From: Thermodesulfobacteriota bacterium
GTDB lineage: Bacteria; Desulfobacterota; Binatia; Bin18
Direction: 5' to 3'
Assembly (NCBI GenBank): GCA_964291405.2
Contig: OZ219926.1
Span: 1,184,001 to 1,248,000, forward strand
Length of the DNA: 64,000 nt
Under the pieces are notes generated by a model. It ran no database searches. It was not told where the DNA came from and was given only the letters and a program-made list of their open reading frames with translations. A program made the position numbers and the translations under genes. Below, in pieces: positions 1 to 64,000 of the stretch. Every line of letters begins with the position of its first letter. Within the stretch, counting starts at the first letter, position 1.

Positions 1-2
1 AT

Positions 3-776
3 GTGGAGTGGGGCGATGCCCAGGCAACGCCTATAGTCTGTCTGCACGGCTTACGGGCCTATGGCCACTGGTTCGATGAGTTGGCCGTGGCCGTGAGCGA
101 CCGGTATCGGGTCCTGGCCCTGGACCAGCGCGGACGAGGGGAGACCGACTGGGCGGCGGACGGCGACTACACGCGGGAAGCCTACGTCTCTGATGTGGAG
201 GCCTTTGTCGAGACGCTTCAACTCGACAGGTTCACCCTGATTGGCCACTCGATGGGCGGTCTCAACGCCATGCACTACGCCGCGCGTCACCCCGAGCGGA
301 TGCTGGCGCTGGGCATCCTGGACATCGGCCCGGAGATTGACCCCGCCGGCATGCAGCGCATACGCGCCGAGCTGGGGGAGACGCCGGCGGGGTTTGACTC
401 CTGGCAGGCGGCCAAGGCGTTTCTGCAGATGCGCCACCCCAAAGCCTCGGAAGAAAACCGCCAGACGCGCCTCACCTGGATGCTCAAAGAGGGCGCGGAC
501 GGCAGGATAGCGTGGCGGATAGACCAGGCCATTTTCGATCCAAACCTGAAGCCCGACGATCCGCAGCAGACCTGGGACCTTTTGAGTCAGATTCGCTGCC
601 CGACCCTGATCCTGCGCGGTGGGGAGTCGGACGTGCTGAGCGTTGACACGTGTCAAAAAATGCTCACCCGCATCCCGGACGGTCGGTGGGTCGAAATTCC
701 CGGCGCGGGTCATATGGTGATTGAGGATAATCCCGAGGCGTGTAATGCGGCGCTGCTCGACTTCTTCAACCGTTAG
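3..776 (+). CDS. alpha/beta fold hydrolase (5' end probably outside window)
   Basis: HG oxyanion motif (CLHG), DQRGRG, GHSMGG nucleophile elbow, AGH catalytic His. Confidence 0.9.
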   Translation: MEWGDAQATPIVCLHGLRAYGHWFDELAVAVSDRYRVLALDQRGRGETDWAADGDYTREAYVSDVEAFVETLQLDRFTLIGHSMGGLNAMHYAARHPERMLALGILDIGPEIDPAGMQRIRAELGETPAGFDSWQAAKAFLQMRHPKASEENRQTRLTWMLKEGADGRIAWRIDQAIFDPNLKPDDPQQTWDLLSQIRCPTLILRGGESDVLSVDTCQKMLTRIPDGRWVEIPGAGHMVIEDNPEACNAALLDFFNR

Positions 777-785
777 GAGGATATC

Positions 786-1931
786 ATGTCCGCCCATCTC
801 GACCTTCAGGACTTCTCAAAAACCCGGCAGGACCTGCTGCGCGCCAGGCATCTGCCGGGCGAGTTTTACACCTCGCCCGAGATTTTCCAAAAAGAGATCG
901 AACAGATCTTCATGAAAGACTGGGTCTGCGTCGGACGGGTCGAGCAATATACTAAGCCGGGCGACTACCGCGCCCTGCGGATTGCCGGCGAGCCCGTCCT
1001 TGTCTGTAAGGATAAGAGCGGCGCACTGCATGCCTTTGCCAACGTGTGTCAGCATCGCGGGGTCGAGGTGGTCCAGGGCGAGGGGAATACCCAGGAGTTC
1101 AGCTGTCCGTATCACGCCTGGACGTACGGTCTGAACGGTGAGCTGACCGGTGCGCCCTACAGTGCACAGGTCACGGATTTCGACTGGAAGTCCTGCCGTT
1201 TGCCCAGCGTTCAGCTCGACACCTGGGCGGGCTATATCTTTATTAACTTCGATCCCCAGGCAGAAAGCCTGGCCTCCTATCTCGCCGTCGACCGCGTACA
1301 GGAAGCCGCCGGGTTTCTACGCGCCGAAGAGACGCGCATCGCCGACGAGTACACCTTTGAGCTGGACTGCAATTGGAAGTTTATCCCGGAAAACCTGATG
1401 GACATCTATCACGTCGGGGTGATTCATGGTTCGTCTTTTGGCAAGATCTTTCCCGTCGATAAATTTCCGTTCTACCTGACCCCCAACGGCTACCACTCGG
1501 AGTACGAAAGCCTGACCATGGCCCCGGATGGCGCCTGGCTGTTTGGCAAGGCCATGCCCTGGCTGGAACAGAAATCGAAATCCTTTGCCTTTACCATCTT
1601 CATCCGGCCGAGCTTCAATATGTTTGCCCGGCCCGACATGCTCCAGCCGTGGTTCTGTCATCCCATCGCGCCGGACAAAACGCGCATTACCATATTGACC
1701 CAATACCCGGACGAGTGGTTTGAACAGCCAGCCTTCGAGGCCAAGAACACGGTGGTCAAGGATTTCATTCGGCTGGTCGCCGGCGAAGACACCGAGATGA
1801 TGCTCTCGCTCCAGAACGGCGTCGGCTCCCGCAACTTCCGTCCCGGTCCGACTATGGGCCTCGAAAAAGCCATCCACCATTTGCTGAACTCCTATCTCGA
1901 TCGCATGTTCGGAGCGGAGGCGGCGGGGTGA
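786..1931 (+). CDS. Rieske non-heme iron oxygenase alpha subunit (choline monooxygenase-like, 'type A')
   Basis: CQHRG...CPYHAW Rieske motif; ENLMDIYHVGVIH mononuclear Fe motif; AGGAGG RBS. Confidence 0.93.
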   Translation: MSAHLDLQDFSKTRQDLLRARHLPGEFYTSPEIFQKEIEQIFMKDWVCVGRVEQYTKPGDYRALRIAGEPVLVCKDKSGALHAFANVCQHRGVEVVQGEGNTQEFSCPYHAWTYGLNGELTGAPYSAQVTDFDWKSCRLPSVQLDTWAGYIFINFDPQAESLASYLAVDRVQEAAGFLRAEETRIADEYTFELDCNWKFIPENLMDIYHVGVIHGSSFGKIFPVDKFPFYLTPNGYHSEYESLTMAPDGAWLFGKAMPWLEQKSKSFAFTIFIRPSFNMFARPDMLQPWFCHPIAPDKTRITILTQYPDEWFEQPAFEAKNTVVKDFIRLVAGEDTEMMLSLQNGVGSRNFRPGPTMGLEKAIHHLLNSYLDRMFGAEAAG

Positions 1932-2003
1932 GTCCATCGATTCGCCCGTCTATTTTGGGTGGGCGATAACGCGCCATCACACGCATCGGGATGGGAGACG
2001 AGC

Positions 2004-2897
2004 ATGGAGCACGAGCGTTTCAGTTATTCACCGATTGTCGACCGCAAGCCGCTCCGGTTTCCGAACGGCGCTCGCGTCGCGGTCTGGGTGATTCCGAACA
2101 TTGAGCACTTTCACTTCGACAAGCCCGCGACCTCGATCACGCCGGTTACGGCGCATCTGAAGCCCGACGTGCTGAACTACTCCTGGCGCGATTACGGCGT
2201 GCGGGTCGGTATTTGGCGCATGATGGAGGTGATGGATCGACACGACGTGCCGGGCACGGTCGCCCTGAATTCGGAGGTCTGTGCGCACTATCCGCAAATC
2301 ATTGAGGCCGGCAATCAGCGGCACTGGGAGTGGATGGGACACGGCACGACGAACTCGGTGCTGCTCAACGAGCAGACCGAGTCCGAGGAACGGACACTGA
2401 TCCGGGACGTGGTAGGCACCATCCGGTCGGCAACCGGGACCGCCCCCAAAGGCTGGCTGAGCCCAGCGCTGAGCGAATCCTACCGGACGCCGGATCTTCT
2501 GGCGGAGCATGGAATCGAGTACGTCTGCAACTGGGTCAACGACGAGCAGCCCTACCCGATGCGGGTCGCACAGGGACGCTTGATCTCCATGCCCTATTCG
2601 GTCGAGCTCAATGACATACCGGCCTTCCTTGAGCATGGCATGTCAGCGGAAGAGTTCTACCGGATGATCGTGGACCAGTTCGACGTGCTGTACGAGGACG
2701 GGGCCAAGACCGGGCGGGTCATGGCGATCTGTCTGCATCCCTTCCTGATCGGCCATCCCTTTCGCAGCAAATACTTCGCCAAGGCGCTCGCCCATATCAC
2801 CCAGCGGGAAGAGGTCTGGGTAGCAAAGGGCGGAGAGATCGCAGACTGGTATACCACCCACTGTCTGGATGGGTCCGATGGGAGGGAGCAAGCGTGA
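2004..2897 (+). CDS. polysaccharide deacetylase (CE4) family, PuuE/allantoinase-like
   Basis: VAVWVIPNIEHF, WRDYGVRVGIWR, EWMGHG, LHPFLIG motifs; ATG 2004 after GGAGA. Confidence 0.87.
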   Translation: MEHERFSYSPIVDRKPLRFPNGARVAVWVIPNIEHFHFDKPATSITPVTAHLKPDVLNYSWRDYGVRVGIWRMMEVMDRHDVPGTVALNSEVCAHYPQIIEAGNQRHWEWMGHGTTNSVLLNEQTESEERTLIRDVVGTIRSATGTAPKGWLSPALSESYRTPDLLAEHGIEYVCNWVNDEQPYPMRVAQGRLISMPYSVELNDIPAFLEHGMSAEEFYRMIVDQFDVLYEDGAKTGRVMAICLHPFLIGHPFRSKYFAKALAHITQREEVWVAKGGEIADWYTTHCLDGSDGREQA

Positions 2898-2932
2898 AAT
2901 TCGGCGTCTTTCTTCCGAACGGCAGAAGCTAA
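2894..2932 (+). pseudogene. N-terminal stub of an LLM-class monooxygenase (MKFGVFLPNGRS*)
   Basis: GTG overlaps the upstream stop (GTGA) behind GGAGGGAG; MKFGVFLPNG is a typical LLM/RutA-like N-terminus; stops after 12 codons. Confidence 0.6.
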
Positions 2933-2985
2933 AGACCTGCGCCGTAGATTCGGAGAGCCGGGCGGACCGGAGAGGCTCACCAGTC

Positions 2986-3060
2986 TCAGGTCAGATTATA
3001 GAATTGAATAGCACTGTCGGCGAGGACCTGCCGCTTGTGTTTCTCCGAAAGTTTGTCGGC
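2986..3060 (-). pseudogene. 3' stub of an amidohydrolase_2 gene (ADKLSEKHKRQVLADSAIQFYNLT*), copy 1
   Basis: Typical amidohydrolase_2 C-terminus; about 83% identical by manual alignment to 8368-8442. Confidence 0.65.
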
Positions 3061-3062
3061 AC

Positions 3063-4337
3063 TCATATGACGCCCTGCCCAGCCAGTAGGCTGATTTCGT
3101 CATCACTGAAGCCGGCTTGCTTGAGGACCTCTTGCGTGTGCTCGCCTAAATGGGGGGCACCACACTGGAAGGCCGTTACGCGCTGCTTGCCGTCCGTGGC
3201 AACGGAGACCGGGTAAGAGAGGTCGCGGTCGAAGCCGGGCTGACGGATTGCCTGAAAGGTGCCGCGGGCCTGGAAATGTGGGTCGTCGATGTTCTCTTCG
3301 GGATATCTCACGCTCGCCCACAACAAGCCTTTGGCCTGGGCGCGATGAAACACTTCCTCAGCGGTCATGGACAAAACCAGGGTGTCGATCAGCGTACTGA
3401 AACGCTTATGCGCCTCGGACGGTGAACGCTCGGCTAATTCGCGGTAGGCGTCCGATTCGAGATCGTGCTCAATACCAGCCTCATTCAGCATCTCCGTAAT
3501 GATCCGCACGTCGCGGTCGCCCCAAAACAAGAATGCCTTGACGTAGCGCCCGTCCTTGGTCCGGCGCAGCCACGGCGGTGTCCGGCCCACACCCGCGTGG
3601 CGTCCGGTCTGCCGTTGCACAACTTTTTCATTATAGATGTAGCTTGGTAGAGCGACCTCGGTGCAGGTGCTGACCGCTTCGTGAATCGACACATCAATAC
3701 AGTCGCCCTCACTCGCCGACTCGCCCAACTCGCGAAAATTGAGCGCCGCCGTGATCGCAATCACCGCGTGCTCACATGCAATATGATAGGCGTGCCACAT
3801 GCCGGGCGCGATCGGCGGCGTGTCATACGTTTTATCGGGCCGCGGATCGTATCCGCACGACGCCATCACCCCGCCCATCGCCAGCTGCGTCAGGTCCGTC
3901 ATCTTGAAATCACGATAAGGACCGTCGAGCCCAAAAGGGGTAATCGTGCAGACGATGAGACGCGGATTCGACTCCCGCATCTCTTGATACAGCCCAAGCC
4001 GCCGGTCTACGTCGGCGGCCTCGCCAGCATCGATAATAACGTCAGCGCGCTGTCCGAGGCGTTCCAGTACGTTCCGTCCCGCCGGCTGGTCAACCTCAAG
4101 ACGAACGCTCTTCTTCCCCAGGTTATAACGCCAGAAACACAGGCTTTGTTCCGGATCGGGTTGGGATGATGCAAAGGGACCCAGACGACGTGAGGGGGAC
4201 CCCTGGCGGCCCTCCAATTTGATCACGTCGGCCCCAAACGATGCCAGCAAGACGCCGGCGAATTCTCCGCGCTCATCACCGTTTTCGATGATGGCAGTTC
4301 CGTCGAGGGCTGCGCTCAAAGCCGCTTCAGTATTCAA
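3063..4337 (-). CDS. CaiB/BaiF family III CoA-transferase (likely non-catalytic subunit)
   Basis: FGADVIKLE, NLGKKSV, ITPFGLDGPY, APHLGEHT; no Asp at the expected catalytic position (WHAYHIA). Confidence 0.88.
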   Translation of the reverse strand: MNTEAALSAALDGTAIIENGDERGEFAGVLLASFGADVIKLEGRQGSPSRRLGPFASSQPDPEQSLCFWRYNLGKKSVRLEVDQPAGRNVLERLGQRADVIIDAGEAADVDRRLGLYQEMRESNPRLIVCTITPFGLDGPYRDFKMTDLTQLAMGGVMASCGYDPRPDKTYDTPPIAPGMWHAYHIACEHAVIAITAALNFRELGESASEGDCIDVSIHEAVSTCTEVALPSYIYNEKVVQRQTGRHAGVGRTPPWLRRTKDGRYVKAFLFWGDRDVRIITEMLNEAGIEHDLESDAYRELAERSPSEAHKRFSTLIDTLVLSMTAEEVFHRAQAKGLLWASVRYPEENIDDPHFQARGTFQAIRQPGFDRDLSYPVSVATDGKQRVTAFQCGAPHLGEHTQEVLKQAGFSDDEISLLAGQGVI

Positions 4338-5635
4338 ATGATCCAGTCCTCTCTGAGTTGCGCAATTGCCTCGGGGGTCAGCCCAAGCACATCGCGGTAT
4401 ACGGCATCGTTGTCCTCACCCATACACGGTGCAGCGCGGCCTGGCAGTCCGCCGACTTCGACCGGCATAGTGTGGAACTTGGCGGGAAAGCTTTCGATCG
4501 GCCAGGTTCCGATTTCGCTGTGAGGTAATGGCACAAAAGCGCCCCGCTCCTTGAGTTGCGGATCGCGCAGGTAACGATCGGCTGCCGTCTGCACGACACC
4601 GGCTGGGACGCCCCGCTTCTGCAGACGGTGCATCAGCTCGTAGCGGTCTTCACTTTTCGTGAACTCTGCCATCGATCGGTCAAGGTCATCTTCATGGGCT
4701 TTGCGTCCAGCCGCTGTCCTAAAGCGGGCGTCCCGCGCCCAGTCGGGCGAACCGATCTCAGCCACAAACGCTTGCCACTGCTCATCAGTCTGCACGGCTA
4801 GCGCGATCCATTCGTCAGGCCCGCGACAGGGGTACGCGCCATGCGGGGCCCAATCCGCAGCAGGCATCCGGTTGCCATAACGGGGAGTCGATTGCCCGGT
4901 CAGCTGGGCTTCCAGCACTGCGGTCCCGGACGTCATGACCCCGACCTCCGTCTGCGACAGATCAATATAACAGCCACGGCCGGTCCGCCGCCGATTCAAG
5001 AGCGCCAGCATCACATGCATAGCCCCGTAGTAGCCGGTTGAATGGTTAAGATACGAATAGCCCCATCCCGCTGGCGGCATGGGCGCGGGCAAGCCTGACA
5101 TATGGGTCAAACCCGAAAGCGCCTGTGCCGTCGGTCCGACGCTGAGATAATCGTTATACGTCCCCGACTTGCCCATCCCGCTGATCTGGAGATAAATGAG
5201 CCCGGGATTGATCGTACGCAGTGTATCGTAGCCGAGTTCCCACCGCTCCATCTGTCCGGGACTGTAGTTTTCGCACAGGACGGATGCCTTGGCGATCAAG
5301 CGTTTGAACAGGTCGCGTCCCTGCGGCAGGCTCATATTCAGTGTAATGCCATACTTGCCGGGGTTGATGTTATTGAACAGTCCGCTGCGATTCAGACTAT
5401 CGGCTTCCCCATCAGGGGCTTTCGGCAGTACTCCGCGCAGCAGGTCAAGTGCGCGCTGATCGTGCCATTCGACCCGGATCACCTCCGCACCCATGGTCGC
5501 CAGCATCCGTGTCGCATTGGGGCCGGCTACAATCTTCGTCAGATCTATGACCCGCACTCCCTCAAGGGGACGACGGCTGGCGGATTTATTGGGGCTTTTT
5601 GGTGTAGCCGGTTCGGATTGCGTCATTTGTGCCAT
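4334..5635 (-). CDS. CaiB/BaiF family III CoA-transferase
   Basis: PLEGVRVIDLT, GAEVIRVE, ENYSPG, APHGAYPC, APCMGEDN; start placed at MAQMT. Confidence 0.9.
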   Translation of the reverse strand: MAQMTQSEPATPKSPNKSASRRPLEGVRVIDLTKIVAGPNATRMLATMGAEVIRVEWHDQRALDLLRGVLPKAPDGEADSLNRSGLFNNINPGKYGITLNMSLPQGRDLFKRLIAKASVLCENYSPGQMERWELGYDTLRTINPGLIYLQISGMGKSGTYNDYLSVGPTAQALSGLTHMSGLPAPMPPAGWGYSYLNHSTGYYGAMHVMLALLNRRRTGRGCYIDLSQTEVGVMTSGTAVLEAQLTGQSTPRYGNRMPAADWAPHGAYPCRGPDEWIALAVQTDEQWQAFVAEIGSPDWARDARFRTAAGRKAHEDDLDRSMAEFTKSEDRYELMHRLQKRGVPAGVVQTAADRYLRDPQLKERGAFVPLPHSEIGTWPIESFPAKFHTMPVEVGGLPGRAAPCMGEDNDAVYRDVLGLTPEAIAQLREDWII

Positions 5636-5707
5636 CGGGGGTCTGCCTCCAGTTCTGTCTGTCCGCGAACATACTCCGGATAGTCTCTGCCTGCAATAAA
5701 ATACGAG

Positions 5708-5736
5708 TTGACATTGCCTTTCCCACGCCATACGAC
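5708..5736 (+). promoter_or_regulatory. sigma70-like promoter TTGACA-N17-TACGAC (copy 1)
   Basis: Same -35/-10 hexamers and 17-nt spacer recur at 9379-9407 although the spacer sequence has diverged. Confidence 0.6.
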
Positions 5737-5766
5737 GGCTGCACATGAAAAGGGAGTGTAACGCAT

Positions 5767-5872
5767 ATGACTGCTGTCAAACTGGACGAACCGCTATCGA
5801 TTCTCGTTCTGCTCGGGTTGACCTTGCCCGAAGTGTCTGAGGGCGACCTGGCAAAGATTCAGGCCGCGGCGC
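5767..5872 (+). repeat. 106-bp direct repeat = 5' stub of the D-2-hydroxyacid dehydrogenase gene at 9438
   Basis: Matches 9438-9543 with 2 mismatches; encodes MTAVKLDEPLSILVLLGLTLPEVSEGDLAKIQAAA and then diverges. Confidence 0.95.
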
Positions 5873-6028
5873 TGGGCGTGTTCAGGGCCGGGACCGGGAC
5901 GACAACGGCGCTGTCGGTCGGCTCGTTGGCCTATCTGTTGACCGCCTACCCGCGTACCCGGGGCAGCGGCTTTCTGGTCTGGCGGCCGGATCGGAATATG
6001 TAAGGCAGGTTGGGAATCCCTCGTAAAA

Positions 6029-6262
6029 ATGCGCAAAGGCAAAGAATTCGGACAATATATTGTCGTGGACCAGGACATCTGTCATGGCCAGCCGACCTTC
6101 AAGGGGACCCGGATCATGGTCAAGAGTGTCCTTGAAATGCTTGTTAAAGGTTGGGACTGGGATCGGGTCTCGGCGGCGTATGATGGCCGGATCGACCATG
6201 CCGCTATCGCTGAAGTCCTCTCGCTTGCAGGTGAAGCGCTCATCGAAAAGGCTGAAGGATAG
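6029..6262 (+). CDS. DUF433 domain protein (antitoxin-like, no adjacent PIN toxin)
   Basis: IVVDQDICHGQPTFKGTRIMV signature. Confidence 0.85.
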   Translation: MRKGKEFGQYIVVDQDICHGQPTFKGTRIMVKSVLEMLVKGWDWDRVSAAYDGRIDHAAIAEVLSLAGEALIEKAEG

Positions 6263-6372
6263 CCGCCAGAAATGTCCCTTCTACAGCTCAACGTCCTTGC
6301 TTGACCAGAACAAACTTTCGCTTTATATTCGCCCTAATGGGCCAAACGCTAGCATATAATTGTGAGGAATGT

Positions 6373-7487
6373 GTGGCGGACAATCTCTTCTTTGTTGAAT
6401 CCACGGAGCAGTCGCAAGTCAAAACTGCAATCGTTGCGAAATATTTCTGGGCATGGGCCAGGGTGATCATGCCAATTGCCAAAAAGCATGGAGGAAAGAT
6501 AGCCTATCTTGATCTCTTTGCAGGGCCAGGTCGCTACGAGGACGGCACCAAATCCACTCCGCTATTAATTATTGAACAAGCAATTCAAGACACTAACATG
6601 CGATCAATGCTTGTCACTGTGTTCAATGATATGGATTCCGATAATAGCCAATCGCTACAAGCTGCTATCAATGAAATTCCAAATATCGATACCCTGCGTT
6701 ACAAACCCGTCGTCGAGAATGAGGAAGTTGGTGAGAACATTATCAAGATGTTTGAAGAAATGAGTCTTATACCAACTCTCTTCTTTGTTGACCCGTGGGG
6801 CTACAAAGGACTCTCCCTACGGCTGATAAACTCCGTTCTTAAGAATTGGGGATGCGATGCTATTTTCTTTTTCAACTATAATCGAATCAACATGGGGCTC
6901 ACAAACGAATCTGTTGAGCAACACTTGAATGCTCTCTTCGGTCAAGAACGGGCAGACTCGCTCCGTTCCTATATCTCAGAACTCTCCCCAGAAAATCGTG
7001 AGGTCGCTATTGTTGAGGAGATCAGTAACGCTCTCCAAGCCATGGGGGGAACCTACGTTTTGCCCTTTCGATTTCGGACTGCCACCGGCGCACGGACCAG
7101 CCACCATCTCATATTCGTGAGTAAGAACATCCTTGGTTATAAAATAATGAAGGAGATAATGGCTAAGGAAAGCTCTTCGACAGTTCAAGGTATTCCTTCG
7201 TTCGAGTACAACCCCGCAATCAGTACGCAAGGAATTTTGTTTGAGCTAAGTCGTCCGCTTGATGAATTGGGAGAGATGTTACTCAACGATTTTGCCGAGC
7301 AGACGTTGTCGATGAAACAGATATACGAACGTCATCATATTGGGAGACGGTTTATAGAACAGAACTACAAAAAAGTATTGTCTATGCTTGAGGACGAAGG
7401 AAAAATCGTCGCATCACCGCTGCGGCACACCGCCGTAGAGGTACTTTCGCAAACAGTGTAAAGGTCACCTTCCCGCCGGAGAGGTAA
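6373..7487 (+). CDS. tcmP: three-Cys-motif partner protein (TcmP-like, methyltransferase-like fold); apparent frameshift near 7420
   Basis: YLDLFAGPG and [10 protein letters not shown] motifs; adjacent to DUF5131; GTG 6373 after GAGGA; ORF stops at 7461 but an alternative frame gives [18 protein letters not shown] ending at 7487. Confidence 0.82.
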
Positions 7488-7492
7488 TTCCT

Positions 7493-8284
7493 ATGGCAAA
7501 GTCTTCCATAGAGTGGACTGAGACAACTTGGAATCCCCTAACAGGCTGCCAAAAGATTAGTCCGGGCTGTAAGCACTGCTACGCCGAAAGGATGTCTCAT
7601 CGTCTCCGGGCTATGGGGCAGCCCAATTACGGTAATGGATTCGAGCTAACATTACATCCAAGGGTGCTCTCTGCTCCTTTATCTTGGAAAAGGCCTCAGA
7701 TTGTTTTCGTTAACTCTATGAGTGACCTCTTTCAAGAGGAAGTTCCAGTTAGTTATATACAGGAAGTGTTCTCGATAATGCGTGCAGCATCATGGCATCA
7801 GTTCCAAGTCCTCACCAAACGAGCAGAACGCCTGGAACAGCTTAGCGATGAGATTGATTGGCCAGATAATGTTTGGATGGGTGTCAGTGTCGAGAATCAG
7901 AAATATACTCCACGGATCAGTTGTCTTAGTCGAACTGGAGCTCACATAAAGTTTCTTTCTCTAGAACCTCTCCTTGGACCGCTTTGGAACCTCAATTTGG
8001 CAGATATAGATTGGGTTATCGTGGGAGGAGAATCGGGTCCTGGAGCCCGACCGATTCAAGAAGAATGGGTCCTCAATATCCGTGATCAGTGCCACGCCTC
8101 GCAAGTTCCTTTCTTTTTTAAGCAGTGGGGGGGCGTTAGAAAAAAGCGGACAGGTCGCATTTTGGAAGGACGAACTTGGGACGGGATGCCCAGAAAGTTT
8201 CGGCTTGGTCAAAGAGTCTTGTCCGATGTAGCCAACAAGTCTAGCTTTTATCCGTCAGTAGGCCGTGACCTCGTAGGTACATAA
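7493..8284 (+). CDS. DUF5131 / phage Gp37-Gp68 family radical-SAM-like protein
   Basis: [14 protein letters not shown]-x6-C-x2-[41 protein letters not shown]. Confidence 0.93.
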
Positions 8285-8367
8285 AAATTTTCTGTAGGAA
8301 AACTTTAGAGAGCCAGGGGCGGATGGTTGGTTACCATGATTTTGAGGGACGTTAGAACTCACCAATC

Positions 8368-8544
8368 TCAAGTCAAGTTATAGAATTGAATGGCGCTGTC
8401 GGCTGAGATCTACTGCTTGTGCTCCTACGAAAGTTTGTCGGCAACTATGGCCGGGGCACCGGGTGAGAAGCCCTCGGGATGGGGATAATCCGTAACCTAG
8501 AGAATCTTGTGCGGGTCGAGATGCTCGGCCAGATAGGCTAATTC
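8368..8544 (-). pseudogene. decayed 3' fragment of an amidohydrolase_2 gene, copy 2
   Basis: Minus strand reads ELAYLAEHLDPHKIL*VTDYPHPEGFSPGAPAIVADKLS*EHKQ*ISADSAIQFYNLT*, with a DYPHPEG motif and 3 internal stops. Confidence 0.75.
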
Positions 8545-8579
8545 AGGGTAAACGGCATAGAGCAGTGTAACGAGCTTCA

Positions 8580-8987
8580 CTATTCCCCCTCTTGCTCAAG
8601 CAGCGTTTCTGCCCACATAACAACTTCTTCCGCCAAGTGTATGGCGCTCTGATATTCCTCTTCGGTTATCGGCTCAACAATACCCGGATATCGTGTTTCC
8701 ACTGCATATCGAGTGAGAATGATCGCTTCTTTCACCTCTGACGGAACTTCTATCCCCTCGTCTTCAAGCCCTTTGCCCAATTCTTCCAAGTCATGAATAT
8801 ATCGAAATGGAAGTGCTCTTGATTGGTAGACCGCTTTGAGCGCCTTTTCCGCTGCTTGCTGAGCCAAAAAACACAAATCTTCCCGAAATGCTCCTTCGAC
8901 TTTCGACTGCTTAGCCAAAGCGAGATTCCCCTTAGCGCGTGCCAACCATTCCTGTGGACTACCTGGAATAGTGTTATCCCGTGGCAT
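8580..8987 (-). CDS. HEPN domain protein (MNT-HEPN toxin partner)
   Basis: EWLARA, CFLAQQAAEKALKA, YIHDL, YAVETRYPG. Confidence 0.9.
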   Translation of the reverse strand: MPRDNTIPGSPQEWLARAKGNLALAKQSKVEGAFREDLCFLAQQAAEKALKAVYQSRALPFRYIHDLEELGKGLEDEGIEVPSEVKEAIILTRYAVETRYPGIVEPITEEEYQSAIHLAEEVVMWAETLLEQEGE

Positions 8988-9297
8988 GGTAGAGTTCCTT
9001 GCCCGTTTCGAGCGCCTCCTTAATAACGAGGGAAGGATTCGCGGCATGCTTTTGGATATCGCTTTCCGTAACCACCACGATATCCTTAGCGAAGCCAAGA
9101 CCCCACAGGTGGCGATATATCTCTTGAGCAGTCTTTCCACGGTGACTGCCATCGGGCATGACGATCAGAGTATCCAGATCGCTATTTGGTCCCATCTCTC
9201 CGCGGGCGGCAGAACCAAATAGGATGATCCGTAGTGGATGTACCGCATCAACGATGCGACGCACAAGTTCCTGAAGGACTCTCTGGTCGGGTTTCAT
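8974..9297 (-). CDS. minimal nucleotidyltransferase (MNT) antitoxin
   Basis: ILFGSAARG...SDLD motif; overlaps the HEPN start. Confidence 0.9.
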   Translation of the reverse strand: MKPDQRVLQELVRRIVDAVHPLRIILFGSAARGEMGPNSDLDTLIVMPDGSHRGKTAQEIYRHLWGLGFAKDIVVVTESDIQKHAANPSLVIKEALETGKELYHATG

Positions 9298-9378
9298 GAC
9301 AGCTCTCTCACCAGATGTTTTTAGCATACCATAAGATGTCACCGACAGAAGCGGTTATTCGTCATCAGGGTCGATACG

Positions 9379-9407
9379 TTGACAGCGTCCCCACCACGTC
9401 ATACGAC
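9379..9407 (+). promoter_or_regulatory. sigma70-like promoter TTGACA-N17-TACGAC (copy 2)
   Basis: Conserved with 5708-5736; lies 30 nt upstream of the ATG at 9438. Confidence 0.6.
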
Positions 9408-9437
9408 TGCTGACAGCAAAAAGGGGGCGTGAGACCT

Positions 9438-10430
9438 ATGACCGCTGTCAAACTGGACGAACCGCTATCGATTCTCGTTCTGCTCGGGTTGACCTTGCCC
9501 GAAGTGTCTGAGGGCGACCTGGCAAAGATTCAGGCTGCGGCGCCCGGCTCGACCGTCAAGGTGGCCCCTCGGGTGGGCGATGCCATCGCCATGGCCGATG
9601 ATGTCGAGGTCATCCTCGGCTTCCTGCCCGAAGCCTTGTTTCAGGCCGCCCCCCGCCTGCGCTGGGTACACGCCATCGCCTCGGGGGTGGACATGTTTCT
9701 CTACCCGGCGATGCGGGATTCCGACGTGGTGCTGACCGGCGAAAAGGGTCTGGTGGGCGGACACCTGGCGGATACCGGGTTCGGCCTGCTCCTGGCGCTC
9801 ACCCGCCAGATCGCGACCGCCATCCGCCTCGGCTCGTCCAGTTGGCAGGAGCGTGAGGCCATGCGTCGCAAAGAGATTGAGCTTGAGGGGCTGACCATGG
9901 GCATTGTCGGCTTCGGAGGGACCGGTCGGGCGATGGCTCGCCGGGCGGTGGCGTTTGGTATGCGGGTGTTAGCCCTGGACGAACAGCCCGTCCCGGCGTC
10001 GGACGGAGTGGACGCGGTGTGGGGACGGGAGCGGTTGGCCGAGTTGCTGGCGGCCTCTGACGTGGTTGCGATCTGCTGTCCGCTCACGGCCGAGACGCGC
10101 CAGATGTTCAACGCGGCAGCATTTGCCGACCTGAAGCCGGGCGCGCTGCTGGTCAACGTCACCCGAGGTGAGATCATAGACGGGGAGGCGCTGGTACAGG
10201 CGCTGCAAGATGGGCGGTGTGGCGGCGCGGCGCTCGATGTCGCCCCGGTTGAGCCCCTGCCGGCCGATCATCCCTTGTGGACGTTTGAGAACGTCGTCAT
10301 GACACCGCACACGGCCGGCGCCAGCCAACTCCGCGCCACGCGCAACCTCGACCGCTTTTGTGAGAACCTGCGCCGCGTTCAGCGGGGCGAGCCCCTTCTC
10401 GGGGTTGTCGACAAACAGCTCGGCTACTAA
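9438..10430 (+). CDS. D-2-hydroxyacid dehydrogenase family
   Basis: GIVGFGGTG, NVTRG, GAALDV, TPHTAG. Confidence 0.93.
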   Translation: MTAVKLDEPLSILVLLGLTLPEVSEGDLAKIQAAAPGSTVKVAPRVGDAIAMADDVEVILGFLPEALFQAAPRLRWVHAIASGVDMFLYPAMRDSDVVLTGEKGLVGGHLADTGFGLLLALTRQIATAIRLGSSSWQEREAMRRKEIELEGLTMGIVGFGGTGRAMARRAVAFGMRVLALDEQPVPASDGVDAVWGRERLAELLAASDVVAICCPLTAETRQMFNAAAFADLKPGALLVNVTRGEIIDGEALVQALQDGRCGGAALDVAPVEPLPADHPLWTFENVVMTPHTAGASQLRATRNLDRFCENLRRVQRGEPLLGVVDKQLGY

Positions 10431-10456
10431 GGACCGTCACAGAGAAAAGGCAAAGG

Positions 10457-10604
10457 CTAGAGCAAATAACGATAACTGTGTGGCCACCCGTCATTCCTGC
10501 GAAAGCAGGAATCCAGGTCCCCGGCCCTCCGAATTCTGGATGCCGGATCAAGTCCGGCATGACGAGAGCGGACCGGCACGGCTACAACTTATCGTGAAAC
10601 GCTT
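10457..10604. mobile_element. MITE-like element (CTAGAGC left end) containing a GTCATTCCTGCGAAAGCAGGAATCC / GGATGCCGGATCAAGTCCGGCATGAC hairpin pair
   Basis: Imperfect subterminal inverted repeats (ACGATAA..TGT.GCC); 10544-10603 matches 38727-38786 with 3 mismatches. Confidence 0.7.
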
Positions 10605-10637
10605 CCTGAGCATTTCCCTTCGATATCAGACCGGGCT

Positions 10638-11885
10638 TTACGGAGGGGTGACGGGTGCGATCTCCTTCAGCCGGGGCAGCACCTCCCTGGCGAAGAGTGT
10701 GATCCCCTTCTCGGCCTCGGCATGGGTCATGAATCCTGACCGCCCAATCATGACCAGATGACCAAAGCCGCCGACCTTGCGGTAAAAATCCATAATTTGC
10801 TGGTAGACGGTATCAGGGCTGCCCGCGAACAGGATCCCTCGCGCCATAGCTTGCACTGAATCTATGTTGGTCAGCCCTCCGACGTTGAGGATGGCCGGAG
10901 CGACAGGCTTATCTGCCTTCGCGGTCTGCGCCCCGCTGCTGTCCGCCGGCCCCTCGGCCCGAGTGTCCGGCCTGGGTGCGGTGCGGTAGATCTGGGGCGC
11001 AAAGTGTGGCGGCGTCGCCCCAGGCAGAAACCGGGCGTACTGGGGCGCCATCTTCAGACTGGTGTTAAGAAACCACAGCAGCTTGCTCCCAATCTCCACA
11101 CCCTCTTCATGGGTGTCACCGACATAGACCAAGGCCGCATACGCAAAATGGTCAGTCATGACCTTGGGCAGCCCAGCCTCCGCACGCGCCTGACGGTACG
11201 CGGCCCAGGCACGCTTGGTCCCCTCCTCGCCGCGCAGGACTAACACATTGACCATCCCCCGCCGGCCGACCTCGCTCGCCGTTTCCGGATCGCCCGTCGC
11301 CGCCCACAGCGACGGATGTGGTTGCTGCCACGGGCGCGGCCAGATGTTCACGTGCCGGTGCGTGTAGTGCTTGCCCTCCCAACTGAACGGTCCCTCCTGA
11401 AAGGTCAACGCCTTGGTGACGAGATCGATCGCCTCCCAGTAGCGCTCAATATTCGTCACCGGGTTGGCATTGTTCGACGCCATCTCACTCGCGCCTGACT
11501 TCACGAAGCCGATATCCAGACGTCCACGGGAAATGACATCCGCCGTGGCATACTCCTCTGCGACTCTGACCGGGTCTGGCCGCAGCGAGATCAAGGTCCC
11601 CATACTGAGAATGCGGACCTTACGTATCTGGCGGGCCAGGATACCCAGGACCAGCGGGTTGGCCCCAAACAGGGAATTAATTCCAGCGTGATGCTCGATG
11701 GCGACAACATTGATTCCCCGCTCGTCACACAGCATGAACTCGTCAAAGGTTTCCTCGAACAAGTCAGCAGCGATCTGTGGATCGCAATACTTATTCGGCA
11801 GGCTGGCCCGGACGGAATCTGCACGATCGAGCACGTCTGGTGGGACGAAGGGATACGGGTTCTCGTTGTGATACCAGACTTCCAT
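10638..11885 (-). CDS. LLM-class flavin-dependent oxidoreductase
   Basis: EHH, PVRVAEEYATADVISRGRL, NIWPRPWQQPHP, GSPDTV, LFAREVLPRL. Confidence 0.92.
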   Translation of the reverse strand: MEVWYHNENPYPFVPPDVLDRADSVRASLPNKYCDPQIAADLFEETFDEFMLCDERGINVVAIEHHAGINSLFGANPLVLGILARQIRKVRILSMGTLISLRPDPVRVAEEYATADVISRGRLDIGFVKSGASEMASNNANPVTNIERYWEAIDLVTKALTFQEGPFSWEGKHYTHRHVNIWPRPWQQPHPSLWAATGDPETASEVGRRGMVNVLVLRGEEGTKRAWAAYRQARAEAGLPKVMTDHFAYAALVYVGDTHEEGVEIGSKLLWFLNTSLKMAPQYARFLPGATPPHFAPQIYRTAPRPDTRAEGPADSSGAQTAKADKPVAPAILNVGGLTNIDSVQAMARGILFAGSPDTVYQQIMDFYRKVGGFGHLVMIGRSGFMTHAEAEKGITLFAREVLPRLKEIAPVTPP

Positions 11886-11911
11886 GGCGTGCTCCTCAGC
11901 CTCCTCTTCGC

Positions 11912-12709
11912 TCAACGCTCTTGTGCCAAGAAGGCAGCCACGCGCTCAACAAAAGCCTCGGGCTGCTCGATCTCGGGATGGTGTCCCGCCTCGACAATGA
12001 CATCAAAGCACGAGCCAGGGATCAACGCGCTGTAGGCCCGTCCGTAGGCCGGCGTTACGATCCCGTCGCTCGCCCCCCACAGCACCAGCGTCGGCCGCCT
12101 GATCCGACGCAGCCAACGCTTGAGCTGAGGGTTGTACATATAGGGATGCCAGCCGTACAGGCACAGCGCGTCCCAGTTTCGGGCGTGGACGACGATGTCG
12201 TCATCCGATAGCGCGTTAAAGTCCGGCGCCCATTTCTCGGGATCGTGCCAGCGGTTCTGCTCCACTTCCTGGGGGGAGGTATTAAAGACGTCCAGGATAT
12301 CCGGGGTCTCGCGATCGCTGATCTTGATACCAAAGGCATCCACCAGGACGAGCCGATCAATACGATGGTGACACGCAACCGCGATTTCCGCCGCCAGCCA
12401 GCCGCCAAAGGACAATCCCACGAGGCTGACCCGCTCATACGGCAGCGCTTCAAGGACGTCTAAATACAGATGGACCAAGTCGTATACGGTATCGAAGTCC
12501 GCTGGACGTTCTGAGTGGCCAAAGCCGGGGTGTGAGGGGGCTATGATCTCTGCCCGCCGGCCGAGTAGATCGAGAAAGGGCGCCTGCGGATCGACGCTGT
12601 GCAGGCCGTGCAGAAGCAGGACTGGCCGTCCCTGACCCCGGCGTATCACTTCGAGCTCAATGTCCTCGACTGACAAACGCTCTCCAGCCGGCGCCTCGAT
12701 GTCATTCAT
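11912..12709 (-). CDS. alpha/beta fold hydrolase
   Basis: LLHG, HPGFG, GLSFGG, AGHHP. Confidence 0.9.
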   Translation of the reverse strand: MNDIEAPAGERLSVEDIELEVIRRGQGRPVLLLHGLHSVDPQAPFLDLLGRRAEIIAPSHPGFGHSERPADFDTVYDLVHLYLDVLEALPYERVSLVGLSFGGWLAAEIAVACHHRIDRLVLVDAFGIKISDRETPDILDVFNTSPQEVEQNRWHDPEKWAPDFNALSDDDIVVHARNWDALCLYGWHPYMYNPQLKRWLRRIRRPTLVLWGASDGIVTPAYGRAYSALIPGSCFDVIVEAGHHPEIEQPEAFVERVAAFLAQER

Positions 12710-12947
12710 CCTGACTTCCTACGGATATTCGTTCTCCGTGCTCTACTATCGCATCCCGACCGAGCACGAAAATGCGAACGGCATGCTCGTCCAAGAGACC
12801 ATAAGCGACCCGGATCGTGTTCTCAAGCGCTGTGTGGCTATTGACGATGAGGACTGCGCCGCATGACGGCTCTGCCGTACAGTCTTTTCTGTGCGGTACG
12901 CAACCGTTATAGTTCAGCCCTATACGGGGTCCCAAAAGGAGGCAGCA

Positions 12948-13961
12948 ATGAAATTCGGACTGATGCATGACTTCCGTAATCCCACGCCTTGGTTTCGACC
13001 CTATTCCGACCTCTACCGGCTCTTGCTTGACCAGTGTGTACGGGCCGATAAACTCGGCTATGACAATATCTGGTTGACTGAACACCACTTCAGCGGGGAC
13101 TATAATCCGACGCCGTTACAGGCCGCGACCGCCATTGCAGCGCGGACCGAACGTATCCGCATTGGCACGTTTGTGCTGCTACTGCCTTTCTATCATCCTG
13201 TGCGCGTGGCCGAAGACGTGGCTTTCATTGACAACCTCTCCAAGGGACGATTTGACCTCGGGGTAGGACAGGGCTATCGCGTCGACGAATTCTCCGGCTT
13301 TTGTATGTCCCGCAAAGAGCGTTCGGCCCGCCTGGCCGAGGGGCTCGACCTGATCCGACGCCTGTGGACCGAGGATACGGTCACGTTCGAAGGAAAGTTT
13401 ACCCAGATCAAAGAGGTGCATATCCAGCCCGAACCTGTGCAGCAGCCCCACCCTCCCATCTGGATTGGCGCGCGCACCGAAAAAGCCATGCAGCGAGCCG
13501 TCCGCGAGGGGTATCATCTCCACCTCACCCTCGGCCCGGACTGGGCACCCCGCTACTACGAGTTGCTGAAACAGCAGGGCCGCACGCCGGCTGACTTTTC
13601 GACCACCCAACTGCACTTCGTGTATGTGGCACCTACCGAGGACGAGGCCTGGGAGGACATTCAGGATCAGGCCCACTGGATGATGCAAGTGTATGATGGC
13701 TGGTTTAAGACCAGCGGAGATGTCGCGGGCGACGAGCGGCTGTGGGAGATCAAAGAGGCGCGAGACATTCGCCACTCGTCCTATGGACGGGCCTGGATGG
13801 TAGGCACTCCAGACCAGGTGGGGCGTAAAGTTGAGGCGTTTGTCAACACCTCATCCTGTACCCATTTAGTTATGGCTATGCAGGTCCCGGGGGTCGAGCC
13901 AGCCAAGGGCACCCGCTCGATGGAACTGTTCGCTCAGGAGATCATGCCGGCATTCCGCTAA
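12948..13961 (+). CDS. LLM-class flavin-dependent oxidoreductase
   Basis: MKFG, WLTEHHF, HPVRVAED, GVGQGY, PVQQPHPPIWIG. Confidence 0.93.
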   Translation: MKFGLMHDFRNPTPWFRPYSDLYRLLLDQCVRADKLGYDNIWLTEHHFSGDYNPTPLQAATAIAARTERIRIGTFVLLLPFYHPVRVAEDVAFIDNLSKGRFDLGVGQGYRVDEFSGFCMSRKERSARLAEGLDLIRRLWTEDTVTFEGKFTQIKEVHIQPEPVQQPHPPIWIGARTEKAMQRAVREGYHLHLTLGPDWAPRYYELLKQQGRTPADFSTTQLHFVYVAPTEDEAWEDIQDQAHWMMQVYDGWFKTSGDVAGDERLWEIKEARDIRHSSYGRAWMVGTPDQVGRKVEAFVNTSSCTHLVMAMQVPGVEPAKGTRSMELFAQEIMPAFR

Positions 13962-14008
13962 GGGCAATATTCCCTGGCGCAAGCCAAAGACGCGGAATGT
14001 TGATCCGG

Positions 14009-15286
14009 TTAGGCGGCGGCAGTGCGCAGTCGGGCCGCTCGTCTGACCTGTGGTTCCTTATGGAACGCACCGTCCTTCATGATCATGAGGAGATTGTCCG
14101 GGTCCTGGAGCAGGCTGATATCCTCGACGGGATTGCCATCGACTAGGATCAGATCGGCCAGATAGCCCTCTTTGATCATTCCAAGCTGGTCACCGAAACA
14201 CTCACCACCGGACTTGGTCGCCATCATGAGCGTTTCAGCTGGGCTGAATCCCATCAGATTCACAAAGTGTTCGAGGTCCCGAGCATCCTTACCGATCCGG
14301 TTCCAGGCAAAGCCATAGTCGCCAAACGGCAAGACGCGCACCCCGCGTCTGTGGAGTTCTTGCGTGGTGTGTATGGCGCTTTCCAGTTCGTGCTCAAAGC
14401 CCCACGCTTCGGCCATAGCCCGAGTGACACCGTACTCTTCCATCTGGTTCAGCGTGGCATAACTGAGGCCGATGGCTGGATTGACGAAGTACTCGTCCTT
14501 GTTGGCTTCGAGTAAGTCGAGCGCTTCTTCGTCGCAAAAATTCGCGTGGTAGATGAGTGTGATGCCGTGCCGGATGCACATTTTGACAGATTCAGCCGTA
14601 CGCGCATGCGCGACCACGCGCCGGTTGTGCGCGTGCGCCAGACTACAGCATGCCGCCACTTCGTCCTCCTGCATCACTGTCATTTGCGCGGTACCGGTTC
14701 GCACGAAGTTGTCCCCCGAAATCATGAGTTTAATAACGTCGACGCCCTCGCGGATCATCAGCCGGGTGTATTTCCGGATCTCTTCGGGACCGTCGAGGAC
14801 CTCCGCGAAACCTTCATGGTACATATGCAGCTGCCTCAAGTCGCCCAGCCCGCCGGTCACGGTGAGTTCTGGCGTGGCAGCTTGCATGCGTGGCCCCGGG
14901 ATCTTGCCGGCATTAATCTCATTACGGATAACAATATCGAGTCTCGCCTTGGCAGAAGAGCCGTTCACCAGGGCGGTGAAACCGTGATCGAGCATGGTCT
15001 TCACGTTGTGCATGGTGATGAGCACATGCTCCTCCACGGGGATTTCGCCGGTCTCGTAGAGGTCCGCTCCCATGTTGGGATAGGTCGGGTGCCCGTGACA
15101 GTTGACCAAGCCTGGCATCAGTGTGGCGCCGTCACCGTTGACTACGGTGGCGCCGTCCCGAGCCATGGTGTGAGCACCGGCAGCGATAGTCTTGATACGC
15201 GTATCCTGGACGAGGACCTCACCCAAGTACGGCGCACTCCCACTTCCGTCGAGAATCATCACGTTGGTGAATACAGTATCCGACAT
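14009..15286 (-). CDS. metal-dependent amidohydrolase (Xaa-Pro dipeptidase-like)
   Basis: LMPGLVNCHGH, GVDVIK, VAHA, GYLADLILVDGNP. Confidence 0.9.
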   Translation of the reverse strand: MSDTVFTNVMILDGSGSAPYLGEVLVQDTRIKTIAAGAHTMARDGATVVNGDGATLMPGLVNCHGHPTYPNMGADLYETGEIPVEEHVLITMHNVKTMLDHGFTALVNGSSAKARLDIVIRNEINAGKIPGPRMQAATPELTVTGGLGDLRQLHMYHEGFAEVLDGPEEIRKYTRLMIREGVDVIKLMISGDNFVRTGTAQMTVMQEDEVAACCSLAHAHNRRVVAHARTAESVKMCIRHGITLIYHANFCDEEALDLLEANKDEYFVNPAIGLSYATLNQMEEYGVTRAMAEAWGFEHELESAIHTTQELHRRGVRVLPFGDYGFAWNRIGKDARDLEHFVNLMGFSPAETLMMATKSGGECFGDQLGMIKEGYLADLILVDGNPVEDISLLQDPDNLLMIMKDGAFHKEPQVRRAARLRTAAA

Positions 15287-15430
15287 GGGCCTGCCCTCCT
15301 TCATGGTCGCCTTGGGTCACCAGACCAACTATCAACTCTGCGCCATTATGCCATGGAGGCGTGCGTTCCAGAAGATGAAGGATTGAGGATCTTTACTTTA
15401 CTCGCGAATGGCTTCTTCTCGCTTGCCGGC

Positions 15431-15460
15431 TTGACAAACCCTTTCCAATGGCAGGACAAT
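15431..15460 (+). promoter_or_regulatory. putative sigma70 promoter TTGACA-N18-GACAAT
   Basis: Upstream of the AAGGAGG RBS of the VOC gene. Confidence 0.35.
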
Positions 15461-15490
15461 CCCGAATACGAAGACTCAAAGGAGGTCATT

Positions 15491-15949
15491 ATGCTCGGAG
15501 CTGTCGCACATGTAGGGATTACCGTCCCAGATATGGAGAAAGCCATTGCCTTCTACCAGGATGTATTGGGGCTGACGGTGATAGGTGATTATAGCATCGA
15601 GGGGGAAGAGATCAGCGATCTGGTCCAAGAGCCCGGCACCAAAGTACGCTCGGTATTCCTGCGCAACGAAGACGACCGCCACAGCGCCCCGGTTGAACTG
15701 CTCCACTTTAGTGAATCTGCGGAGCAGGGCGGCCAGCCGTATGCGGGCGTCACCCACAACGGGATTACGGAGATTGCCTTTTGGGTGAAAGACATTGAAA
15801 AGACCTATGAGGCGCTCCGGAACCAGGGCGTGGAGTTTTACTCGCGGCCCCACACCTTTACCCTCGACAACTATGGCACGGCGAAGGCGGTGTATTGCAA
15901 GGATCCGTTCGGTACGACCCTCGAACTGATGCAGATGGTCAAGGAGTAG
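15491..15949 (+). CDS. VOC/glyoxalase (methylmalonyl-CoA epimerase-like) protein
   Basis: HVGITVPDMEKAIAFYQDVLG...KDPFGTTLELMQ; AAGGAGG RBS. Confidence 0.9.
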   Translation: MLGAVAHVGITVPDMEKAIAFYQDVLGLTVIGDYSIEGEEISDLVQEPGTKVRSVFLRNEDDRHSAPVELLHFSESAEQGGQPYAGVTHNGITEIAFWVKDIEKTYEALRNQGVEFYSRPHTFTLDNYGTAKAVYCKDPFGTTLELMQMVKE

Positions 15950-16065
15950 CAGCAATAAGTCGGATTAGAGGTCAGGTCCTGAACCGACCCCCTGGCGTGA
16001 CTACAGCGATTTCCACCTGGGTTCACTACGCTTTTTCTCTCACCCCAGTCACCTCGCTCCTGTTT

Positions 16066-16087
16066 CCCTCTCCCCGCGGGGAGAGGG
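16066..16087. repeat. perfect 22-bp palindrome CCCTCTCCCCGCGGGGAGAGGG (REP-like)
   Basis: Self-complementary; intergenic. Confidence 0.7.
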
Positions 16088-16277
16088 TTCTTCCTGATTG
16101 CCTCTCTCTACAAACGCAACGCTGCATTGCTTGAGGACTAGGGGTCAGGTCTTGCATTTGCCCCCTCGCGAGAAACGACACCCCCAGAAGATTGGGCTGC
16201 ATTGATCAAACACAGAGCTGACCCTGTAGAATGCGGGAGATACTGCCACCCTTAAAGGAAGCGTGCGGAGGGACACG

Positions 16278-16460
16278 ATGAACCACCGACAAATCGTTGA
16301 GGCAAAGCTTTTAGAAGTGGGGATCAAACTCAGTAACGATGACCTTGAGCAGCTCACTACGGCCTATGCAGCGTTGCTCGAATGGGAATCTGTCGTGCAG
16401 GGCATGGTGCGACCGGAGACAGAACCCGCCTTGACCTTTAAGGCAGCAGTGGAGGATTAA
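16278..16460 (+). CDS. small amidase partner protein (GatC/AtzG-like)
   Basis: 60 aa, helical, C-terminal EPALTF; GGAGG RBS; 3 nt before the amidase. Confidence 0.7.
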   Translation: MNHRQIVEAKLLEVGIKLSNDDLEQLTTAYAALLEWESVVQGMVRPETEPALTFKAAVED

Positions 16461-16463
16461 ACG

Positions 16464-17864
16464 ATGGCACGCTCAAGCTCCGAATTCGCTTACATGTCGC
16501 TCGCAGAGGCCGCTGACCTCATCAAGAACGGTGAACTGTCCCCGGTTGAACTGACCCAAGCCATGGTGGAACGCATTGCCGCGCTCGACTCGCAGGTCCA
16601 CGCCTACGTCACAGTCTTTGCCGAAGAGGCGCTGGCTGCCGCTCAGGAGGCAGAAGAGCAAATCCGGGCTGGAGACTATCGAGGCCCGTTGCACGGCATT
16701 CCTCTGGCCGTCAAAGACATCTATGAAGCAGGTCGGACGACCGGAGGCTCAAAGTTACGCCGGGATTATACGGCTCAGCAGGACTGCACCTCCGTTGCGA
16801 AACTCAAGCAGGCCGGTGGGCTACTGCTCGGGAAGCTGGCAACCTACGAATTTGCCGCAGGAACGCCAACCCTGGCTTCGCATTTCCAGCCGGCCCGTAA
16901 CCCCTGGAACCTTGAGATTGACCCAGGCGGATCGAGTAGCGGTTCAGGAGCGTCCTTAGCCGCCGGAATGATTTTCGGTGCCATGGGGAGTGATACGGGC
17001 GGCTCCATCCGCTGGCCTGCTTTCTGCTGTGGTATTGTCGGTATGAAGGCCACGTACGGCCGGGTGAGCCGCACGGGCGTTTTCCCCCTGTCATGGAATC
17101 TCGACCACACGGGGCCCATGACTCGAACCGTTCAGGATAGTGCCCTCATGCTCCAGGCTTGCGCTGGCTACGACCCCCTCGATCCGGCGTCTGCTAAGGT
17201 GCCGGTTCCCGATTTTAGTGAAAAGTTGGGCCGCGATATCAAAGGCCTGCGTCTCGGCATTCCGCGCACACTCTTCCAAGACAACTGCGGGGAGGAAATC
17301 CTCGCCACGTTTAATACGGCCGTGACACAAATGGAAACGCTTGGGGCTGAAATCGTCGACGTGGAATCAATCACACTTGGCGAACTGCAAGCAACATTCT
17401 GGCCGCTCCTCTGTGCCGATGCTGCTGCGTATCATCTGGCAGACATGCAGACTCAGGCCGAAGACTACAACCAGGATCTGCGTCTCATCCTTGCGCTGGG
17501 CAATCTCGTGCGAGGGACGACCTATCTGCAATGTCAGAGAGTCCGGGAGCAAATCCGTACTCAGCTGCTGCAGCAATTGGAGACCGTTGACCTGTTCATG
17601 CTCCCTACTACTGGAGTGATGCCCGCTCCGATCCGGTCGGAGTCGCCCGGCCTGTATCTGATGGCCAAAGACTTCGCGATTTACACGCCGTTGTTCAACC
17701 TGACAGGCTTCCCCGCGCTTGCGCTCCCCTGCGGCTTCAGTAGTGCCGGGCTGCCCATTGGCTTCCAGCTCGCAGGTCGGCCGTTTGATGAGGCGACGGT
17801 TTTTCAGGCCGGGTATATCTACGAACAGTCAACACCGTGGCACACCCAGCATCCGTCGCTCTAA
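16464..17864 (+). CDS. amidase signature family (GatA/AtzE-like)
   Basis: PLHGIPLAVKD, GGSSSGS, GSDTGGSIR. Confidence 0.94.
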   Translation: MARSSSEFAYMSLAEAADLIKNGELSPVELTQAMVERIAALDSQVHAYVTVFAEEALAAAQEAEEQIRAGDYRGPLHGIPLAVKDIYEAGRTTGGSKLRRDYTAQQDCTSVAKLKQAGGLLLGKLATYEFAAGTPTLASHFQPARNPWNLEIDPGGSSSGSGASLAAGMIFGAMGSDTGGSIRWPAFCCGIVGMKATYGRVSRTGVFPLSWNLDHTGPMTRTVQDSALMLQACAGYDPLDPASAKVPVPDFSEKLGRDIKGLRLGIPRTLFQDNCGEEILATFNTAVTQMETLGAEIVDVESITLGELQATFWPLLCADAAAYHLADMQTQAEDYNQDLRLILALGNLVRGTTYLQCQRVREQIRTQLLQQLETVDLFMLPTTGVMPAPIRSESPGLYLMAKDFAIYTPLFNLTGFPALALPCGFSSAGLPIGFQLAGRPFDEATVFQAGYIYEQSTPWHTQHPSL

Positions 17865-17907
17865 ACGAACACAAGATTCGCCCCTATGAACAGAGTCGCA
17901 CATTGCT

Positions 17908-18975
17908 CTAGCCGGTCGCAACGCAATAGACCTGATCGGCATCCGCCGGTAGCGCATGCGCGCTCCAGGTCGCCCCGGCGTCAGCGCTGGTGAACACCTG
18001 GCCCCTTTTGCTGGCGCAGACCATGCGGTCGGTACGGCGTTGGTCGATGGACATGGCGAAGAGTGTGCTGTTGATCTCATGGCCTATATCCACCCGCTCC
18101 CAGCTCAGACCGCCGTCCTCGCTGTGGAACAGGCCACCGACGTTGCTCTCGAAATCACCCCCGCCGGACAGCCACAGCTTGGTGGGAGCGCCCGGCACCT
18201 CGCGCAAGCAGCGGCAATAGGTGGTACCCTTCTCGTTCAGCGACTCGATGGGTACACGCTGCCAGTGGTCGCCCCGGTCGGTGCTGCGAAACATGCCGAC
18301 GCGACAGATGGCCGTGACCGTTCCCGGAGCCAGACGGCTGGCCAGCACACCGTGCATATCCACGGTATCGTCGGTGAGGTATTGGCCGTGGCTGAGGTTT
18401 TCCCAGTGTTCCCCCCCGTCCAAAGATCGGAGCAGTCCCCCGACCTCCAGAGAGGCGTACAGCTCGTCCTGGTCGGCAATGCTGCCGGACATCATGAGCA
18501 CCCGCTTAGCCGGTATGCCCTGAGGGGGCATCGTCACATCGGGGAAACGGACGCTCACCGGGAGCTGGCGCCAGCTCTCTCCGGCGTCGTCGCTCCGATA
18601 TATCTCCGCCGACTCGTAGCCGGCGAACATGATCTGCGGGTCGGCCGGATGAAATAATAACGACCACATTGGCAGACCGTGGTCAGGAACCACCACCTTC
18701 TCCCAGTGGTCGCCGTGGTCATCGCTGCGGTACGGGCCGTCTTGAGTGGCGACGTAGACCACCCCGGGCCGCTGGGGATGGATGGTGATGGCACGGACCT
18801 CGGGCGCGTCCGGGAGCCCTTTTGTGAGCGGTTCCCAGCCCCCCTGCCCGAAGACACTCCGATACAGACCGCTTTTGACGACCAGCTTGATACCCATGTG
18901 CTTTTCTACCCATTCGATACCTGGGCTGGTGTCACCGGCCAGACCGGCGAAAACGTAGGATGTGCTATTATCCAT
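17908..18975 (-). CDS. BNR/Asp-box beta-propeller protein
   Basis: Repeated SxDxGxxW motifs; AAGGAGG RBS before MDNST. Confidence 0.85.
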   Translation of the reverse strand: MDNSTSYVFAGLAGDTSPGIEWVEKHMGIKLVVKSGLYRSVFGQGGWEPLTKGLPDAPEVRAITIHPQRPGVVYVATQDGPYRSDDHGDHWEKVVVPDHGLPMWSLLFHPADPQIMFAGYESAEIYRSDDAGESWRQLPVSVRFPDVTMPPQGIPAKRVLMMSGSIADQDELYASLEVGGLLRSLDGGEHWENLSHGQYLTDDTVDMHGVLASRLAPGTVTAICRVGMFRSTDRGDHWQRVPIESLNEKGTTYCRCLREVPGAPTKLWLSGGGDFESNVGGLFHSEDGGLSWERVDIGHEINSTLFAMSIDQRRTDRMVCASKRGQVFTSADAGATWSAHALPADADQVYCVATG

Positions 18976-18988
18976 GGCCTCTTCCTCC

Positions 18989-20182
18989 TTATTTGAGCGG
19001 CGGTACGATCTCGCTCGGGTCGAGCCCGAGTTCCAGGGTGCCGACGCTGGACAGACAGTAATCGCTGGGCGGAAACTGGACCGGACCAACGGCGCCGTCC
19101 CGGAACAGCCGCTCAAGCGGGACGGTCTTGAAAAGCGTATGGGCGCCGCCCAGCGTGAGCGCCGTCCGCGTAATCCGCGCCCCGGCCTCGCCAACCAGAT
19201 ACTTGGCACGGAACAGCGCCGCCACAGTCTCCGGGGTCGGCCCCTGGGTGTCGCTGAGCCAGGCCGAATGGTAGGTCAGCAGCCGGGCGGCCTCCAGATC
19301 CACGCTCATGTCCGCCACACGCCGGCGCACATCCGGATGGTAGGCCATCGGCTGGGTATAGCCCCGCGGGACCCGTTCCTGCACCAGTTCACGCACGACA
19401 TTGTAGGCGGCCGCGGCCACACCCAGATACACCGCCGTATAGGAGGCCCACAGCCAGTTCGCCCCGCTACGGATGAACGGCAGGATGTCGTCGGTCTGGT
19501 AGAGTACGGCGTCCTGAGACACGAAACAGTCTTCGAGAATCAGAGAGTCGCTGCGTGTCGCCCGCATGCCGAGCGTATCCCATACCTCGTCGACACGCCG
19601 TCCCGGCGCCCGGCGTGGAACCATCAGCAGGAGAGCGGCCCCCGGCTTATCGATCTCCTCGGGATGCGCCAGCACGGCACAGAAGTCAGCCGCCTCCAAC
19701 ATGGAGGCAAACGCTTTTCTGCCTGTGATCTGATACCCGCCCGCCACCTGCCGGGCGCGCGTGGCCGGCCGGTAGGTGGCCAGCAGTCCGGACGTCCTCG
19801 GCTCGGAGAAGTTCCCGGCAATCAGCCTTTCCTCTTTGACGACCAGATCGGCCAGGCGCTGCTTGGTGGTCGGAGGGACGATTGGACTCTCGAACAGGGG
19901 ACCGATGATCGAGAGATGCATATTGAACGAGAGAGCCGTGGCCGGACAGCCCTGGGCGAGTTCCTCGGCCGCCAGGGAGTAGTCGAGCAGCCCGACGCCC
20001 TCCCCTCCCATCTCGGTGGGAACATTGAGGCTGTAGAATCCCTCCCGGCGCAGGGCCGCGTAGTTTTCCAGCGGATGGCTGGCTTCCTGATCATGCTCGG
20101 CGGCGCGGGTGGCGAAGTCTGCTGCCAGCCGCCGGCTCCGCTGCTGGAGGCGTGTCCCTGCTTCGCTGACCTGAAAGTTCAT
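18989..20182 (-). CDS. acyl-CoA dehydrogenase family protein
   Basis: NFSEP, ITGRKAFAS, WDTLGMRATRS, LERLFRD. Confidence 0.9.
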   Translation of the reverse strand: MNFQVSEAGTRLQQRSRRLAADFATRAAEHDQEASHPLENYAALRREGFYSLNVPTEMGGEGVGLLDYSLAAEELAQGCPATALSFNMHLSIIGPLFESPIVPPTTKQRLADLVVKEERLIAGNFSEPRTSGLLATYRPATRARQVAGGYQITGRKAFASMLEAADFCAVLAHPEEIDKPGAALLLMVPRRAPGRRVDEVWDTLGMRATRSDSLILEDCFVSQDAVLYQTDDILPFIRSGANWLWASYTAVYLGVAAAAYNVVRELVQERVPRGYTQPMAYHPDVRRRVADMSVDLEAARLLTYHSAWLSDTQGPTPETVAALFRAKYLVGEAGARITRTALTLGGAHTLFKTVPLERLFRDGAVGPVQFPPSDYCLSSVGTLELGLDPSEIVPPLK

Positions 20183-20367
20183 GACCGCCCTCCTTTGTTC
20201 AGCTCCGAGGTCAGGCTGTCCAGAATCGGGAAAGAGTCCTACACCCTAAGGCTTTATCTCCCCACCGGAGCCTGCCTGTCAACCCAACAGCCCCCGGGCA
20301 AGAAAATTTATTCCGCCGCAAAGCGACAACGCGGCGTCCATTGTATTCCCGGCCGAGATGAAGCAGG

Positions 20368-21654
20368 ATGGCGTCATATTCAAGGACAGCACGTCAGACG
20401 AGGGACGCGATGCAAGACAGTACAGACACACACGTCAATGGCAAACGCTGGACGCTCGACCACCCAGAGCTCGGAACCGGACCTCTTCCCATCGCGCCCT
20501 ATCTTTCCGCAGAGTATTTTGAGCAGGAGCGCGAGAAAATTTTTACCCGCACCTGGATGTGTACGGGCAAAAAAGTCGAAGAAATTCCGCAGCCGGGCGA
20601 CTATCTGGTGCTGGATATTGCGGTCGGCAAAACCTCGGTCCTCCTCGTCCGGGGCAAAGACGGCCGGGTGCGCGGGTTTCACAACGTGTGTAAACATCGT
20701 GGTAATCGACTGGCCTGGAACGACCGTGGCGCGTGCGGGGCCGGGTTGACGTGTCGCTTCCACGGCTGGACCTATGCCGCGGACGGCCGCCTGATCGGGG
20801 TGCCGGAAGAAGATATGTTCTTTGACTTTGACAAACGGGACTACGGCCTGAGTCCGATTGCCACGGATGTCTGGGAAGGCTTTATCTTTATCAACCTCGA
20901 TCCCGACCCGCCGGAAACGCTGCACCAGTATTTAGGTGAAGTGGTTGACCTGCTGCGCGGCTATGCGTTCGACCGCCTGCCGCTGAGTTGGTCGTATACG
21001 GCCGAGCAGAAGTGCAACTGGCGGATTCTGCGCGACTCACAGCTCGAGTTCTATCACGGCAAAGCGCTGCATCAGCAGTTCGCCGGCAAGGTGATGATAA
21101 ATAAGCAGCAGCCGTCCTGCCACGTCCTCGACGCCAAACTCTTTCGTCGCCACAGCATGATGTCGTTTTACGGCGACCGCCGGAATACCCAACGCACGCC
21201 CATGGAGCTGTTGATGGCCCAATTCGGGGCCAGCTTCAAAACCTTTCCCAGTGCGCGGGATATGGACCGCTGGCCCCTGGGGGTCAATCCCACGCGCAGC
21301 AGACAGTGGTTCTTTGATATTTATTATATCTTTCCCAATTTTCATCTGGTGATTCTGAGTCCCTTTCTGTTTGTCGCCCATACCATGTTGCCGGAGACGG
21401 TGAATCGCTCGACCTGGAACGCGCGGGGCTATTTCCCGCAGCCCACGACTGCCGCAGAGACGGTGACGCGCGAATATAATAAATGCCTGGCGCGGGACGT
21501 GTGGCTGGAAGACGGCAGTACCCTGGAAAACACCCAGCGCGGGATCGAGTCGGGCGTCCTCGGCCAGTATCCGGTGCAGGACCAGGAACTACTGATCCGC
21601 CACGCCCATAAGGTGGCGGAAGAACTGCTCGCCGGCGACGGGCAAGCGGGGTGA
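20368..21654 (+). CDS. Rieske ring-hydroxylating oxygenase alpha subunit ('type B'); start may be 20410
   Basis: CKHRG...CRFHGW; DSQLEFYHGKALH; paralog of 51421-52638. Confidence 0.92.
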   Translation: MASYSRTARQTRDAMQDSTDTHVNGKRWTLDHPELGTGPLPIAPYLSAEYFEQEREKIFTRTWMCTGKKVEEIPQPGDYLVLDIAVGKTSVLLVRGKDGRVRGFHNVCKHRGNRLAWNDRGACGAGLTCRFHGWTYAADGRLIGVPEEDMFFDFDKRDYGLSPIATDVWEGFIFINLDPDPPETLHQYLGEVVDLLRGYAFDRLPLSWSYTAEQKCNWRILRDSQLEFYHGKALHQQFAGKVMINKQQPSCHVLDAKLFRRHSMMSFYGDRRNTQRTPMELLMAQFGASFKTFPSARDMDRWPLGVNPTRSRQWFFDIYYIFPNFHLVILSPFLFVAHTMLPETVNRSTWNARGYFPQPTTAAETVTREYNKCLARDVWLEDGSTLENTQRGIESGVLGQYPVQDQELLIRHAHKVAEELLAGDGQAG

Positions 21655-21657
21655 GGG

Positions 21658-22008
21658 ATGTCCGCTACGAGCCTGCCCGAGGCGTTCGCCGACCTTGAGC
21701 CGCTGGCCGCGGTCTGGGCGCTGGCGACCGAAACCGAGCGCAACCAGCAGCGCCTCAGCAGCACCATGGCGCAGATTCAAGCCTTGTACGACACCCTGCT
21801 GCCCCGCATGGAGGCCGTCCTCACCTATCTGAGTCAATTCCCACCAGAGCCGCCAGACGCGCTGCCCCAAGAGGCCCGGCGGCTCTTATACCTGGCCCTG
21901 GCCATGGCCGAAATCACAACTGCCGTGGAACTCCATCAACAGCCCAGCGTACCCGCCGGTTTCGATCCGCAGCGCTTTATTCCCGACCACGAGCGAACGA
22001 AACGATAG
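21658..22008 (+). CDS. conserved small protein coupled to Rieske type B
   Basis: LPxxFxDLEP..WAL..E..R motif; clear paralog at 51073-51417 in the same context. Confidence 0.8.
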   Translation: MSATSLPEAFADLEPLAAVWALATETERNQQRLSSTMAQIQALYDTLLPRMEAVLTYLSQFPPEPPDALPQEARRLLYLALAMAEITTAVELHQQPSVPAGFDPQRFIPDHERTKR

Positions 22009-22009
22009 C

Positions 22010-23053
22010 TCAGCTCAGGGCCGCATTCACCTCTTCGTCCAGGTCGACCAAGGCAGGTGGACTGACGATGGTTCCGTCCTTGACGATTTCCTGGCCAGCG
22101 ATTGATATCGATTGCAGCGACATAACCGCGTCGGGATGGTTTTCCCCCCCGCCCGGCATCCACGGGGGCAAACCCAGGCCGATGGCGTTGTAGCCGGTGA
22201 TGCGCTGATCTTCGATGAACGATTTCCCGGTAAAGCGAGCCCCTGGGTGGAGACCACAAGAAAAGTGGACCACATAGCCAAATTCTCCACCTCCGGCTCG
22301 GCGCAGAGCACGCTCCATCACCCGCCGTTCCGGCCCGCCACCGGTCACCTCCTGAATCTTTCCGTTCAGGGCGAGGCTGAGGGGTTCGGCCATGGTCGTA
22401 TAGTACTCATGGAAGACGGTCTCACATTTGATCACGCCGCGGACTGACTCCAACTCTGGAATCAAGACCACCGTACCCGGAACAAAATACCCACCCGGCT
22501 CTTCGGCTTTGGCCAGCGCAAACCCATCCGGCTCGGCCAGGGTAAAGGTGACGTCCGTGCCCAGGCGGTTGGTAATGTGGCACTCCTTCCCGCTCGCCTC
22601 GCCGACGAGCGCGCCAAAGGCATTCGAGAGGGCAAAGAGTTGGTCGAGCTTACCCTTGCCCAGCAGGCGCGCTAACCCACCGGCCCCAATATCGGCGCCC
22701 AGGAAATAGCGGGTTCGCTGGTTTTGCATGGCCGAGTCAAAAGCCTTGGAGCCGGCCAGATAGGGAAAGCACAGATCAATCCAGACATCACATTCCCGGA
22801 CTGCCGCCTTGAAGTGATCGGGCAGGTAGGCGTCGGCCAGCGCGCCCTGATACGGCAGCCGCGGCGCAAGTACGATCGTTGCGACCTTTGCCCCTATACT
22901 GCAGCAGGCGTTTTGGACTGCTTCCACAGCGGGCATGTCCGTACTCGTATCGGCCGAGATCAGGACACTCTCGCCTGCTTTGATACACATCATATCCGCC
23001 GCCAGTACCCAGGCGGCGCTGGCTAACTCCGGAGTAATCCCGTTGTTCATCAT
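22010..23053 (-). CDS. NicX-like / aminopeptidase (M29)-fold protein
   Basis: KAGESVLISADT N-terminus, GTDVTF, VHFSCG and NHPD candidate His/His/Asp ligands; paralog at 49165. Confidence 0.7.
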   Translation of the reverse strand: MMNNGITPELASAAWVLAADMMCIKAGESVLISADTSTDMPAVEAVQNACCSIGAKVATIVLAPRLPYQGALADAYLPDHFKAAVRECDVWIDLCFPYLAGSKAFDSAMQNQRTRYFLGADIGAGGLARLLGKGKLDQLFALSNAFGALVGEASGKECHITNRLGTDVTFTLAEPDGFALAKAEEPGGYFVPGTVVLIPELESVRGVIKCETVFHEYYTTMAEPLSLALNGKIQEVTGGGPERRVMERALRRAGGGEFGYVVHFSCGLHPGARFTGKSFIEDQRITGYNAIGLGLPPWMPGGGENHPDAVMSLQSISIAGQEIVKDGTIVSPPALVDLDEEVNAALS

Positions 23054-23065
23054 GACGCTTACCTC

Positions 23066-23361
23066 TTAATCGGTCGGTTCGTTCTCAAAACCAATCCGCT
23101 TCATATTGTACGTAATCATATTATGCACAGCCGCTTCATATCTGGAGAACGGCCCAGGCCGATAGGCTTGTGATTTAAAGCCCCGCTGTAAGGATTGGAC
23201 CATACCGACATCTTCCCCCAGAACCGTATGTATGAACTCCTCATAGATCGCCACTTTTTCCTGAAAATCTTGCTGGGCAAGTAGATGTAGCCTGGTAGGT
23301 GCCGAGCTTGCGGCCGCGGCGGGAGCGTATACTCGTGTTGCTGTGCCTGCTGTGTACCCAT
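23066..23361 (-). pseudogene. internally deleted Rieske type A oxygenase
   Basis: N-terminus QARHLPGYIY fused out of frame to C-terminus DFQEKVAIYEEFIHTVLGEDVGMVQSLQRGFKSQAYRPGPFSRYEAAVHN; both halves match 48026-49153. Confidence 0.88.
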
Positions 23362-23366
23362 GATCT

Positions 23367-23403
23367 TCCTCTCGATGAATAGATCTATCCTCTCGATGAA
23401 TAG
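23367..23403. repeat. 16-bp direct repeat TCCTCTCGATGAATAG x2
   Basis: Copies at 23367-23382 and 23388-23403; covers the RBS of the remnant gene. Confidence 0.8.
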
Positions 23404-23413
23404 CAGCGAACAG

Positions 23414-24454
23414 CTACGCGCTCTTTTGAAAATGGGGCATCACTTCTTTGGCAAAGAGCCGCATGGCCCGGACCGTTTTCGCATGCTCTACCCCAGGGAA
23501 CTGCATCCAGCACAGCAGATAATCCATGCCTAGTTCTTGCTGGTATTTCTCGATCTCCCGAATACAATGATCCGGGTCACCGATAATGAAACGCTCCCGG
23601 TGGGTGTCAAAGGTCACGGTTGCCGGGTCCTTGACCAACTCGCCCTTATCGTCTTTGAGCGGTCGGACGTTGGCCCACTTGCCGTACATCCCGGCGTGCA
23701 GATACATGATGCCCTCCCGGGCCTCTTCTTCGGCTTGGGCCGTGGTCTCGGCAACATAGACCTCGCGAATGACCGGCGTGGCGCTGGCCGTCTTATTGAA
23801 CCGCTGGAGCTGCTGCCGGTACATCCGATAGTGCTCTTTCAACTCATTGATATGATGCCGGGGAGAAGCTACCAAGGCTGAGCCCCACTGGGCCGCCCGG
23901 CGCACCCCGCCGCGGGTTGAGGCACCGATCCAGATCGGCGGGTGCGGCTGTTGGACGGGCTTAGGGGTAATGGACAGGTCTTCCACCTGGTAGTACTGGC
24001 CCGAAAACGAGAAGCGCTCAGTCGTCCAGCCTCGAATCATCAGATCGAGCTGTTCTTCCATCCGTGGCTCACGCCCCGAACGCTGTTCTTCATACGCGGC
24101 GAACTCCTCCGGCCGATAGCCGGTCGCGACGCCGAGGATAAAACGACCTGCGGCGATATTATCGAGCACCGCCACGTCCTCGGCGGTCTGGACCGGCCGA
24201 TGGAGCGGCAAGAGATACATACTCGTCCCGATGATGAGCTTTGAAGTCCGTGCGGCCATAGCCGCCGCCGTTACCAAGAGCGAGGGGCAGATACCGTCTT
24301 CCAGAAAGTGGTGCTCGACGAGCCAGGCCGATTCAAACCCAATCTCTTCGGCAATGACAATCTGGTCCAGCATCTCGCGATAGAGCTGCTCATGGGTCTG
24401 GCCGGAGCCTGGCCGGAGCTGCATAGAGAACGGACCGATCCCGAATCGCATCAT
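23414..24454 (-). CDS. LLM-class flavin-dependent oxidoreductase
   Basis: WLVEHHF, PVQTAED, PKPVQQPHPPIWIG, LFAKEVMP. Confidence 0.93.
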   Translation of the reverse strand: MMRFGIGPFSMQLRPGSGQTHEQLYREMLDQIVIAEEIGFESAWLVEHHFLEDGICPSLLVTAAAMAARTSKLIIGTSMYLLPLHRPVQTAEDVAVLDNIAAGRFILGVATGYRPEEFAAYEEQRSGREPRMEEQLDLMIRGWTTERFSFSGQYYQVEDLSITPKPVQQPHPPIWIGASTRGGVRRAAQWGSALVASPRHHINELKEHYRMYRQQLQRFNKTASATPVIREVYVAETTAQAEEEAREGIMYLHAGMYGKWANVRPLKDDKGELVKDPATVTFDTHRERFIIGDPDHCIREIEKYQQELGMDYLLCWMQFPGVEHAKTVRAMRLFAKEVMPHFQKSA

Positions 24455-24611
24455 ACCCTGCCCTCCTTTGGTGAAGCCATTAAAATTATTCTCCTCTGAA
24501 AAAGGGCTGTCAACGTTTGGATGGACCGAAGTTGGCTCTTAATTCACCGTTGGTCTGACCGTTCTTGCATGGCTGGCGGGCCGTAGCCGGCCATCAACTG
24601 ATCCACAATAG

Positions 24612-24792
24612 CAGGACTCGGCATTAGATGTCGAGGACATTCCGCCGGCCTTTTTCACCAATATTGACCACTGGGTGCGCATGTCCCTGGCCCATATGAT
24701 CTTCGGTGGCGTCTTCGAGCGCTATCCGCGCCTGCGGGTCGTTTCTGTAGAGCAAGAGCTGTCGTGGGCCCCACATTTCTTGAACCGGCTGG
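24612..24792 (+). pseudogene. internal amidohydrolase_2 fragment inserted antisense into the hpaB-like gene
   Basis: + strand reads ...HWVRMSLAHMIFGGVFERYPRLRVVSVEQELSWAPHFLNRL. Confidence 0.8.
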
Positions 24793-24811
24793 TGGAACTC
24801 GTCCCACGGTC

Positions 24812-24871
24812 TCCCGATAGGCGTGGCCGCGTACAATGACGGATCCCGATAGGCGTGGCCGCGTACAATGA
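24812..24871. repeat. 28-bp direct repeat (32-nt period) inside the hpaB-like gene
   Basis: TCCCGATAGGCGTGGCCGCGTACAATGA at 24812-24839 and 24844-24871. Confidence 0.9.
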
Positions 24872-26492
24872 ATGAGGCCCCGGCATAGAACTTCTCATAC
24901 TGCTGATGCCGGCCCGCGAACTCGGAGCCGACCATATCCCAGGCCAGCTTGAACAGCTTCATGCGTGCTACCGCGTCTGCCTGGGGTGTCTGAAAGTAGG
25001 CTTCAAACTGCTCGGCGAGTTTTTCGTCCTCCATGACCGAGATATCCGCCGGCATCTGAAACACGCCCCCACCGCACAGATCACGCAGTTGGTCGATAAA
25101 CTGGCTATAGTTCTGGGTGCACCAGTCGAGGGCCGCGTACATCATCCGCCGGTTAAAACACACATGGCCGTCCGGCCAGCTCTCACAGGCGTTGATCTGG
25201 CCGTGTACCATGCCGGCAATGGCACCCTCGACCGAAGCCATTTTGCCAAGCGTCTCTTGCACGGTCGGAATTTGAGCTGCGCCGGTTGTGTGGGCAATCT
25301 TGCTACACAGGCCGAGCAGCAGGCGCATCTTCGACCAGTACCGCACGTTGGACTGGTGATTGCCAAAGCAGTGGCTCGGGGTCTTGAGATAGATGTCCCG
25401 CGATAGCACCGCATCGTTGTGAACAAAAACCTTCTCCCAGGGCACCTTCACCTGGTCGCACATGACCATGCTGTCGGTTTCGTCGTATCGATAGGCCAGT
25501 GGTGAATCAAACTCCGAACGGCATGCCGCTTCCATGGATTTACGCGACCACAGACTCAGCCCTGGGGCGTTGCACGGCACGGCGCACGTAATCGCCTCTT
25601 TTTTCTGGTCAGGCGACAGGGGGATGACATTCCCGATCCAGATATCATTGGCGAACACCGCGCCCGTCGCCAGCATCTTCATGCCGGAAATAATTACGCC
25701 GTCGTCTTCCTCACGGACGACACGGAGGGTGGGGACCGGCAGATTCTGGCGCTGATAGAACTCCGGGTCTCGGGCGGCCTGGGGAGGCAGCACGGCGTAG
25801 ACAGTGTAGATATCGTTATCGCGCACGTAGCGATAATAGGCGAGCAGATTGTCCGGATTGCCGCACGGCGGCTTGAGTTCATCCGGCTTCATGGCCATAC
25901 CGGTTACAAAGCTGGCTACGTGGTCGGGCGAACGACCGAACATGCCGTATGTCAGGTCCGCGATTTTTCGGTGCCCGACCATCCGGCGTTGCAGGTCGTC
26001 GCGCGTCTTGGCCCGCAAATAGTAAATCGAGTGCCGGCTGCCGTCCTCTTCGAAGGTCAGCGTCTCGCGATTTGCCGGGTCCGCCTTCATATCGTAAATG
26101 GCAGCCACCGTGCGGGCAGCGTTGCGGAACGCCGAATGGGTGGTGACATCCTCGACTCGTTCGCTGCCAATATAGACCACCCGTCCATCCTGAAGGGACT
26201 CCAAATGCTCCTGACCGGTCTTCAGCATGGGCCTCTCCTTTACGTCGGCTCAGTATGAGCCGTGCATAGCACGCATTGGGGGCGAAATCGCGTTAGCCAC
26301 TCAATTGAATATGAGAGGAGGCAGCGGGAGGACGCCCCTCACAGCAGGTGATGGCATATGAACTAAAGGGGAGAGTCTTGCTTGACTTTTGCCGCCAACT
26401 GACCCAGTTTCTCTCCAATAGTTGTCGTTGTCTGGATGAGTCCACCATCACTGAAGAGCGCACGCACGGGCGCACGCAATAAGGAACGTCAG

Positions 26493-27689
26493 ATGTACGA
26501 AATGTTATCCGGCCTTCGCGTGGTCGAAATGGGCCATATTGCCCTTGGCCCCCTAGCTTCCCAGATGTTGGGTGACTACGGCGCGGAAGTCATCAAAATC
26601 GAGCCGCCAAGCGGCGATGTGTACCGCGCCCTCGGAGTAAGCCGCAACCAGGGCATGAGCGCCCAATGGATGGCTTGCAATCGCAACAAACGCAGCGTGG
26701 CCATCGACCTCAAGCGGGAGGAAGGCCGGGAGCTGCTGCGCGACTTACTGAAGACGGCGGACGCGTTCCTCCACAACATGCGTCCACCCGCTGTTCGCCG
26801 CTTAGGCTTCGACTACGCGGCGGTGCGCAAAATCAATCCCGACATCGTCTACTGCTTCTCCGGCGGCTTCGGACAGAATGGTCCGTATAAGGATTACCCG
26901 GCGTTCGACGACATCATCCAAGCGTACTCGGGCATCGCTGCTGTCAATAGCCTGCAGACAGGACAACCCGAACTGGTCCCCATGGTGATGTGCGACACCA
27001 TGACTGGACAAGCGCTCGGACAAGCCCTCCTCGCAGGGCTGCTCAGTCGTCAACTGCACGGCGAAGGAGTCTGCATCGAAGTACCGATGTACGAGTTGGT
27101 TGTGAGCGCGCTCATGAATCAACACCTGAACGGCAAAGGCTTCGTTCCCGCGGAAGGGCCACTGGGTTACAACCGCGTGCTGAACCCATCAAGACGTCCG
27201 TGTCGAACGAAAGACGGCTTCATGGTGCACGGCGTCTACAAGGTCGAGAACTGGCGCAAGGTGTGCGAGGCGGTGGGCCGCCACGATTTGCTCGATAGCG
27301 GCATGCTGGACGACCAGCACACCGTCGCGGCCAACATCTCGACCCTGTACAAAATCATGCTCGAAGAGATCATGCCGCAACGCACGAATACCGAATGGGT
27401 CGCTCTCTTCAATGCATTGGACATTCCTTACGCTGAAGTCCAGCAGCTGGACACGTTAATGGACGACGCGCACTTGCGTGCCGTTGGGTTGTTCGAAGAA
27501 TATGAGCATCCGACAGAAGGCACCGTGCGGCAAATTCGCCAACCGATCAATGTGACTGGACGTGATCGCTGCGGCGACCGGCCACCGCCGCAGGTCGGCC
27601 AAGACACCGTCACCGTCTTGAACGAGCTGTACGGCGATGAGGACCATGTGCGCCAGCTCATCGATGACGGTATTGTCGTCGCCAAGTAA
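26493..27689 (+). CDS. CaiB/BaiF CoA-transferase
   Basis: YGAEVIKIEPP, NRNKRS, HNMRP, catalytic Asp in MCD. Confidence 0.92.
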   Translation: MYEMLSGLRVVEMGHIALGPLASQMLGDYGAEVIKIEPPSGDVYRALGVSRNQGMSAQWMACNRNKRSVAIDLKREEGRELLRDLLKTADAFLHNMRPPAVRRLGFDYAAVRKINPDIVYCFSGGFGQNGPYKDYPAFDDIIQAYSGIAAVNSLQTGQPELVPMVMCDTMTGQALGQALLAGLLSRQLHGEGVCIEVPMYELVVSALMNQHLNGKGFVPAEGPLGYNRVLNPSRRPCRTKDGFMVHGVYKVENWRKVCEAVGRHDLLDSGMLDDQHTVAANISTLYKIMLEEIMPQRTNTEWVALFNALDIPYAEVQQLDTLMDDAHLRAVGLFEEYEHPTEGTVRQIRQPINVTGRDRCGDRPPPQVGQDTVTVLNELYGDEDHVRQLIDDGIVVAK

Positions 27690-27760
27690 ACACCGGCGAA
27701 GGAATCGAAAGTGGTACAATTCATTCTGCACGCGTAACTGTTGCCGAGGAGTAAACGTCC

Positions 27761-29023
27761 ATGCCTGCTCACGATAAAAACGTCGAGTTTGACGCGGCCG
27801 CCATCGCACCGGTGCGTTACGGCACGCCGGAAATGGAAGCCCTGTTAGCCGCAATTGGGGAGAGTGCGGCGGCGAGTAAAGCGGCCGGAAAGAACCCTTT
27901 TCCCGCGATCGATCTGGTGCGCGATTCACGCCTTGGCGCGCTCAGAGTCCCGGTCGACCAGGGCGGCGGCGGTTGTACGGTACGAGAATATTTCGCCATG
28001 TTAATGGATCTCGCGGCTGCGGATTCCGATGTTGCCCAGATCTTGCGCGTGCATTTCTGGTTTACCGAGGAGCGTCTGCGCACACCAGACGAAACCGTAC
28101 GGCAACGTTGGTTGTCACGCGTTGTGGCCGGCAAGATATTCGGCAACGCATTTACCGAGGTTGGCACCAAAGAAAAAGCCGGCAGCTTTGCGATGCAGAC
28201 TCGCCTTGAGCCGGTGGACAATGGCTACAGGCTGAACGGCACCAAATACTTTTGTACCGGCAGCTTGTTTTCTGATTGGGTCCTGGTGGCGGCATCAACA
28301 CCGGAAGGCAAAATCGTCAATGTCGTCGTGCCATGCGGTCGCGCGGGGGTGACGTTCGAGGACGATTGGGACGGCGTCGGCCAACGCTTTACGGGCAGCG
28401 GGACCGGCCGATTCGAAAATGTCGCGGTCGCGCAAGAAGAAATATTGCGACAAACGAAGTCAGCGCACACCGCGGTCGACGAAACGCCCTTGCCGACAAA
28501 TACCTACATAGGCGGTCAGTTTTTGCAGCTTATCTTGACCGCGATCGTGGTCGGTAATATGCGGAACGTCGTCGCCGACGCGATTCGCCTGGTGCGCACG
28601 CGGAAACGGACGTTTACCCACGCGAGTGCCGATACTGCCGCCGCAGATCCGCAATTCCAGGAAATGATCGGGCGCTTGTCGAGCTCGACGCTCGCGGCTG
28701 AGGCGACTGTTCTCGCTGCCGCGGAGGCGCAAGGGCTGGCGCTCGATTCCGCCAACCAGGGCCAGATCGATTTCGAACTCGCCCATCGCGCCTCCTTACT
28801 CTCGGCGCAAGCCAAAGTCTTTATCGACGAAATCGCGCCGCGCGTGGCGAGTCTGATGTACGAACTCGGTGGCGCGTCTTCGACTTTGCGGACAACCGGA
28901 CTCGACGAACACTGGCGCAACATCGTGACCCTCTCGTCGCATAATCCTGCGGCGTTCAAGGCACGTGCGATCGGGGATTATCTGGTCAACGGGACGAAGT
29001 TGCCGGCGAATTTGTATTTTTAG
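27761..29023 (+). CDS. acyl-CoA dehydrogenase-like flavin monooxygenase (DszC/SfnB-like)
   Basis: LNGTKYFCTGSL, DDWDGVGQRFTGSG, HWRN...SHNP. Confidence 0.87.
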   Translation: MPAHDKNVEFDAAAIAPVRYGTPEMEALLAAIGESAAASKAAGKNPFPAIDLVRDSRLGALRVPVDQGGGGCTVREYFAMLMDLAAADSDVAQILRVHFWFTEERLRTPDETVRQRWLSRVVAGKIFGNAFTEVGTKEKAGSFAMQTRLEPVDNGYRLNGTKYFCTGSLFSDWVLVAASTPEGKIVNVVVPCGRAGVTFEDDWDGVGQRFTGSGTGRFENVAVAQEEILRQTKSAHTAVDETPLPTNTYIGGQFLQLILTAIVVGNMRNVVADAIRLVRTRKRTFTHASADTAAADPQFQEMIGRLSSSTLAAEATVLAAAEAQGLALDSANQGQIDFELAHRASLLSAQAKVFIDEIAPRVASLMYELGGASSTLRTTGLDEHWRNIVTLSSHNPAAFKARAIGDYLVNGTKLPANLYF

Positions 29024-29047
29024 GAGGAGCGCTGGCAGGGGTGAGTC

Positions 29048-31204
29048 TCACCTGACTTTTTCCGCCTGGTATAACCCCTCGACCGTGACCGGGACACCGT
29101 TATATACCGCCATGCCGGTAACGGGATCGACCCGCTGAGCGTCGGTGAGATCATTGGCACTGACCCCCGCGTGTTCGGAGGCAATACTCTGCCGGACACC
29201 CTGGCGCCCATGGTCAAACCCGTGCGGAATACTGACAACACCGGGCATGATGTCCTCGGTCGCAGCGACCGGCAGGCTGACCGCACCGGTCTGTGACGCC
29301 ACGCGAACCATTTGCCCGTTCTGCAGCTGGCGTTTGGTCAGATCGTCCGGATGCATGAACAACTCACATAGGTTGCGCCCCCTCATGAGGCGCTGGCAGT
29401 TCTGGGTTTGTGAGTTTTTGCTGCGAACATGGCGCCGGCCAATGAGTAAGAGTTCTTCGGACGAGCGTGCCGCGAGCAGCTCGGTTTCTAGCCGGCGAAG
29501 ATCCGCCATCAGTTCGGGCGGTGCGCAGTGAATCCGTTTGTCAGAAGTTTGCAGGCAGTCTGGGAGACGCGATTGTAATGGACCCAGATCGATGCCATGT
29601 GGGTGGTCCTTCAGCTTGTCGAGGGTCAATGCCGCTGGGTGGTCCGACGCTTTACCGTAGTGCCCGTTCTGCAAGGCGAGATCAATCATCGCGCCCGGAC
29701 TGATCGTCGGCTCGACCGGCAGCCCCTTACGTTCGGCAATACGTTCACCCAAGGCCACCAGTATTTCCCAGTCGTGCTTGCCTCCGTCCGTTATTGGCAA
29801 TGTCGGTTGCATGTACTTAGCCATATTCCGCACGGAGAAACTGTGGAAAATCAGCTCGTAGTGGTCGCATTGCAAGTGGTGGGCTGCAGGCAGGATGACG
29901 TTCGCATGGCGCGAGGTCGCGGTAATGAACGGCTCTAAGGCAACCATGAAATCCAGCGATGCCAAGGCTGCGTCGAGCTGGTGTCCATTGGGAAACGACA
30001 ATACTGGATTGGACGCAATGCACACGAATGCGCGAATCTGTCCTGTCCCTGCTGTCAGCATTTCTTCAGCGAATGTCGCCGCCGGCACCTCGCCGCCGAA
30101 CGAGGGCAATCCCCGTACCCGGGTACGCCACTCAGCGTAGCGTCCAGGGTCGGAGTTCGGGTCGGCGGCGATATCGACGGCAGGCGTGTTCCACATAAAG
30201 CCGCCCGGTCGATCCAGATTCCCGGTCGCAATATTGATCAGGCTGAACAGCCACTGTGTGACGGCCCCATACTGCTGGGCACAGGTGCCGATACGCCCGT
30301 ACCATACCGCCCGGTCGGCCGCGGCGAACTCTCTTGCCAGCTGACGAATGCTGTTCGCCTCGACACCCGTGACTGCTTCGGCGCGTTCTGGGGTGAACGC
30401 TATGAGCGCGACCGCCACCTCATCAAGTCCGTTCAGGTACCCAGATAGTGAGCGTGGATTTGCCAATCCTTCCTCGAACAGTGTGTTGAGGATAGCCGCG
30501 GCAAACGCAGCGTCGGTCCCGGGTTTAATGAAGAGGTGTGAGTCTGCAAGCTTGGCGGTTTCGGTCCGGCGGGGATCGATGATCACCAGTTTTCCGCCGC
30601 GGGCCTTCAAAGCCTTTAGCCGGTCGCGCACGCCGGGTGCGGTCATAAGGCTGCCGTTAGACGCCAACGGATTTGCGCCCGCCATGACGACATACTCGGA
30701 TCGGTCGAGGTCCGGGACGGTCAACAAAAATTGATGTCCGTACATCAGCGCACTCGTTATCAGATGGGAGATATGATCAATCGACGCGAGTGATGCGCTG
30801 TTTCGAGACTTCAAGGCGCTGCGGAGGTAGCCGATGTGCGTCACGATGCCGTAGATGGTCCCATACGCGTTCCCGATAAAATCGGCAACAGCGTCGTCGC
30901 CGGATCGGCGCTGTACATCGACCAGGCCGTCAGCAGCAAAGTCCAAGGCTTCGTCCCAGCCGATCTCCTGCCAACCCGATCCGCTCCGCTTGACCGGTTG
31001 TTGCAGCCGGTCCGGATCTTTGTACATCTCCTCAATGGCAACGCCCTTCGGGCAGATATAGCCTTGGCTCAACGGGTCGTCCTTGTCGCCGCGGACCGAA
31101 ATCACGTGGCCATCTGCGGTTTTGATCTCCAGCCCGCACACGGCTTCACACAGGTAGCAGTTCCGGTAATGCGTCTCGATTGTGCCCTCTACTTCAATCG
31201 CCAT
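29048..31204 (-). CDS. molybdopterin-dependent oxidoreductase with N-terminal 4Fe-4S cluster
   Basis: CYLCEAVC...CPKG, GANP, DPRRTETA, C-terminal MPGVVSIPHG. Confidence 0.92.
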   Translation of the reverse strand: MAIEVEGTIETHYRNCYLCEAVCGLEIKTADGHVISVRGDKDDPLSQGYICPKGVAIEEMYKDPDRLQQPVKRSGSGWQEIGWDEALDFAADGLVDVQRRSGDDAVADFIGNAYGTIYGIVTHIGYLRSALKSRNSASLASIDHISHLITSALMYGHQFLLTVPDLDRSEYVVMAGANPLASNGSLMTAPGVRDRLKALKARGGKLVIIDPRRTETAKLADSHLFIKPGTDAAFAAAILNTLFEEGLANPRSLSGYLNGLDEVAVALIAFTPERAEAVTGVEANSIRQLAREFAAADRAVWYGRIGTCAQQYGAVTQWLFSLINIATGNLDRPGGFMWNTPAVDIAADPNSDPGRYAEWRTRVRGLPSFGGEVPAATFAEEMLTAGTGQIRAFVCIASNPVLSFPNGHQLDAALASLDFMVALEPFITATSRHANVILPAAHHLQCDHYELIFHSFSVRNMAKYMQPTLPITDGGKHDWEILVALGERIAERKGLPVEPTISPGAMIDLALQNGHYGKASDHPAALTLDKLKDHPHGIDLGPLQSRLPDCLQTSDKRIHCAPPELMADLRRLETELLAARSSEELLLIGRRHVRSKNSQTQNCQRLMRGRNLCELFMHPDDLTKRQLQNGQMVRVASQTGAVSLPVAATEDIMPGVVSIPHGFDHGRQGVRQSIASEHAGVSANDLTDAQRVDPVTGMAVYNGVPVTVEGLYQAEKVR

Positions 31205-31275
31205 GGAGCTCTCATCCGGGTTGTCGCCTATTTTTTCCTCGGTGTGGTACAGCAACAACTCCTCAACATGACCCT

Positions 31276-31300
31276 GGATTCCCGTCTACACGAGAATGAT
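31276..31300. repeat. degenerate REP-like half element (TGGATTCCCGTCTACACGAGAATGA)
   Basis: Resembles the hairpin at 10490-10515 in the opposite orientation. Confidence 0.45.
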
Positions 31301-31328
31301 GGCGAGGGAAATTGCCGGTGTCCGTCTG

Positions 31329-32102
31329 CTAGCCCATATTCTTTACCATTCCACCGTCGATGTCATACGCCGCCCCCGTGATAAAACTGGCTCGTTCTGA
31401 GCACAGAAAGGCGACCAGGTCGGCAATCTCTTCGGGTCGGCCAAACCGTCCGAGCGGAATATGGGCGGTGGCAAAGTCGTTGATCATGCCGTCCGGGTCG
31501 TCGGGATTCAACGTCTTTGACAGACCACCCCACAGTGGAGTCCGCGTCGGCCCTGGGCAGACGGCGTTCACCAGGATGTTATCCTTGGCCAGTTCGTCGG
31601 CCAAGGTTTTGCTCAGACTGATGATGGCCGCTTTCGTGGCGTTGTAGTCGATCAATCCGGCGTTGGGCTGTTTGCCGAAGATCGACGCATTATTGACAAT
31701 CCGGCCCCATTTTTGTTTTTGCATCAGGGGAACGGCAAGCCGGGAGCAGCGAATCACGCTGAACAGATTGATATCAAGATTATCCTGCCACTCCTCATCT
31801 GACAGACCCAGCCCCTGACTCAGATGGTACCAGCCAGCATTATTGACCAGGATATCAAGCTTGCCGAACTGCTGTACCGTTGTGTCAAAAAGGGTCTGGA
31901 TGTCTGCGGCTTTACTGACATCAGCCTGGACTGCCAGGGCCTGCGGACCTAAAGCTTGGGCGGTGCGAGCTAATTGCTCCTCACCGCGTGCGCAAATCAC
32001 GACGTGGGCTCCCTCTTTGACCAGGCGCTGGGCCATAGCCTCGCCCAGACCGTAGCTCGCTCCAGTAATGACCGCTACGCGATCTTTTAAACCAAGATCC
32101 AT
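31329..32102 (-). CDS. SDR family oxidoreductase
   Basis: TGASYGLG, NNAG, YNATK. Confidence 0.94.
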   Translation of the reverse strand: MDLGLKDRVAVITGASYGLGEAMAQRLVKEGAHVVICARGEEQLARTAQALGPQALAVQADVSKAADIQTLFDTTVQQFGKLDILVNNAGWYHLSQGLGLSDEEWQDNLDINLFSVIRCSRLAVPLMQKQKWGRIVNNASIFGKQPNAGLIDYNATKAAIISLSKTLADELAKDNILVNAVCPGPTRTPLWGGLSKTLNPDDPDGMINDFATAHIPLGRFGRPEEIADLVAFLCSERASFITGAAYDIDGGMVKNMG

Positions 32103-32236
32103 GTCTCCCTCCTTTCGACTTTATCGCTTATCAATTCGGGGTTGCGATATCAAATCGTGGGATGACTTTACAATACGGTGGGCAGGTACTAGAAGGTGAG
32201 TTGCCATATGAGCAGATAATTCAGAAGGAGGCAACG

Positions 32237-33457
32237 ATGGCGATGGGACTGGACCAGGTACAACCAGCGGCCCCGCTGGATTTTTTAATGATTGATGCCG
32301 ACCACCATTACTATGAGCCAGATGATTGCTTCACGCGTCATATGGAATCAGCCTATGCCAACCGTGCGGTCAATATCCGCAGAGGCGAGGGCAAGTTTGG
32401 ACGGGTGTATATCGGCGATGAACGTATGCGATTTTTTAGCGTCATTCCTGGTGACCACACGGGCGGGCCTGGCGCACTGCAGGAATTTCTCAAGAACCAC
32501 TCAGGCGAGGGCGATGGCCTGGTCTCGGGCGAGACTGTCTCAGCGCCAACATTTCCCGAATCAACAGACTACAACGTGCGGTTGCAAAAGATGAATGAAC
32601 AAGGGATCGAGGCAGCCCTGATGCTTCCGACGCTGGGTGTCGGCATCGCGCATGAGCTCCGCCACGAGCCACAAGCCTTGTTCGCCAATTTGCGTGCGTT
32701 TAACCGTTGGCTCGAGGAGGACTGGAGCTTTGGGAAGGATGGCCGTCTCTATGGTATTCCCGTCTTGTCGCTCGTGGATATTGACCTCGCAGTCGCCGAA
32801 CTCGAACGGGTCCTCGCCTTAGGCGCGCGAAGTGTGAACTTAACGCCAGGTCCGGTCAATGGGCACTCGCCGGCAGATCCGCTGTATGATCCGTTCTGGG
32901 CGCGCTGTCAGGAAGCCGGCATTCCGGTTGTGTTTCACCTGGGCAATGACGGCCTGACCGAAATATACTCTTCACAATGGAGTGAGAACCCCTCCCCTCC
33001 GAGCCACCGGCTCAGTCCGTTCCAACGGGTGATCGCTTCGACGGAACGCGCGACGGCTGACACCCTGAGCGCGCTCGTGTTCCACAATCTGTTTGGTCGA
33101 TTTCCGGGTCTGCAGGTCGTAAGCATTGAGAACGGGGCCACGTGGATTGCACCCTTACTCAAGGCCATGGACCACGCGGCGCGGTTGTCGGGTCCACGAG
33201 ATTGGACATTCGGACATGCTCCGGACCGACCCAGCGAAATTTTCAAGCGACACATTAAAGTCTCTCCCTTTCCGGAAGAGGACATTCCGGCGCTGGTCGA
33301 GGTCCTCGGGCCAGAAAACGTGTTGGCCGGTTCCGACTGGCCGCATCCTGAGGGATGTGCTGAGCCGATTGATTATGTGGAAGGGCTGGAAGGCTTGCCA
33401 CCTGAGGTGGTGCGTGCGGTGATGCGCGATAACACACAGAAGCTCTTTGGCGTCTAA
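32237..33457 (+). CDS. amidohydrolase_2 family protein
   Basis: IDADHH, LPTLG, FHLG, GSDWPHPEG. Confidence 0.9.
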   Translation: MAMGLDQVQPAAPLDFLMIDADHHYYEPDDCFTRHMESAYANRAVNIRRGEGKFGRVYIGDERMRFFSVIPGDHTGGPGALQEFLKNHSGEGDGLVSGETVSAPTFPESTDYNVRLQKMNEQGIEAALMLPTLGVGIAHELRHEPQALFANLRAFNRWLEEDWSFGKDGRLYGIPVLSLVDIDLAVAELERVLALGARSVNLTPGPVNGHSPADPLYDPFWARCQEAGIPVVFHLGNDGLTEIYSSQWSENPSPPSHRLSPFQRVIASTERATADTLSALVFHNLFGRFPGLQVVSIENGATWIAPLLKAMDHAARLSGPRDWTFGHAPDRPSEIFKRHIKVSPFPEEDIPALVEVLGPENVLAGSDWPHPEGCAEPIDYVEGLEGLPPEVVRAVMRDNTQKLFGV

Positions 33458-33540
33458 CCCGGCCCCACAGGTCTTTACCTGTCCCACGGGTCAAACTGTG
33501 TGACCAATCCGTGGGGCCGTTCTCCCCAGGAGGGAACATC

Positions 33541-35208
33541 ATGGCACACATGGATCAACACCAGCCGCAAGGCAACGGAGCGGTCGAGCACTATGACGTG
33601 GTGGTCATCGGGGCGGGCTTTGGCGGCCTGTACGCCCTGCACCATCTGCGCGGGATGGGCCTTTCGGTGCGCGTCTACGACGGCGCTGCCGGCGTGGGCG
33701 GCACCTGGTGGTGGAACCGCTATCCCGGTGCACGGGTCGATTTTCCGGGCAGCCCCTTCTACTGCTACACGTTTTCAGAGGAGCTCGTGCGGGAGTGGGA
33801 CTGGCCCGAGACCCAGCCCGCTCAGCCCACGGTGCAGGCCTATTTGGAGTACGTCGCCGACCGATTCGACCTGCGCCGCGACATCCAGTTCGAAACCTGG
33901 ATGCGCAACGCCTGCTACGACGAAGAGGCGCAGCGCTGGATGCTCGAAACCAGCGCCGGCGAGCGCGTCTCGGCCCAGTTTCTGATCTGCGCGGTCGGCA
34001 CCCTCTCGGCGACGCATATGCCAGACATCCCTGGGCTCGACACCTTTACCGGCGAGTGTTACCACACCGGCCGCTGGCCGCATGAGCCCGTCTCCTTTGC
34101 GGGGAAGCGCGTCGGCGTGATCGGGACCGGCTCCTCGGGGGTGCAGGCGATTCCCGAGATCGCCCGCGAGGCGGCACACCTGACGGTGTTTCAGCGCACA
34201 CCGCAGTACAGCATCCCGGTCCGCAACCGTCCTATGGACCCCGAGGTGGTGCGGCAGGCCCGCGAGAACTGGGCTGCAATCCGAGCGAAGATGACCGCCT
34301 CACCCCTGGGCGCGCCGTTCGAGGTCTCCGAGCGATCGGCCTTCGAAGATACGCCCGAGCAGCGCCAGGCGCTCTACGAAGAGCTCTGGCAGCAGGGTGG
34401 CTTCCATATCCTCTTTGGCAGCTATGCCGACATCCTGACCAACAAGGAGGCCAACCGCACGCTGGCCGACTTCGTGCGCGGCAAGATCCGCCAGATCGTA
34501 CGCGACTCCGCGACCGCCGAGAAATTGATGCCCGACTACTACCTGGGCACCAAGCGCCAGCTCCTCGACGACGGCTACTACGAAACCTTTAACCGAGACA
34601 ACGTCGCTCTGGTCGACCTGCGCCAAGACCCGATTCAGGAGATCACGCCCGAAGGCATACGCACCGCCAACAGCGAACACCTGCTCGACATGCTCGTGCT
34701 GGCGACGGGCTTCGACGCCATCACCGGCGCGCTGGTGCGCCTCAACCCGAGGGGACGCGACGGCGTCAGCCTTGAGGAGAAATGGCGCACGCGCTTCGAC
34801 TCTTACCTCGGCATGACGGTAGCCGATTTTCCCAACCTGTTTATGATCCACGGCCCTGGGTCGCCCTCGGTGCTCTTCAATATGCCGCTCGGCGCCGAGC
34901 TCGAGTCGGCCTGGATCGGCGACTGCGTGCGCTACCTGCGTAAACACGGTCTGGGCGCCATCGAGCCGACCCCCGACGCTGAGCAGCGCTGGGACCGGGA
35001 GGTCGCCGCGATCGCCAACGAGACGCTCTATCCCCTCACCGACTCGTGGTACACAGGGGCTAACATCCCAGGCAAACACCGCCAGTTCTGCGTGTACCTG
35101 GGCGGTCCCGACTACTTCCGGCGCCTCTCCGAGGTCGCCTCTCAGGGCTACGAGGGCTTCGTGTTCGAGGAGGAGTCCCGTCAACTGACCGAGAAACTTG
35201 CCAGCTAG
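33541..35208 (+). CDS. Baeyer-Villiger monooxygenase (cyclohexanone monooxygenase family)
   Basis: GAGFGG, GGTWWWNRYPG, FTGECYHTGRWP fingerprint, GTGSSG. Confidence 0.95.
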   Translation: MAHMDQHQPQGNGAVEHYDVVVIGAGFGGLYALHHLRGMGLSVRVYDGAAGVGGTWWWNRYPGARVDFPGSPFYCYTFSEELVREWDWPETQPAQPTVQAYLEYVADRFDLRRDIQFETWMRNACYDEEAQRWMLETSAGERVSAQFLICAVGTLSATHMPDIPGLDTFTGECYHTGRWPHEPVSFAGKRVGVIGTGSSGVQAIPEIAREAAHLTVFQRTPQYSIPVRNRPMDPEVVRQARENWAAIRAKMTASPLGAPFEVSERSAFEDTPEQRQALYEELWQQGGFHILFGSYADILTNKEANRTLADFVRGKIRQIVRDSATAEKLMPDYYLGTKRQLLDDGYYETFNRDNVALVDLRQDPIQEITPEGIRTANSEHLLDMLVLATGFDAITGALVRLNPRGRDGVSLEEKWRTRFDSYLGMTVADFPNLFMIHGPGSPSVLFNMPLGAELESAWIGDCVRYLRKHGLGAIEPTPDAEQRWDREVAAIANETLYPLTDSWYTGANIPGKHRQFCVYLGGPDYFRRLSEVASQGYEGFVFEEESRQLTEKLAS

Positions 35209-35360
35209 AGCAGTTTCCACCGTGGTGTAGCGAGGTGCTTTCCAGAGTTCTGTAGGGTGCATCCCATGCACCACCTTTCCCCGGTGCGCAGGGCGCACCC
35301 GACTTATCGGGAAACGCGCGGAGGCCGGTGGACGCTACACTAATGTGAATTTTGCTCTAG
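35205..35360. mobile_element. 156-bp MITE-like element with CTAG ends, containing a GTAG-type REP pair
   Basis: Inverted ends CTAGAGCAGTTTCCAC...GTGTAGCG and CGCTACAC...GTGAATTTTGCTCTAG; internal GTAGGGTGCATCCCATGCACC and GGTGCGCAGGGCGCACCCGAC. Confidence 0.75.
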
Positions 35361-35486
35361 CGGTTTCGTATACCGGAACCGGAGCATACGTTCTCGTACC
35401 ACAAGTCATCGGGCCGTCTATTATCGTTCCCCACTCTGATAACCCGACGGCCCCCCGTTGGTATTTATCGTCGGGGTCGCGTCCAG

Positions 35487-35509
35487 TACATTATGCGGGG
35501 CATAATGTA
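35487..35509. promoter_or_regulatory. operator-like inverted repeat TACATTATGC-GGG-GCATAATGTA
   Basis: Perfect 10-bp arms, AT-rich, about 50 nt upstream of the LLM start. Confidence 0.55.
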
Positions 35510-35556
35510 ATCCCTGCCACTCAAAAACTGCCGGGTAATATTGGAAGGAGCTATGC

Positions 35557-36537
35557 ATGCACGACCCCAAGTTTGGATTACTTCTACCTGCGGACGACTT
35601 TGCCGCTGCCAAGCAGGCAGCCTTACAGGCGGAAAGCGACGGCTTTTACTCAGTATCGATGATCGATCACTTCTTTACTCCGCTCGGAGAACCTCAAACA
35701 CCTATGTTTGAGTGCTATACGACGCTAACGGCTATTGCCGCGGTGACCGAGCGTATCCGTCTCGCGCCATGCGTGACGTCCGTTTCGTTTCGCTCGCCGC
35801 CGATGTTGGCCAAAATTGCGTCTACCCTCGACAACGTCAGCAACGGCCGTCTAACGCTCGGGTTAGGCGCGGGCTGGAAGCCGGATGAATACCACGCTCA
35901 TGGCTATCCCTATCTCTCGAATCGGGAGCGATTGGATCAACTCGCGGAAGCCGTTCAGGTGGTGAAGGCGATGTGGACCCAGGAAGAACCGCGCTTTCAG
36001 GGCAAACATTTCTCGATTCATAACGCCTACAACAATCCCCGGCCCGTCCAGAAACCTCATCCGCCGCTGATGCTGGGTGGCTCGGGCAGCGGTCTGCTCA
36101 AGATCGCCGCCGCAGAAGCGGATATTCTGAATATCAACCCACCGGTCTTTAATGGCAAGGATTATCCGAACGATCCGGCTATGACCTTGAAGTTCAACAC
36201 GCCCTATTTGAAAAAACGGATTGGCATGCTGCACGGCTATATGGAAGAATGCGGGCGTGACCCACAGGAGATAGAGTTGGGTTCTTTAATGGTACTCCAC
36301 CTGACCCGAGACTCCGCAGACGCGGCACTCGCCCAAACCGCGGCTTTTCTCGGCTTCCCCGATGCCGACGCTGCGCTGCGGTCGCCCCTGACCTTGATGG
36401 GTACACCAGACAGAGTCAAACGGGATATCCACACTCGTATTGAGGAGATGGGTCTTACCTACACGATCGTTATCCCGGTCTCCCCAGAGTCTCATGAACT
36501 GTTTGTGCATGAGGTGATGCCTGAGTTTGTGTCGTGA
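35557..36537 (+). CDS. LLM-class (possibly F420-dependent) oxidoreductase
   Basis: DHF, ECYTTL, TLDNVSNGRL, GLGAGW, PVQKPHPP. Confidence 0.9.
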   Translation: MHDPKFGLLLPADDFAAAKQAALQAESDGFYSVSMIDHFFTPLGEPQTPMFECYTTLTAIAAVTERIRLAPCVTSVSFRSPPMLAKIASTLDNVSNGRLTLGLGAGWKPDEYHAHGYPYLSNRERLDQLAEAVQVVKAMWTQEEPRFQGKHFSIHNAYNNPRPVQKPHPPLMLGGSGSGLLKIAAAEADILNINPPVFNGKDYPNDPAMTLKFNTPYLKKRIGMLHGYMEECGRDPQEIELGSLMVLHLTRDSADAALAQTAAFLGFPDADAALRSPLTLMGTPDRVKRDIHTRIEEMGLTYTIVIPVSPESHELFVHEVMPEFVS

Positions 36538-36568
36538 GGGGATCAGTCCAGTCGAACGGAGAAAAACA

Positions 36569-37336
36569 GTGAGCGACATCAAGCAATCCATACACGATCA
36601 GTTTGGTCGGGCAGCTGCGCAGTATAAAACCAGCCAGGTCCATGCCACGGGCGAGGATTTGGCCCGGATTGCCGAGCTGGTGCGACAGCAGGAACCGCCG
36701 TACGCCCTGGATGCGGGCTGTGGAGCGGGCCATACCTCGGTGGCCATCGCTCCGCATAGCCGCCGGGTCGTCGCCCTTGACCTCACTCCGCATATGCTGG
36801 AACAGGTCGAGCAGTTGGCCGCCGAACGTGGCTTCTCCCATATCGAAACACGTCAGGGTGATGTCGAACAGATTCCGTTCGCCGATAACAGCTTTGACTT
36901 GGTGGTCTCCCGCTATAGCGCCCATCACTGGCCGAACCCCCTGACGGCGCTCCAGGAATGCCAGCGCGTGCTGAAGCCCGGCGGGCGGTTTATCCTGAGC
37001 GATATTGTGTCGCCTGAAGAGCCGGCGTACGACACCTTCTTACAAACGTTTGAACTCCTGCGTGACGCCTCGCACGTCCGGGACCACACGCTTGCCCAGT
37101 GGCAGGCCATGTTTGAACGCAGCGGGTTTCAGTCACGTGTCGTTTCCACCTGGCGTCTGCCGCTGGACTTCCAGGCCTGGACGGCACGGATGGCGACTCC
37201 GCCGGCACGAGTCGCCATGGTGCAGCATTTGTATGATAGCGCGCCTGAGGAGATCCGAACGGCTTTCGCTATTCAAGACAATTACGATTTTGCCCTGTAC
37301 GGAGCGCTGTTTGAGGCGACCCGTCAGAGCGGCTAG
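36569..37336 (+). CDS. class I SAM-dependent methyltransferase
   Basis: LDAGCGAG, PFADNSFD, VLKPGG, RDASHVR. Confidence 0.9.
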   Translation: MSDIKQSIHDQFGRAAAQYKTSQVHATGEDLARIAELVRQQEPPYALDAGCGAGHTSVAIAPHSRRVVALDLTPHMLEQVEQLAAERGFSHIETRQGDVEQIPFADNSFDLVVSRYSAHHWPNPLTALQECQRVLKPGGRFILSDIVSPEEPAYDTFLQTFELLRDASHVRDHTLAQWQAMFERSGFQSRVVSTWRLPLDFQAWTARMATPPARVAMVQHLYDSAPEEIRTAFAIQDNYDFALYGALFEATRQSG

Positions 37337-37348
37337 CGGGAGGCAGCC

Positions 37349-38575
37349 ATGGGCACGATAGTCTTACGCGACGGCGTCATCTTCGACGGCCATAGTCCCG
37401 AGTTGCTCGACGGGGCGGACGTCCTGATCGAAGACGGTGAAATCAAGGAGGTTGCCGAGCGGCCGCTCAAGACCGTCGGCGCCCAGGAAATCCGTCTGGG
37501 TGGGCGTTTTCTCATGCCCGGTCTGATCGACGCCCACTTTCACGCCTATGCCGCCCATGTCAATCTCGCCAGCCTGGACGATTGGCCCATGTCGCTTTTG
37601 AGCCAACACGCCCGCACGCTGCTGGAAGACGCTCTCCAGCGTGGCTTTACCAGCGTGCGAGATGCGGCCGGAGCCGACTTTGGCCTGGCCGCCGCGGTTG
37701 AGCAGGGCTTGATCAAGGGGCCCCGTCTGTTTTTCTCGGGCCGGGCCTTGAGCCAGACCGGCGGGCATGGCGATACGCGGCCGGTCAAACATTTTGAGCC
37801 GTGCGCCTGCGGGTTTCAGGGCTGTCTGTCACAGGTCGCCGACGGGGTGGACGCGGTCCGTCGGGCGGCCCGGGAAGAGCTGCGCAAAGGGGCACATCAG
37901 ATCAAAATCATGGCTACGGGCGGCCTCTCCTCACCGACCGACCCGGTGTGGATGCTGCAATACTCGGACGAGGAAATCCGCGCCGCGGTCGAGGAGGCAG
38001 CCTCGCGGCGCACCTATGTCATGGCCCACGCCTACACCGCGGAAGCCGTTGCCCGCGTCGTCAAGCTGGGGGTGCGCTCAATCGAGCACGCCAACCTGAT
38101 CGACCAACCAACCGCCGAACTGGTCGCCCAGCACGGAGCCTATGTCGTCCCCACCCTGGTGACGTATGAAACCCTCGGAGAGCTGGGCAAGGAGTTGGGC
38201 CTGCCCGAGGGCAATATCGTCAAGCTGAAAGAAATTCAGACCGCGGGGCTGACCTCGCTTGAGCGGTGTCGGGCGGCCGGGATAAAGCTGGGCTACGGAA
38301 CCGATCTGCTGGGGCCCCTACACGCCCAGCAGTGCCGAGAGTTCCTGATTCGACGAGAGGTCCTCAACCCCATCGACATCCTGCGCTCAGCAACGACGAT
38401 CAACGCCGAAATTCTGAACCAGTCGGGAAAACTTGGAACGGTTGCTCCGGGAGCGTACGCCGACTTGGTTGTGTTTGATGGCAGCCCGCTTGAAGACCTC
38501 GGGGTCTTACAGCCCGAGGCTGGCGGGCCGCAGCTGGTGATGAAGGCCGGCGCGATCTACAAGAACTCGTTGTGA
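37349..38575 (+). CDS. metal-dependent amidohydrolase (Xaa-Pro dipeptidase-like)
   Basis: MPGLIDAHFH, TGGHGD, MAHAY, SIEHAN, GTD. Confidence 0.92.
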   Translation: MGTIVLRDGVIFDGHSPELLDGADVLIEDGEIKEVAERPLKTVGAQEIRLGGRFLMPGLIDAHFHAYAAHVNLASLDDWPMSLLSQHARTLLEDALQRGFTSVRDAAGADFGLAAAVEQGLIKGPRLFFSGRALSQTGGHGDTRPVKHFEPCACGFQGCLSQVADGVDAVRRAAREELRKGAHQIKIMATGGLSSPTDPVWMLQYSDEEIRAAVEEAASRRTYVMAHAYTAEAVARVVKLGVRSIEHANLIDQPTAELVAQHGAYVVPTLVTYETLGELGKELGLPEGNIVKLKEIQTAGLTSLERCRAAGIKLGYGTDLLGPLHAQQCREFLIRREVLNPIDILRSATTINAEILNQSGKLGTVAPGAYADLVVFDGSPLEDLGVLQPEAGGPQLVMKAGAIYKNSL

Positions 38576-38605
38576 CGAGACGGTTTATCCGCAACTAACG
38601 GGAGG

Positions 38606-38790
38606 CCGTTTGTGCTGAGCGCCCTTCGCCTGGGCTCAGTAAGTAGGTCGGATTAGCGTAGCGTAATCCGACAAGGACGAGCTGTCGGCTTACGCCTGCG
38701 GCTAACCCGACCTACAAGGCTGCTGGCGGATCAAGTCCGGCATGACGAGAGCGTACCGGTACGGCTACAACTTACCGTGAAACGCTCTAG
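38606..38790. repeat. composite repeat cluster: GTAG-REP doublet (38643-38715) plus the right half of the 10457-type element ending in CTAG
   Basis: GTAGGTCGGATTAGCGTAGCGTAATCCGAC...GTCGGCTTACGCCTGCGGCTAACCCGACCTAC; 38727-38786 matches 10544-10603; lies between convergent genes. Confidence 0.85.
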
Positions 38791-39281
38791 CCTTCGACCT
38801 GTTCGGCGAGCCGCTGGGCCGTATCAATCAAGGGTTGGGTCAGCGCCGCCACCTCGGGGTCGGCACACATTATGATCTTGTCCGGGTCCGCAGCGAGGGG
38901 GTCAACGTCCACATGTCGGTGCGCAATGCGCCACTGTCCGTCCTGTTTCACCAAACGGTCCACGTAGCGCCCCTGGCCAAAGATCTTATACCCCCCTGGG
39001 GTCGCCAGCGCGGCCAGGACGCTAACCTGTCCGGTCGCTTCGTTCCCGTTGACCTCATACAGCAAATTACTGGTCATATGCCGACAGCGAATTTCCCGCA
39101 CGTGCACGCGGGCATATTCGCGCAGGGCCGCGTGACCGCGGACCACCCAGGTTGCGACCTGAAAACCTCCGTCGGGGGTGAAGCACTGCACCCAGGCTTC
39201 AGGCTCCAGGTTGTCTATCGCATGGGCATAGCGAGCACATAATTCTTGGATAGCGAGTTTCTCGATCCAGGTCTGTTCCAT
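38787..39281 (-). CDS. SnoaL/NTF2-like protein
   Basis: IQELCARYAHAID, FTPDG, GRYVDRLVKQDGQWRI. Confidence 0.88.
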   Translation of the reverse strand: MEQTWIEKLAIQELCARYAHAIDNLEPEAWVQCFTPDGGFQVATWVVRGHAALREYARVHVREIRCRHMTSNLLYEVNGNEATGQVSVLAALATPGGYKIFGQGRYVDRLVKQDGQWRIAHRHVDVDPLAADPDKIIMCADPEVAALTQPLIDTAQRLAEQVEG

Positions 39282-39457
39282 ACCGCACCTCTCTTTCTTC
39301 CCACTCTCTTTCATGAAGAGAACGCCGGATTCAAGAGTTATTGCGAGCTAAAGAGTAATGGTGCTAGGGATCGAGCAGAGGAACGCTCTCACATGCTCAT
39401 CGATCACCCGAGTGGCAATAACGTATTGATCACTTATCTTGGTCTCCATTCTTCACG

Positions 39458-40468
39458 ATGAATCGCTTCGGCATCTCTATGGGCATCAGTCCCCGCGAGC
39501 CGCTCGTCAAGGTCGGGGAGGTAGCCAAAGCAATTGAGGCGAGGGGGTTTGAGACCTTGTGGTTCATTGATTTTCAGCTCGGTCTGAAGGATGTCTATAC
39601 GGGCATGTCTCTTGCCGCTTTGGCTACCGAAAGGATCGCCATCGGTCCGGCGGTGACGAATGTGATCACCCGGCACCCAACGGTCACTGCCAACGCGATA
39701 ACCGCGCTGGACGAGCTTTCAGAGGAGCGCGCCCTGTTGGGGCTGGGCGTGGGTTGGTCGGCCGTGCAGGGGGCTGGCTATAAACCGTCTGCTGTGAACG
39801 AGGTCCGCGCCGGGATAAGTGCGTTCCGCCAGATGTTTACCGGCGAGGAGGTCGCCCTGTACGGTACGCGCGTTCAACTCGCGACTGCTCGCCGTCAGAT
39901 CCCGATCTACCTTGCAGCGGCCCAACCGCGCATGCTCCGCTTGTGCGGTGAAACCTGCGACGGGCTCATCCTCATGGGGGCCGCCGAGCCGGCCTTTTGC
40001 AACTGGCAGCTCAACTCTCTGTATGAAGGTTTGGAGAAGGCGGGCCGAAAGCGGAGCGAGCTCACCATCGACCTGTTTGTGACGATGAGTATCAACGAGA
40101 ACGAAAACCTGGCTCTCAATGATGTCCGCGCCTGGGCCACCAGTCAGGCGGCAACCTTCTCTACCTGGAAACACCTTCCCCCGACCTGGGAGCGTTTTCG
40201 GCCGGAGTTCGAGCGCGCGGCGCAGCACTACCAGTTGGTTGAGCACTTGTCCTTACGAGCCGGTCACAAAGAAATCGTGAGTGATGAGTTTGTGCAGTCC
40301 GTCGCTATTGCGGGTAATAGGCGCACGTGTATCGATCGACTGCACGAGTTGGCCCGGCTTGATATTGACCGGATTACGTTTGCTCTCCTGTCTGGGGGAC
40401 GGATACGCCGCTTAGACGAGTTGGCAAACCATGTGATGCCCGCCCTTGCCGGGGTCGAGCCGAGCTAG
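39458..40468 (+). CDS. LLM-class oxidoreductase (Mer-like)
   Basis: GPAVTNVITRHP, LDELS, LGLGVG, IPIYLAA. Confidence 0.88.
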   Translation: MNRFGISMGISPREPLVKVGEVAKAIEARGFETLWFIDFQLGLKDVYTGMSLAALATERIAIGPAVTNVITRHPTVTANAITALDELSEERALLGLGVGWSAVQGAGYKPSAVNEVRAGISAFRQMFTGEEVALYGTRVQLATARRQIPIYLAAAQPRMLRLCGETCDGLILMGAAEPAFCNWQLNSLYEGLEKAGRKRSELTIDLFVTMSINENENLALNDVRAWATSQAATFSTWKHLPPTWERFRPEFERAAQHYQLVEHLSLRAGHKEIVSDEFVQSVAIAGNRRTCIDRLHELARLDIDRITFALLSGGRIRRLDELANHVMPALAGVEPS

Positions 40469-40471
40469 GCG

Positions 40472-40810
40472 TCAGGTCAGAGGTATAAAATCGTATTCGC
40501 CGGCCTGCAAAACCAGGAACACGACTGACTCCTCCCCAGCGTTCGTCACAAGGTGAGGACGGCGTGGCCCCACTGCGTATGTCTCACCGGGTGCCAGGTA
40601 GATGTTTTCTTTGGGGTCTTGCATAAAGATACGCAGGCGGCCGTGGAGAACGTAGAAGGTATCCTGGACCTCGGTATGGAAGTGCCAGGGGACTTTCTGG
40701 CTTGGGCTGAGTTGCAGTTCGGCGATCTGAAATCCCGGTCGCTCGGCGTGGTAGACCAGACGCTCGACGTCCAATAGAGAACTCGGATTCTTGATCGGTT
40801 CCGTTTTCAT
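40472..40810 (-). CDS. cupin domain protein
   Basis: PWHFHTEVQDTFYVLHG...PH. Confidence 0.85.
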   Translation of the reverse strand: MKTEPIKNPSSLLDVERLVYHAERPGFQIAELQLSPSQKVPWHFHTEVQDTFYVLHGRLRIFMQDPKENIYLAPGETYAVGPRRPHLVTNAGEESVVFLVLQAGEYDFIPLT

Positions 40811-41024
40811 TGGCGTGTTCCTCGTTGACTCGATCTCATGCGTAGATAAACCATGAGAGGCGAGTAAGGCAACGCTGGCCACGACTTCGCCGGAGAGAGA
40901 CACGTAGACAATTTTATCTTGTTTCTTGTCGGGGCTGGTGCTAGGCCGGCACTAGAGGGCCTGGAGAGAATCTGTCCGTTTGCTTTGTAGAGCGTTCGTC
41001 TCACAATCTAAGGGAGGGCTGGCC

Positions 41025-42152
41025 ATGTCGCGTATTATTGATGCGGATGCACATTTTGCCGAGCCGCTGGATTTATGGCTCCGGTACATCGAACCGAAGT
41101 ATCGTGACCGTGCGTATCACGTCATGCTGGGGAAGGAAGCGGGGCGGGGGCAGGTGGTTGTCGAGGGAAAAGTTTCTGCGTTGTTTCCACCGGAGTGGTT
41201 TCGTGATGTCGTTCCGCTCACCATGGCCTTCGGGCAAACCGAACGCATCCTGGATCCCGACTTTACGTACTATGATGGAATTCCGGCGGCGTACGATGCG
41301 GGGGAGCGAATCAAGTGGATGGATGCCGAAGGTATTGACATGCAGTTCATCTATCCGACCTGGGGACTGCTGTGGGAAGGGGACATCGAAGACCCGGAGC
41401 TGGCTGCCGCACACTGCCGGGCCTACAACACCTGGCTGTGGGAGACGTGTTCTCCCTACATCGATCGCTTTGTCCCCATTGCTCACATCTCATTACGAGA
41501 TGTGGACTCAGCGGTAGAAGAGTTGCGGCGTGTCGCCAAGCTGGGAATGAAAGGCGTGTTCATCGGTTCCCGCCCACACCAAGGACGCAGTTTTGGGCAC
41601 CCCATCTATGATCCTTTCTGGACTGAACTCCAGGAGCTCGACCTGCCGGTAGGAATCCATATCGTGGTTTTTAAGGATTATATGGGTAGTGACTGGTATC
41701 GCGACGGGGCAACCTCCGAAGTCATGTATTTTTCCTATATGAGTCGGATGGATACCCGCTTGGCATTCAACAGTCTGCTCTACGATGGTGTATTGGAGCG
41801 ATTCCCACAACTCAAAGTCGTGCTCGTCGAGTCGCAGAGTGGCTGGCTGGTGGAGTGGTTGGACGGGATTGATCACCGCTATCAATATCTCGGACGGCTG
41901 TCTGGAATGAAACGGACGGCGAACGAATATTTTCAACGCCAGGTTTGGGTGTCCGTGGATCCGGAAGAACGGACACTGGCTGCCACAACGGAAATCTTGG
42001 GAGCAGATAAATTCTTTTGGGGGTCAGATATCCCGCATGCAGAGGGGTATACGCACCCGGTGGAGGAAGCCAGGAAGCATCTCGGTTCTCTACCCGAAAG
42101 CGCTCAGAGAAAGATTTTGGCAGACAACGTCGCCAAACTGTACGGGCTATGA
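41025..42152 (+). CDS. amidohydrolase_2 family protein
   Basis: IDADAH, IYPT, GVLERFP, GSDIPHAEG. Confidence 0.92.
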   Translation: MSRIIDADAHFAEPLDLWLRYIEPKYRDRAYHVMLGKEAGRGQVVVEGKVSALFPPEWFRDVVPLTMAFGQTERILDPDFTYYDGIPAAYDAGERIKWMDAEGIDMQFIYPTWGLLWEGDIEDPELAAAHCRAYNTWLWETCSPYIDRFVPIAHISLRDVDSAVEELRRVAKLGMKGVFIGSRPHQGRSFGHPIYDPFWTELQELDLPVGIHIVVFKDYMGSDWYRDGATSEVMYFSYMSRMDTRLAFNSLLYDGVLERFPQLKVVLVESQSGWLVEWLDGIDHRYQYLGRLSGMKRTANEYFQRQVWVSVDPEERTLAATTEILGADKFFWGSDIPHAEGYTHPVEEARKHLGSLPESAQRKILADNVAKLYGL

Positions 42153-42210
42153 GAAAAATGGCGTCGCGGGCACACAGCTCTTAAGTAGAGCAAAAGAAGG
42201 AGGGGTACGC

Positions 42211-42660
42211 ATGAAAAAAGAAGCGATCAATCCCGACAATGTCTGGAAGCCGGAAGACTACTTCAATATCTACCACTCTCCCGGTTTACCCACGGTCCCG
42301 CCCGAAAAATCGGGCTGGGAACAAGCCGTCAAAAAGGGCAACTGGCTGTTTATCTCGGGCCAGACGCCGACCACGCCCGACGGAAAAACGGTTGCCACCG
42401 ATATGCATGCTCAGCTCCGACAGGCGTTGCAAAACACCCGGAATATTGTCGAGACCGTGGGCGGCACGATGGATGACATTGTCTCGATCCGCTACTACTT
42501 CAAGGCCGGGTATATGGAAGAGGGGCTGGCCGCGCTGCGGGATTTGGGCGGTGAATATTTTCAGAGCCCCTACCCCTCCACGACCTGCGTCGAAGTCGTG
42601 CGGGTGGCCTGGGCCGACCATCATTTGGAGATTGAGGCCATCGCCATGCTCGATGCGTGA
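42211..42660 (+). CDS. RidA/YjgF family protein (lacks the canonical catalytic Arg)
   Basis: LFISGQ, GGTMDDIV, PSTT where PAR is expected, EIEAIA. Confidence 0.85.
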   Translation: MKKEAINPDNVWKPEDYFNIYHSPGLPTVPPEKSGWEQAVKKGNWLFISGQTPTTPDGKTVATDMHAQLRQALQNTRNIVETVGGTMDDIVSIRYYFKAGYMEEGLAALRDLGGEYFQSPYPSTTCVEVVRVAWADHHLEIEAIAMLDA

Positions 42661-42679
42661 CGCGAGTTCCCTCCACGTC

Positions 42680-43477
42680 TCAGTCGGTAAAGGTCGCCTC
42701 GACACGTCCGAGCGGACCAAAGTCGCCGAGCACCCGGACACCCGGAGCGATACCAGTCGGCTGGATGCACGTGCCCGTCGTCACGATCTGTCCGGCCTTG
42801 AGACCGTCCGCCCGGACCGTGAGTTCATTGGCCAGCCAGGTGAGGGCAATACGCGGGTCACCGAGCACGTTGGCACCGCGTCCCTCGCCAGCCCGAGCCC
42901 CGTTCAGGCTGAGCCAGACGGGATGGGCGGCAAGGTCGAGCGTTCTCCAGTCAGACGCGGCCGCGCTTCCCCAGACGAACAGCCCGGCGCAGGCACTGTC
43001 CGCGATGAGCTGGGCGGGACCGGCGGTGCTGAAATCCAGGAATCGCGAGTCGGGGACCTCAATGGCCGGATGGAGGCTCGCCACACTGGCCAGGACCTCG
43101 TCCATCGAGTACTCATGACCGCGCGGTGGCAGGTCGCGCGCCAGACGGAAGGCGAACTCCAGCTCCACCACACGCATCCCATTCGCACCGAGCGAGAGCG
43201 TTGCCGGGCTGCGGCTGATCTTCCCTGCCAGGAGCCGTCCCGCCAGCGGCCCGTCCACCCCAATATGCGCCTGTCCGGCCTGACTGGTAGCGGCAATCTT
43301 CCAGCCCGAAACGGGCTGCCCCGAATTGCTGGCCAGCCTGGCCTGAACCGCATACCCATCCTCAATGGTCAGCGGCCGACACGCATCGGGTAATTGTTCG
43401 AGCTTTCGGCCATCCTGCCAGGCGTTCCAGAGTAGCTGGGCAGCCTCTTGTATTTGTGCCTGGTCCATACGTTTCAT
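42680..43477 (-). CDS. 2-keto-4-pentenoate hydratase / FAH family
   Basis: GWKIAATS, ELEFAF, IEVPDSR, IVTTGT. Confidence 0.9.
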   Translation of the reverse strand: MKRMDQAQIQEAAQLLWNAWQDGRKLEQLPDACRPLTIEDGYAVQARLASNSGQPVSGWKIAATSQAGQAHIGVDGPLAGRLLAGKISRSPATLSLGANGMRVVELEFAFRLARDLPPRGHEYSMDEVLASVASLHPAIEVPDSRFLDFSTAGPAQLIADSACAGLFVWGSAAASDWRTLDLAAHPVWLSLNGARAGEGRGANVLGDPRIALTWLANELTVRADGLKAGQIVTTGTCIQPTGIAPGVRVLGDFGPLGRVEATFTD

Positions 43478-43524
43478 CCATACTCAATACGGAACGGTCC
43501 TCAGATTGTGCCGGGGTGATATCC

Positions 43525-43998
43525 CTATTGCGCAGCTTTTACTTGCCACTCCTTCGTAATCCGTTCCTCTTCTCCGCCAGGCGTCCAAATCACCAACGCG
43601 TGCACCGGGTCCTTGGACTTTACCGTGTGCCGCGTCGTCGTGTTGGCCGGTACCAGACAAGCCATACCGGCGCTGAGCGTCTGTACCTTTCCCTCACTCG
43701 TTTGTTCCATCTCTCCGGACAGAATATAAAAAGTTTCGGTTGACTGATGGATGTGGTTGGGTACATCCACCCCAGGCGGCACGACCAAGTACCCGAGCGT
43801 GAGCTCGGTCGTTCCCCCGAGGTGTTGATCAATCAAGATGGTCACTTCGGTCTTTGTGACCGGGTCGACGTATGTCGTTGCCTGTTCGGGGCGGACGAAC
43901 CGTGACACCTCCTCGGCCAGGGCTGTTGGTACAATGGATACGAGCCCCGCCAGTATCACAGCAAGACTCGTCCAACGTGAGGGACACAGGGTAGGCAT
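43525..43998 (-). CDS. secreted cupin domain protein
   Basis: Hydrophobic leader ending ALA; PNHIHQSTETFYILSG. Confidence 0.8.
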   Translation of the reverse strand: MPTLCPSRWTSLAVILAGLVSIVPTALAEEVSRFVRPEQATTYVDPVTKTEVTILIDQHLGGTTELTLGYLVVPPGVDVPNHIHQSTETFYILSGEMEQTSEGKVQTLSAGMACLVPANTTTRHTVKSKDPVHALVIWTPGGEEERITKEWQVKAAQ

Positions 43999-44126
43999 CG
44001 TTGAAATCTCCTTTTGACATTCGCTCCCGTTTGGCAGGATAATACTGACCAGTCAGCACCGGAACGCTCCAGGTCAGCTTAGGACGATCACCCAGGCAAC
44101 GGCAAGAGCCGTGTAGCACAGGAGGG

Positions 44127-45233
44127 ATGCTTATGGCCGGTAAAGACAGCAGCGATCGCAGCCTGCGTATCGCCTCGATGACAACCATGCTGGATTATCA
44201 CTGGATGTTTCTACGCACCCTCTCGTCTGCGGTCCGGGAGTATTTGGGCGAGGCCGGCCTGGCGGCGCTTGAGCGTGGCTTCCGGCGGGCGGGGTATTAT
44301 CGCGGCCAACGCATTCGTGACCGCCCGGAGACCTTTGCCGAAGGGCGTGACGCCCTGGCGCTGATCCGTCACTGGGATATGGGCGAGCACGCCATGGCCG
44401 CAGAGACGGGTCCGTTCGAGGTCAGCGGCTCAGCCGCCCAGGCGACCCTGACCTTTCCCCACGTCCCGGGCGCGGATTACTTCAGCACCCATCCAGGGGG
44501 CGAGATACTCGAACCCTATTGGCGTAACACCCTGGCGGGGATTGCTGAAGGCTATGATGCGTCAGCCGGGGTCGAGTGTTCTGCCGTGACAGTGGACCTG
44601 AACACGCCCTGGCGGCTCACCTGGACCTACCGAGGTGAATCCGAAGAGGTCACGGCCGGGCCACCCGAGGATGTTTTTGCCCAGCCGGCCAGGGCCATCC
44701 AGCTCACCCGCAGTACCTTCGCCGTGTTTGCCGTCATGCAGATGTATGTCGGCTTCGAGCTGATTGATCGGTTTGACGCCTCGGGCGAGCGGGCGCTGCG
44801 TGAGGCCCTGTATCAGTTCGGGGTCGAGCGCGGCCAAGGCATGCGCGAACAGGCGCTGAGCCAGGGGCGACCGCTGGACTTTCAGTCCTGGTTCGAGGTG
44901 CTCCAGGAACGCGACCCGGCCGAATCGGTTTTCGTTTTTCGCGGCGATACCCGTATCTCCCCCGGCGTCATGCAGGCCGAGTGTACCTATTGCCCGCTGG
45001 CCGAGGTCTGGTCGGAAGAAGGCGAGCGGGGGCTGAAGCTGGGCTATATGTACGATGTCGAGGTCCACCGGGGTCTGGTGGAATCCTATCATCCGGGTGG
45101 GCGGATTGGCTGGAATACGGTCAAGACCCGTGGGGATCGGACGTGCAAATTCCATTTCTCAATCCCGGACCTGGTGACGGCCGATGATCCCGATTGGGCC
45201 CAGCCCCGCCGAACAAAACCGGGCCAGGCTTAA
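44127..45233 (+). CDS. tandem ATC-hydrolase-like (L-2-amino-thiazoline-4-carboxylate hydrolase/V4R-like) domains
   Basis: Two similar halves (G..ALERG....G..RG and GERALREA...FG.ERG); CTYCPLAEVW and terminal CKF only in domain 2. Confidence 0.65.
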   Translation: MLMAGKDSSDRSLRIASMTTMLDYHWMFLRTLSSAVREYLGEAGLAALERGFRRAGYYRGQRIRDRPETFAEGRDALALIRHWDMGEHAMAAETGPFEVSGSAAQATLTFPHVPGADYFSTHPGGEILEPYWRNTLAGIAEGYDASAGVECSAVTVDLNTPWRLTWTYRGESEEVTAGPPEDVFAQPARAIQLTRSTFAVFAVMQMYVGFELIDRFDASGERALREALYQFGVERGQGMREQALSQGRPLDFQSWFEVLQERDPAESVFVFRGDTRISPGVMQAECTYCPLAEVWSEEGERGLKLGYMYDVEVHRGLVESYHPGGRIGWNTVKTRGDRTCKFHFSIPDLVTADDPDWAQPRRTKPGQA

Positions 45234-45281
45234 CCAAAAAGCTGAACGACGTGGTTCATGACCGCGTAGAGGAGGCGCATC

Positions 45282-46220
45282 ATGCTCGATATGCTCGACA
45301 ACCCTGTTCCGTGGCCCGACGGCGCGCGCTGCGCAGCATCCATCACGTTCGACATGGATACGGACAGCGCCCTGCACCTGTCGCATGCCGACGCCTACAA
45401 ACGAGTGGCCGCCCTGTCGTGGTTACGCTACGACGAGGTCGCGGTGCCGCGGATCGTGAAGCTGTTTAACCACTATAATATCAAGGGCACCTTTTTCGTA
45501 CCGGGCTGGTGCGTTGAACGCTATCCGGCCACGGTCGAGCCGATTGTCGCCAGCGGCCACGAACTGGCCTATCACGGCTATCTGCACGAGAACCCCATGG
45601 ACCAGACCCGCGAGGGCGAGCGCTACTGGCTGGAGCGCAGCATTGAGGCGATCGAACGATGCAGCGGCAAACGACCGGCAGGCGGCCGGGCGCCGTATTA
45701 CAACTACTCGCCTCACTCCACCGGGCTGCTGGCCCAGGCCGGCTTTGTGTACGATTCGAGCCTCATGGCTGACAGCCAGCCCTACGTCATGCGCGCGCCC
45801 GAGGGCGAGGTCATCGAATTGCCGACCGACTGGGCCATGGACGACTGGCCGCAATATGCGCACAGTCCGGACTTTCGGTATCTGATGCCCACCCGCGCGC
45901 CGGACAAAGCCATGGAAATTTTCATGGCGGAGTTCGAGGCGGCTTATGAATTCGGCGGCCTGTGGGTCACGGTCTGGCATCCGTTTGTGACCGGGCGGCT
46001 GGCCCGCCTCGCCGAAGTGGCCAAGATGATAGAGGCGATACAAAACCGGGGCGACGTATGGTTTGCCACCATGGAGGACATCGCCCTGCACGTGCGGCGC
46101 TGTATCGCCGACGGGAGCTATACACCCCGCATTGTGTCCATGCCCTATTATGAGGAACCAATCCCGGAATTGACCGAGGGATTTCCCGCGGGCCTGGAGC
46201 TCAGAAAGCCGAGCGGTTAG
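45282..46220 (+). CDS. polysaccharide deacetylase family (HpPgdA-like)
   Basis: ITFDMD, TFFVPG, HELAYHGYLHE, DDWPQY, WHPF. Confidence 0.9.
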   Translation: MLDMLDNPVPWPDGARCAASITFDMDTDSALHLSHADAYKRVAALSWLRYDEVAVPRIVKLFNHYNIKGTFFVPGWCVERYPATVEPIVASGHELAYHGYLHENPMDQTREGERYWLERSIEAIERCSGKRPAGGRAPYYNYSPHSTGLLAQAGFVYDSSLMADSQPYVMRAPEGEVIELPTDWAMDDWPQYAHSPDFRYLMPTRAPDKAMEIFMAEFEAAYEFGGLWVTVWHPFVTGRLARLAEVAKMIEAIQNRGDVWFATMEDIALHVRRCIADGSYTPRIVSMPYYEEPIPELTEGFPAGLELRKPSG

Positions 46221-47626
46221 GTCGGACGCCGTGTATGCCAGGTCGTGCTCTGCTCGTAGGCATACGCCAGGCGCAGGACCGTCGCTTCCTCAAATGGCCG
46301 TCCGACAATTTGGAGCCCGACCGGCAGACCGTCTTGTGTAAACCCGCACGGCACTGAAATGGCGGGCAGGCCGGTCATATTGAACGGTCGAGTTGCCCGA
46401 GCGATATGGGCGGCAACGGGGAATTCCTTGTCGCCTATGGTGACGGTCGGCTGGTCTATCCTGCTAGCCGCCAGGACGGTTGTCGGCGTCACCAACGCGT
46501 TGACCTGGCCGAGCAGGTCAAGCATCTCCTGGCGTAACAGCGACCGGAAGCGTTGGGCCTTGAGATATTGCGCGGCCTGCACGCAAGCGCCGAGCAACAG
46601 CCGGGTGCGCACGTCAGCGCCATAGTCCTGGCTGCGAGTTTGCGCAGTCCGGGCATGAATCTCGTACGCCTCCGCCGCAATGATAGCGGTCGAGCTGGCA
46701 ATCACATGCTGAATGCTGGGGATGGAGACGGCTTCGACTGTCGCCCCCAAGTCAGACAGATGCTGTATGGCGGCCTGCACGCTCTCCCGGACTGCCGGCT
46801 CAATATCGTCAAAAAAATACTCCTGCGGCACACCGAGACGGAGCCCTCGGATGTCCTCCTTCAGGGCCGCCGTATAATCCGGCACCGCCGCCGTGCTGGC
46901 GGTCGGGTCGTTGGGGTCGGGGCCGGCGATGGCGTGCAGAAGTATGGCAGCATCGGCAACCGTTCTGACCATAGGGCCGACATGATCGCACGAATGGCTC
47001 AGCGGATAGACCCCGAACCGACTCACCCGCCCATACGTCGGTTTGAGACCCACGATGCCGCTGAGCGAGGCCGGGATACGGACCGAACCACCCGTATCTG
47101 TCCCGAGCGTCCCCATGGCCAGTCCGGCCGCCATGGCCACCGCCGAGCCGCCGCTCGATCCACCGGGAAGACGCGTGTGGTCCCACGGGTTGCGGGGGGT
47201 GCCGTAGTGCGGGTTGAGCGAGGTCCCGCCCCAGGCGAACTCGTGCATATTGAGTTTCCCCAGCAGAACCGTGCCGGCCTGCCTGAGTCGGGTAACAACC
47301 GTGGCATCGCTGTCCGCGATATGGTCGGCCATGATTTTTGAGCCGCAGGTCATGCGCACGCCCTTGACCGCAAACAGGTCCTTGAGCGCGATGGGAATGC
47401 CGTGGAGCGGACCTCGATATTGCCCGTGCGTAATTTCCTGTTCCGCGCTACGCGCCGCGGCCAGCGCTCCATCGCCGAGGATAGTAAGATATGCCAGGTA
47501 TTCGTCGTTCAGCCGCTCAATCCGGTCAAGATAAGCCTGGGCTACTTCTACGGGTGAGACTTCTTTCTTTTGGATGAGAGGCGCTAACTCGGCAATGCTC
47601 GTAAAGGCCAACGCTTCAGTCTTCAT
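46217..47626 (-). CDS. amidase signature family
   Basis: PLHGIPIALKD, GGSSGGS, GTDTGGSVR. Confidence 0.94.
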   Translation of the reverse strand: MKTEALAFTSIAELAPLIQKKEVSPVEVAQAYLDRIERLNDEYLAYLTILGDGALAAARSAEQEITHGQYRGPLHGIPIALKDLFAVKGVRMTCGSKIMADHIADSDATVVTRLRQAGTVLLGKLNMHEFAWGGTSLNPHYGTPRNPWDHTRLPGGSSGGSAVAMAAGLAMGTLGTDTGGSVRIPASLSGIVGLKPTYGRVSRFGVYPLSHSCDHVGPMVRTVADAAILLHAIAGPDPNDPTASTAAVPDYTAALKEDIRGLRLGVPQEYFFDDIEPAVRESVQAAIQHLSDLGATVEAVSIPSIQHVIASSTAIIAAEAYEIHARTAQTRSQDYGADVRTRLLLGACVQAAQYLKAQRFRSLLRQEMLDLLGQVNALVTPTTVLAASRIDQPTVTIGDKEFPVAAHIARATRPFNMTGLPAISVPCGFTQDGLPVGLQIVGRPFEEATVLRLAYAYEQSTTWHTRRPT

Positions 47627-47819
47627 GGCGTTCGCCCTCCGACATGACAAAACGTACCGCCGGCTCTATGTGGCTGAGGTTCAGCGCGTCCAGTGCGTCC
47701 AGGCCCGCGGACAATTGCACATACAGCGTGGTCAGCTCTTCCAGAGCATCTTCGCTCAGCGGTTCCGCGAGTTTGTCTCGGAGAAGAGCAGCTACGAGTT
47801 CCCGATCTCTCATGTCCAT
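47616..47819 (-). CDS. small amidase partner protein (GatC/AtzG-like)
   Basis: 67 aa, EPAVRF motif, AGGAGG RBS, overlaps the amidase start. Confidence 0.72.
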   Translation of the reverse strand: MDMRDRELVAALLRDKLAEPLSEDALEELTTLYVQLSAGLDALDALNLSHIEPAVRFVMSEGERHED

Positions 47820-48025
47820 GTTTGCCTCCTTCGGAAGCTGTTCATATACCACGTCTATCACGTACGACGCTTGATCAGACCTTGTCCCTTGACTTCTCAA
47901 GAGCGGCAGCACTAGAAGAGGGGACACGGAGAATTTGCAAAATACCGCCTTCGCCACTCTGCCCGCAAGACAAGTCAGATCCGAGAGGGAGAACTGGGAT
48001 TCTTTCAAAAGGGAGGGCAAAACGT

Positions 48026-49153
48026 ATGGCAACAGCAGCAACGGACTATGCGCCTCTCAGAGTCCCCTTACCCCAAGCGCGTCACCTTCCCGGATATTTC
48101 TATACCTCACCCGAAATCTACGCCTTGGAGAAAGAAAAAATCTTTCGCAAAGAATGGCTGTGTGTGGGTAGAGAGGAGGAGATCGAGCGACCCGGAGACT
48201 ATCTGACGTTTCGGGTTGCCGATGAGCCCCTGCTTGTCTGTCGGGACGAGCATGGCCAGCTCAACGCCTTCTACAACGTGTGTCGCCACCGCGGGACCGA
48301 GGTCGCTTGTGGACGGGGAAATGCCAAGAGTTTCAGTTGTCCCTATCACGCCTGGACCTATAACCTGAAAGGCCGCTTGGTCGGTGCCCCGCATACCAAG
48401 GAGATCGAGAATTTTCAGTTCTCCGATTTCAGCCTCGTGCCGTTACGCATCGACACCTGGGCCGGGTTCGTGTTTGTCAGTTTTGAGTCGCACCCGATCA
48501 GTTTGACCGAGTTTTTAGGTGACTTTCCTGAAGTGTACGCACCCTACCGATTTGAAGAATTACAGGTGGCTGACACGATTGTTTCAGAACTCGATTGCAA
48601 CTGGAAGTTCGCGGTTGAAAACCTGGTCGATACCTATCATGTGGCAGCGCTTCACGGGGAGTCGTTCGGCGCCTATCAACCACTGGACACCTATGAGTTT
48701 CAACTGACCAAGGGCGGCTATCATAGTCAATTTAAGGGCGGGACGATCACACCTGACGGCAAATCGCTCTTCGGACCTTTCCCCTGGCTTCCAAAGGAAT
48801 ATCTCCATGGCGGGTATTCGAGTCACCTGCGACCGAATCTGGCCTTTTTTCCGCGATTCGACTTCCACTCTTTTATTACGTGTTGGCCACTTGAGACCGA
48901 GCGATGTGTGTCCATCACCTATCTGCTGTTCCCAAAACAGCACTTTGAGTTGCCCGACTTTCAAAACCGTTGTCAGGTGTATGTCGATTTCTATAAGGCC
49001 ATTCTGGACGAGGACAAGAGCATGATTCTGTCTCTCCAGAAGGGGATGAAGTCCCGGGCGTTTCAGCCCGGACCGATGTCCAGATTTGAAACAGCCATTC
49101 ACAACGTAGCAAACCATTACCTGGATTGCCTGTACGGCGATGCCGAGCACTAA
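48026..49153 (+). CDS. Rieske oxygenase alpha subunit ('type A')
   Basis: CRHRG...CPYHAW; ENLVDTYHVAALH; paralog of 786-1931. Confidence 0.93.
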   Translation: MATAATDYAPLRVPLPQARHLPGYFYTSPEIYALEKEKIFRKEWLCVGREEEIERPGDYLTFRVADEPLLVCRDEHGQLNAFYNVCRHRGTEVACGRGNAKSFSCPYHAWTYNLKGRLVGAPHTKEIENFQFSDFSLVPLRIDTWAGFVFVSFESHPISLTEFLGDFPEVYAPYRFEELQVADTIVSELDCNWKFAVENLVDTYHVAALHGESFGAYQPLDTYEFQLTKGGYHSQFKGGTITPDGKSLFGPFPWLPKEYLHGGYSSHLRPNLAFFPRFDFHSFITCWPLETERCVSITYLLFPKQHFELPDFQNRCQVYVDFYKAILDEDKSMILSLQKGMKSRAFQPGPMSRFETAIHNVANHYLDCLYGDAEH

Positions 49154-49164
49154 GGAGGTGGGCT

Positions 49165-50187
49165 ATGCTATCCAATCTGGGTCCGGAGTTGGCCCATGCG
49201 GCAGAGGTCATGACCAGAGATGTCCTGCTCATAAAGCCGGGCGAGACCGTGCTGATTACGGCAGATACCGCCTCGGATATGAACGCGGTCGACGCGATTC
49301 AAAACGCCGCGCATCGACTCGATGCAAAAGTCGCTGTTCTCATCTCACCGCAGTTGCCTTTGCACGGCGGCTTTGCCGAGCCGTATATTACCGAGCCGGT
49401 GAGATCGGCGATAAAAAGCTGCGACGTGTGGATCGAGCTCAACTGGCCCTATATGGCGGGCTCTCAGGCATACGATGAGGCGATGGAAGGCGGACGGGTC
49501 CGCTACTACCTCTCGGTCGGTCTGACCGGAGAGGCCCTGGTGAGGCTGTTCGGGAAATCGGATTTGGATACCGTCTTCGCAGTCACGGACGCTTTCCACG
49601 CCCAGTTGGAGAAGGGGAAACAGTGTCGGATGACCAACTCGCTTGGGTCCGATGTGACCTTCACGATTGGAGATCCCATCACGATCGGCTTGTGTCGAGC
49701 CGATGGGGTCGGTTGCTTTGGCCTGCCGGGAGCAGTGGCCATCATGCCCCAGGAGGAGTCGGTTCAGGGCGTGATCAAACTGGACGCGATCTTTCACGAA
49801 TACTATGCGCTCACCCAGTCGGAGCCTATCACCCTGACCGTGGACGGGAAGATCAGAGAGGTCAGCGGTGGATCGTCTGAGGTCCGCATTCTCGACCGAG
49901 CTCTCAGGCGGGCCGGTGGCGGCGAATATGGCTATGTCATCCACTTTACCTGCGGCATCCATCCAGCCGCCCGATTCACCGGCAACTGCTTTGTCGAGGA
50001 TCAGCGGGTGATGGGAAACAACGCCATCGGCTTGGGCTTGCCTTTCTGGGTACCGGGAGGCGGAGAAAACCATCCCGACGCGGTCATGGCCAAACAGTCC
50101 ATCTGGCTGGAGGGTGAACAGATTGTGAAAGATGGTCTGATAGTCGGACCGCCCTCTCTGGCAGAGGTGGCGGTGGACCTCGCGTAA
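49165..50187 (+). CDS. NicX-like / aminopeptidase (M29)-fold protein
   Basis: KPGETVLITADT, IHFTCG, GGGENHPD; paralog of 22010-23053. Confidence 0.7.
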   Translation: MLSNLGPELAHAAEVMTRDVLLIKPGETVLITADTASDMNAVDAIQNAAHRLDAKVAVLISPQLPLHGGFAEPYITEPVRSAIKSCDVWIELNWPYMAGSQAYDEAMEGGRVRYYLSVGLTGEALVRLFGKSDLDTVFAVTDAFHAQLEKGKQCRMTNSLGSDVTFTIGDPITIGLCRADGVGCFGLPGAVAIMPQEESVQGVIKLDAIFHEYYALTQSEPITLTVDGKIREVSGGSSEVRILDRALRRAGGGEYGYVIHFTCGIHPAARFTGNCFVEDQRVMGNNAIGLGLPFWVPGGGENHPDAVMAKQSIWLEGEQIVKDGLIVGPPSLAEVAVDLA

Positions 50188-50255
50188 AACTTTGGCCCAA
50201 CAGCGAAACAGGCTCACCGGTCTTCGAGGCCGAACAAAATGAGGAGGAAACATAT

Positions 50256-51056
50256 ATGCCGCGTGCACGGGTAAACGGAGTCGAGCTCGCGTATAATTTG
50301 GAAGGATCCGGAGAGGCCCTGGTCTTGCTCCACGGCGGACAAACAGACCAAAGCGTCTATGCCGGCATCCTGCCCACACTCACAAGCCGATTTCGGGTGC
50401 TGAACTTCGACCAACGAGGCTCGGGAGAGAGCGAAAAGCCGGACATCCCCTACAGCATGGCTCTACTGGCGGACGATACCGCCGCGTTGATGGATCATGT
50501 CGGCCTTTCTTCAGCGCATATTGTTGGCACGTCCATGGGCGGCATGCTGGCGCAAGAATTTGGGCTGCGTCATCCAAGCAAGACGCGCTCTCTGGTTATC
50601 GGCTGCGCGGTCGCGGGCGGGCCGTATCCGGTGAGTCTGGGGAGTGAGGAGTCAGAAAAGGCGTTTTCCACCGAAGCCCTCTCCGCGGAAGAGCGGGCGA
50701 GAGCGCTGGCCGAGTCGATTTTCACCCAGGGTTATATAGAGACCCACCCGGAAATCATCCCCGCACTCATTGAGGCTCGGCGCAACAAGCCTATTGACCC
50801 TGTGGCGCTGGGTCATCGTCTCGACGCTGCCTACGCCCATGATACCTACGACCGCTTACCGCATATCTCGTGCCCGACTCTCGTCATTGTTGGCAAGGAT
50901 GATGCAATTATTCCTTGGGAGAACTCTCGGATTATTGCCGAGCGCATCCCTGGCGCAGAACTGGTTGTCTTGGAACCCGCCGGACATGGTTTCTGGCTGG
51001 AGCGACCAGACGAGACGTGTCAAACGATTCTAGAGTTCTTAGGGGAAGGCGGGTGA
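50256..51056 (+). CDS. alpha/beta fold hydrolase
   Basis: LLHG, DQRGSG, GTSMGG, AGHG. Confidence 0.92.
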   Translation: MPRARVNGVELAYNLEGSGEALVLLHGGQTDQSVYAGILPTLTSRFRVLNFDQRGSGESEKPDIPYSMALLADDTAALMDHVGLSSAHIVGTSMGGMLAQEFGLRHPSKTRSLVIGCAVAGGPYPVSLGSEESEKAFSTEALSAEERARALAESIFTQGYIETHPEIIPALIEARRNKPIDPVALGHRLDAAYAHDTYDRLPHISCPTLVIVGKDDAIIPWENSRIIAERIPGAELVVLEPAGHGFWLERPDETCQTILEFLGEGG

Positions 51057-51072
51057 CATCGAGAGCCGTGTA

Positions 51073-51417
51073 TCAAAACCTCGGTTCGTGTCTCGGCACA
51101 AACCGAGTGGACTCAAAACCGTCAACCACCTCCGGCTGCCCGAACAATTCTACTGCTGGCGCAATCTCCGCCAAGGATAATGTCAGAAAAAATAGCCGCC
51201 GCACTTCCCCAGGCATTGCATCAGGGGGAAATTGCTTCAGATATTCAAGGATGACCTCCATGCGGGGAAAGATCGCATCATAAAAGGTCTGGAGCTCTTC
51301 CCTGGTGCTTGACAGACGCCTTCTATTGCGCGCTCTTTCTTCCGCCAGAGCCCACGCACTGACAAAAGGCTCGAGGTCGGTAAACTGACTCGGCAACAAA
51401 CCGTTAGGCATGGGCAC
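51073..51417 (-). CDS. conserved small protein coupled to Rieske type B
   Basis: Paralog of 21658-22008; 3 nt after the Rieske stop. Confidence 0.8.
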   Translation of the reverse strand: MPMPNGLLPSQFTDLEPFVSAWALAEERARNRRRLSSTREELQTFYDAIFPRMEVILEYLKQFPPDAMPGEVRRLFFLTLSLAEIAPAVELFGQPEVVDGFESTRFVPRHEPRF

Positions 51418-51420
51418 CCC

Positions 51421-52638
51421 CTATTGTCCGCTACCGCCTATAAAGTCTTCCGCCACCTTATTCGCGTGTCTGATCATGACCTCCTGATCTTGCAGGGGAG
51501 AGTGCGTTATTGCCCCGGAAGTGAGCCCTCTTTGCACGTTTTCCAGGGTGCTGCCGTCTTCCAGCCACACGTCACGAGTGACGCATCTCGTATATTCCTG
51601 GCTAAACCATTGGGCGGTGTCTTCTGCCTTGGGTAAATACAACCGGGCCTCCCAAAGCGACCGATCGACCGTTATCGGCCACATATAGTGGGTGAGGCAG
51701 AACCCACCAAACAGTAAGAAGTGGAAATTCGGGAAGATATAATAGAGATCAAAAGACCAATTCGGACTTCTGGTCGGATTGAGCACCTGCGGGGGCAGTC
51801 GCTCAAGAAAGGAGCCGGTTGCCTCCGCACTGAGCATCGCCCCGAATCGGGCAGCGAGGGCTTCTACGGGCGTGGGCGTATGGTTCTGATTGCCGTAGCC
51901 CGAGAGCATGCTGTGGCGGTCATAGAGTTTGACGTCGAGGGTATGAACCGCGGGATTTTCTCTATTGGTGAAAAAATCCGGAATCGTATGCGCGTGCAGG
52001 CTCTTGGCGTGATACGCCTCGAGCTGGGAGTCTCGTGCAACTCTCCAGTTGCACTGCAGCTCTGCCTTATAGGAGTAACAGGCCGGTAGCTCCGCAAAGG
52101 GAAATTCTCTCAATACCGTCGCCACCTCGCCCAGATACTGCTGCAAGGTTTCCTGTGGGTTGGGATCCAGATGGATGAAGATAAACCCGCCACAGATGTC
52201 CGTGGTAACCGGAGTCAGAGCATATTCTTTTTTCTCGAAATCAAAGAACATCTCCTCTTCCGGCACCCCGACCAGCTGGCCGTCTGGCGCATAGGTCCAG
52301 CCGTGGAATTTGCACGTCAATTTCTGACACGAACCCGAGCCATGCCAAACTAGCTTATTCCCTCGATGTTTACACACATTATGGAAAGCCCGCACGACTC
52401 CGTCCTGTCCGCGAACCACAAGAATCGAGGTGCTGCCCACGGCAAGGTCCTGAACAAAGTAGTCTCCGGCCTGCGGAATTTCTTCTACTCTTCCGACGTT
52501 GAGCCACACCCGCCGAAAGATCCGCTCACGTTCCAACTCAAAATATTCCGGCGAAATATAGGGCTCAATCGGCGCTGGGCCGGTTCCCAGCTCAGGATAC
52601 TGTGCTGTCCAGCGTGGATTGTTGGTTACAGGCTCCAT
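51421..52638 (-). CDS. Rieske ring-hydroxylating oxygenase alpha subunit ('type B')
   Basis: CKHRG...CKFHGW; DSQLEAYHAKSLH; RDVWLED. Confidence 0.93.
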   Translation of the reverse strand: MEPVTNNPRWTAQYPELGTGPAPIEPYISPEYFELERERIFRRVWLNVGRVEEIPQAGDYFVQDLAVGSTSILVVRGQDGVVRAFHNVCKHRGNKLVWHGSGSCQKLTCKFHGWTYAPDGQLVGVPEEEMFFDFEKKEYALTPVTTDICGGFIFIHLDPNPQETLQQYLGEVATVLREFPFAELPACYSYKAELQCNWRVARDSQLEAYHAKSLHAHTIPDFFTNRENPAVHTLDVKLYDRHSMLSGYGNQNHTPTPVEALAARFGAMLSAEATGSFLERLPPQVLNPTRSPNWSFDLYYIFPNFHFLLFGGFCLTHYMWPITVDRSLWEARLYLPKAEDTAQWFSQEYTRCVTRDVWLEDGSTLENVQRGLTSGAITHSPLQDQEVMIRHANKVAEDFIGGSGQ

Positions 52639-52686
52639 GCTCTCCCTCCTTATCTGAACGTGTTTTGAGGGGAACCTATGGCCAGG

Positions 52687-53082
52687 CTAGAGCAGGTCTG
52701 CCCCGGCCTGAGCACATTCCTCGTCCTGCTGACCCGTCCCCCCACCAACACCGCACCCGCCCTCAAGGACTCCACCGCGCATGATCGCAACGCCCCCCTG
52801 GCTGGCGATCATGTGGCCTCCTTCTGCGGCAACAATCCCGCGCACAATCGGGCTGTCGGCCATCTGTTGGAGGGCGCCACTGGGCCGGGCAAAGCCGGCT
52901 GAAGCGACGGCCTTCCCCTGAGAGCCGTAGACACCGGCCCATAGGGCATCGTCCATACGGTTGAAGGCCATGAGGCGCCCCCCAGCGTCACACACGGCCA
53001 CGCTGATCTTGATGTTAAGCTCCTGAGCCTTGGCTATGGCCCCGGCAACAATGCGGTTCGCTTCCTCTAATGTCAGTGCCAT
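52687..53082 (-). CDS. GlcG/HbpS family heme-binding protein
   Basis: VAVCDAGG, RMD, GKA, GGCGVGG, QDEECA. Confidence 0.9.
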   Translation of the reverse strand: MALTLEEANRIVAGAIAKAQELNIKISVAVCDAGGRLMAFNRMDDALWAGVYGSQGKAVASAGFARPSGALQQMADSPIVRGIVAAEGGHMIASQGGVAIMRGGVLEGGCGVGGGTGQQDEECAQAGADLL

Positions 53083-53204
53083 ACGGTAAACCCTCCTCTC
53101 TCAGTATAAAATTGAACTTGCAAATTCCGGGTAATTTTGCAAACGATGCAGAGGAAAAAGATAGCAGTGTTTGGCCGAGCAACCTACAGGAAAGGAGCAG
53201 TCAC

Positions 53205-53918
53205 ATGAGGGCAGAGAGTCTGGAATATAAAGACGGGGATGTCACGCTCAAGGGATTTGTGGCGCTGGATGACCAGAGCAACCATAAGCGACCCGGCATT
53301 CTGGTGATGCCCGAGGCGTTTGGATTGGGCAAGCAGGCCAAGGACCGTGCTCTGCGGCTGGCCTCACTCGGCTATGCCGCACTGGCGGGCGACCCGTATG
53401 GCAACGGCCTGGAGGTCAGCGATCTTCAGGAAGCGATTAAACACGCAGGGGCCATACGTGAGGATAACACCAAGTTTCGCCAGCGCATCCGCGCCGGACT
53501 CGACGCGCTGACGGCGCTGCCCCAGGTTGATACCGACCGGCTTGTGGTCATGGGCTATTGCATGGGAGGGTCCTGTTCTCTGGAGATGGCGCGGGACGGC
53601 GCACCACTCAAGGGCGTGGTCTCATTCCACGGCGCCTTGGAAACGCAGAGTCCAGCAGAGCCGGGTAAGGTCCAGGCAAAGGTCCTGGTGTGCCACGGCG
53701 CGGATGATCCCTTTGTTCCGGTCGAACATGTCACTGCCTTTGAAGAGGAGATGACCAAGGCCGGGGTGGACTGGCAGGTCATCAGCTACGGCGGCACGGT
53801 GCATAGCTTTACGAACCCGGAGGCCGACGGCTCCATAGAAGGCATTTGCTACAATAAACAGGCGGATGCGCGCTCGTGGCAGGCGATGCAGGCCTTCTTT
53901 GACGAGATTTTCGCCTAG
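53205..53918 (+). CDS. dienelactone hydrolase family
   Basis: GYCMGG, SFHG, HGADDP, HSFTNP. Confidence 0.93.
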   Translation: MRAESLEYKDGDVTLKGFVALDDQSNHKRPGILVMPEAFGLGKQAKDRALRLASLGYAALAGDPYGNGLEVSDLQEAIKHAGAIREDNTKFRQRIRAGLDALTALPQVDTDRLVVMGYCMGGSCSLEMARDGAPLKGVVSFHGALETQSPAEPGKVQAKVLVCHGADDPFVPVEHVTAFEEEMTKAGVDWQVISYGGTVHSFTNPEADGSIEGICYNKQADARSWQAMQAFFDEIFA

Positions 53919-53921
53919 CCG

Positions 53922-54590
53922 CTATCCTGACCGGCCCGACCGGATTGCATACACATCGACCTCTTCACGTCCAGCCATCCAGTCCGTCTCGCGGTGCTGG
54001 ACCTGGACGTGAAAGCGGGCGGCCGCAAGTTGCTCTAAAAATTTTTCGACGCCCTCCCGTCGCGGGTCGCCGAAAAAGGCCATACCTCCCGTTTTGAGCG
54101 TGGCCGCCAGGAGTTGATACATCCAGCCGCCGTCGACCGCCTCGTACAAGACGTCAGCTCCGACAAGCACATCGTACTGGCCAAGCTGCCGCACGCTGCT
54201 CTCATCCAGCCAGCAGCGGCACTGTTCCTGGACACGGGGGACGGTGTTGAGCTCGCAGTTCCGCTGGACCAGCCGCAGAGACTCGGGAATATGATCAAGC
54301 GCAGTGACACGCGCGCCCAGTGAGGCCAGCACCACACTCTCCAGCCCGACCCCGCAGCCAACCACCAAGGCATGTTTGTCGCGCCACCACTCCGCGGGAT
54401 AGGTCGAGGCGAGATGCTGCGACAGAGCGAGGCTCGCCGGCCAGGCCAGATGCCAGTAGTCGTTCGCACCGCAGTACGGACAGCGGGAAAAATCGGGCTG
54501 GACGTTGCGGAGTTCAATCAGACGCACGACGAGCTGCGGCGTGACCCGATACGGGAGAATGCTTTCCTCAAACAGTGGGCGCTCGCTCAT
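53922..54590 (-). CDS. class I SAM methyltransferase (METTL21/Nnt1-like)
   Basis: YWHLAWPAS, GCGVGL, GADVLY, DPRR. Confidence 0.82.
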   Translation of the reverse strand: MSERPLFEESILPYRVTPQLVVRLIELRNVQPDFSRCPYCGANDYWHLAWPASLALSQHLASTYPAEWWRDKHALVVGCGVGLESVVLASLGARVTALDHIPESLRLVQRNCELNTVPRVQEQCRCWLDESSVRQLGQYDVLVGADVLYEAVDGGWMYQLLAATLKTGGMAFFGDPRREGVEKFLEQLAAARFHVQVQHRETDWMAGREEVDVYAIRSGRSG

Positions 54591-54762
54591 ACCTCGGCGA
54601 TCCTTTCGAAAGACATGCCACCATTATCAGGAAAAAGGCGGATGGGGAGACCCATTTTCGCTTGACAGCGACCATTCCGGTGCACTAGGACGGGGACACG
54701 GGGAAATCACGGAGAGCACGCACTATTTCTTTCAGTCAACGTTGAGCGAGAGGAGGGACACT

Positions 54763-55359
54763 ATGGCACGGCTCAGTCTCGTTGATCACAAGCAGATGAG
54801 TCCGCAGTATGCGCAACTGGTGGAACGGGTAAAGAGTGCGGACGGCTATGTCAATTTTTTGAGCATGATGGCCCACCGCCAGGAGGTGGTTGAGCCCATG
54901 TGGCGGGCCTATGTCGATATGTTCGAGGGCGGCGTTGTCGAGCCACCGCTCAAGGAGTTGGTGCGCATCAAAATTGCCTATCTGAACGGGTGTTTATTTT
55001 GACAGGGCTTTCGCTACGCATCGGTGATGCGCAAAGGCCTGACCGAGGAAAAAATCGCCCAGCTTGAGGATTATGAAAACAGCCCGGCCTTTACTCCGCG
55101 CGAGAAAAGCGCCCTCAGATTTGCCGAGAAGCTGGCCATTGACTATGACTCGATTGATAACGACGAGTTCTTTATCGGGCTCCAGCAACATTTTACCGAC
55201 GCCGAGATCGTCGAGCTCGGTATCGTGATCGGATATGACATCGCTTTTGGCCGGCTGCTGCGCGTGTTTGACGCCGACCCGAAGGTGTGTGAGGTTCCAG
55301 AGCATCGCGAGGTTGGCGTAGACGTGACCCAATCCTCCGCTCTGTCCACAGCAAAATAA
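54763..55359 (+). CDS. AhpD/carboxymuconolactone decarboxylase family selenoprotein (CxxU, TGA at 55000-55002)
   Basis: ORFs 54763-55002 and 55024-55359 are in one frame and join into one CMD protein: LKELVRIKIAYLNGCLF-U-QGFR...FTPREKSALRFAE...FTDAEIVEL. Confidence 0.85.
55003..55041 (+). promoter_or_regulatory. putative bacterial SECIS hairpin
   Basis: Lower stem CAGG-G-CTTT/AAAG-G-CCTG, upper stem CGCATC/GATGCG, apical loop GGT 20 nt after the TGA. Confidence 0.7.
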
Positions 55360-55368
55360 TGAATGCCA

Positions 55369-55401
55369 CGGGTGGGTCAGACCGGCCCACCCGCTTCTTT
55401 T
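55369..55401 (+). terminator. Rho-independent terminator
   Basis: CGGGTGGG...CCCACCCG stem followed by CTTCTTTT. Confidence 0.7.
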
Positions 55402-55446
55402 GGATAGCCTACCGGAACGGCTCGGCGCTGTCGTCAAACAGCGCCC

Positions 55447-56676
55447 TCATATCCGTTCGATAATCGTGGCAATGCCCATACCGCCACCGATGCACATAGT
55501 GACCAGCCCGGTGGTTTTATCCTGACGTTCGAGTTCGTCGAGAACGGTGCCCATGAGCATGCTGCCAGTTGCGCCGAGCGGATGACCGAGGGCGATCGCC
55601 CCACCGTTGACGTTGACCGTGTCCGGGTCTATGTCACAGTCGCGCATGGTTTTCAGGGGGACGACCGCGAATGCCTCGTTGATCTCAATCAGGTCAATAT
55701 CCTTGATCGTCATGCCGGCTTTTTTGAGCACCTTTTTGGTCGCCGGAACCGGGGCGGTCAACATGATAATGGGCTCATCCCCCGCGGTTGCGGTGGCGAC
55801 AATCCGAGCGCGCGGCTTCATACCGTGGCTGCGGGCATACTCCGGAGAGGCGAGCAGCAGGGCTCCCGCACCGTCAACAATACCCGACGAATTACCGGCG
55901 TGATGTACGTGGTCGATCTCTTGCACGTCCGTGTAGCGCGACCGCGCCTTTTCGTCGAAACTCAGTGTGTCGCCCTTTTGCACATACTTCCCCAGTTCCG
56001 CAAAGGACGGCGGCAGTTGACCAAGCCCCTTAAGCGTCGTGTTTGGTCGGGGATACTCGTCGTGTTCCAGGATGAGCGTACCGTCAGCATCGCGCACGGG
56101 AATCAGGCTCTTTTTCAAGCGGCCCTCTTCATGAGCCCGGGCGTAGCGCTGCTGGCTCGATAGCGCGAATGTGTCACAATCCTCGCGGCTGAACCCTTCT
56201 CGGGTGGCAATCAAATCGCCGGAGATGCCTTGCTGGACAAGCGGGTGGAGTTGACGCAGATGCCGATTATGGCCGTCAATCCCGCCACGGTCCGCATTCA
56301 TCGGCACGCGAGACATGGACTCCACACCCCCGGCAACCACCAGGTCCTGCTCACCAGCCTTGATACCCATGGCCGCAAAATTGACCGCCTGCTGTCCCGA
56401 GCCGCAGAACCGGTTAATCGTCACCCCGGTCGAATCGTTCGGCCACTCGGCTGCCAGCACGGACATCCGGGCGATGCACATGGCCTGTTCACCATAGGCC
56501 GTCACGCAGCCGACCACCACGTCATCAACATCGCGCGGGTCCAGGTCGTTTCGTTCTTTTGTGGCATTCAGGGCTTGCGCCATGAGTTCCTGGGGATGGA
56601 TCCCTGCCAGCGCACCATCCTTCTTTCCCCGTCCGCGCGGGGTTCGAACGGCATCAATAATCCAGGCTTCACCCAT
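55447..56676 (-). CDS. acetyl-CoA C-acyltransferase (thiolase)
   Basis: [27 protein letters not shown]. Confidence 0.95.
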
Positions 56677-56751
56677 GACTTCCTCCATCCTTTCCTGTCA
56701 GCTAATTCAGTGAGGCGAGACGGTGCTGCCGACACCGCTGTCACGGCCGGC

Positions 56752-57405
56752 TCAGTGCGGCGAGATGGCCATCGCCATCATGACCGACCGCTCAATTTCG
56801 GCGATCACGCTACCGACTTCGTGACCGATCAGGTCCATCTTGCGCAACTGCTCAATACGGGGAGTGGCCCGTTCGAGTTCCCCGGCGGTGAAGATGTCGC
56901 GCAGGAAACCGGCAGCGTCGACCAAACAGATCATGGCCACATCCCTGGGGTCGGGGATATCATCGGACAGCAACACATCCGAAATCCGCAGTCTGACCTC
57001 GCGTTCGACGCGCCCGTCAATCGTCGGATAGCGTCGCGCCCGGAAGACCCACAGGAATTTCTTGTCCTGGGACTCCAGAATGCCACGTTCAATCAAACTG
57101 GCCAGGGCCTGCTGCCGGATTTCGGTCGTATCCTGGCCGGCCAGGGTTTCTATCCAGCCCCTGGTATCCTTGGGCTGACTGGAGTTCGTAATATGTGCCA
57201 GAGCCTGATCGAGAATCGGATTTCCGGTCGGTGTCGTGTCGAGACAGGTGAGGTGCTCGAGGTCGGTATCAATGCGGTTGGCAAAGGCCAGGTCCATCAG
57301 CACCGCACCGGCGAGGATGTATTCCATCGCCCCGCCCCGGGTTGGCAGGAATGACCCGTCGTCGTCCAGTATCAGCAGCATGATCTCTTCGGCAAAGGTC
57401 AGCAT
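56752..57405 (-). CDS. GOLPH3/Vps74 (GPP34) family protein
   Basis: LTFAEEIMLLILDD, LAGAVLMDL, LIERGIL, FLWVF...RYP. Confidence 0.85.
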   Translation of the reverse strand: MLTFAEEIMLLILDDDGSFLPTRGGAMEYILAGAVLMDLAFANRIDTDLEHLTCLDTTPTGNPILDQALAHITNSSQPKDTRGWIETLAGQDTTEIRQQALASLIERGILESQDKKFLWVFRARRYPTIDGRVEREVRLRISDVLLSDDIPDPRDVAMICLVDAAGFLRDIFTAGELERATPRIEQLRKMDLIGHEVGSVIAEIERSVMMAMAISPH

Positions 57406-57414
57406 AACATATCC

Positions 57415-57750
57415 TCAGGACTGGGCCGTCAGGGCGCTCTCACGCGTGTCGTAGTAGTCGAGCATGGTCAGAAAGCCGCTGCTCTCCATGACGGATTTGC
57501 AGGTCGCCCGGAGCGTGCAGAGCATCAGCTTACCGCCACCCTGTTGGCATTTTCTGGCGCCCACAAGCATGATACGCAGACCGGCGCTGCCGATGTAATT
57601 CATATTGCTGCAATCGAGCAATATCCGGGTATTACCGCGGTCAACGACACCCGAGATATACTTCTCCAGGTCCGGTGCGGTAGAACCGTCAACACGCCCG
57701 TCCAGCGAGACAATAACCACAGAGTCTATCGTTTGCTCTTCAATCTTCAA
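57415..57750 (-). CDS. STAS anti-sigma factor antagonist, copy 2 (TTG start)
   Basis: LDGRVD, YIGSAGLR; GAGGA RBS; near-identical to 57761-58096. Confidence 0.85.
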   Translation of the reverse strand: MKIEEQTIDSVVIVSLDGRVDGSTAPDLEKYISGVVDRGNTRILLDCSNMNYIGSAGLRIMLVGARKCQQGGGKLMLCTLRATCKSVMESSGFLTMLDYYDTRESALTAQS

Positions 57751-57760
57751 CGGCGCGTCC

Positions 57761-58096
57761 TCAGGATTGTGCGGCCAGGGCACCCTCACGGGTGTCGTAG
57801 TAGTCGAGCATGGTCAGGAAGCCGCTGACCTCCATGACGGATTTACAGGTCGCCCGGAGCGTGCAGAGCATCAGCTTGCCGCCACCCTGTTGGCATTTTT
57901 TGGCGCCCACAAGCACAACGCGCAGACCGGCGCTGCTGATGTAATCCATATTGCTGCAATCGAGCAATATCCGGGTATTACCGCGTTCAACCACATCCGA
58001 AATATGCTTCTCCAGGTCCGGTGCGGTGGAACCGTCAACACGCCCGTCCAGTGAGACAATAACCACAGAGTCTACCGTTTGCTCTTCAATCTTCAT
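57761..58096 (-). CDS. STAS anti-sigma factor antagonist, copy 1
   Basis: LDGRVD, YISSAGLR. Confidence 0.9.
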   Translation of the reverse strand: MKIEEQTVDSVVIVSLDGRVDGSTAPDLEKHISDVVERGNTRILLDCSNMDYISSAGLRVVLVGAKKCQQGGGKLMLCTLRATCKSVMEVSGFLTMLDYYDTREGALAAQS

Positions 58097-58303
58097 TGGC
58101 CAGCCTTTCTCTTCGATCTCAACCGACTCGTCGCATTTAACCGTTTGGCTGAGGCAGGGATAGCACAGTGACCGGTAGGCGGCAACCCATTTTTTGGCCA
58201 CCGGCAGAGCCCGCCCGGGGCAATCGGCACCCTTGGCGAGGCGGACGATTGCTGGCAGAATACCCCGAAGTCAAGGGGCTGGACACTACAATCGAACAGG
58301 GAG

Positions 58304-59530
58304 ATGCGTATGGACAACGGAATTCTATCAGGACTGCGTGTGATTGACTGCGGGACCTATGTTGCCGGGCCGGCCTCGACGACCATCATGTCGGATTTCG
58401 GTGCCGAGGTATTGAAGATCGAGCGCCCGCAGGGCGGAGACCTCTATCGCTCCATGTCGGATTTACCGGGATTTGCCAAGGCAGACCTCAACTGGGGCTG
58501 GATTCTGACCAGTCGGAATAAGAAGAGCGTCGCTCTCGACCTGGCTTCACCCCAGGGCAGAGAAGTGCTCATTCGGCTGATCAAGACCGCGGACGTGTTT
58601 GTCTCCAACTACCAGCATCCGCTGCTCGAAAAGTTCCGGCTGACCTGGAAAGACCTTCAGCCGGAAAACGATCGGCTCATCTATGCCCATCTGAGCGGCT
58701 ACGGAGATGAAGGCGAAGATGCCGACGCGCCCACGTATGACGCGCTGGCCTATTGGGCGCGCTCGGGCCTGATGATGAGCGTTGTGGGCATGGACGGCAC
58801 ACCGGGCGGCCCGCGTCCGGGCATGGGCGACCACCCGACCTCGGTATCCCTGTTTAGCGCGATTATGCTCGGCCTGTATCAGCGCGAACGTACCGGACGG
58901 GGATTGAAAGTCGGGACTTCGTTACTGGCTAGCGGGGCCTGGGCCAACGCCTGCGACCTCCAGGCAAAATTCTGTAACGCCACCTTTCCGGAACGCGACG
59001 AAGACGGCACACCGCCAAACCCGTTAGCCGCCGGCTATCGGAGTCGTGACGGCAAAGCCTTCCTGGCCATCCTGCTCGACCCCGACAAGGAACTCCCCAA
59101 TCTGTGCAAGGCCCTCGGCCAGGCCGAACTGGCTACCAACCCGCTGTTTGCCACCAACGAGGCCAGGGCGGAGAACGCGGCGGCCCTCTTTGCCATTTTA
59201 CAGGGCCAGTTTGAAACGCGGGACCTCGATGAGTGGCGAGTGCTGTTCAAGCAGGCCGACATCAAATGGGCGCCTCTACCCGTGCGGGACGAAGTGGTCG
59301 AAGACCCCCAGATGCGGGCCGCCGGCGCATTCGTGGACATGGAGTACCCTGGGCACGGCAAGCTGACGACCGTCAACAGCCCCATTTTCACGACTGACGG
59401 TGAAAAGCGAACGCCAACCCCGGCCCCGCAGTTGGGCGACCATACCAGCGAAATCCTGCGCGACCTAGGGTATGACGAAGCGGCCATAGCCGCGCTGGTA
59501 CGTGACGGCATAGCGGCAGTGGGCGGGTGA
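58304..59530 (+). CDS. CaiB/BaiF CoA-transferase
   Basis: FGAEVLKIE, RNKKS, catalytic Asp in MGDH, APQLGDHT. Confidence 0.92.
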   Translation: MRMDNGILSGLRVIDCGTYVAGPASTTIMSDFGAEVLKIERPQGGDLYRSMSDLPGFAKADLNWGWILTSRNKKSVALDLASPQGREVLIRLIKTADVFVSNYQHPLLEKFRLTWKDLQPENDRLIYAHLSGYGDEGEDADAPTYDALAYWARSGLMMSVVGMDGTPGGPRPGMGDHPTSVSLFSAIMLGLYQRERTGRGLKVGTSLLASGAWANACDLQAKFCNATFPERDEDGTPPNPLAAGYRSRDGKAFLAILLDPDKELPNLCKALGQAELATNPLFATNEARAENAAALFAILQGQFETRDLDEWRVLFKQADIKWAPLPVRDEVVEDPQMRAAGAFVDMEYPGHGKLTTVNSPIFTTDGEKRTPTPAPQLGDHTSEILRDLGYDEAAIAALVRDGIAAVGG

Positions 59531-59544
59531 CTTCGGCCGGTAGC

Positions 59545-59577
59545 TGTCGGATTACGCCTGTGGCTCATCCGGCCTAC
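59545..59577. repeat. single GTAG-type REP
   Basis: TGTCGGATTACGCCTGTGGCTCATCCGGCCTAC, similar to 38683-38715. Confidence 0.75.
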
Positions 59578-59597
59578 GGGACTGGGGGGGAGGAATC

Positions 59598-59864
59598 GTG
59601 CAATACGTCTATCCATGCGACCTCACCCCTGATGTCGAAGAGGGCGAAGGATACGTCGTGACCTTCCCGGACGTTCCCGAGGCCATCACCGGCGCACGAA
59701 CCAAAGAGGAGTCTCTTATTCTGGCCGAGGATGCCCTAGCTGTCGCGCTCGGCGCATACGTCGAGAACCGTGAAGACATTCCAATCCCAAGCACGGCCGT
59801 AGACGGCCAAGTTTTGGTCGCCCTCCCATCCATCGTTGCCGCCAATTCTCCGGTCAGTCGGTAA
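59598..59864 (+). pseudogene. hicB: HicB-family antitoxin, probably C-terminally truncated; no hicA
   Basis: YVVTFPDVPEAITG...AEDAL...IPIPS; ends at IVAA where the HTH normally begins. Confidence 0.7.
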
Positions 59865-59884
59865 GCCGCAGGCGGACAACGTCA

Positions 59885-62800
59885 ATGCCTGGAACGAACA
59901 CAAAACTGACAACCGCAGTCGAAGACTACCTGACCGACCTCCGCCGGATACGGGCCTCGGGCGGGGCGACCGGCGAGCGGTCGTACTATCCGGCGCTGTC
60001 CGCCCTGCTCAACGCCGTGGGTACAACCCTGAAACCCAAGACGTTCTGCGTGGCCGAACTCGCAGCCCAAGGGGCGGGCCATCCCGACTTCGGGCTCTAC
60101 ACGGCCAAGCAAGTGCAGAAAGGCCAGCCGAAAGAAGGCCAAGTCCCGGAACGCGGTGTGGTCGAAGTAAAATCCGCCAGTGATAATGCCTGGCTGACCT
60201 CAGAGTCGGCCCAAGTCAGCCGCTATTGGGACCGCTACCGTCTCGTGCTGGTCACGAACACGCGCGACTTCGTCCTGTTGGGTGAAGACCCTGCCGGACA
60301 GCCGGCCACGCTCGAAACCTTTCGGCTGGCTGACAATGCCGAAGACTTCGCTCGGCGTCTGGAGCACTCCCGCACCTTTGCCCGCGATATCGGCGCTGGG
60401 CTCGGAGAATATCTCTGCCGCGCCCTGTCCCACCGGGCCGCCCTGACCGAGCCCAAAGACTTGGCATGGTTGCTGGCCTCGTATGCCCGTGACGCCTTAG
60501 CCCGGATTGCGACTGCCGACGACGCCCCACAACTCACCGCCCTGCGTACAGCCCTGGAGGAAGCGCTCGGAGTCCAATTCAAGGGCGACAAGGGCACGCG
60601 CTTTTTCTATTCAACTCTCGTCCAGACCTTATTCTACGGCGTCTTCTCCGCCTGGGTGTTGTGGGCGCGGCAAGTCCCGTCGCCACGGGGCACGTTCAAC
60701 TGGCATGAAGCCGTCTGGCATCTCCGCGCACCAGTACTACGCGCCTTGTTCCAACAGATTTCCGACCCCGGGCGTCTACAACCACTCGGTCTGGTCGAAG
60801 TCCTGGACTGGACCGCGGCGGCCCTCAACCGCGTGGACCGCGTGGCCTTCTTCGCCCGTTTCAACGAGGGCGAAGCCGTGCCCTATTTCTACGAACCCTT
60901 CCTCGAAGCCTTTGACCCCGACCTGCGCAAACAACTCGGCGTCTGGTACACCCCCGCCGAAGTCGTCCGCTACATGGTCGCCCGCGTGGATAAGGCGTTG
61001 AAGGATGACCTGAACATCCCGGACGGGTTGGCTGCGGACAATGTTTACGTCCTGGACCCGTGTTGCGGTACCGGGGCGTATCTGGCCGAAGTGTTACGCC
61101 GGATTGCTGAGAACCTTACCGGCAAAGGCATGGGCGCGCTCGCTGGCGCGCGGGTCAAACAGGCGGCCATCAACCGGGTGTTCGGCTTCGAGATCATGCC
61201 TGCCCCGTTTGTGGTGGCCCACCTGCAAGTCGGCCTGACCATGCAGGACTTGGACGCCCCCCTGGCGGACGACGGCAATGAGCGCCCCGGTGTCTTCCTC
61301 ACCAACGCCCTGACCGGCTGGGAGCCCCACACCACCAAACCCCTCCCCTTCCCCGAACTCGAAGAAGAACGCGACCGGGCCGAGCGGGTCAAGCAGAACA
61401 CCCCGATTCTGGTGATTCTGGGTAACCCGCCCTACAACGGCTTTGCCGGCATGGCCGTAGACGAAGAGCGGGTATTGTCGGAAGCCTACCGCGTGACCAA
61501 GCGGGTACGGCGGCCTGAAGGCCAGGGGTTGAACGATCTGTACGTGCGTTTCTTCCGTATGGCGGAACGCCGGATTGCCGAGAAGACCGGGCAAGGGGTG
61601 GTGTGTTTCATCTCCAACTATTCGTGGTTGGATGGGTTGTCGTTTACCGGGATGAGAGAGCGGTATCTGGAAGTGTTTAACGCCATTCGGATTGATTGTC
61701 TCAACGGCGATAAATACAAGACCGGCAAGGTTGCACCGGACGGGACACCCGACCCGAGTATTTTTTCCACGCCCAGTGACCCGGTAGGGATACAGGTGGG
61801 GACGGCTATTGCGACGCTGGTACGCAAGGCCAACCATGCCCCGGCTGAAACTATTGGCTTTCGGCATCTGTGGGGGCAGACGAAACGGGAGGAACTGTTA
61901 GAGACAGCGGAGGCAGAGCCAGCGACGCTCTACGACGCTATCGAGCCCGTACTGCCGCTGGGGTTGCCATTGGTCCGAACGGCGGTCAGTAAGGACTATT
62001 TCGACTGGCCAGCGCTGCCTGAACTGTTCCCAGCCTCATTTCCTGGAGTGCAGACTGGTCGTGATACGTTTCTCGTTGATATCGATCTTGACCGGCTCAA
62101 GGAGCGTGTCAACGATTACTTCAATACATCGTTGTGGCATGAAGAGATCGCGCGGCGCTATCCGCGTGTGATGACGGACACGGCACGGTTCGATGCACGG
62201 AGAGTGCGCGACACGCTGCTCACGCGTGGCGGTCCAGACGAGGCTGGCTTCGTCCGCTACGCCTATCGACCGTTCGATAATCGGTGGCTGTATTGGGAAG
62301 CAGAAACGAAGCTGCTACGCGAGAAAAGTCCCCGCTACCCGCGGCAAGTGTTCGAGGGGAATAAGTTTATTGAAGCACGCGAGCGGGAAACCAAAGAAGA
62401 CTTTTCACGGGGAACTCTGGTTCGAGGCTTGGCTGATAATTTTGGCAATGGGTTTTCGAGCTTCTTCCCTATGTGGCTCTACGACGACGGGATCAGAAGC
62501 AACGGCGACAGCACACGCCGCGTCAATCTTTCGGGAAAGGCCCAACGATGGCTCAATCATCTTGGCATGGGCGTGGAGGACTTGTTCCATCATATCTTAG
62601 CCGTCCTGCACGACCCCAATTACCGTGAAGCCAACGCCGACGCTCTGCGCATGGACTGGCCGCGTATCCCACTCCCCGGCTGGCCCCTTCCTGGGAGCGC
62701 GGGCATCTTGCCCGCCTCCGACGCAACGAATGCACTCGCCCAATCCGTAGCGCGTGGACGTGAGCTCGCCGCCCTGCTTGACCCGGATACGCCCGTGCCC

Positions 62801-63229
62801 GGCGTGACAACCGGAACCCTCCGCCCGAAGGTCGCTGCTATTGCCGTACCCGCTACGGTGGACGGACGGAACATGATCGGAGACGATTTCGCACTGACCG
62901 CTGGGTGGGGACACTACGGCACGGGTGATGCCGTTATGCCCGGCCAAGGGCGGGTGGTCGAACGCGATTACACGGCGGACGAACGCACTGCTTTGGGGGA
63001 TGCTCCCGGCGTGCTTGGTCAGACCACGTTCGACATTTACCTGAACGGCAACGCCTACTGGCGCAATGTTCCGGCTGCTGTCTGGCGCTACAAGCTGGGC
63101 GGCTATCAGGTGCTCAAGAAATGGTTGTCATATCGGGAACGGGCCGTGCTGGGGCGGGCGCTGTTGCCGGAGGAGGTGTGGTATTTTGCGGAGGTGGCGC
63201 GGCGGATTGGGGCGATATTGGATCGATAA
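59885..63229 (+). CDS. single-chain restriction-modification enzyme (PD-(D/E)xK + N6-MTase + type ISP-like specificity domain; no helicase)
   Basis: HPDFG...VEVK...QVSRY; GVWYTP, DPCCGTG, GNPPY; YAYRPFD and YKLGGYQVLKKWLSYR. Confidence 0.88.
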   Translation: MPGTNTKLTTAVEDYLTDLRRIRASGGATGERSYYPALSALLNAVGTTLKPKTFCVAELAAQGAGHPDFGLYTAKQVQKGQPKEGQVPERGVVEVKSASDNAWLTSESAQVSRYWDRYRLVLVTNTRDFVLLGEDPAGQPATLETFRLADNAEDFARRLEHSRTFARDIGAGLGEYLCRALSHRAALTEPKDLAWLLASYARDALARIATADDAPQLTALRTALEEALGVQFKGDKGTRFFYSTLVQTLFYGVFSAWVLWARQVPSPRGTFNWHEAVWHLRAPVLRALFQQISDPGRLQPLGLVEVLDWTAAALNRVDRVAFFARFNEGEAVPYFYEPFLEAFDPDLRKQLGVWYTPAEVVRYMVARVDKALKDDLNIPDGLAADNVYVLDPCCGTGAYLAEVLRRIAENLTGKGMGALAGARVKQAAINRVFGFEIMPAPFVVAHLQVGLTMQDLDAPLADDGNERPGVFLTNALTGWEPHTTKPLPFPELEEERDRAERVKQNTPILVILGNPPYNGFAGMAVDEERVLSEAYRVTKRVRRPEGQGLNDLYVRFFRMAERRIAEKTGQGVVCFISNYSWLDGLSFTGMRERYLEVFNAIRIDCLNGDKYKTGKVAPDGTPDPSIFSTPSDPVGIQVGTAIATLVRKANHAPAETIGFRHLWGQTKREELLETAEAEPATLYDAIEPVLPLGLPLVRTAVSKDYFDWPALPELFPASFPGVQTGRDTFLVDIDLDRLKERVNDYFNTSLWHEEIARRYPRVMTDTARFDARRVRDTLLTRGGPDEAGFVRYAYRPFDNRWLYWEAETKLLREKSPRYPRQVFEGNKFIEARERETKEDFSRGTLVRGLADNFGNGFSSFFPMWLYDDGIRSNGDSTRRVNLSGKAQRWLNHLGMGVEDLFHHILAVLHDPNYREANADALRMDWPRIPLPGWPLPGSAGILPASDATNALAQSVARGRELAALLDPDTPVPGVTTGTLRPKVAAIAVPATVDGRNMIGDDFALTAGWGHYGTGDAVMPGQGRVVERDYTADERTALGDAPGVLGQTTFDIYLNGNAYWRNVPAAVWRYKLGGYQVLKKWLSYRERAVLGRALLPEEVWYFAEVARRIGAILDR
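62694..62719. repeat. REP-like hairpin embedded in frame in the RM gene
   Basis: GGAG-C-GCGGGCA-TCT-TGCCCGC-CTCC, translated as GSAGILPAS. Confidence 0.55.
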
Positions 63230-63247
63230 CAAGCTATATCGTTCTTA

Positions 63248-64000
63248 TTAACGAAACGACTCGGGTCTTACGATCTCGCACATAAAGCGAATAGCGTCTT
63301 CGACGCGAGTTTTTATCGAGGCCAATTGCTGTGGCGAGAATATTCCGGCAGGACCATGCGCGCCAGAATTTAGTTCTTTGAAGAGGATAACGACGTTATC
63401 AATGTTAGCGTTAATGAAGTCTTCAAGTTCGTTATTTGCACTATCGTTTCGATCAAGGCAGTAATGGATTTTGGCGCGGCGGGTGGGAGTCCCTTTATCT
63501 GTGGTTTGGCAGTTAGGAAAGCGAGCAAAAACATCGTCATCTGGTGCCTTGGTATCAAGAATCTCCGTAATGATCTCTCGGGTACTGATACAAAAATGGC
63601 GGGCAGCATCGGGATTCTCAGGATTGAGTGCGTAGATAGCACCATGCCAGCGGCGGTCCAAATCCGGGGAGATGTGTGCTAACCCATCGGCGATCAGAGT
63701 GTTCTTGAGATCATCATCAGAAACTTGGGAATCAGCAGTATCGTCTAGGAGGTCGTTGAGGACGGTTACGCCGTTGGTCGCTTCCTGTTCGGCAAGATCC
63801 GAAAGGAAGGGGTTGGCTCCAGCAGTGTCCAACCGCTTGTACGCAGTGGAGAGTGTGGATACTGATTTGGAGAGCGCGGTATAGCGGACGGTGTTGGTCT
63901 GCTGAGCGAAGCGTTGTAGTGCAGATTGTAGGCGGGTTCGGTTAGCTCGTACGCGTGCATTGTGGGTGCGTACATCCCGGTTGTAAGCGTCAATCGCCTG
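63248..64000 (-). CDS. predicted pPIWI-associating-nuclease-like protein (5' end outside window)
   Basis: Frame is open to the window edge (QAIDAYNRDVRTHNARVR...); NPDAARHFCISTRE, PTRRAKIHY, ELNSGAH motifs; AT-richer. Confidence 0.6.
   Translation of the reverse strand, partial: QAIDAYNRDVRTHNARVRANRTRLQSALQRFAQQTNTVRYTALSKSVSTLSTAYKRLDTAGANPFLSDLAEQEATNGVTVLNDLLDDTADSQVSDDDLKNTLIADGLAHISPDLDRRWHGAIYALNPENPDAARHFCISTREIITEILDTKAPDDDVFARFPNCQTTDKGTPTRRAKIHYCLDRNDSANNELEDFINANIDNVVILFKELNSGAHGPAGIFSPQQLASIKTRVEDAIRFMCEIVRPESFR

Follow-up and report, generated by a model that had tools for sequence, protein, structure and literature searches.

Two Rieske oxygenase/NicX-like gene modules in a Candidatus Binatia genome: a plausible uncharacterised pathway of N-heterocycle degradation

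Gene content and history of the two modules

The window (the whole 64,000-nucleotide stretch analysed, from a Candidatus Binatia genome) holds two catabolic modules, A (20368-23361) and B (46217-52638), in which the genes for RieskeB, a 114-116 aa protein and a NicX-like protein share the same convergent layout (Table 1). Both arrangements had been read from the letters by a first-pass annotation and are present as it described them. Pairwise comparison between the modules gives 53% identity for the NicX-like proteins (E 4e-137), 57% for RieskeB (E 2e-176) and 54% for the small proteins (E 2e-42), values that far exceed chance, and the stop codons at the convergent small protein/NicX-like junctions lie 1 and 15 nt apart in the two modules. 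Within module B, the NicX-like gene starts 11 nt past the RieskeA stop, and RieskeB ends 3 nt before the small-protein gene. No alpha/beta-hydrolase gene adjoins module A, and no ferredoxin, reductase or maleate isomerase gene was found within the window (tblastn, E <= 1e-3). The window is rich in paralogous oxygenases, hydrolases and CoA-transferases.

Table 1. Features of modules A and B and of the second amidase locus
Module	Feature	Position	Strand	Description
B	Amidase	46217-47650	-	amidase-signature enzyme, GatA/AtzE-like, transcribed divergently from RieskeA
B	67-aa ORF	47616-47819	-	directly upstream of amidase, overlaps amidase start
B	RieskeA	48026-49153	+	Pfam Rieske + Ring_hydroxyl_A
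B	NicX-like protein B, 340 aa	49165-50187	+	profile and fold match to NicX
B	Alpha/beta-hydrolase	50256-51056	+	Pfam Abhydrolase_1
B	Small helical protein, 114 aa	51073-51417	-	family-less; predicted RieskeB accessory subunit
B	RieskeB	51421-52638	-	Pfam Rieske + Ring_hydroxyl_A; second Rieske oxygenase alpha subunit
A	RieskeB'	20368-21654	+	Pfam; homology to RieskeB
A	Small protein'	21658-22008	+	begins 3 nt after RieskeB'
A	NicX-like protein A, 347 aa	22010-23053	-	convergent with small protein'
A	RieskeA' remnant	23066-23361	-	pseudogene
	Second amidase and 65-aa upstream ORF	16263-17864 (ORF 16263-16460, amidase 16464-17864)	+	~2.5 kb from module A

The description of RieskeA' as internally deleted proved exact. 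Relative to the intact 1143-nt orthologue in locus L058, nt 1-84 and nt 929-1143 are kept (blastn), and a clean, internal deletion has removed 844 nt and shifted the frame (joint at 23281|23280); the protein match to RieskeA is limited to the N-terminal 17/31 aa. The gene has been lost in three of seven genomes (here and at 2/6 orthologous loci), with three different end points. The three remaining genes of module A are under purifying selection, with dN/dS against the six orthologous loci of 0.065-0.13 for RieskeB', 0.07-0.35 for the small protein and 0.054-0.092 for the NicX-like gene, the last range covering genomes without RieskeA' as well.

The RieskeA and NicX-like trees largely match, having their main clades in common, and we regard the two genes as a co-inherited pair that forms the functional core of each module. 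NicX-like proteins A and B fall in different clades, and their grouping as sisters is rejected (AU p 2e-5, for a clade picked once the tree had been seen); the two modules are thus not just diverged duplicates of a single one. The earlier view of four families kept in the same convergent layout holds, but the NicX-like genes are not sister copies.

NicX-like proteins and their RieskeA partner

With a 27-sequence profile of the 340-aa protein B, NicX was the sole sequence match in the PDB (E 1.8e-9), and the nearest fold to its model (pLDDT 90.7) is likewise NicX (7cn3, TM 0.76, E 2e-22), the enzyme of Pseudomonas putida KT2440 (PDB 7cn3/7cup; orthologues PicD, Hpo and VppE) whose two-domain aminopeptidase-T-like fold it shares. 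The M29 peptidases PepS, AmpT and AmpS rank behind NicX in the fold search (TM 0.48-0.65, E 1e-10 to 1e-13), and Pfam Peptidase_M29 gives no match even at E <= 1; the comparison of NicX with M29 peptidases, suggested at the outset, thus places the proteins nearest NicX by both profile and fold. Homologues carry the NicX family of Pfam 38.1 (PF26233 'NicX'), and JGI automatic names for them include '2,5-dihydroxypyridine 5,6-dioxygenase' and, for some, 'leucyl aminopeptidase (aminopeptidase T)'. NCBI PGAP names these proteins 'hypothetical protein', NCBIfam has no model for them, and we found no published activity for any member of this clade in the literature.

In NicX, iron is held by His265, His318 and Asp320 with Ser302 as fourth ligand, and a Glu177/His189 pair binds substrate O1 (PMC7910607). 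Residues H260, H303 and D305 of protein B align with the His/His/Asp triad; they lie in the HFxCG and NHPD motifs, which both copies have, as the first-pass annotation observed, and are invariant in 203/203 NicX-like relatives. D279 and R281, aligned with NicX D291 and R293, are also invariant. Unlike NicX, the relatives have Gly at the Ser302 position and a gap at the His189 position (203/203 in each case) and never Glu at the Glu177 position (203 relatives); identity is 20-23%, both to NicX and to one canonical homologue. The proteins have signature motifs of their own (PYxAGS, HFTCGxHP, GLGLPxW, GGGENHPD) and invariant acidic residues at E278, D279 and E301. We predict protein B to be a mononuclear Fe(II) ring-cleavage dioxygenase; since Ser302 and the Glu177/His189 pair are absent, its chemistry could differ from that of NicX, and the cleaved ring is, judging from these alignments, probably other than plain 2,5-dihydroxypyridine.

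RieskeA has intact CxH..CxxH Rieske motifs and a D-x2-H-x4-H iron motif, and its best PDB match is CntA (6y8j, E 2.7e-47, residues 21-348), an enzyme described as a homotrimer. No beta-subunit gene adjoins RieskeA, which in this respect and in size resembles the Group V Rieske monooxygenases (CntA, Stc2, GbcA). Unlike these, neither RieskeA (D-T-Y-H-V) nor RieskeB (E-A-Y-H-A) has Cys-X-X-Cys by the iron, the carnitine-binding Tyr203 of CntA is Leu in RieskeA, and GbcA, the best NCBIfam model for both proteins, scores 188 and 141 bits against a cut-off of 670, so that a quaternary-amine substrate is not indicated.

A Rieske hydroxylase is likewise paired with a NicX-type ring-cleavage dioxygenase in the pic cluster for picolinic acid degradation of Alcaligenes faecalis JQ135, where the Rieske-type hydroxylase PicB acts upstream of PicD and the route continues through deformylase, amidase and maleate isomerase steps (bioRxiv 10.1101/530550). 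PicB is described there as a four-component relative of the AndA/Hca/Bph systems whose oxygenase has a large and a small subunit, whereas RieskeA has no adjoining small-subunit gene, is nearest to homotrimeric CntA and stands in an operon with the dioxygenase gene. PicD, by the same account, is 40-60% identical to known 2,5-dihydroxypyridine dioxygenases, unlike the NicX-like proteins with their 20-23%.

The pairing recurs in other genomes, as a proposed neighbourhood search now bears out. Among the best 80 of 259 related NicX-like loci (21 lineage groups), 58 (20 groups) have a RieskeA-type gene within 6 kb, and 50 (14 groups) have it directly upstream on the same strand; an alpha/beta-hydrolase gene is nearby at 35, an amidase gene at 27 and a maleate isomerase-type gene at 13 (three groups), and 16, all in one alphaproteobacterial group, have no Rieske gene. 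Other hydrolase-type neighbours are an M20 peptidase (locus L081) and RidA. The L056 representative of the isomerase-type gene matches maleate cis-trans isomerase 4fq7 (E 1.5e-79), and its cluster also encodes ferredoxin reductase and Rieske ferredoxin. Gammaproteobacterial clusters combine RieskeA and the NicX-like gene with genes for hydrolase, amidase, Rieske ferredoxin and maleate cis-trans isomerase, a content that fits a maleamate-type route. The unit conserved across genomes is RieskeA plus the NicX-like gene; RieskeB and the small protein fall outside it. A cultured bacterium, Pseudomaricurvus alkylphenolicus KCTC 32386, carries a RieskeA/NicX-like cluster. The pair also occurs on a Variovorax plasmid, ~7 kb from a canonical cluster whose NicX matches 7cn3 at E 1.8e-80 and is accompanied by hydrolase and isochorismatase genes; this coexistence argues for different specificities.

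These data bear on whether the NicX-like proteins are ordinary but diverged, isofunctional 2,5-dihydroxypyridine 5,6-dioxygenases, and the modules nic/pic-type maleamate pathways in variant form, with a substrate already known (for instance a hydroxypyridine or pyridine carboxylate). The retained triad, PF26233, the JGI dioxygenase names and the maleate end product implied by the genuine isomerase of the gammaproteobacterial clusters agree with this account; it is made unlikely by the low identity, by the loss of Ser302 and of the Glu177/His189 pair in 203/203 relatives, and by the two neighbouring clusters of the Variovorax plasmid.

RieskeB and its helical partner

RieskeB, with 2377 homologues, is 29% identical to RieskeA and stands 2.7 changes per column apart from all RieskeA-type proteins (in a tree with the RieskeB set as outgroup); its best PDB match is CntA, over the N-terminal half. 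The small protein matches nothing in Pfam or NCBIfam; its profile finds 1291 cluster representatives, and the 150 matches listed are all of 77-169 aa. Its model comprises four helices (pLDDT 84.8) and resembles no PDB fold at E <= 0.001. A complex model supports binding of the two proteins (ipSAE 0.89, against 0.05 for the best of three controls; the ipSAE mark is attained by 116/157 solved complexes and 2/215 mismatched pairs), with at least 84% of contacts common to the runs and a partner pLDDT of at least 87, and the predicted interface takes in RieskeB residues 358-363, including the invariant E360 and D361. RieskeB and its ~115-aa helical partner are accordingly predicted to form a two-subunit oxygenase. 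The arrangement resembles that of canonical alpha3beta3 Rieske oxygenases in that a small gene, co-transcribed with the alpha gene, follows it immediately and encodes a protein with a predicted contact to the catalytic domain; it differs in that this protein has ~110 aa and four helices and lies outside any Pfam family (including Ring_hydroxyl_B) and any PDB fold. The canonical Rieske beta subunit is a ~170-aa, NTF2-like protein.

The four-family layout occurs at 6 of the best 80 of 259 loci, in one of 21 groups (this Binatia lineage); as RieskeB and the small protein adjoin a NicX-like gene only in this lineage and in module B, their link to it rests on two occurrences. Conceivably, the repeated layout has no functional meaning, a RieskeB-small cassette for an unrelated substrate having landed twice by NicX-like genes while module A decays. 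The absence of RieskeB and the small protein from the other 74 loci, the abundance of paralogues in the window, the RieskeA' pseudogene (the gene also being lost at 2/6 orthologous loci) and the non-sister NicX-like genes would suit such a history, but the same convergent junction recurs by two phylogenetically distinct NicX-like genes and the three remaining module A genes are held at dN/dS 0.05-0.35, and we judge it improbable.

A candidate degradation route

The modules plausibly encode an uncharacterised pathway that degrades an N-heterocycle and, taken as a whole, are best explained, with somewhat better than even confidence, by a RieskeA/NicX-like ring-cleavage route with RieskeB-small as an extra oxygenase. 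We infer its chemical steps, the class of substrate and the assignment of each oxygenase to the enzyme it supplies; what was computed here is family, fold, ligand conservation, gene linkage, the agreement of the trees, the deletion and an interface predicted between RieskeB and the small protein. RieskeA would hydroxylate a pyridine- or pyridone-type N-heterocycle, possibly carboxylated, with electrons supplied via a ferredoxin and reductase encoded elsewhere. With Fe(II) and O2, the NicX-like enzyme would cleave the hydroxylated ring, giving an unsaturated amide with an N-acyl (formyl) group, which the alpha/beta-hydrolase would remove; the amidase and its ~65-aa partner would then release ammonia, and in other genomes maleate isomerase would complete the route to fumarate. 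RieskeB-small may provide an additional or alternative hydroxylation that supplies the same NicX-like enzyme, which would explain selection on the module A genes after loss of RieskeA'. The first-pass annotation had proposed such N-heterocycle degradation; the maleamate-type gene context supports it in part, but RieskeB and the small protein stand outside the conserved unit, the hydrolase is of another subfamily, and maleate isomerase, ferredoxin and reductase genes are missing from the window.

That the NicX-like proteins are metal-dependent hydrolases of the aminopeptidase-T (M29) superfamily, acting on an amide, lactam or peptide-like Rieske product and not as oxygenases, is quite improbable, for although PepS, AmpT and AmpS share the fold, aminopeptidase names recur, the neighbours are rich in hydrolases (amidase, M20 peptidase, RidA) and E278, D279 and E301 could hold a second metal, NicX is the sole PDB sequence match and top fold match, Peptidase_M29 is unmatched, D279/R281 are common to the dioxygenase, and a co-inherited O2-dependent hydroxylase with maleate isomerase context suits ring cleavage better.

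For the ring-cleavage route, the alpha/beta-hydrolase (Abhydrolase_1, E 7e-28; best PDB match esterase Est1 6eb3, E 4e-50; NCBIfam PcaD model 138 bits, under the cut-off of 256) is a candidate deformylase or hydrolase of the ring-cleavage product. It belongs to a subfamily other than the usual NicX-like-linked one, a MetX-like hydrolase found at 31 of the best 80 of 259 loci and absent from the window. NicF-type maleamate amidases are isochorismatase-family enzymes, and such an enzyme is annotated beside canonical NicX in L081; the module amidase is of a different family. That of module B (Pfam Amidase, E 1e-132; NCBIfam AtzE-family model 413 bits, under the cut-off of 461) has GatA chains as best PDB matches (4wj3, E 1e-105), followed by AtzE (6c62, E 4e-80), and probably starts at an ATG ~24 nt inside the listed TTG. 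It is 44% identical to the second amidase, which adjoins all six module A orthologues. The partner that had been postulated for the amidase has a counterpart at both loci: the 67-aa ORF, preceded by a GGAGG motif 5 nt ahead of its ATG and unmatched in Pfam and NCBIfam, may encode a small subunit of the amidase, being GatC/AtzG-like in position alone, and shares 35% identity (E 3e-6) with the 65-aa ORF that precedes the second amidase.

The two modules and their surroundings

The first-pass annotation had described a Rieske/NicX-like module occurring twice in mirror orientation and had proposed a role for it in N-heterocycle degradation; both layouts were confirmed in place by an ORF listing together with Pfam and NCBIfam scans (table below). 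The RieskeA start codon (ATG 48026) is preceded by a GGGAGGG motif, the listed ORF beginning earlier. Paralogues of modules A and B are 53% (NicX-like), 57% (RieskeB) and 54% (small protein) identical, whereas identity between RieskeA and RieskeB is only 29%; in both modules 3 nt separate the RieskeB stop from the start of the small-protein gene.

Features of the two modules and of the second amidase locus (window positions; primes denote module A genes)
Feature	Position	Strand	Module	Remarks
RieskeB'	20368-21654	+	A	
small'	21658-22008	+	A	
NicX-like'	22010-23053	-	A	
short ORF	23116-23361	-	A	
amidase	46217-47650	-	B	
RieskeA	48026-49153	+	B	Pfam Rieske + Ring_hydroxyl_A
NicX-like	49165-50187	+	B	
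alpha/beta-hydrolase	50256-51056	+	B	
small protein	51073-51417	-	B	
RieskeB	51421-52638	-	B	Pfam Rieske + Ring_hydroxyl_A
65-aa ORF	16263-16460	+		precedes second amidase
second amidase	16464-17864			44% identical to amidase 46217-47650

A candidate for the small amidase partner anticipated at first pass does exist, as a 67-aa ORF (47616-47819, minus strand) that carries a GGAGG motif and overlaps the amidase start. Its identity to the 65-aa ORF before the second amidase is 35% (E 3e-6), and neither ORF matched any Pfam or NCBIfam model. The partner in AtzE/AtzG-type heteromeric amidases is an AtzG/GatC-like protein of ~68 aa, a length that the window ORF approaches although no model matches it, and scores with the NCBIfam AtzE models are 413 and 396 bits, under the respective cut-offs of 461 and 426. 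A promoter/terminator scan of 46000-53200 gave counts not above those of shuffled sequence, and the whole window holds no RNA genes by Rfam at gathering thresholds or by tRNA scans.

Directly past RieskeB, an HbpS/GlcG-like protein (131 aa) and a dienelactone hydrolase are encoded at 52687-53918. At the other end of the window (3-2897), a third RieskeA-type gene (786-1931) is bordered by genes for an alpha/beta-hydrolase and a protein of the polysaccharide-deacetylase family but has no NicX-like neighbour; a paralogue of this deacetylase (25% identical) flanks module B at 45282-46220. The window as a whole is paralogue-rich in catabolic genes, with five luciferase-like monooxygenases, four family III CoA-transferases, two Amidohydro_2 proteins, three amidase/amidohydrolase genes, HpaB, a Baeyer-Villiger-type FMO and a molybdopterin oxidoreductase. 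A low-GC island at 6301-9152 (GC 0.45-0.50 vs about 0.59; GC3 z -2.3 to -3.0) encodes a HEPN protein, a GMT-wHTH protein that matches PADLOC candidate PDC-M30A and a DUF5131 protein that matches PDC-M41B/M30B (E 8e-121); we regard it as a probable mobile defence islet. The stretch 59885-63832 encodes a restriction-modification fusion protein of type ISP/IIG (1114 aa) and, next to it, a predicted pPIWI-associated nuclease of low GC (Pfam pP_pnuc_1; PADLOC Aga_Nuclease), whose Argonaute partner, if any, would lie past the window end.

Predicted fold and metal site of the NicX-like protein

Single-sequence searches with the NicX-like proteins gave no NCBIfam hit, no Pfam hit at E <= 0.01 or E <= 1 (in a library without PF26233) and nothing meaningful in the PDB, NicX not being reached. 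More sensitive comparisons place them in the NicX family. A word-indexed homologue search returned 816 matches, and all 120 of those listed, a 98%-identical homologue among them, carry a precomputed PF26233 assignment (labelled 'NicX' by the Atlas; Pfam 38.1); a 27-sequence profile reached 7cn3 (NicX) at E 1.8e-9, its sole match at E <= 10 among 177,635 PDB sequences. The AlphaFold2 model (pLDDT 90.7, pTM 0.89) finds its closest predicted structural neighbours in NicX (7cn3/7cup, TM 0.76, E 2e-22 by Foldseek).

The first-pass annotation had weighed the alternative that these proteins would model as di-metal aminopeptidases of the M29 type, in which the metal site is Glu/Glu/His/His/Asp. The M29 peptidases PepS, AmpT and AmpS do come next in the Foldseek ranking of the model (TM 0.48-0.65), ahead of CgnB/CgnE; the Peptidase_M29 profile (PF02073) is nevertheless not matched even at E <= 1, and no M29 chain appears among the PDB sequence matches at E <= 10, from single sequences or from the profile. 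Neither sequence nor predicted fold, then, points to a di-metal aminopeptidase.

Profile similarity, fold and a His/His/Asp triad are shared with NicX, but the Ser302 ligand and the Glu177/His189 pair are absent. The NicX paper (PMC7910607) gives His265, Ser302, His318 and Asp320 as the NicX iron ligands and Leu104/His105, Glu177 and His189 as its substrate contacts. When 203 family members were aligned (MAFFT) with a canonical NicX homologue from a Variovorax plasmid, His265, His318 and Asp320 fell on H260, H303 and D305 of the window protein, with His, His and Asp kept in 203/203 relatives. The Ser302 position is Gly in all 203 by MAFFT, and Leu by HMMER or Gly by BLAST alignment, with Ser in none; the Glu177 position is occupied by A/K/G/S/D/T, never by Glu, and the His189 position is a gap throughout, HMMER and BLAST alignments concurring on both. 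His105 is less diagnostic, as even the canonical homologue has Phe there. The family may be a new NicX-fold specificity class, with a 2-His-1-Asp site devoid of the Ser ligand and a different substrate pocket. PGAP (NCBI) names these proteins 'hypothetical protein', which renders the pathway invisible in PGAP annotation.

Neighbourhood and descent of the RieskeA/NicX-like pair

One genome per species was scanned with the NicX-like profile; the best 80 of the 259 relatives were retained, forming 21 groups at 80% NicX-like identity, and neighbours within 6 kb were counted by tblastn of window proteins and gammaproteobacterial-locus representatives against the 80 loci.

Genes accompanying NicX-like genes among the best 80 of 259 loci
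Neighbour	Loci	Groups
RieskeA-type gene	58/80	20/21
RieskeA-type gene directly upstream, same strand, <= 250 bp	50/80	14/21
alpha/beta-hydrolase	35/80	11/21
amidase	27/80	9/21
Rieske ferredoxin	15/80	4/21
maleate-isomerase-like gene	13/80	3/21
RieskeB + small protein	6/80	1/21

That the RieskeA/NicX-like linkage might be absent from other genomes, a possibility raised at first pass, is contradicted by the RieskeA-type gene found within 6 kb in 58 of the 80 loci, the pair occurring in Binatia and in Alpha-, Beta- and Gammaproteobacteria. The four-family layout did not hold up as a general unit: among these loci, RieskeB and the small protein accompany NicX-like genes only in six orthologues of module A, and a small-protein HMM run on the 80 loci matched nowhere beyond these. 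Sixteen of the 22 loci devoid of a RieskeA-type gene belong to one alphaproteobacterial group, whose neighbours are a divergent hydrolase, an MFS transporter, an aldo/keto reductase and a GMC oxidoreductase; in two others (L042 and L060) the contig ends close to the NicX-like gene.

The hydrolase usually linked to NicX-like genes belongs to a MetX-like subfamily (NCBIfam PRK07581, 458 bits), found within 3 kb in 31/80 loci and 7/21 groups; the window has none, its own hydrolase being PcaD/Est1-like. The gammaproteobacterium Pseudomaricurvus alkylphenolicus carries a full cluster, in the order maleate isomerase (E 1.5e-79 to 4fq7), RieskeA, NicX-like, ferredoxin reductase, hydrolase, amidase, Rieske ferredoxin, VOC protein, RidA and type III glutamine synthetase; hydrolase, amidase and isomerase occur together in related gammaproteobacterial loci (13/80). 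Maleamate pathways of the nic/pic type have a deformylase, a maleamate amidase and a maleate isomerase beside the dioxygenase gene. Neither a maleate isomerase nor electron-transfer partners were found in the window, and among the window ORFs scanned there is no isochorismatase-type amidase, an alpha/beta-hydrolase and an amidase-signature enzyme being present.

A plasmid of Variovorax sp. SRS16 carries NicX-like, a RieskeA-type gene (38.6% identical) and hydrolase in succession and, ~7 kb away, a canonical NicX (E 1.8e-80 to 7cn3) with hydrolase and isochorismatase. This co-residence, together with loss of the Ser ligand and of the substrate pair, argues for a substrate other than 2,5-dihydroxypyridine, reportedly the only one that NicX accepts; the NicX reaction depends on Fe(II) and O2 and yields N-formylmaleamate. 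The locus (plasmid 3, NZ_LR594668.1, 7054-18981) has a Tn3-family transposase upstream; its canonical nicX-type protein is annotated 'leucyl aminopeptidase', and PGAP annotates the NicX-like cluster as 'hypothetical protein'. On a plasmid of Agrobacterium sp. T29, NicX-like is followed by hydrolase and nitronate monooxygenase, with TctABC transporters.

Some 2-4 kb downstream of NicX-like in Binatia loci L001-L021, an Amidohydro_2 gene and a luciferase-like monooxygenase recur (Amidohydro_2 cluster: 17 loci, 4 groups); HbpS-like genes (42-44% identical) lie 4-5 kb upstream of the pair in 14/21 group-0 Binatia loci, and in L001 an IS1595 transposase immediately follows the NicX-like gene. The TctABC transporters and the downstream Amidohydro_2 genes, a family that we take to comprise non-oxidative aromatic-acid decarboxylases, are weak hints of a carboxylated substrate.

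Trees of the NicX-like proteins (both window copies together with 49 of the 80 loci, after removal of near-identical rows) and of RieskeA (36 loci plus four window Rieske proteins, with RieskeB as outgroup) bear on the descent of the modules. The module B copy of NicX-like groups with the Binatia RieskeA/NicX-like group and with L034/L053 (SH-aLRT 99), and the module A copy with alphaproteobacterial and gammaproteobacterial clades (82-92). When monophyly of both window copies with the module A orthologues was imposed, 51 log-likelihood units were lost (AU p 2.3e-5, for a clade chosen with the tree already in view). The earlier view of two diverged copies of one module thus gives way: the NicX-like copies lie in different clades, so the modules are not a simple duplication, and the RieskeB/small-protein cassette stands convergent to two different NicX-like lineages. 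Groupings in the RieskeA tree largely match those of the NicX-like tree, so the two genes have been inherited together; the exception is L034/L053, unresolved and not joined to the group of the module B copy. The RieskeB outgroup branch to all RieskeA-type proteins measures 2.7 changes per column, and the third RieskeA-type gene (45% identical to RieskeA) groups with Binatia locus L035.

Orthologues of module A were found at six Candidatus Binatia loci (L048, L051, L058, L061, L063 and L065; 89-98% nucleotide identity over aligned segments), which places the window in a Binatia genome; comparison with these loci bore out the internal deletion noted in RieskeA'. The window retains nt 1-84 (23361-23281) and nt 929-1143 (23280-23066) of the intact 1143-nt gene of L058, 844 nt being missing and the frame shifted; L051 keeps only nt 944-1143 and L061 nothing, and the gene is intact in L048, L058, L063 and L065. 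As the window, L051 and L061 differ in what remains, loss has occurred with three different end points in 3/7 genomes. The remaining module A genes are under purifying selection (dN/dS 0.054-0.092 for NicX-like', 0.065-0.130 for RieskeB' and 0.069-0.347 for small'), also where both of the genomes compared are without RieskeA'.

None of the NicX-like loci from one genome per species is an orthologue of module B (best 65% identical), and this includes the species representatives in which module A is present at about 93% nucleotide identity; metagenome contigs encode counterparts of its NicX-like, small and RieskeB proteins at 91-98% identity. The module may be strain-variable. Composition lends no support to its recent transfer, with GC3 z from +0.3 (NicX-like) to -1.4 (small protein) and no outlier.

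Rieske proteins, the small partner and the predicted pathway

The best solved relative of both Rieske proteins is CntA, matched over the full length of RieskeA (E 2.7e-47) and by the N-terminal half of RieskeB. Like the Group V enzymes CntA, GbcA and Stc2, both have the Rieske CxH..CxxH motifs and the mononuclear iron motif (read from alignments) and no adjacent beta-subunit (Ring_hydroxyl_B) gene; unlike them, they score only 188 (RieskeA) and 141 bits (RieskeB) against the NCBIfam GbcA cut-off of 670, and the Cys-X-X-Cys pair that some members have by the iron (Cys206/Cys209) is replaced by T/V and A/A. The CntA Tyr203 position is Leu in RieskeA. Given the low GbcA scores, the missing Cys pair and this Leu, we draw no substrate class from the Rieske proteins. 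A quaternary-amine or N-methylpyridinium substrate (trigonelline, homarine), prompted by the CntA/GbcA kinship, is unsupported on account of the Cys pair and Tyr203 replacements; searches of the trigonelline literature returned nothing relevant, and the word 'Rieske' does not occur in the available portion of the published homarine operon paper.

The evidence best supports a predicted maleamate-type N-heterocycle pathway composed of a Rieske hydroxylase and a distinct NicX-family clade, all of whose chemistry we infer: the Rieske enzyme would hydroxylate an N-heterocycle and the NicX-like enzyme would open the ring. The substrate of the latter is perhaps a hydroxylated N-heterocycle such as a pyridone, carboxylated or N-substituted, that originates in natural organic matter. 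To our knowledge, few ring-opening enzymes for pyridine-type compounds have been described. A precedent is the pic cluster, in which the Rieske hydroxylase PicB acts before the NicX-type PicD (available part of bioRxiv 10.1101/530550). A literature search over main texts found only this preprint relevant, and no paper that treats this NicX-like clade or links it with a CntA-like Rieske gene; a riboflavin paper (PMC12746152) considered as a Rieske/NicX-like link is, in its available portion, unrelated.

If correct, the prediction would add to the known routes for mineralising N-heterocycles (vitamins, alkaloids, osmolytes, pollutants) and give a mechanistically unusual non-heme iron enzyme a second substrate class, in a clade that mostly adjoins its own Rieske gene and spans several phyla, including the abundant uncultured Binatia. 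The presence of the full cluster in cultured P. alkylphenolicus KCTC 32386 makes the question directly testable. The wider claim, that RieskeA and NicX-like form a widespread new ring-cleavage pathway with a new NicX specificity class and that RieskeB and its ~110-aa partner also form a new two-subunit oxygenase architecture, is one that we advance tentatively, the two halves together seeming somewhat doubtful.

Structure prediction supports binding of the small protein by RieskeB. The predicted complex scores 0.89 (best of three controls 0.05), a mark attained by 116/157 solved complexes and 2/215 mismatched pairs (rough counts, own alignments used), and at least 84% of contacts agree between runs, with a partner pLDDT of at least 87. 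The partner is predicted to dock on the RieskeB catalytic domain beside the helix bearing invariant E360 and D361; the modelled interface involves RieskeB residues 187-193, 256-265 and 330-363 (including invariant R355) and a conserved SLAEIAPAVE stretch of the partner. Such a complex, if real, would constitute a new type of accessory subunit in a well-studied enzyme family. The partner itself is modelled as a four-helix bundle (pLDDT 84.8) with no PDB fold match at E <= 0.001 by Foldseek, and an Atlas search with it returned unnamed clusters only, with a recognition score under the usual mark. Its family, of about 1,300 cluster representatives (1291 by profile, 833 at E <= 1e-10), has no Pfam family and no solved fold, and all 150 matches listed are stand-alone proteins of 77-169 aa. 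The RieskeB and small-protein match lists share four 'longest contig' lengths (16706, 5537650, 2894 and 2811), a hint that the two genes are neighbours beyond these loci.
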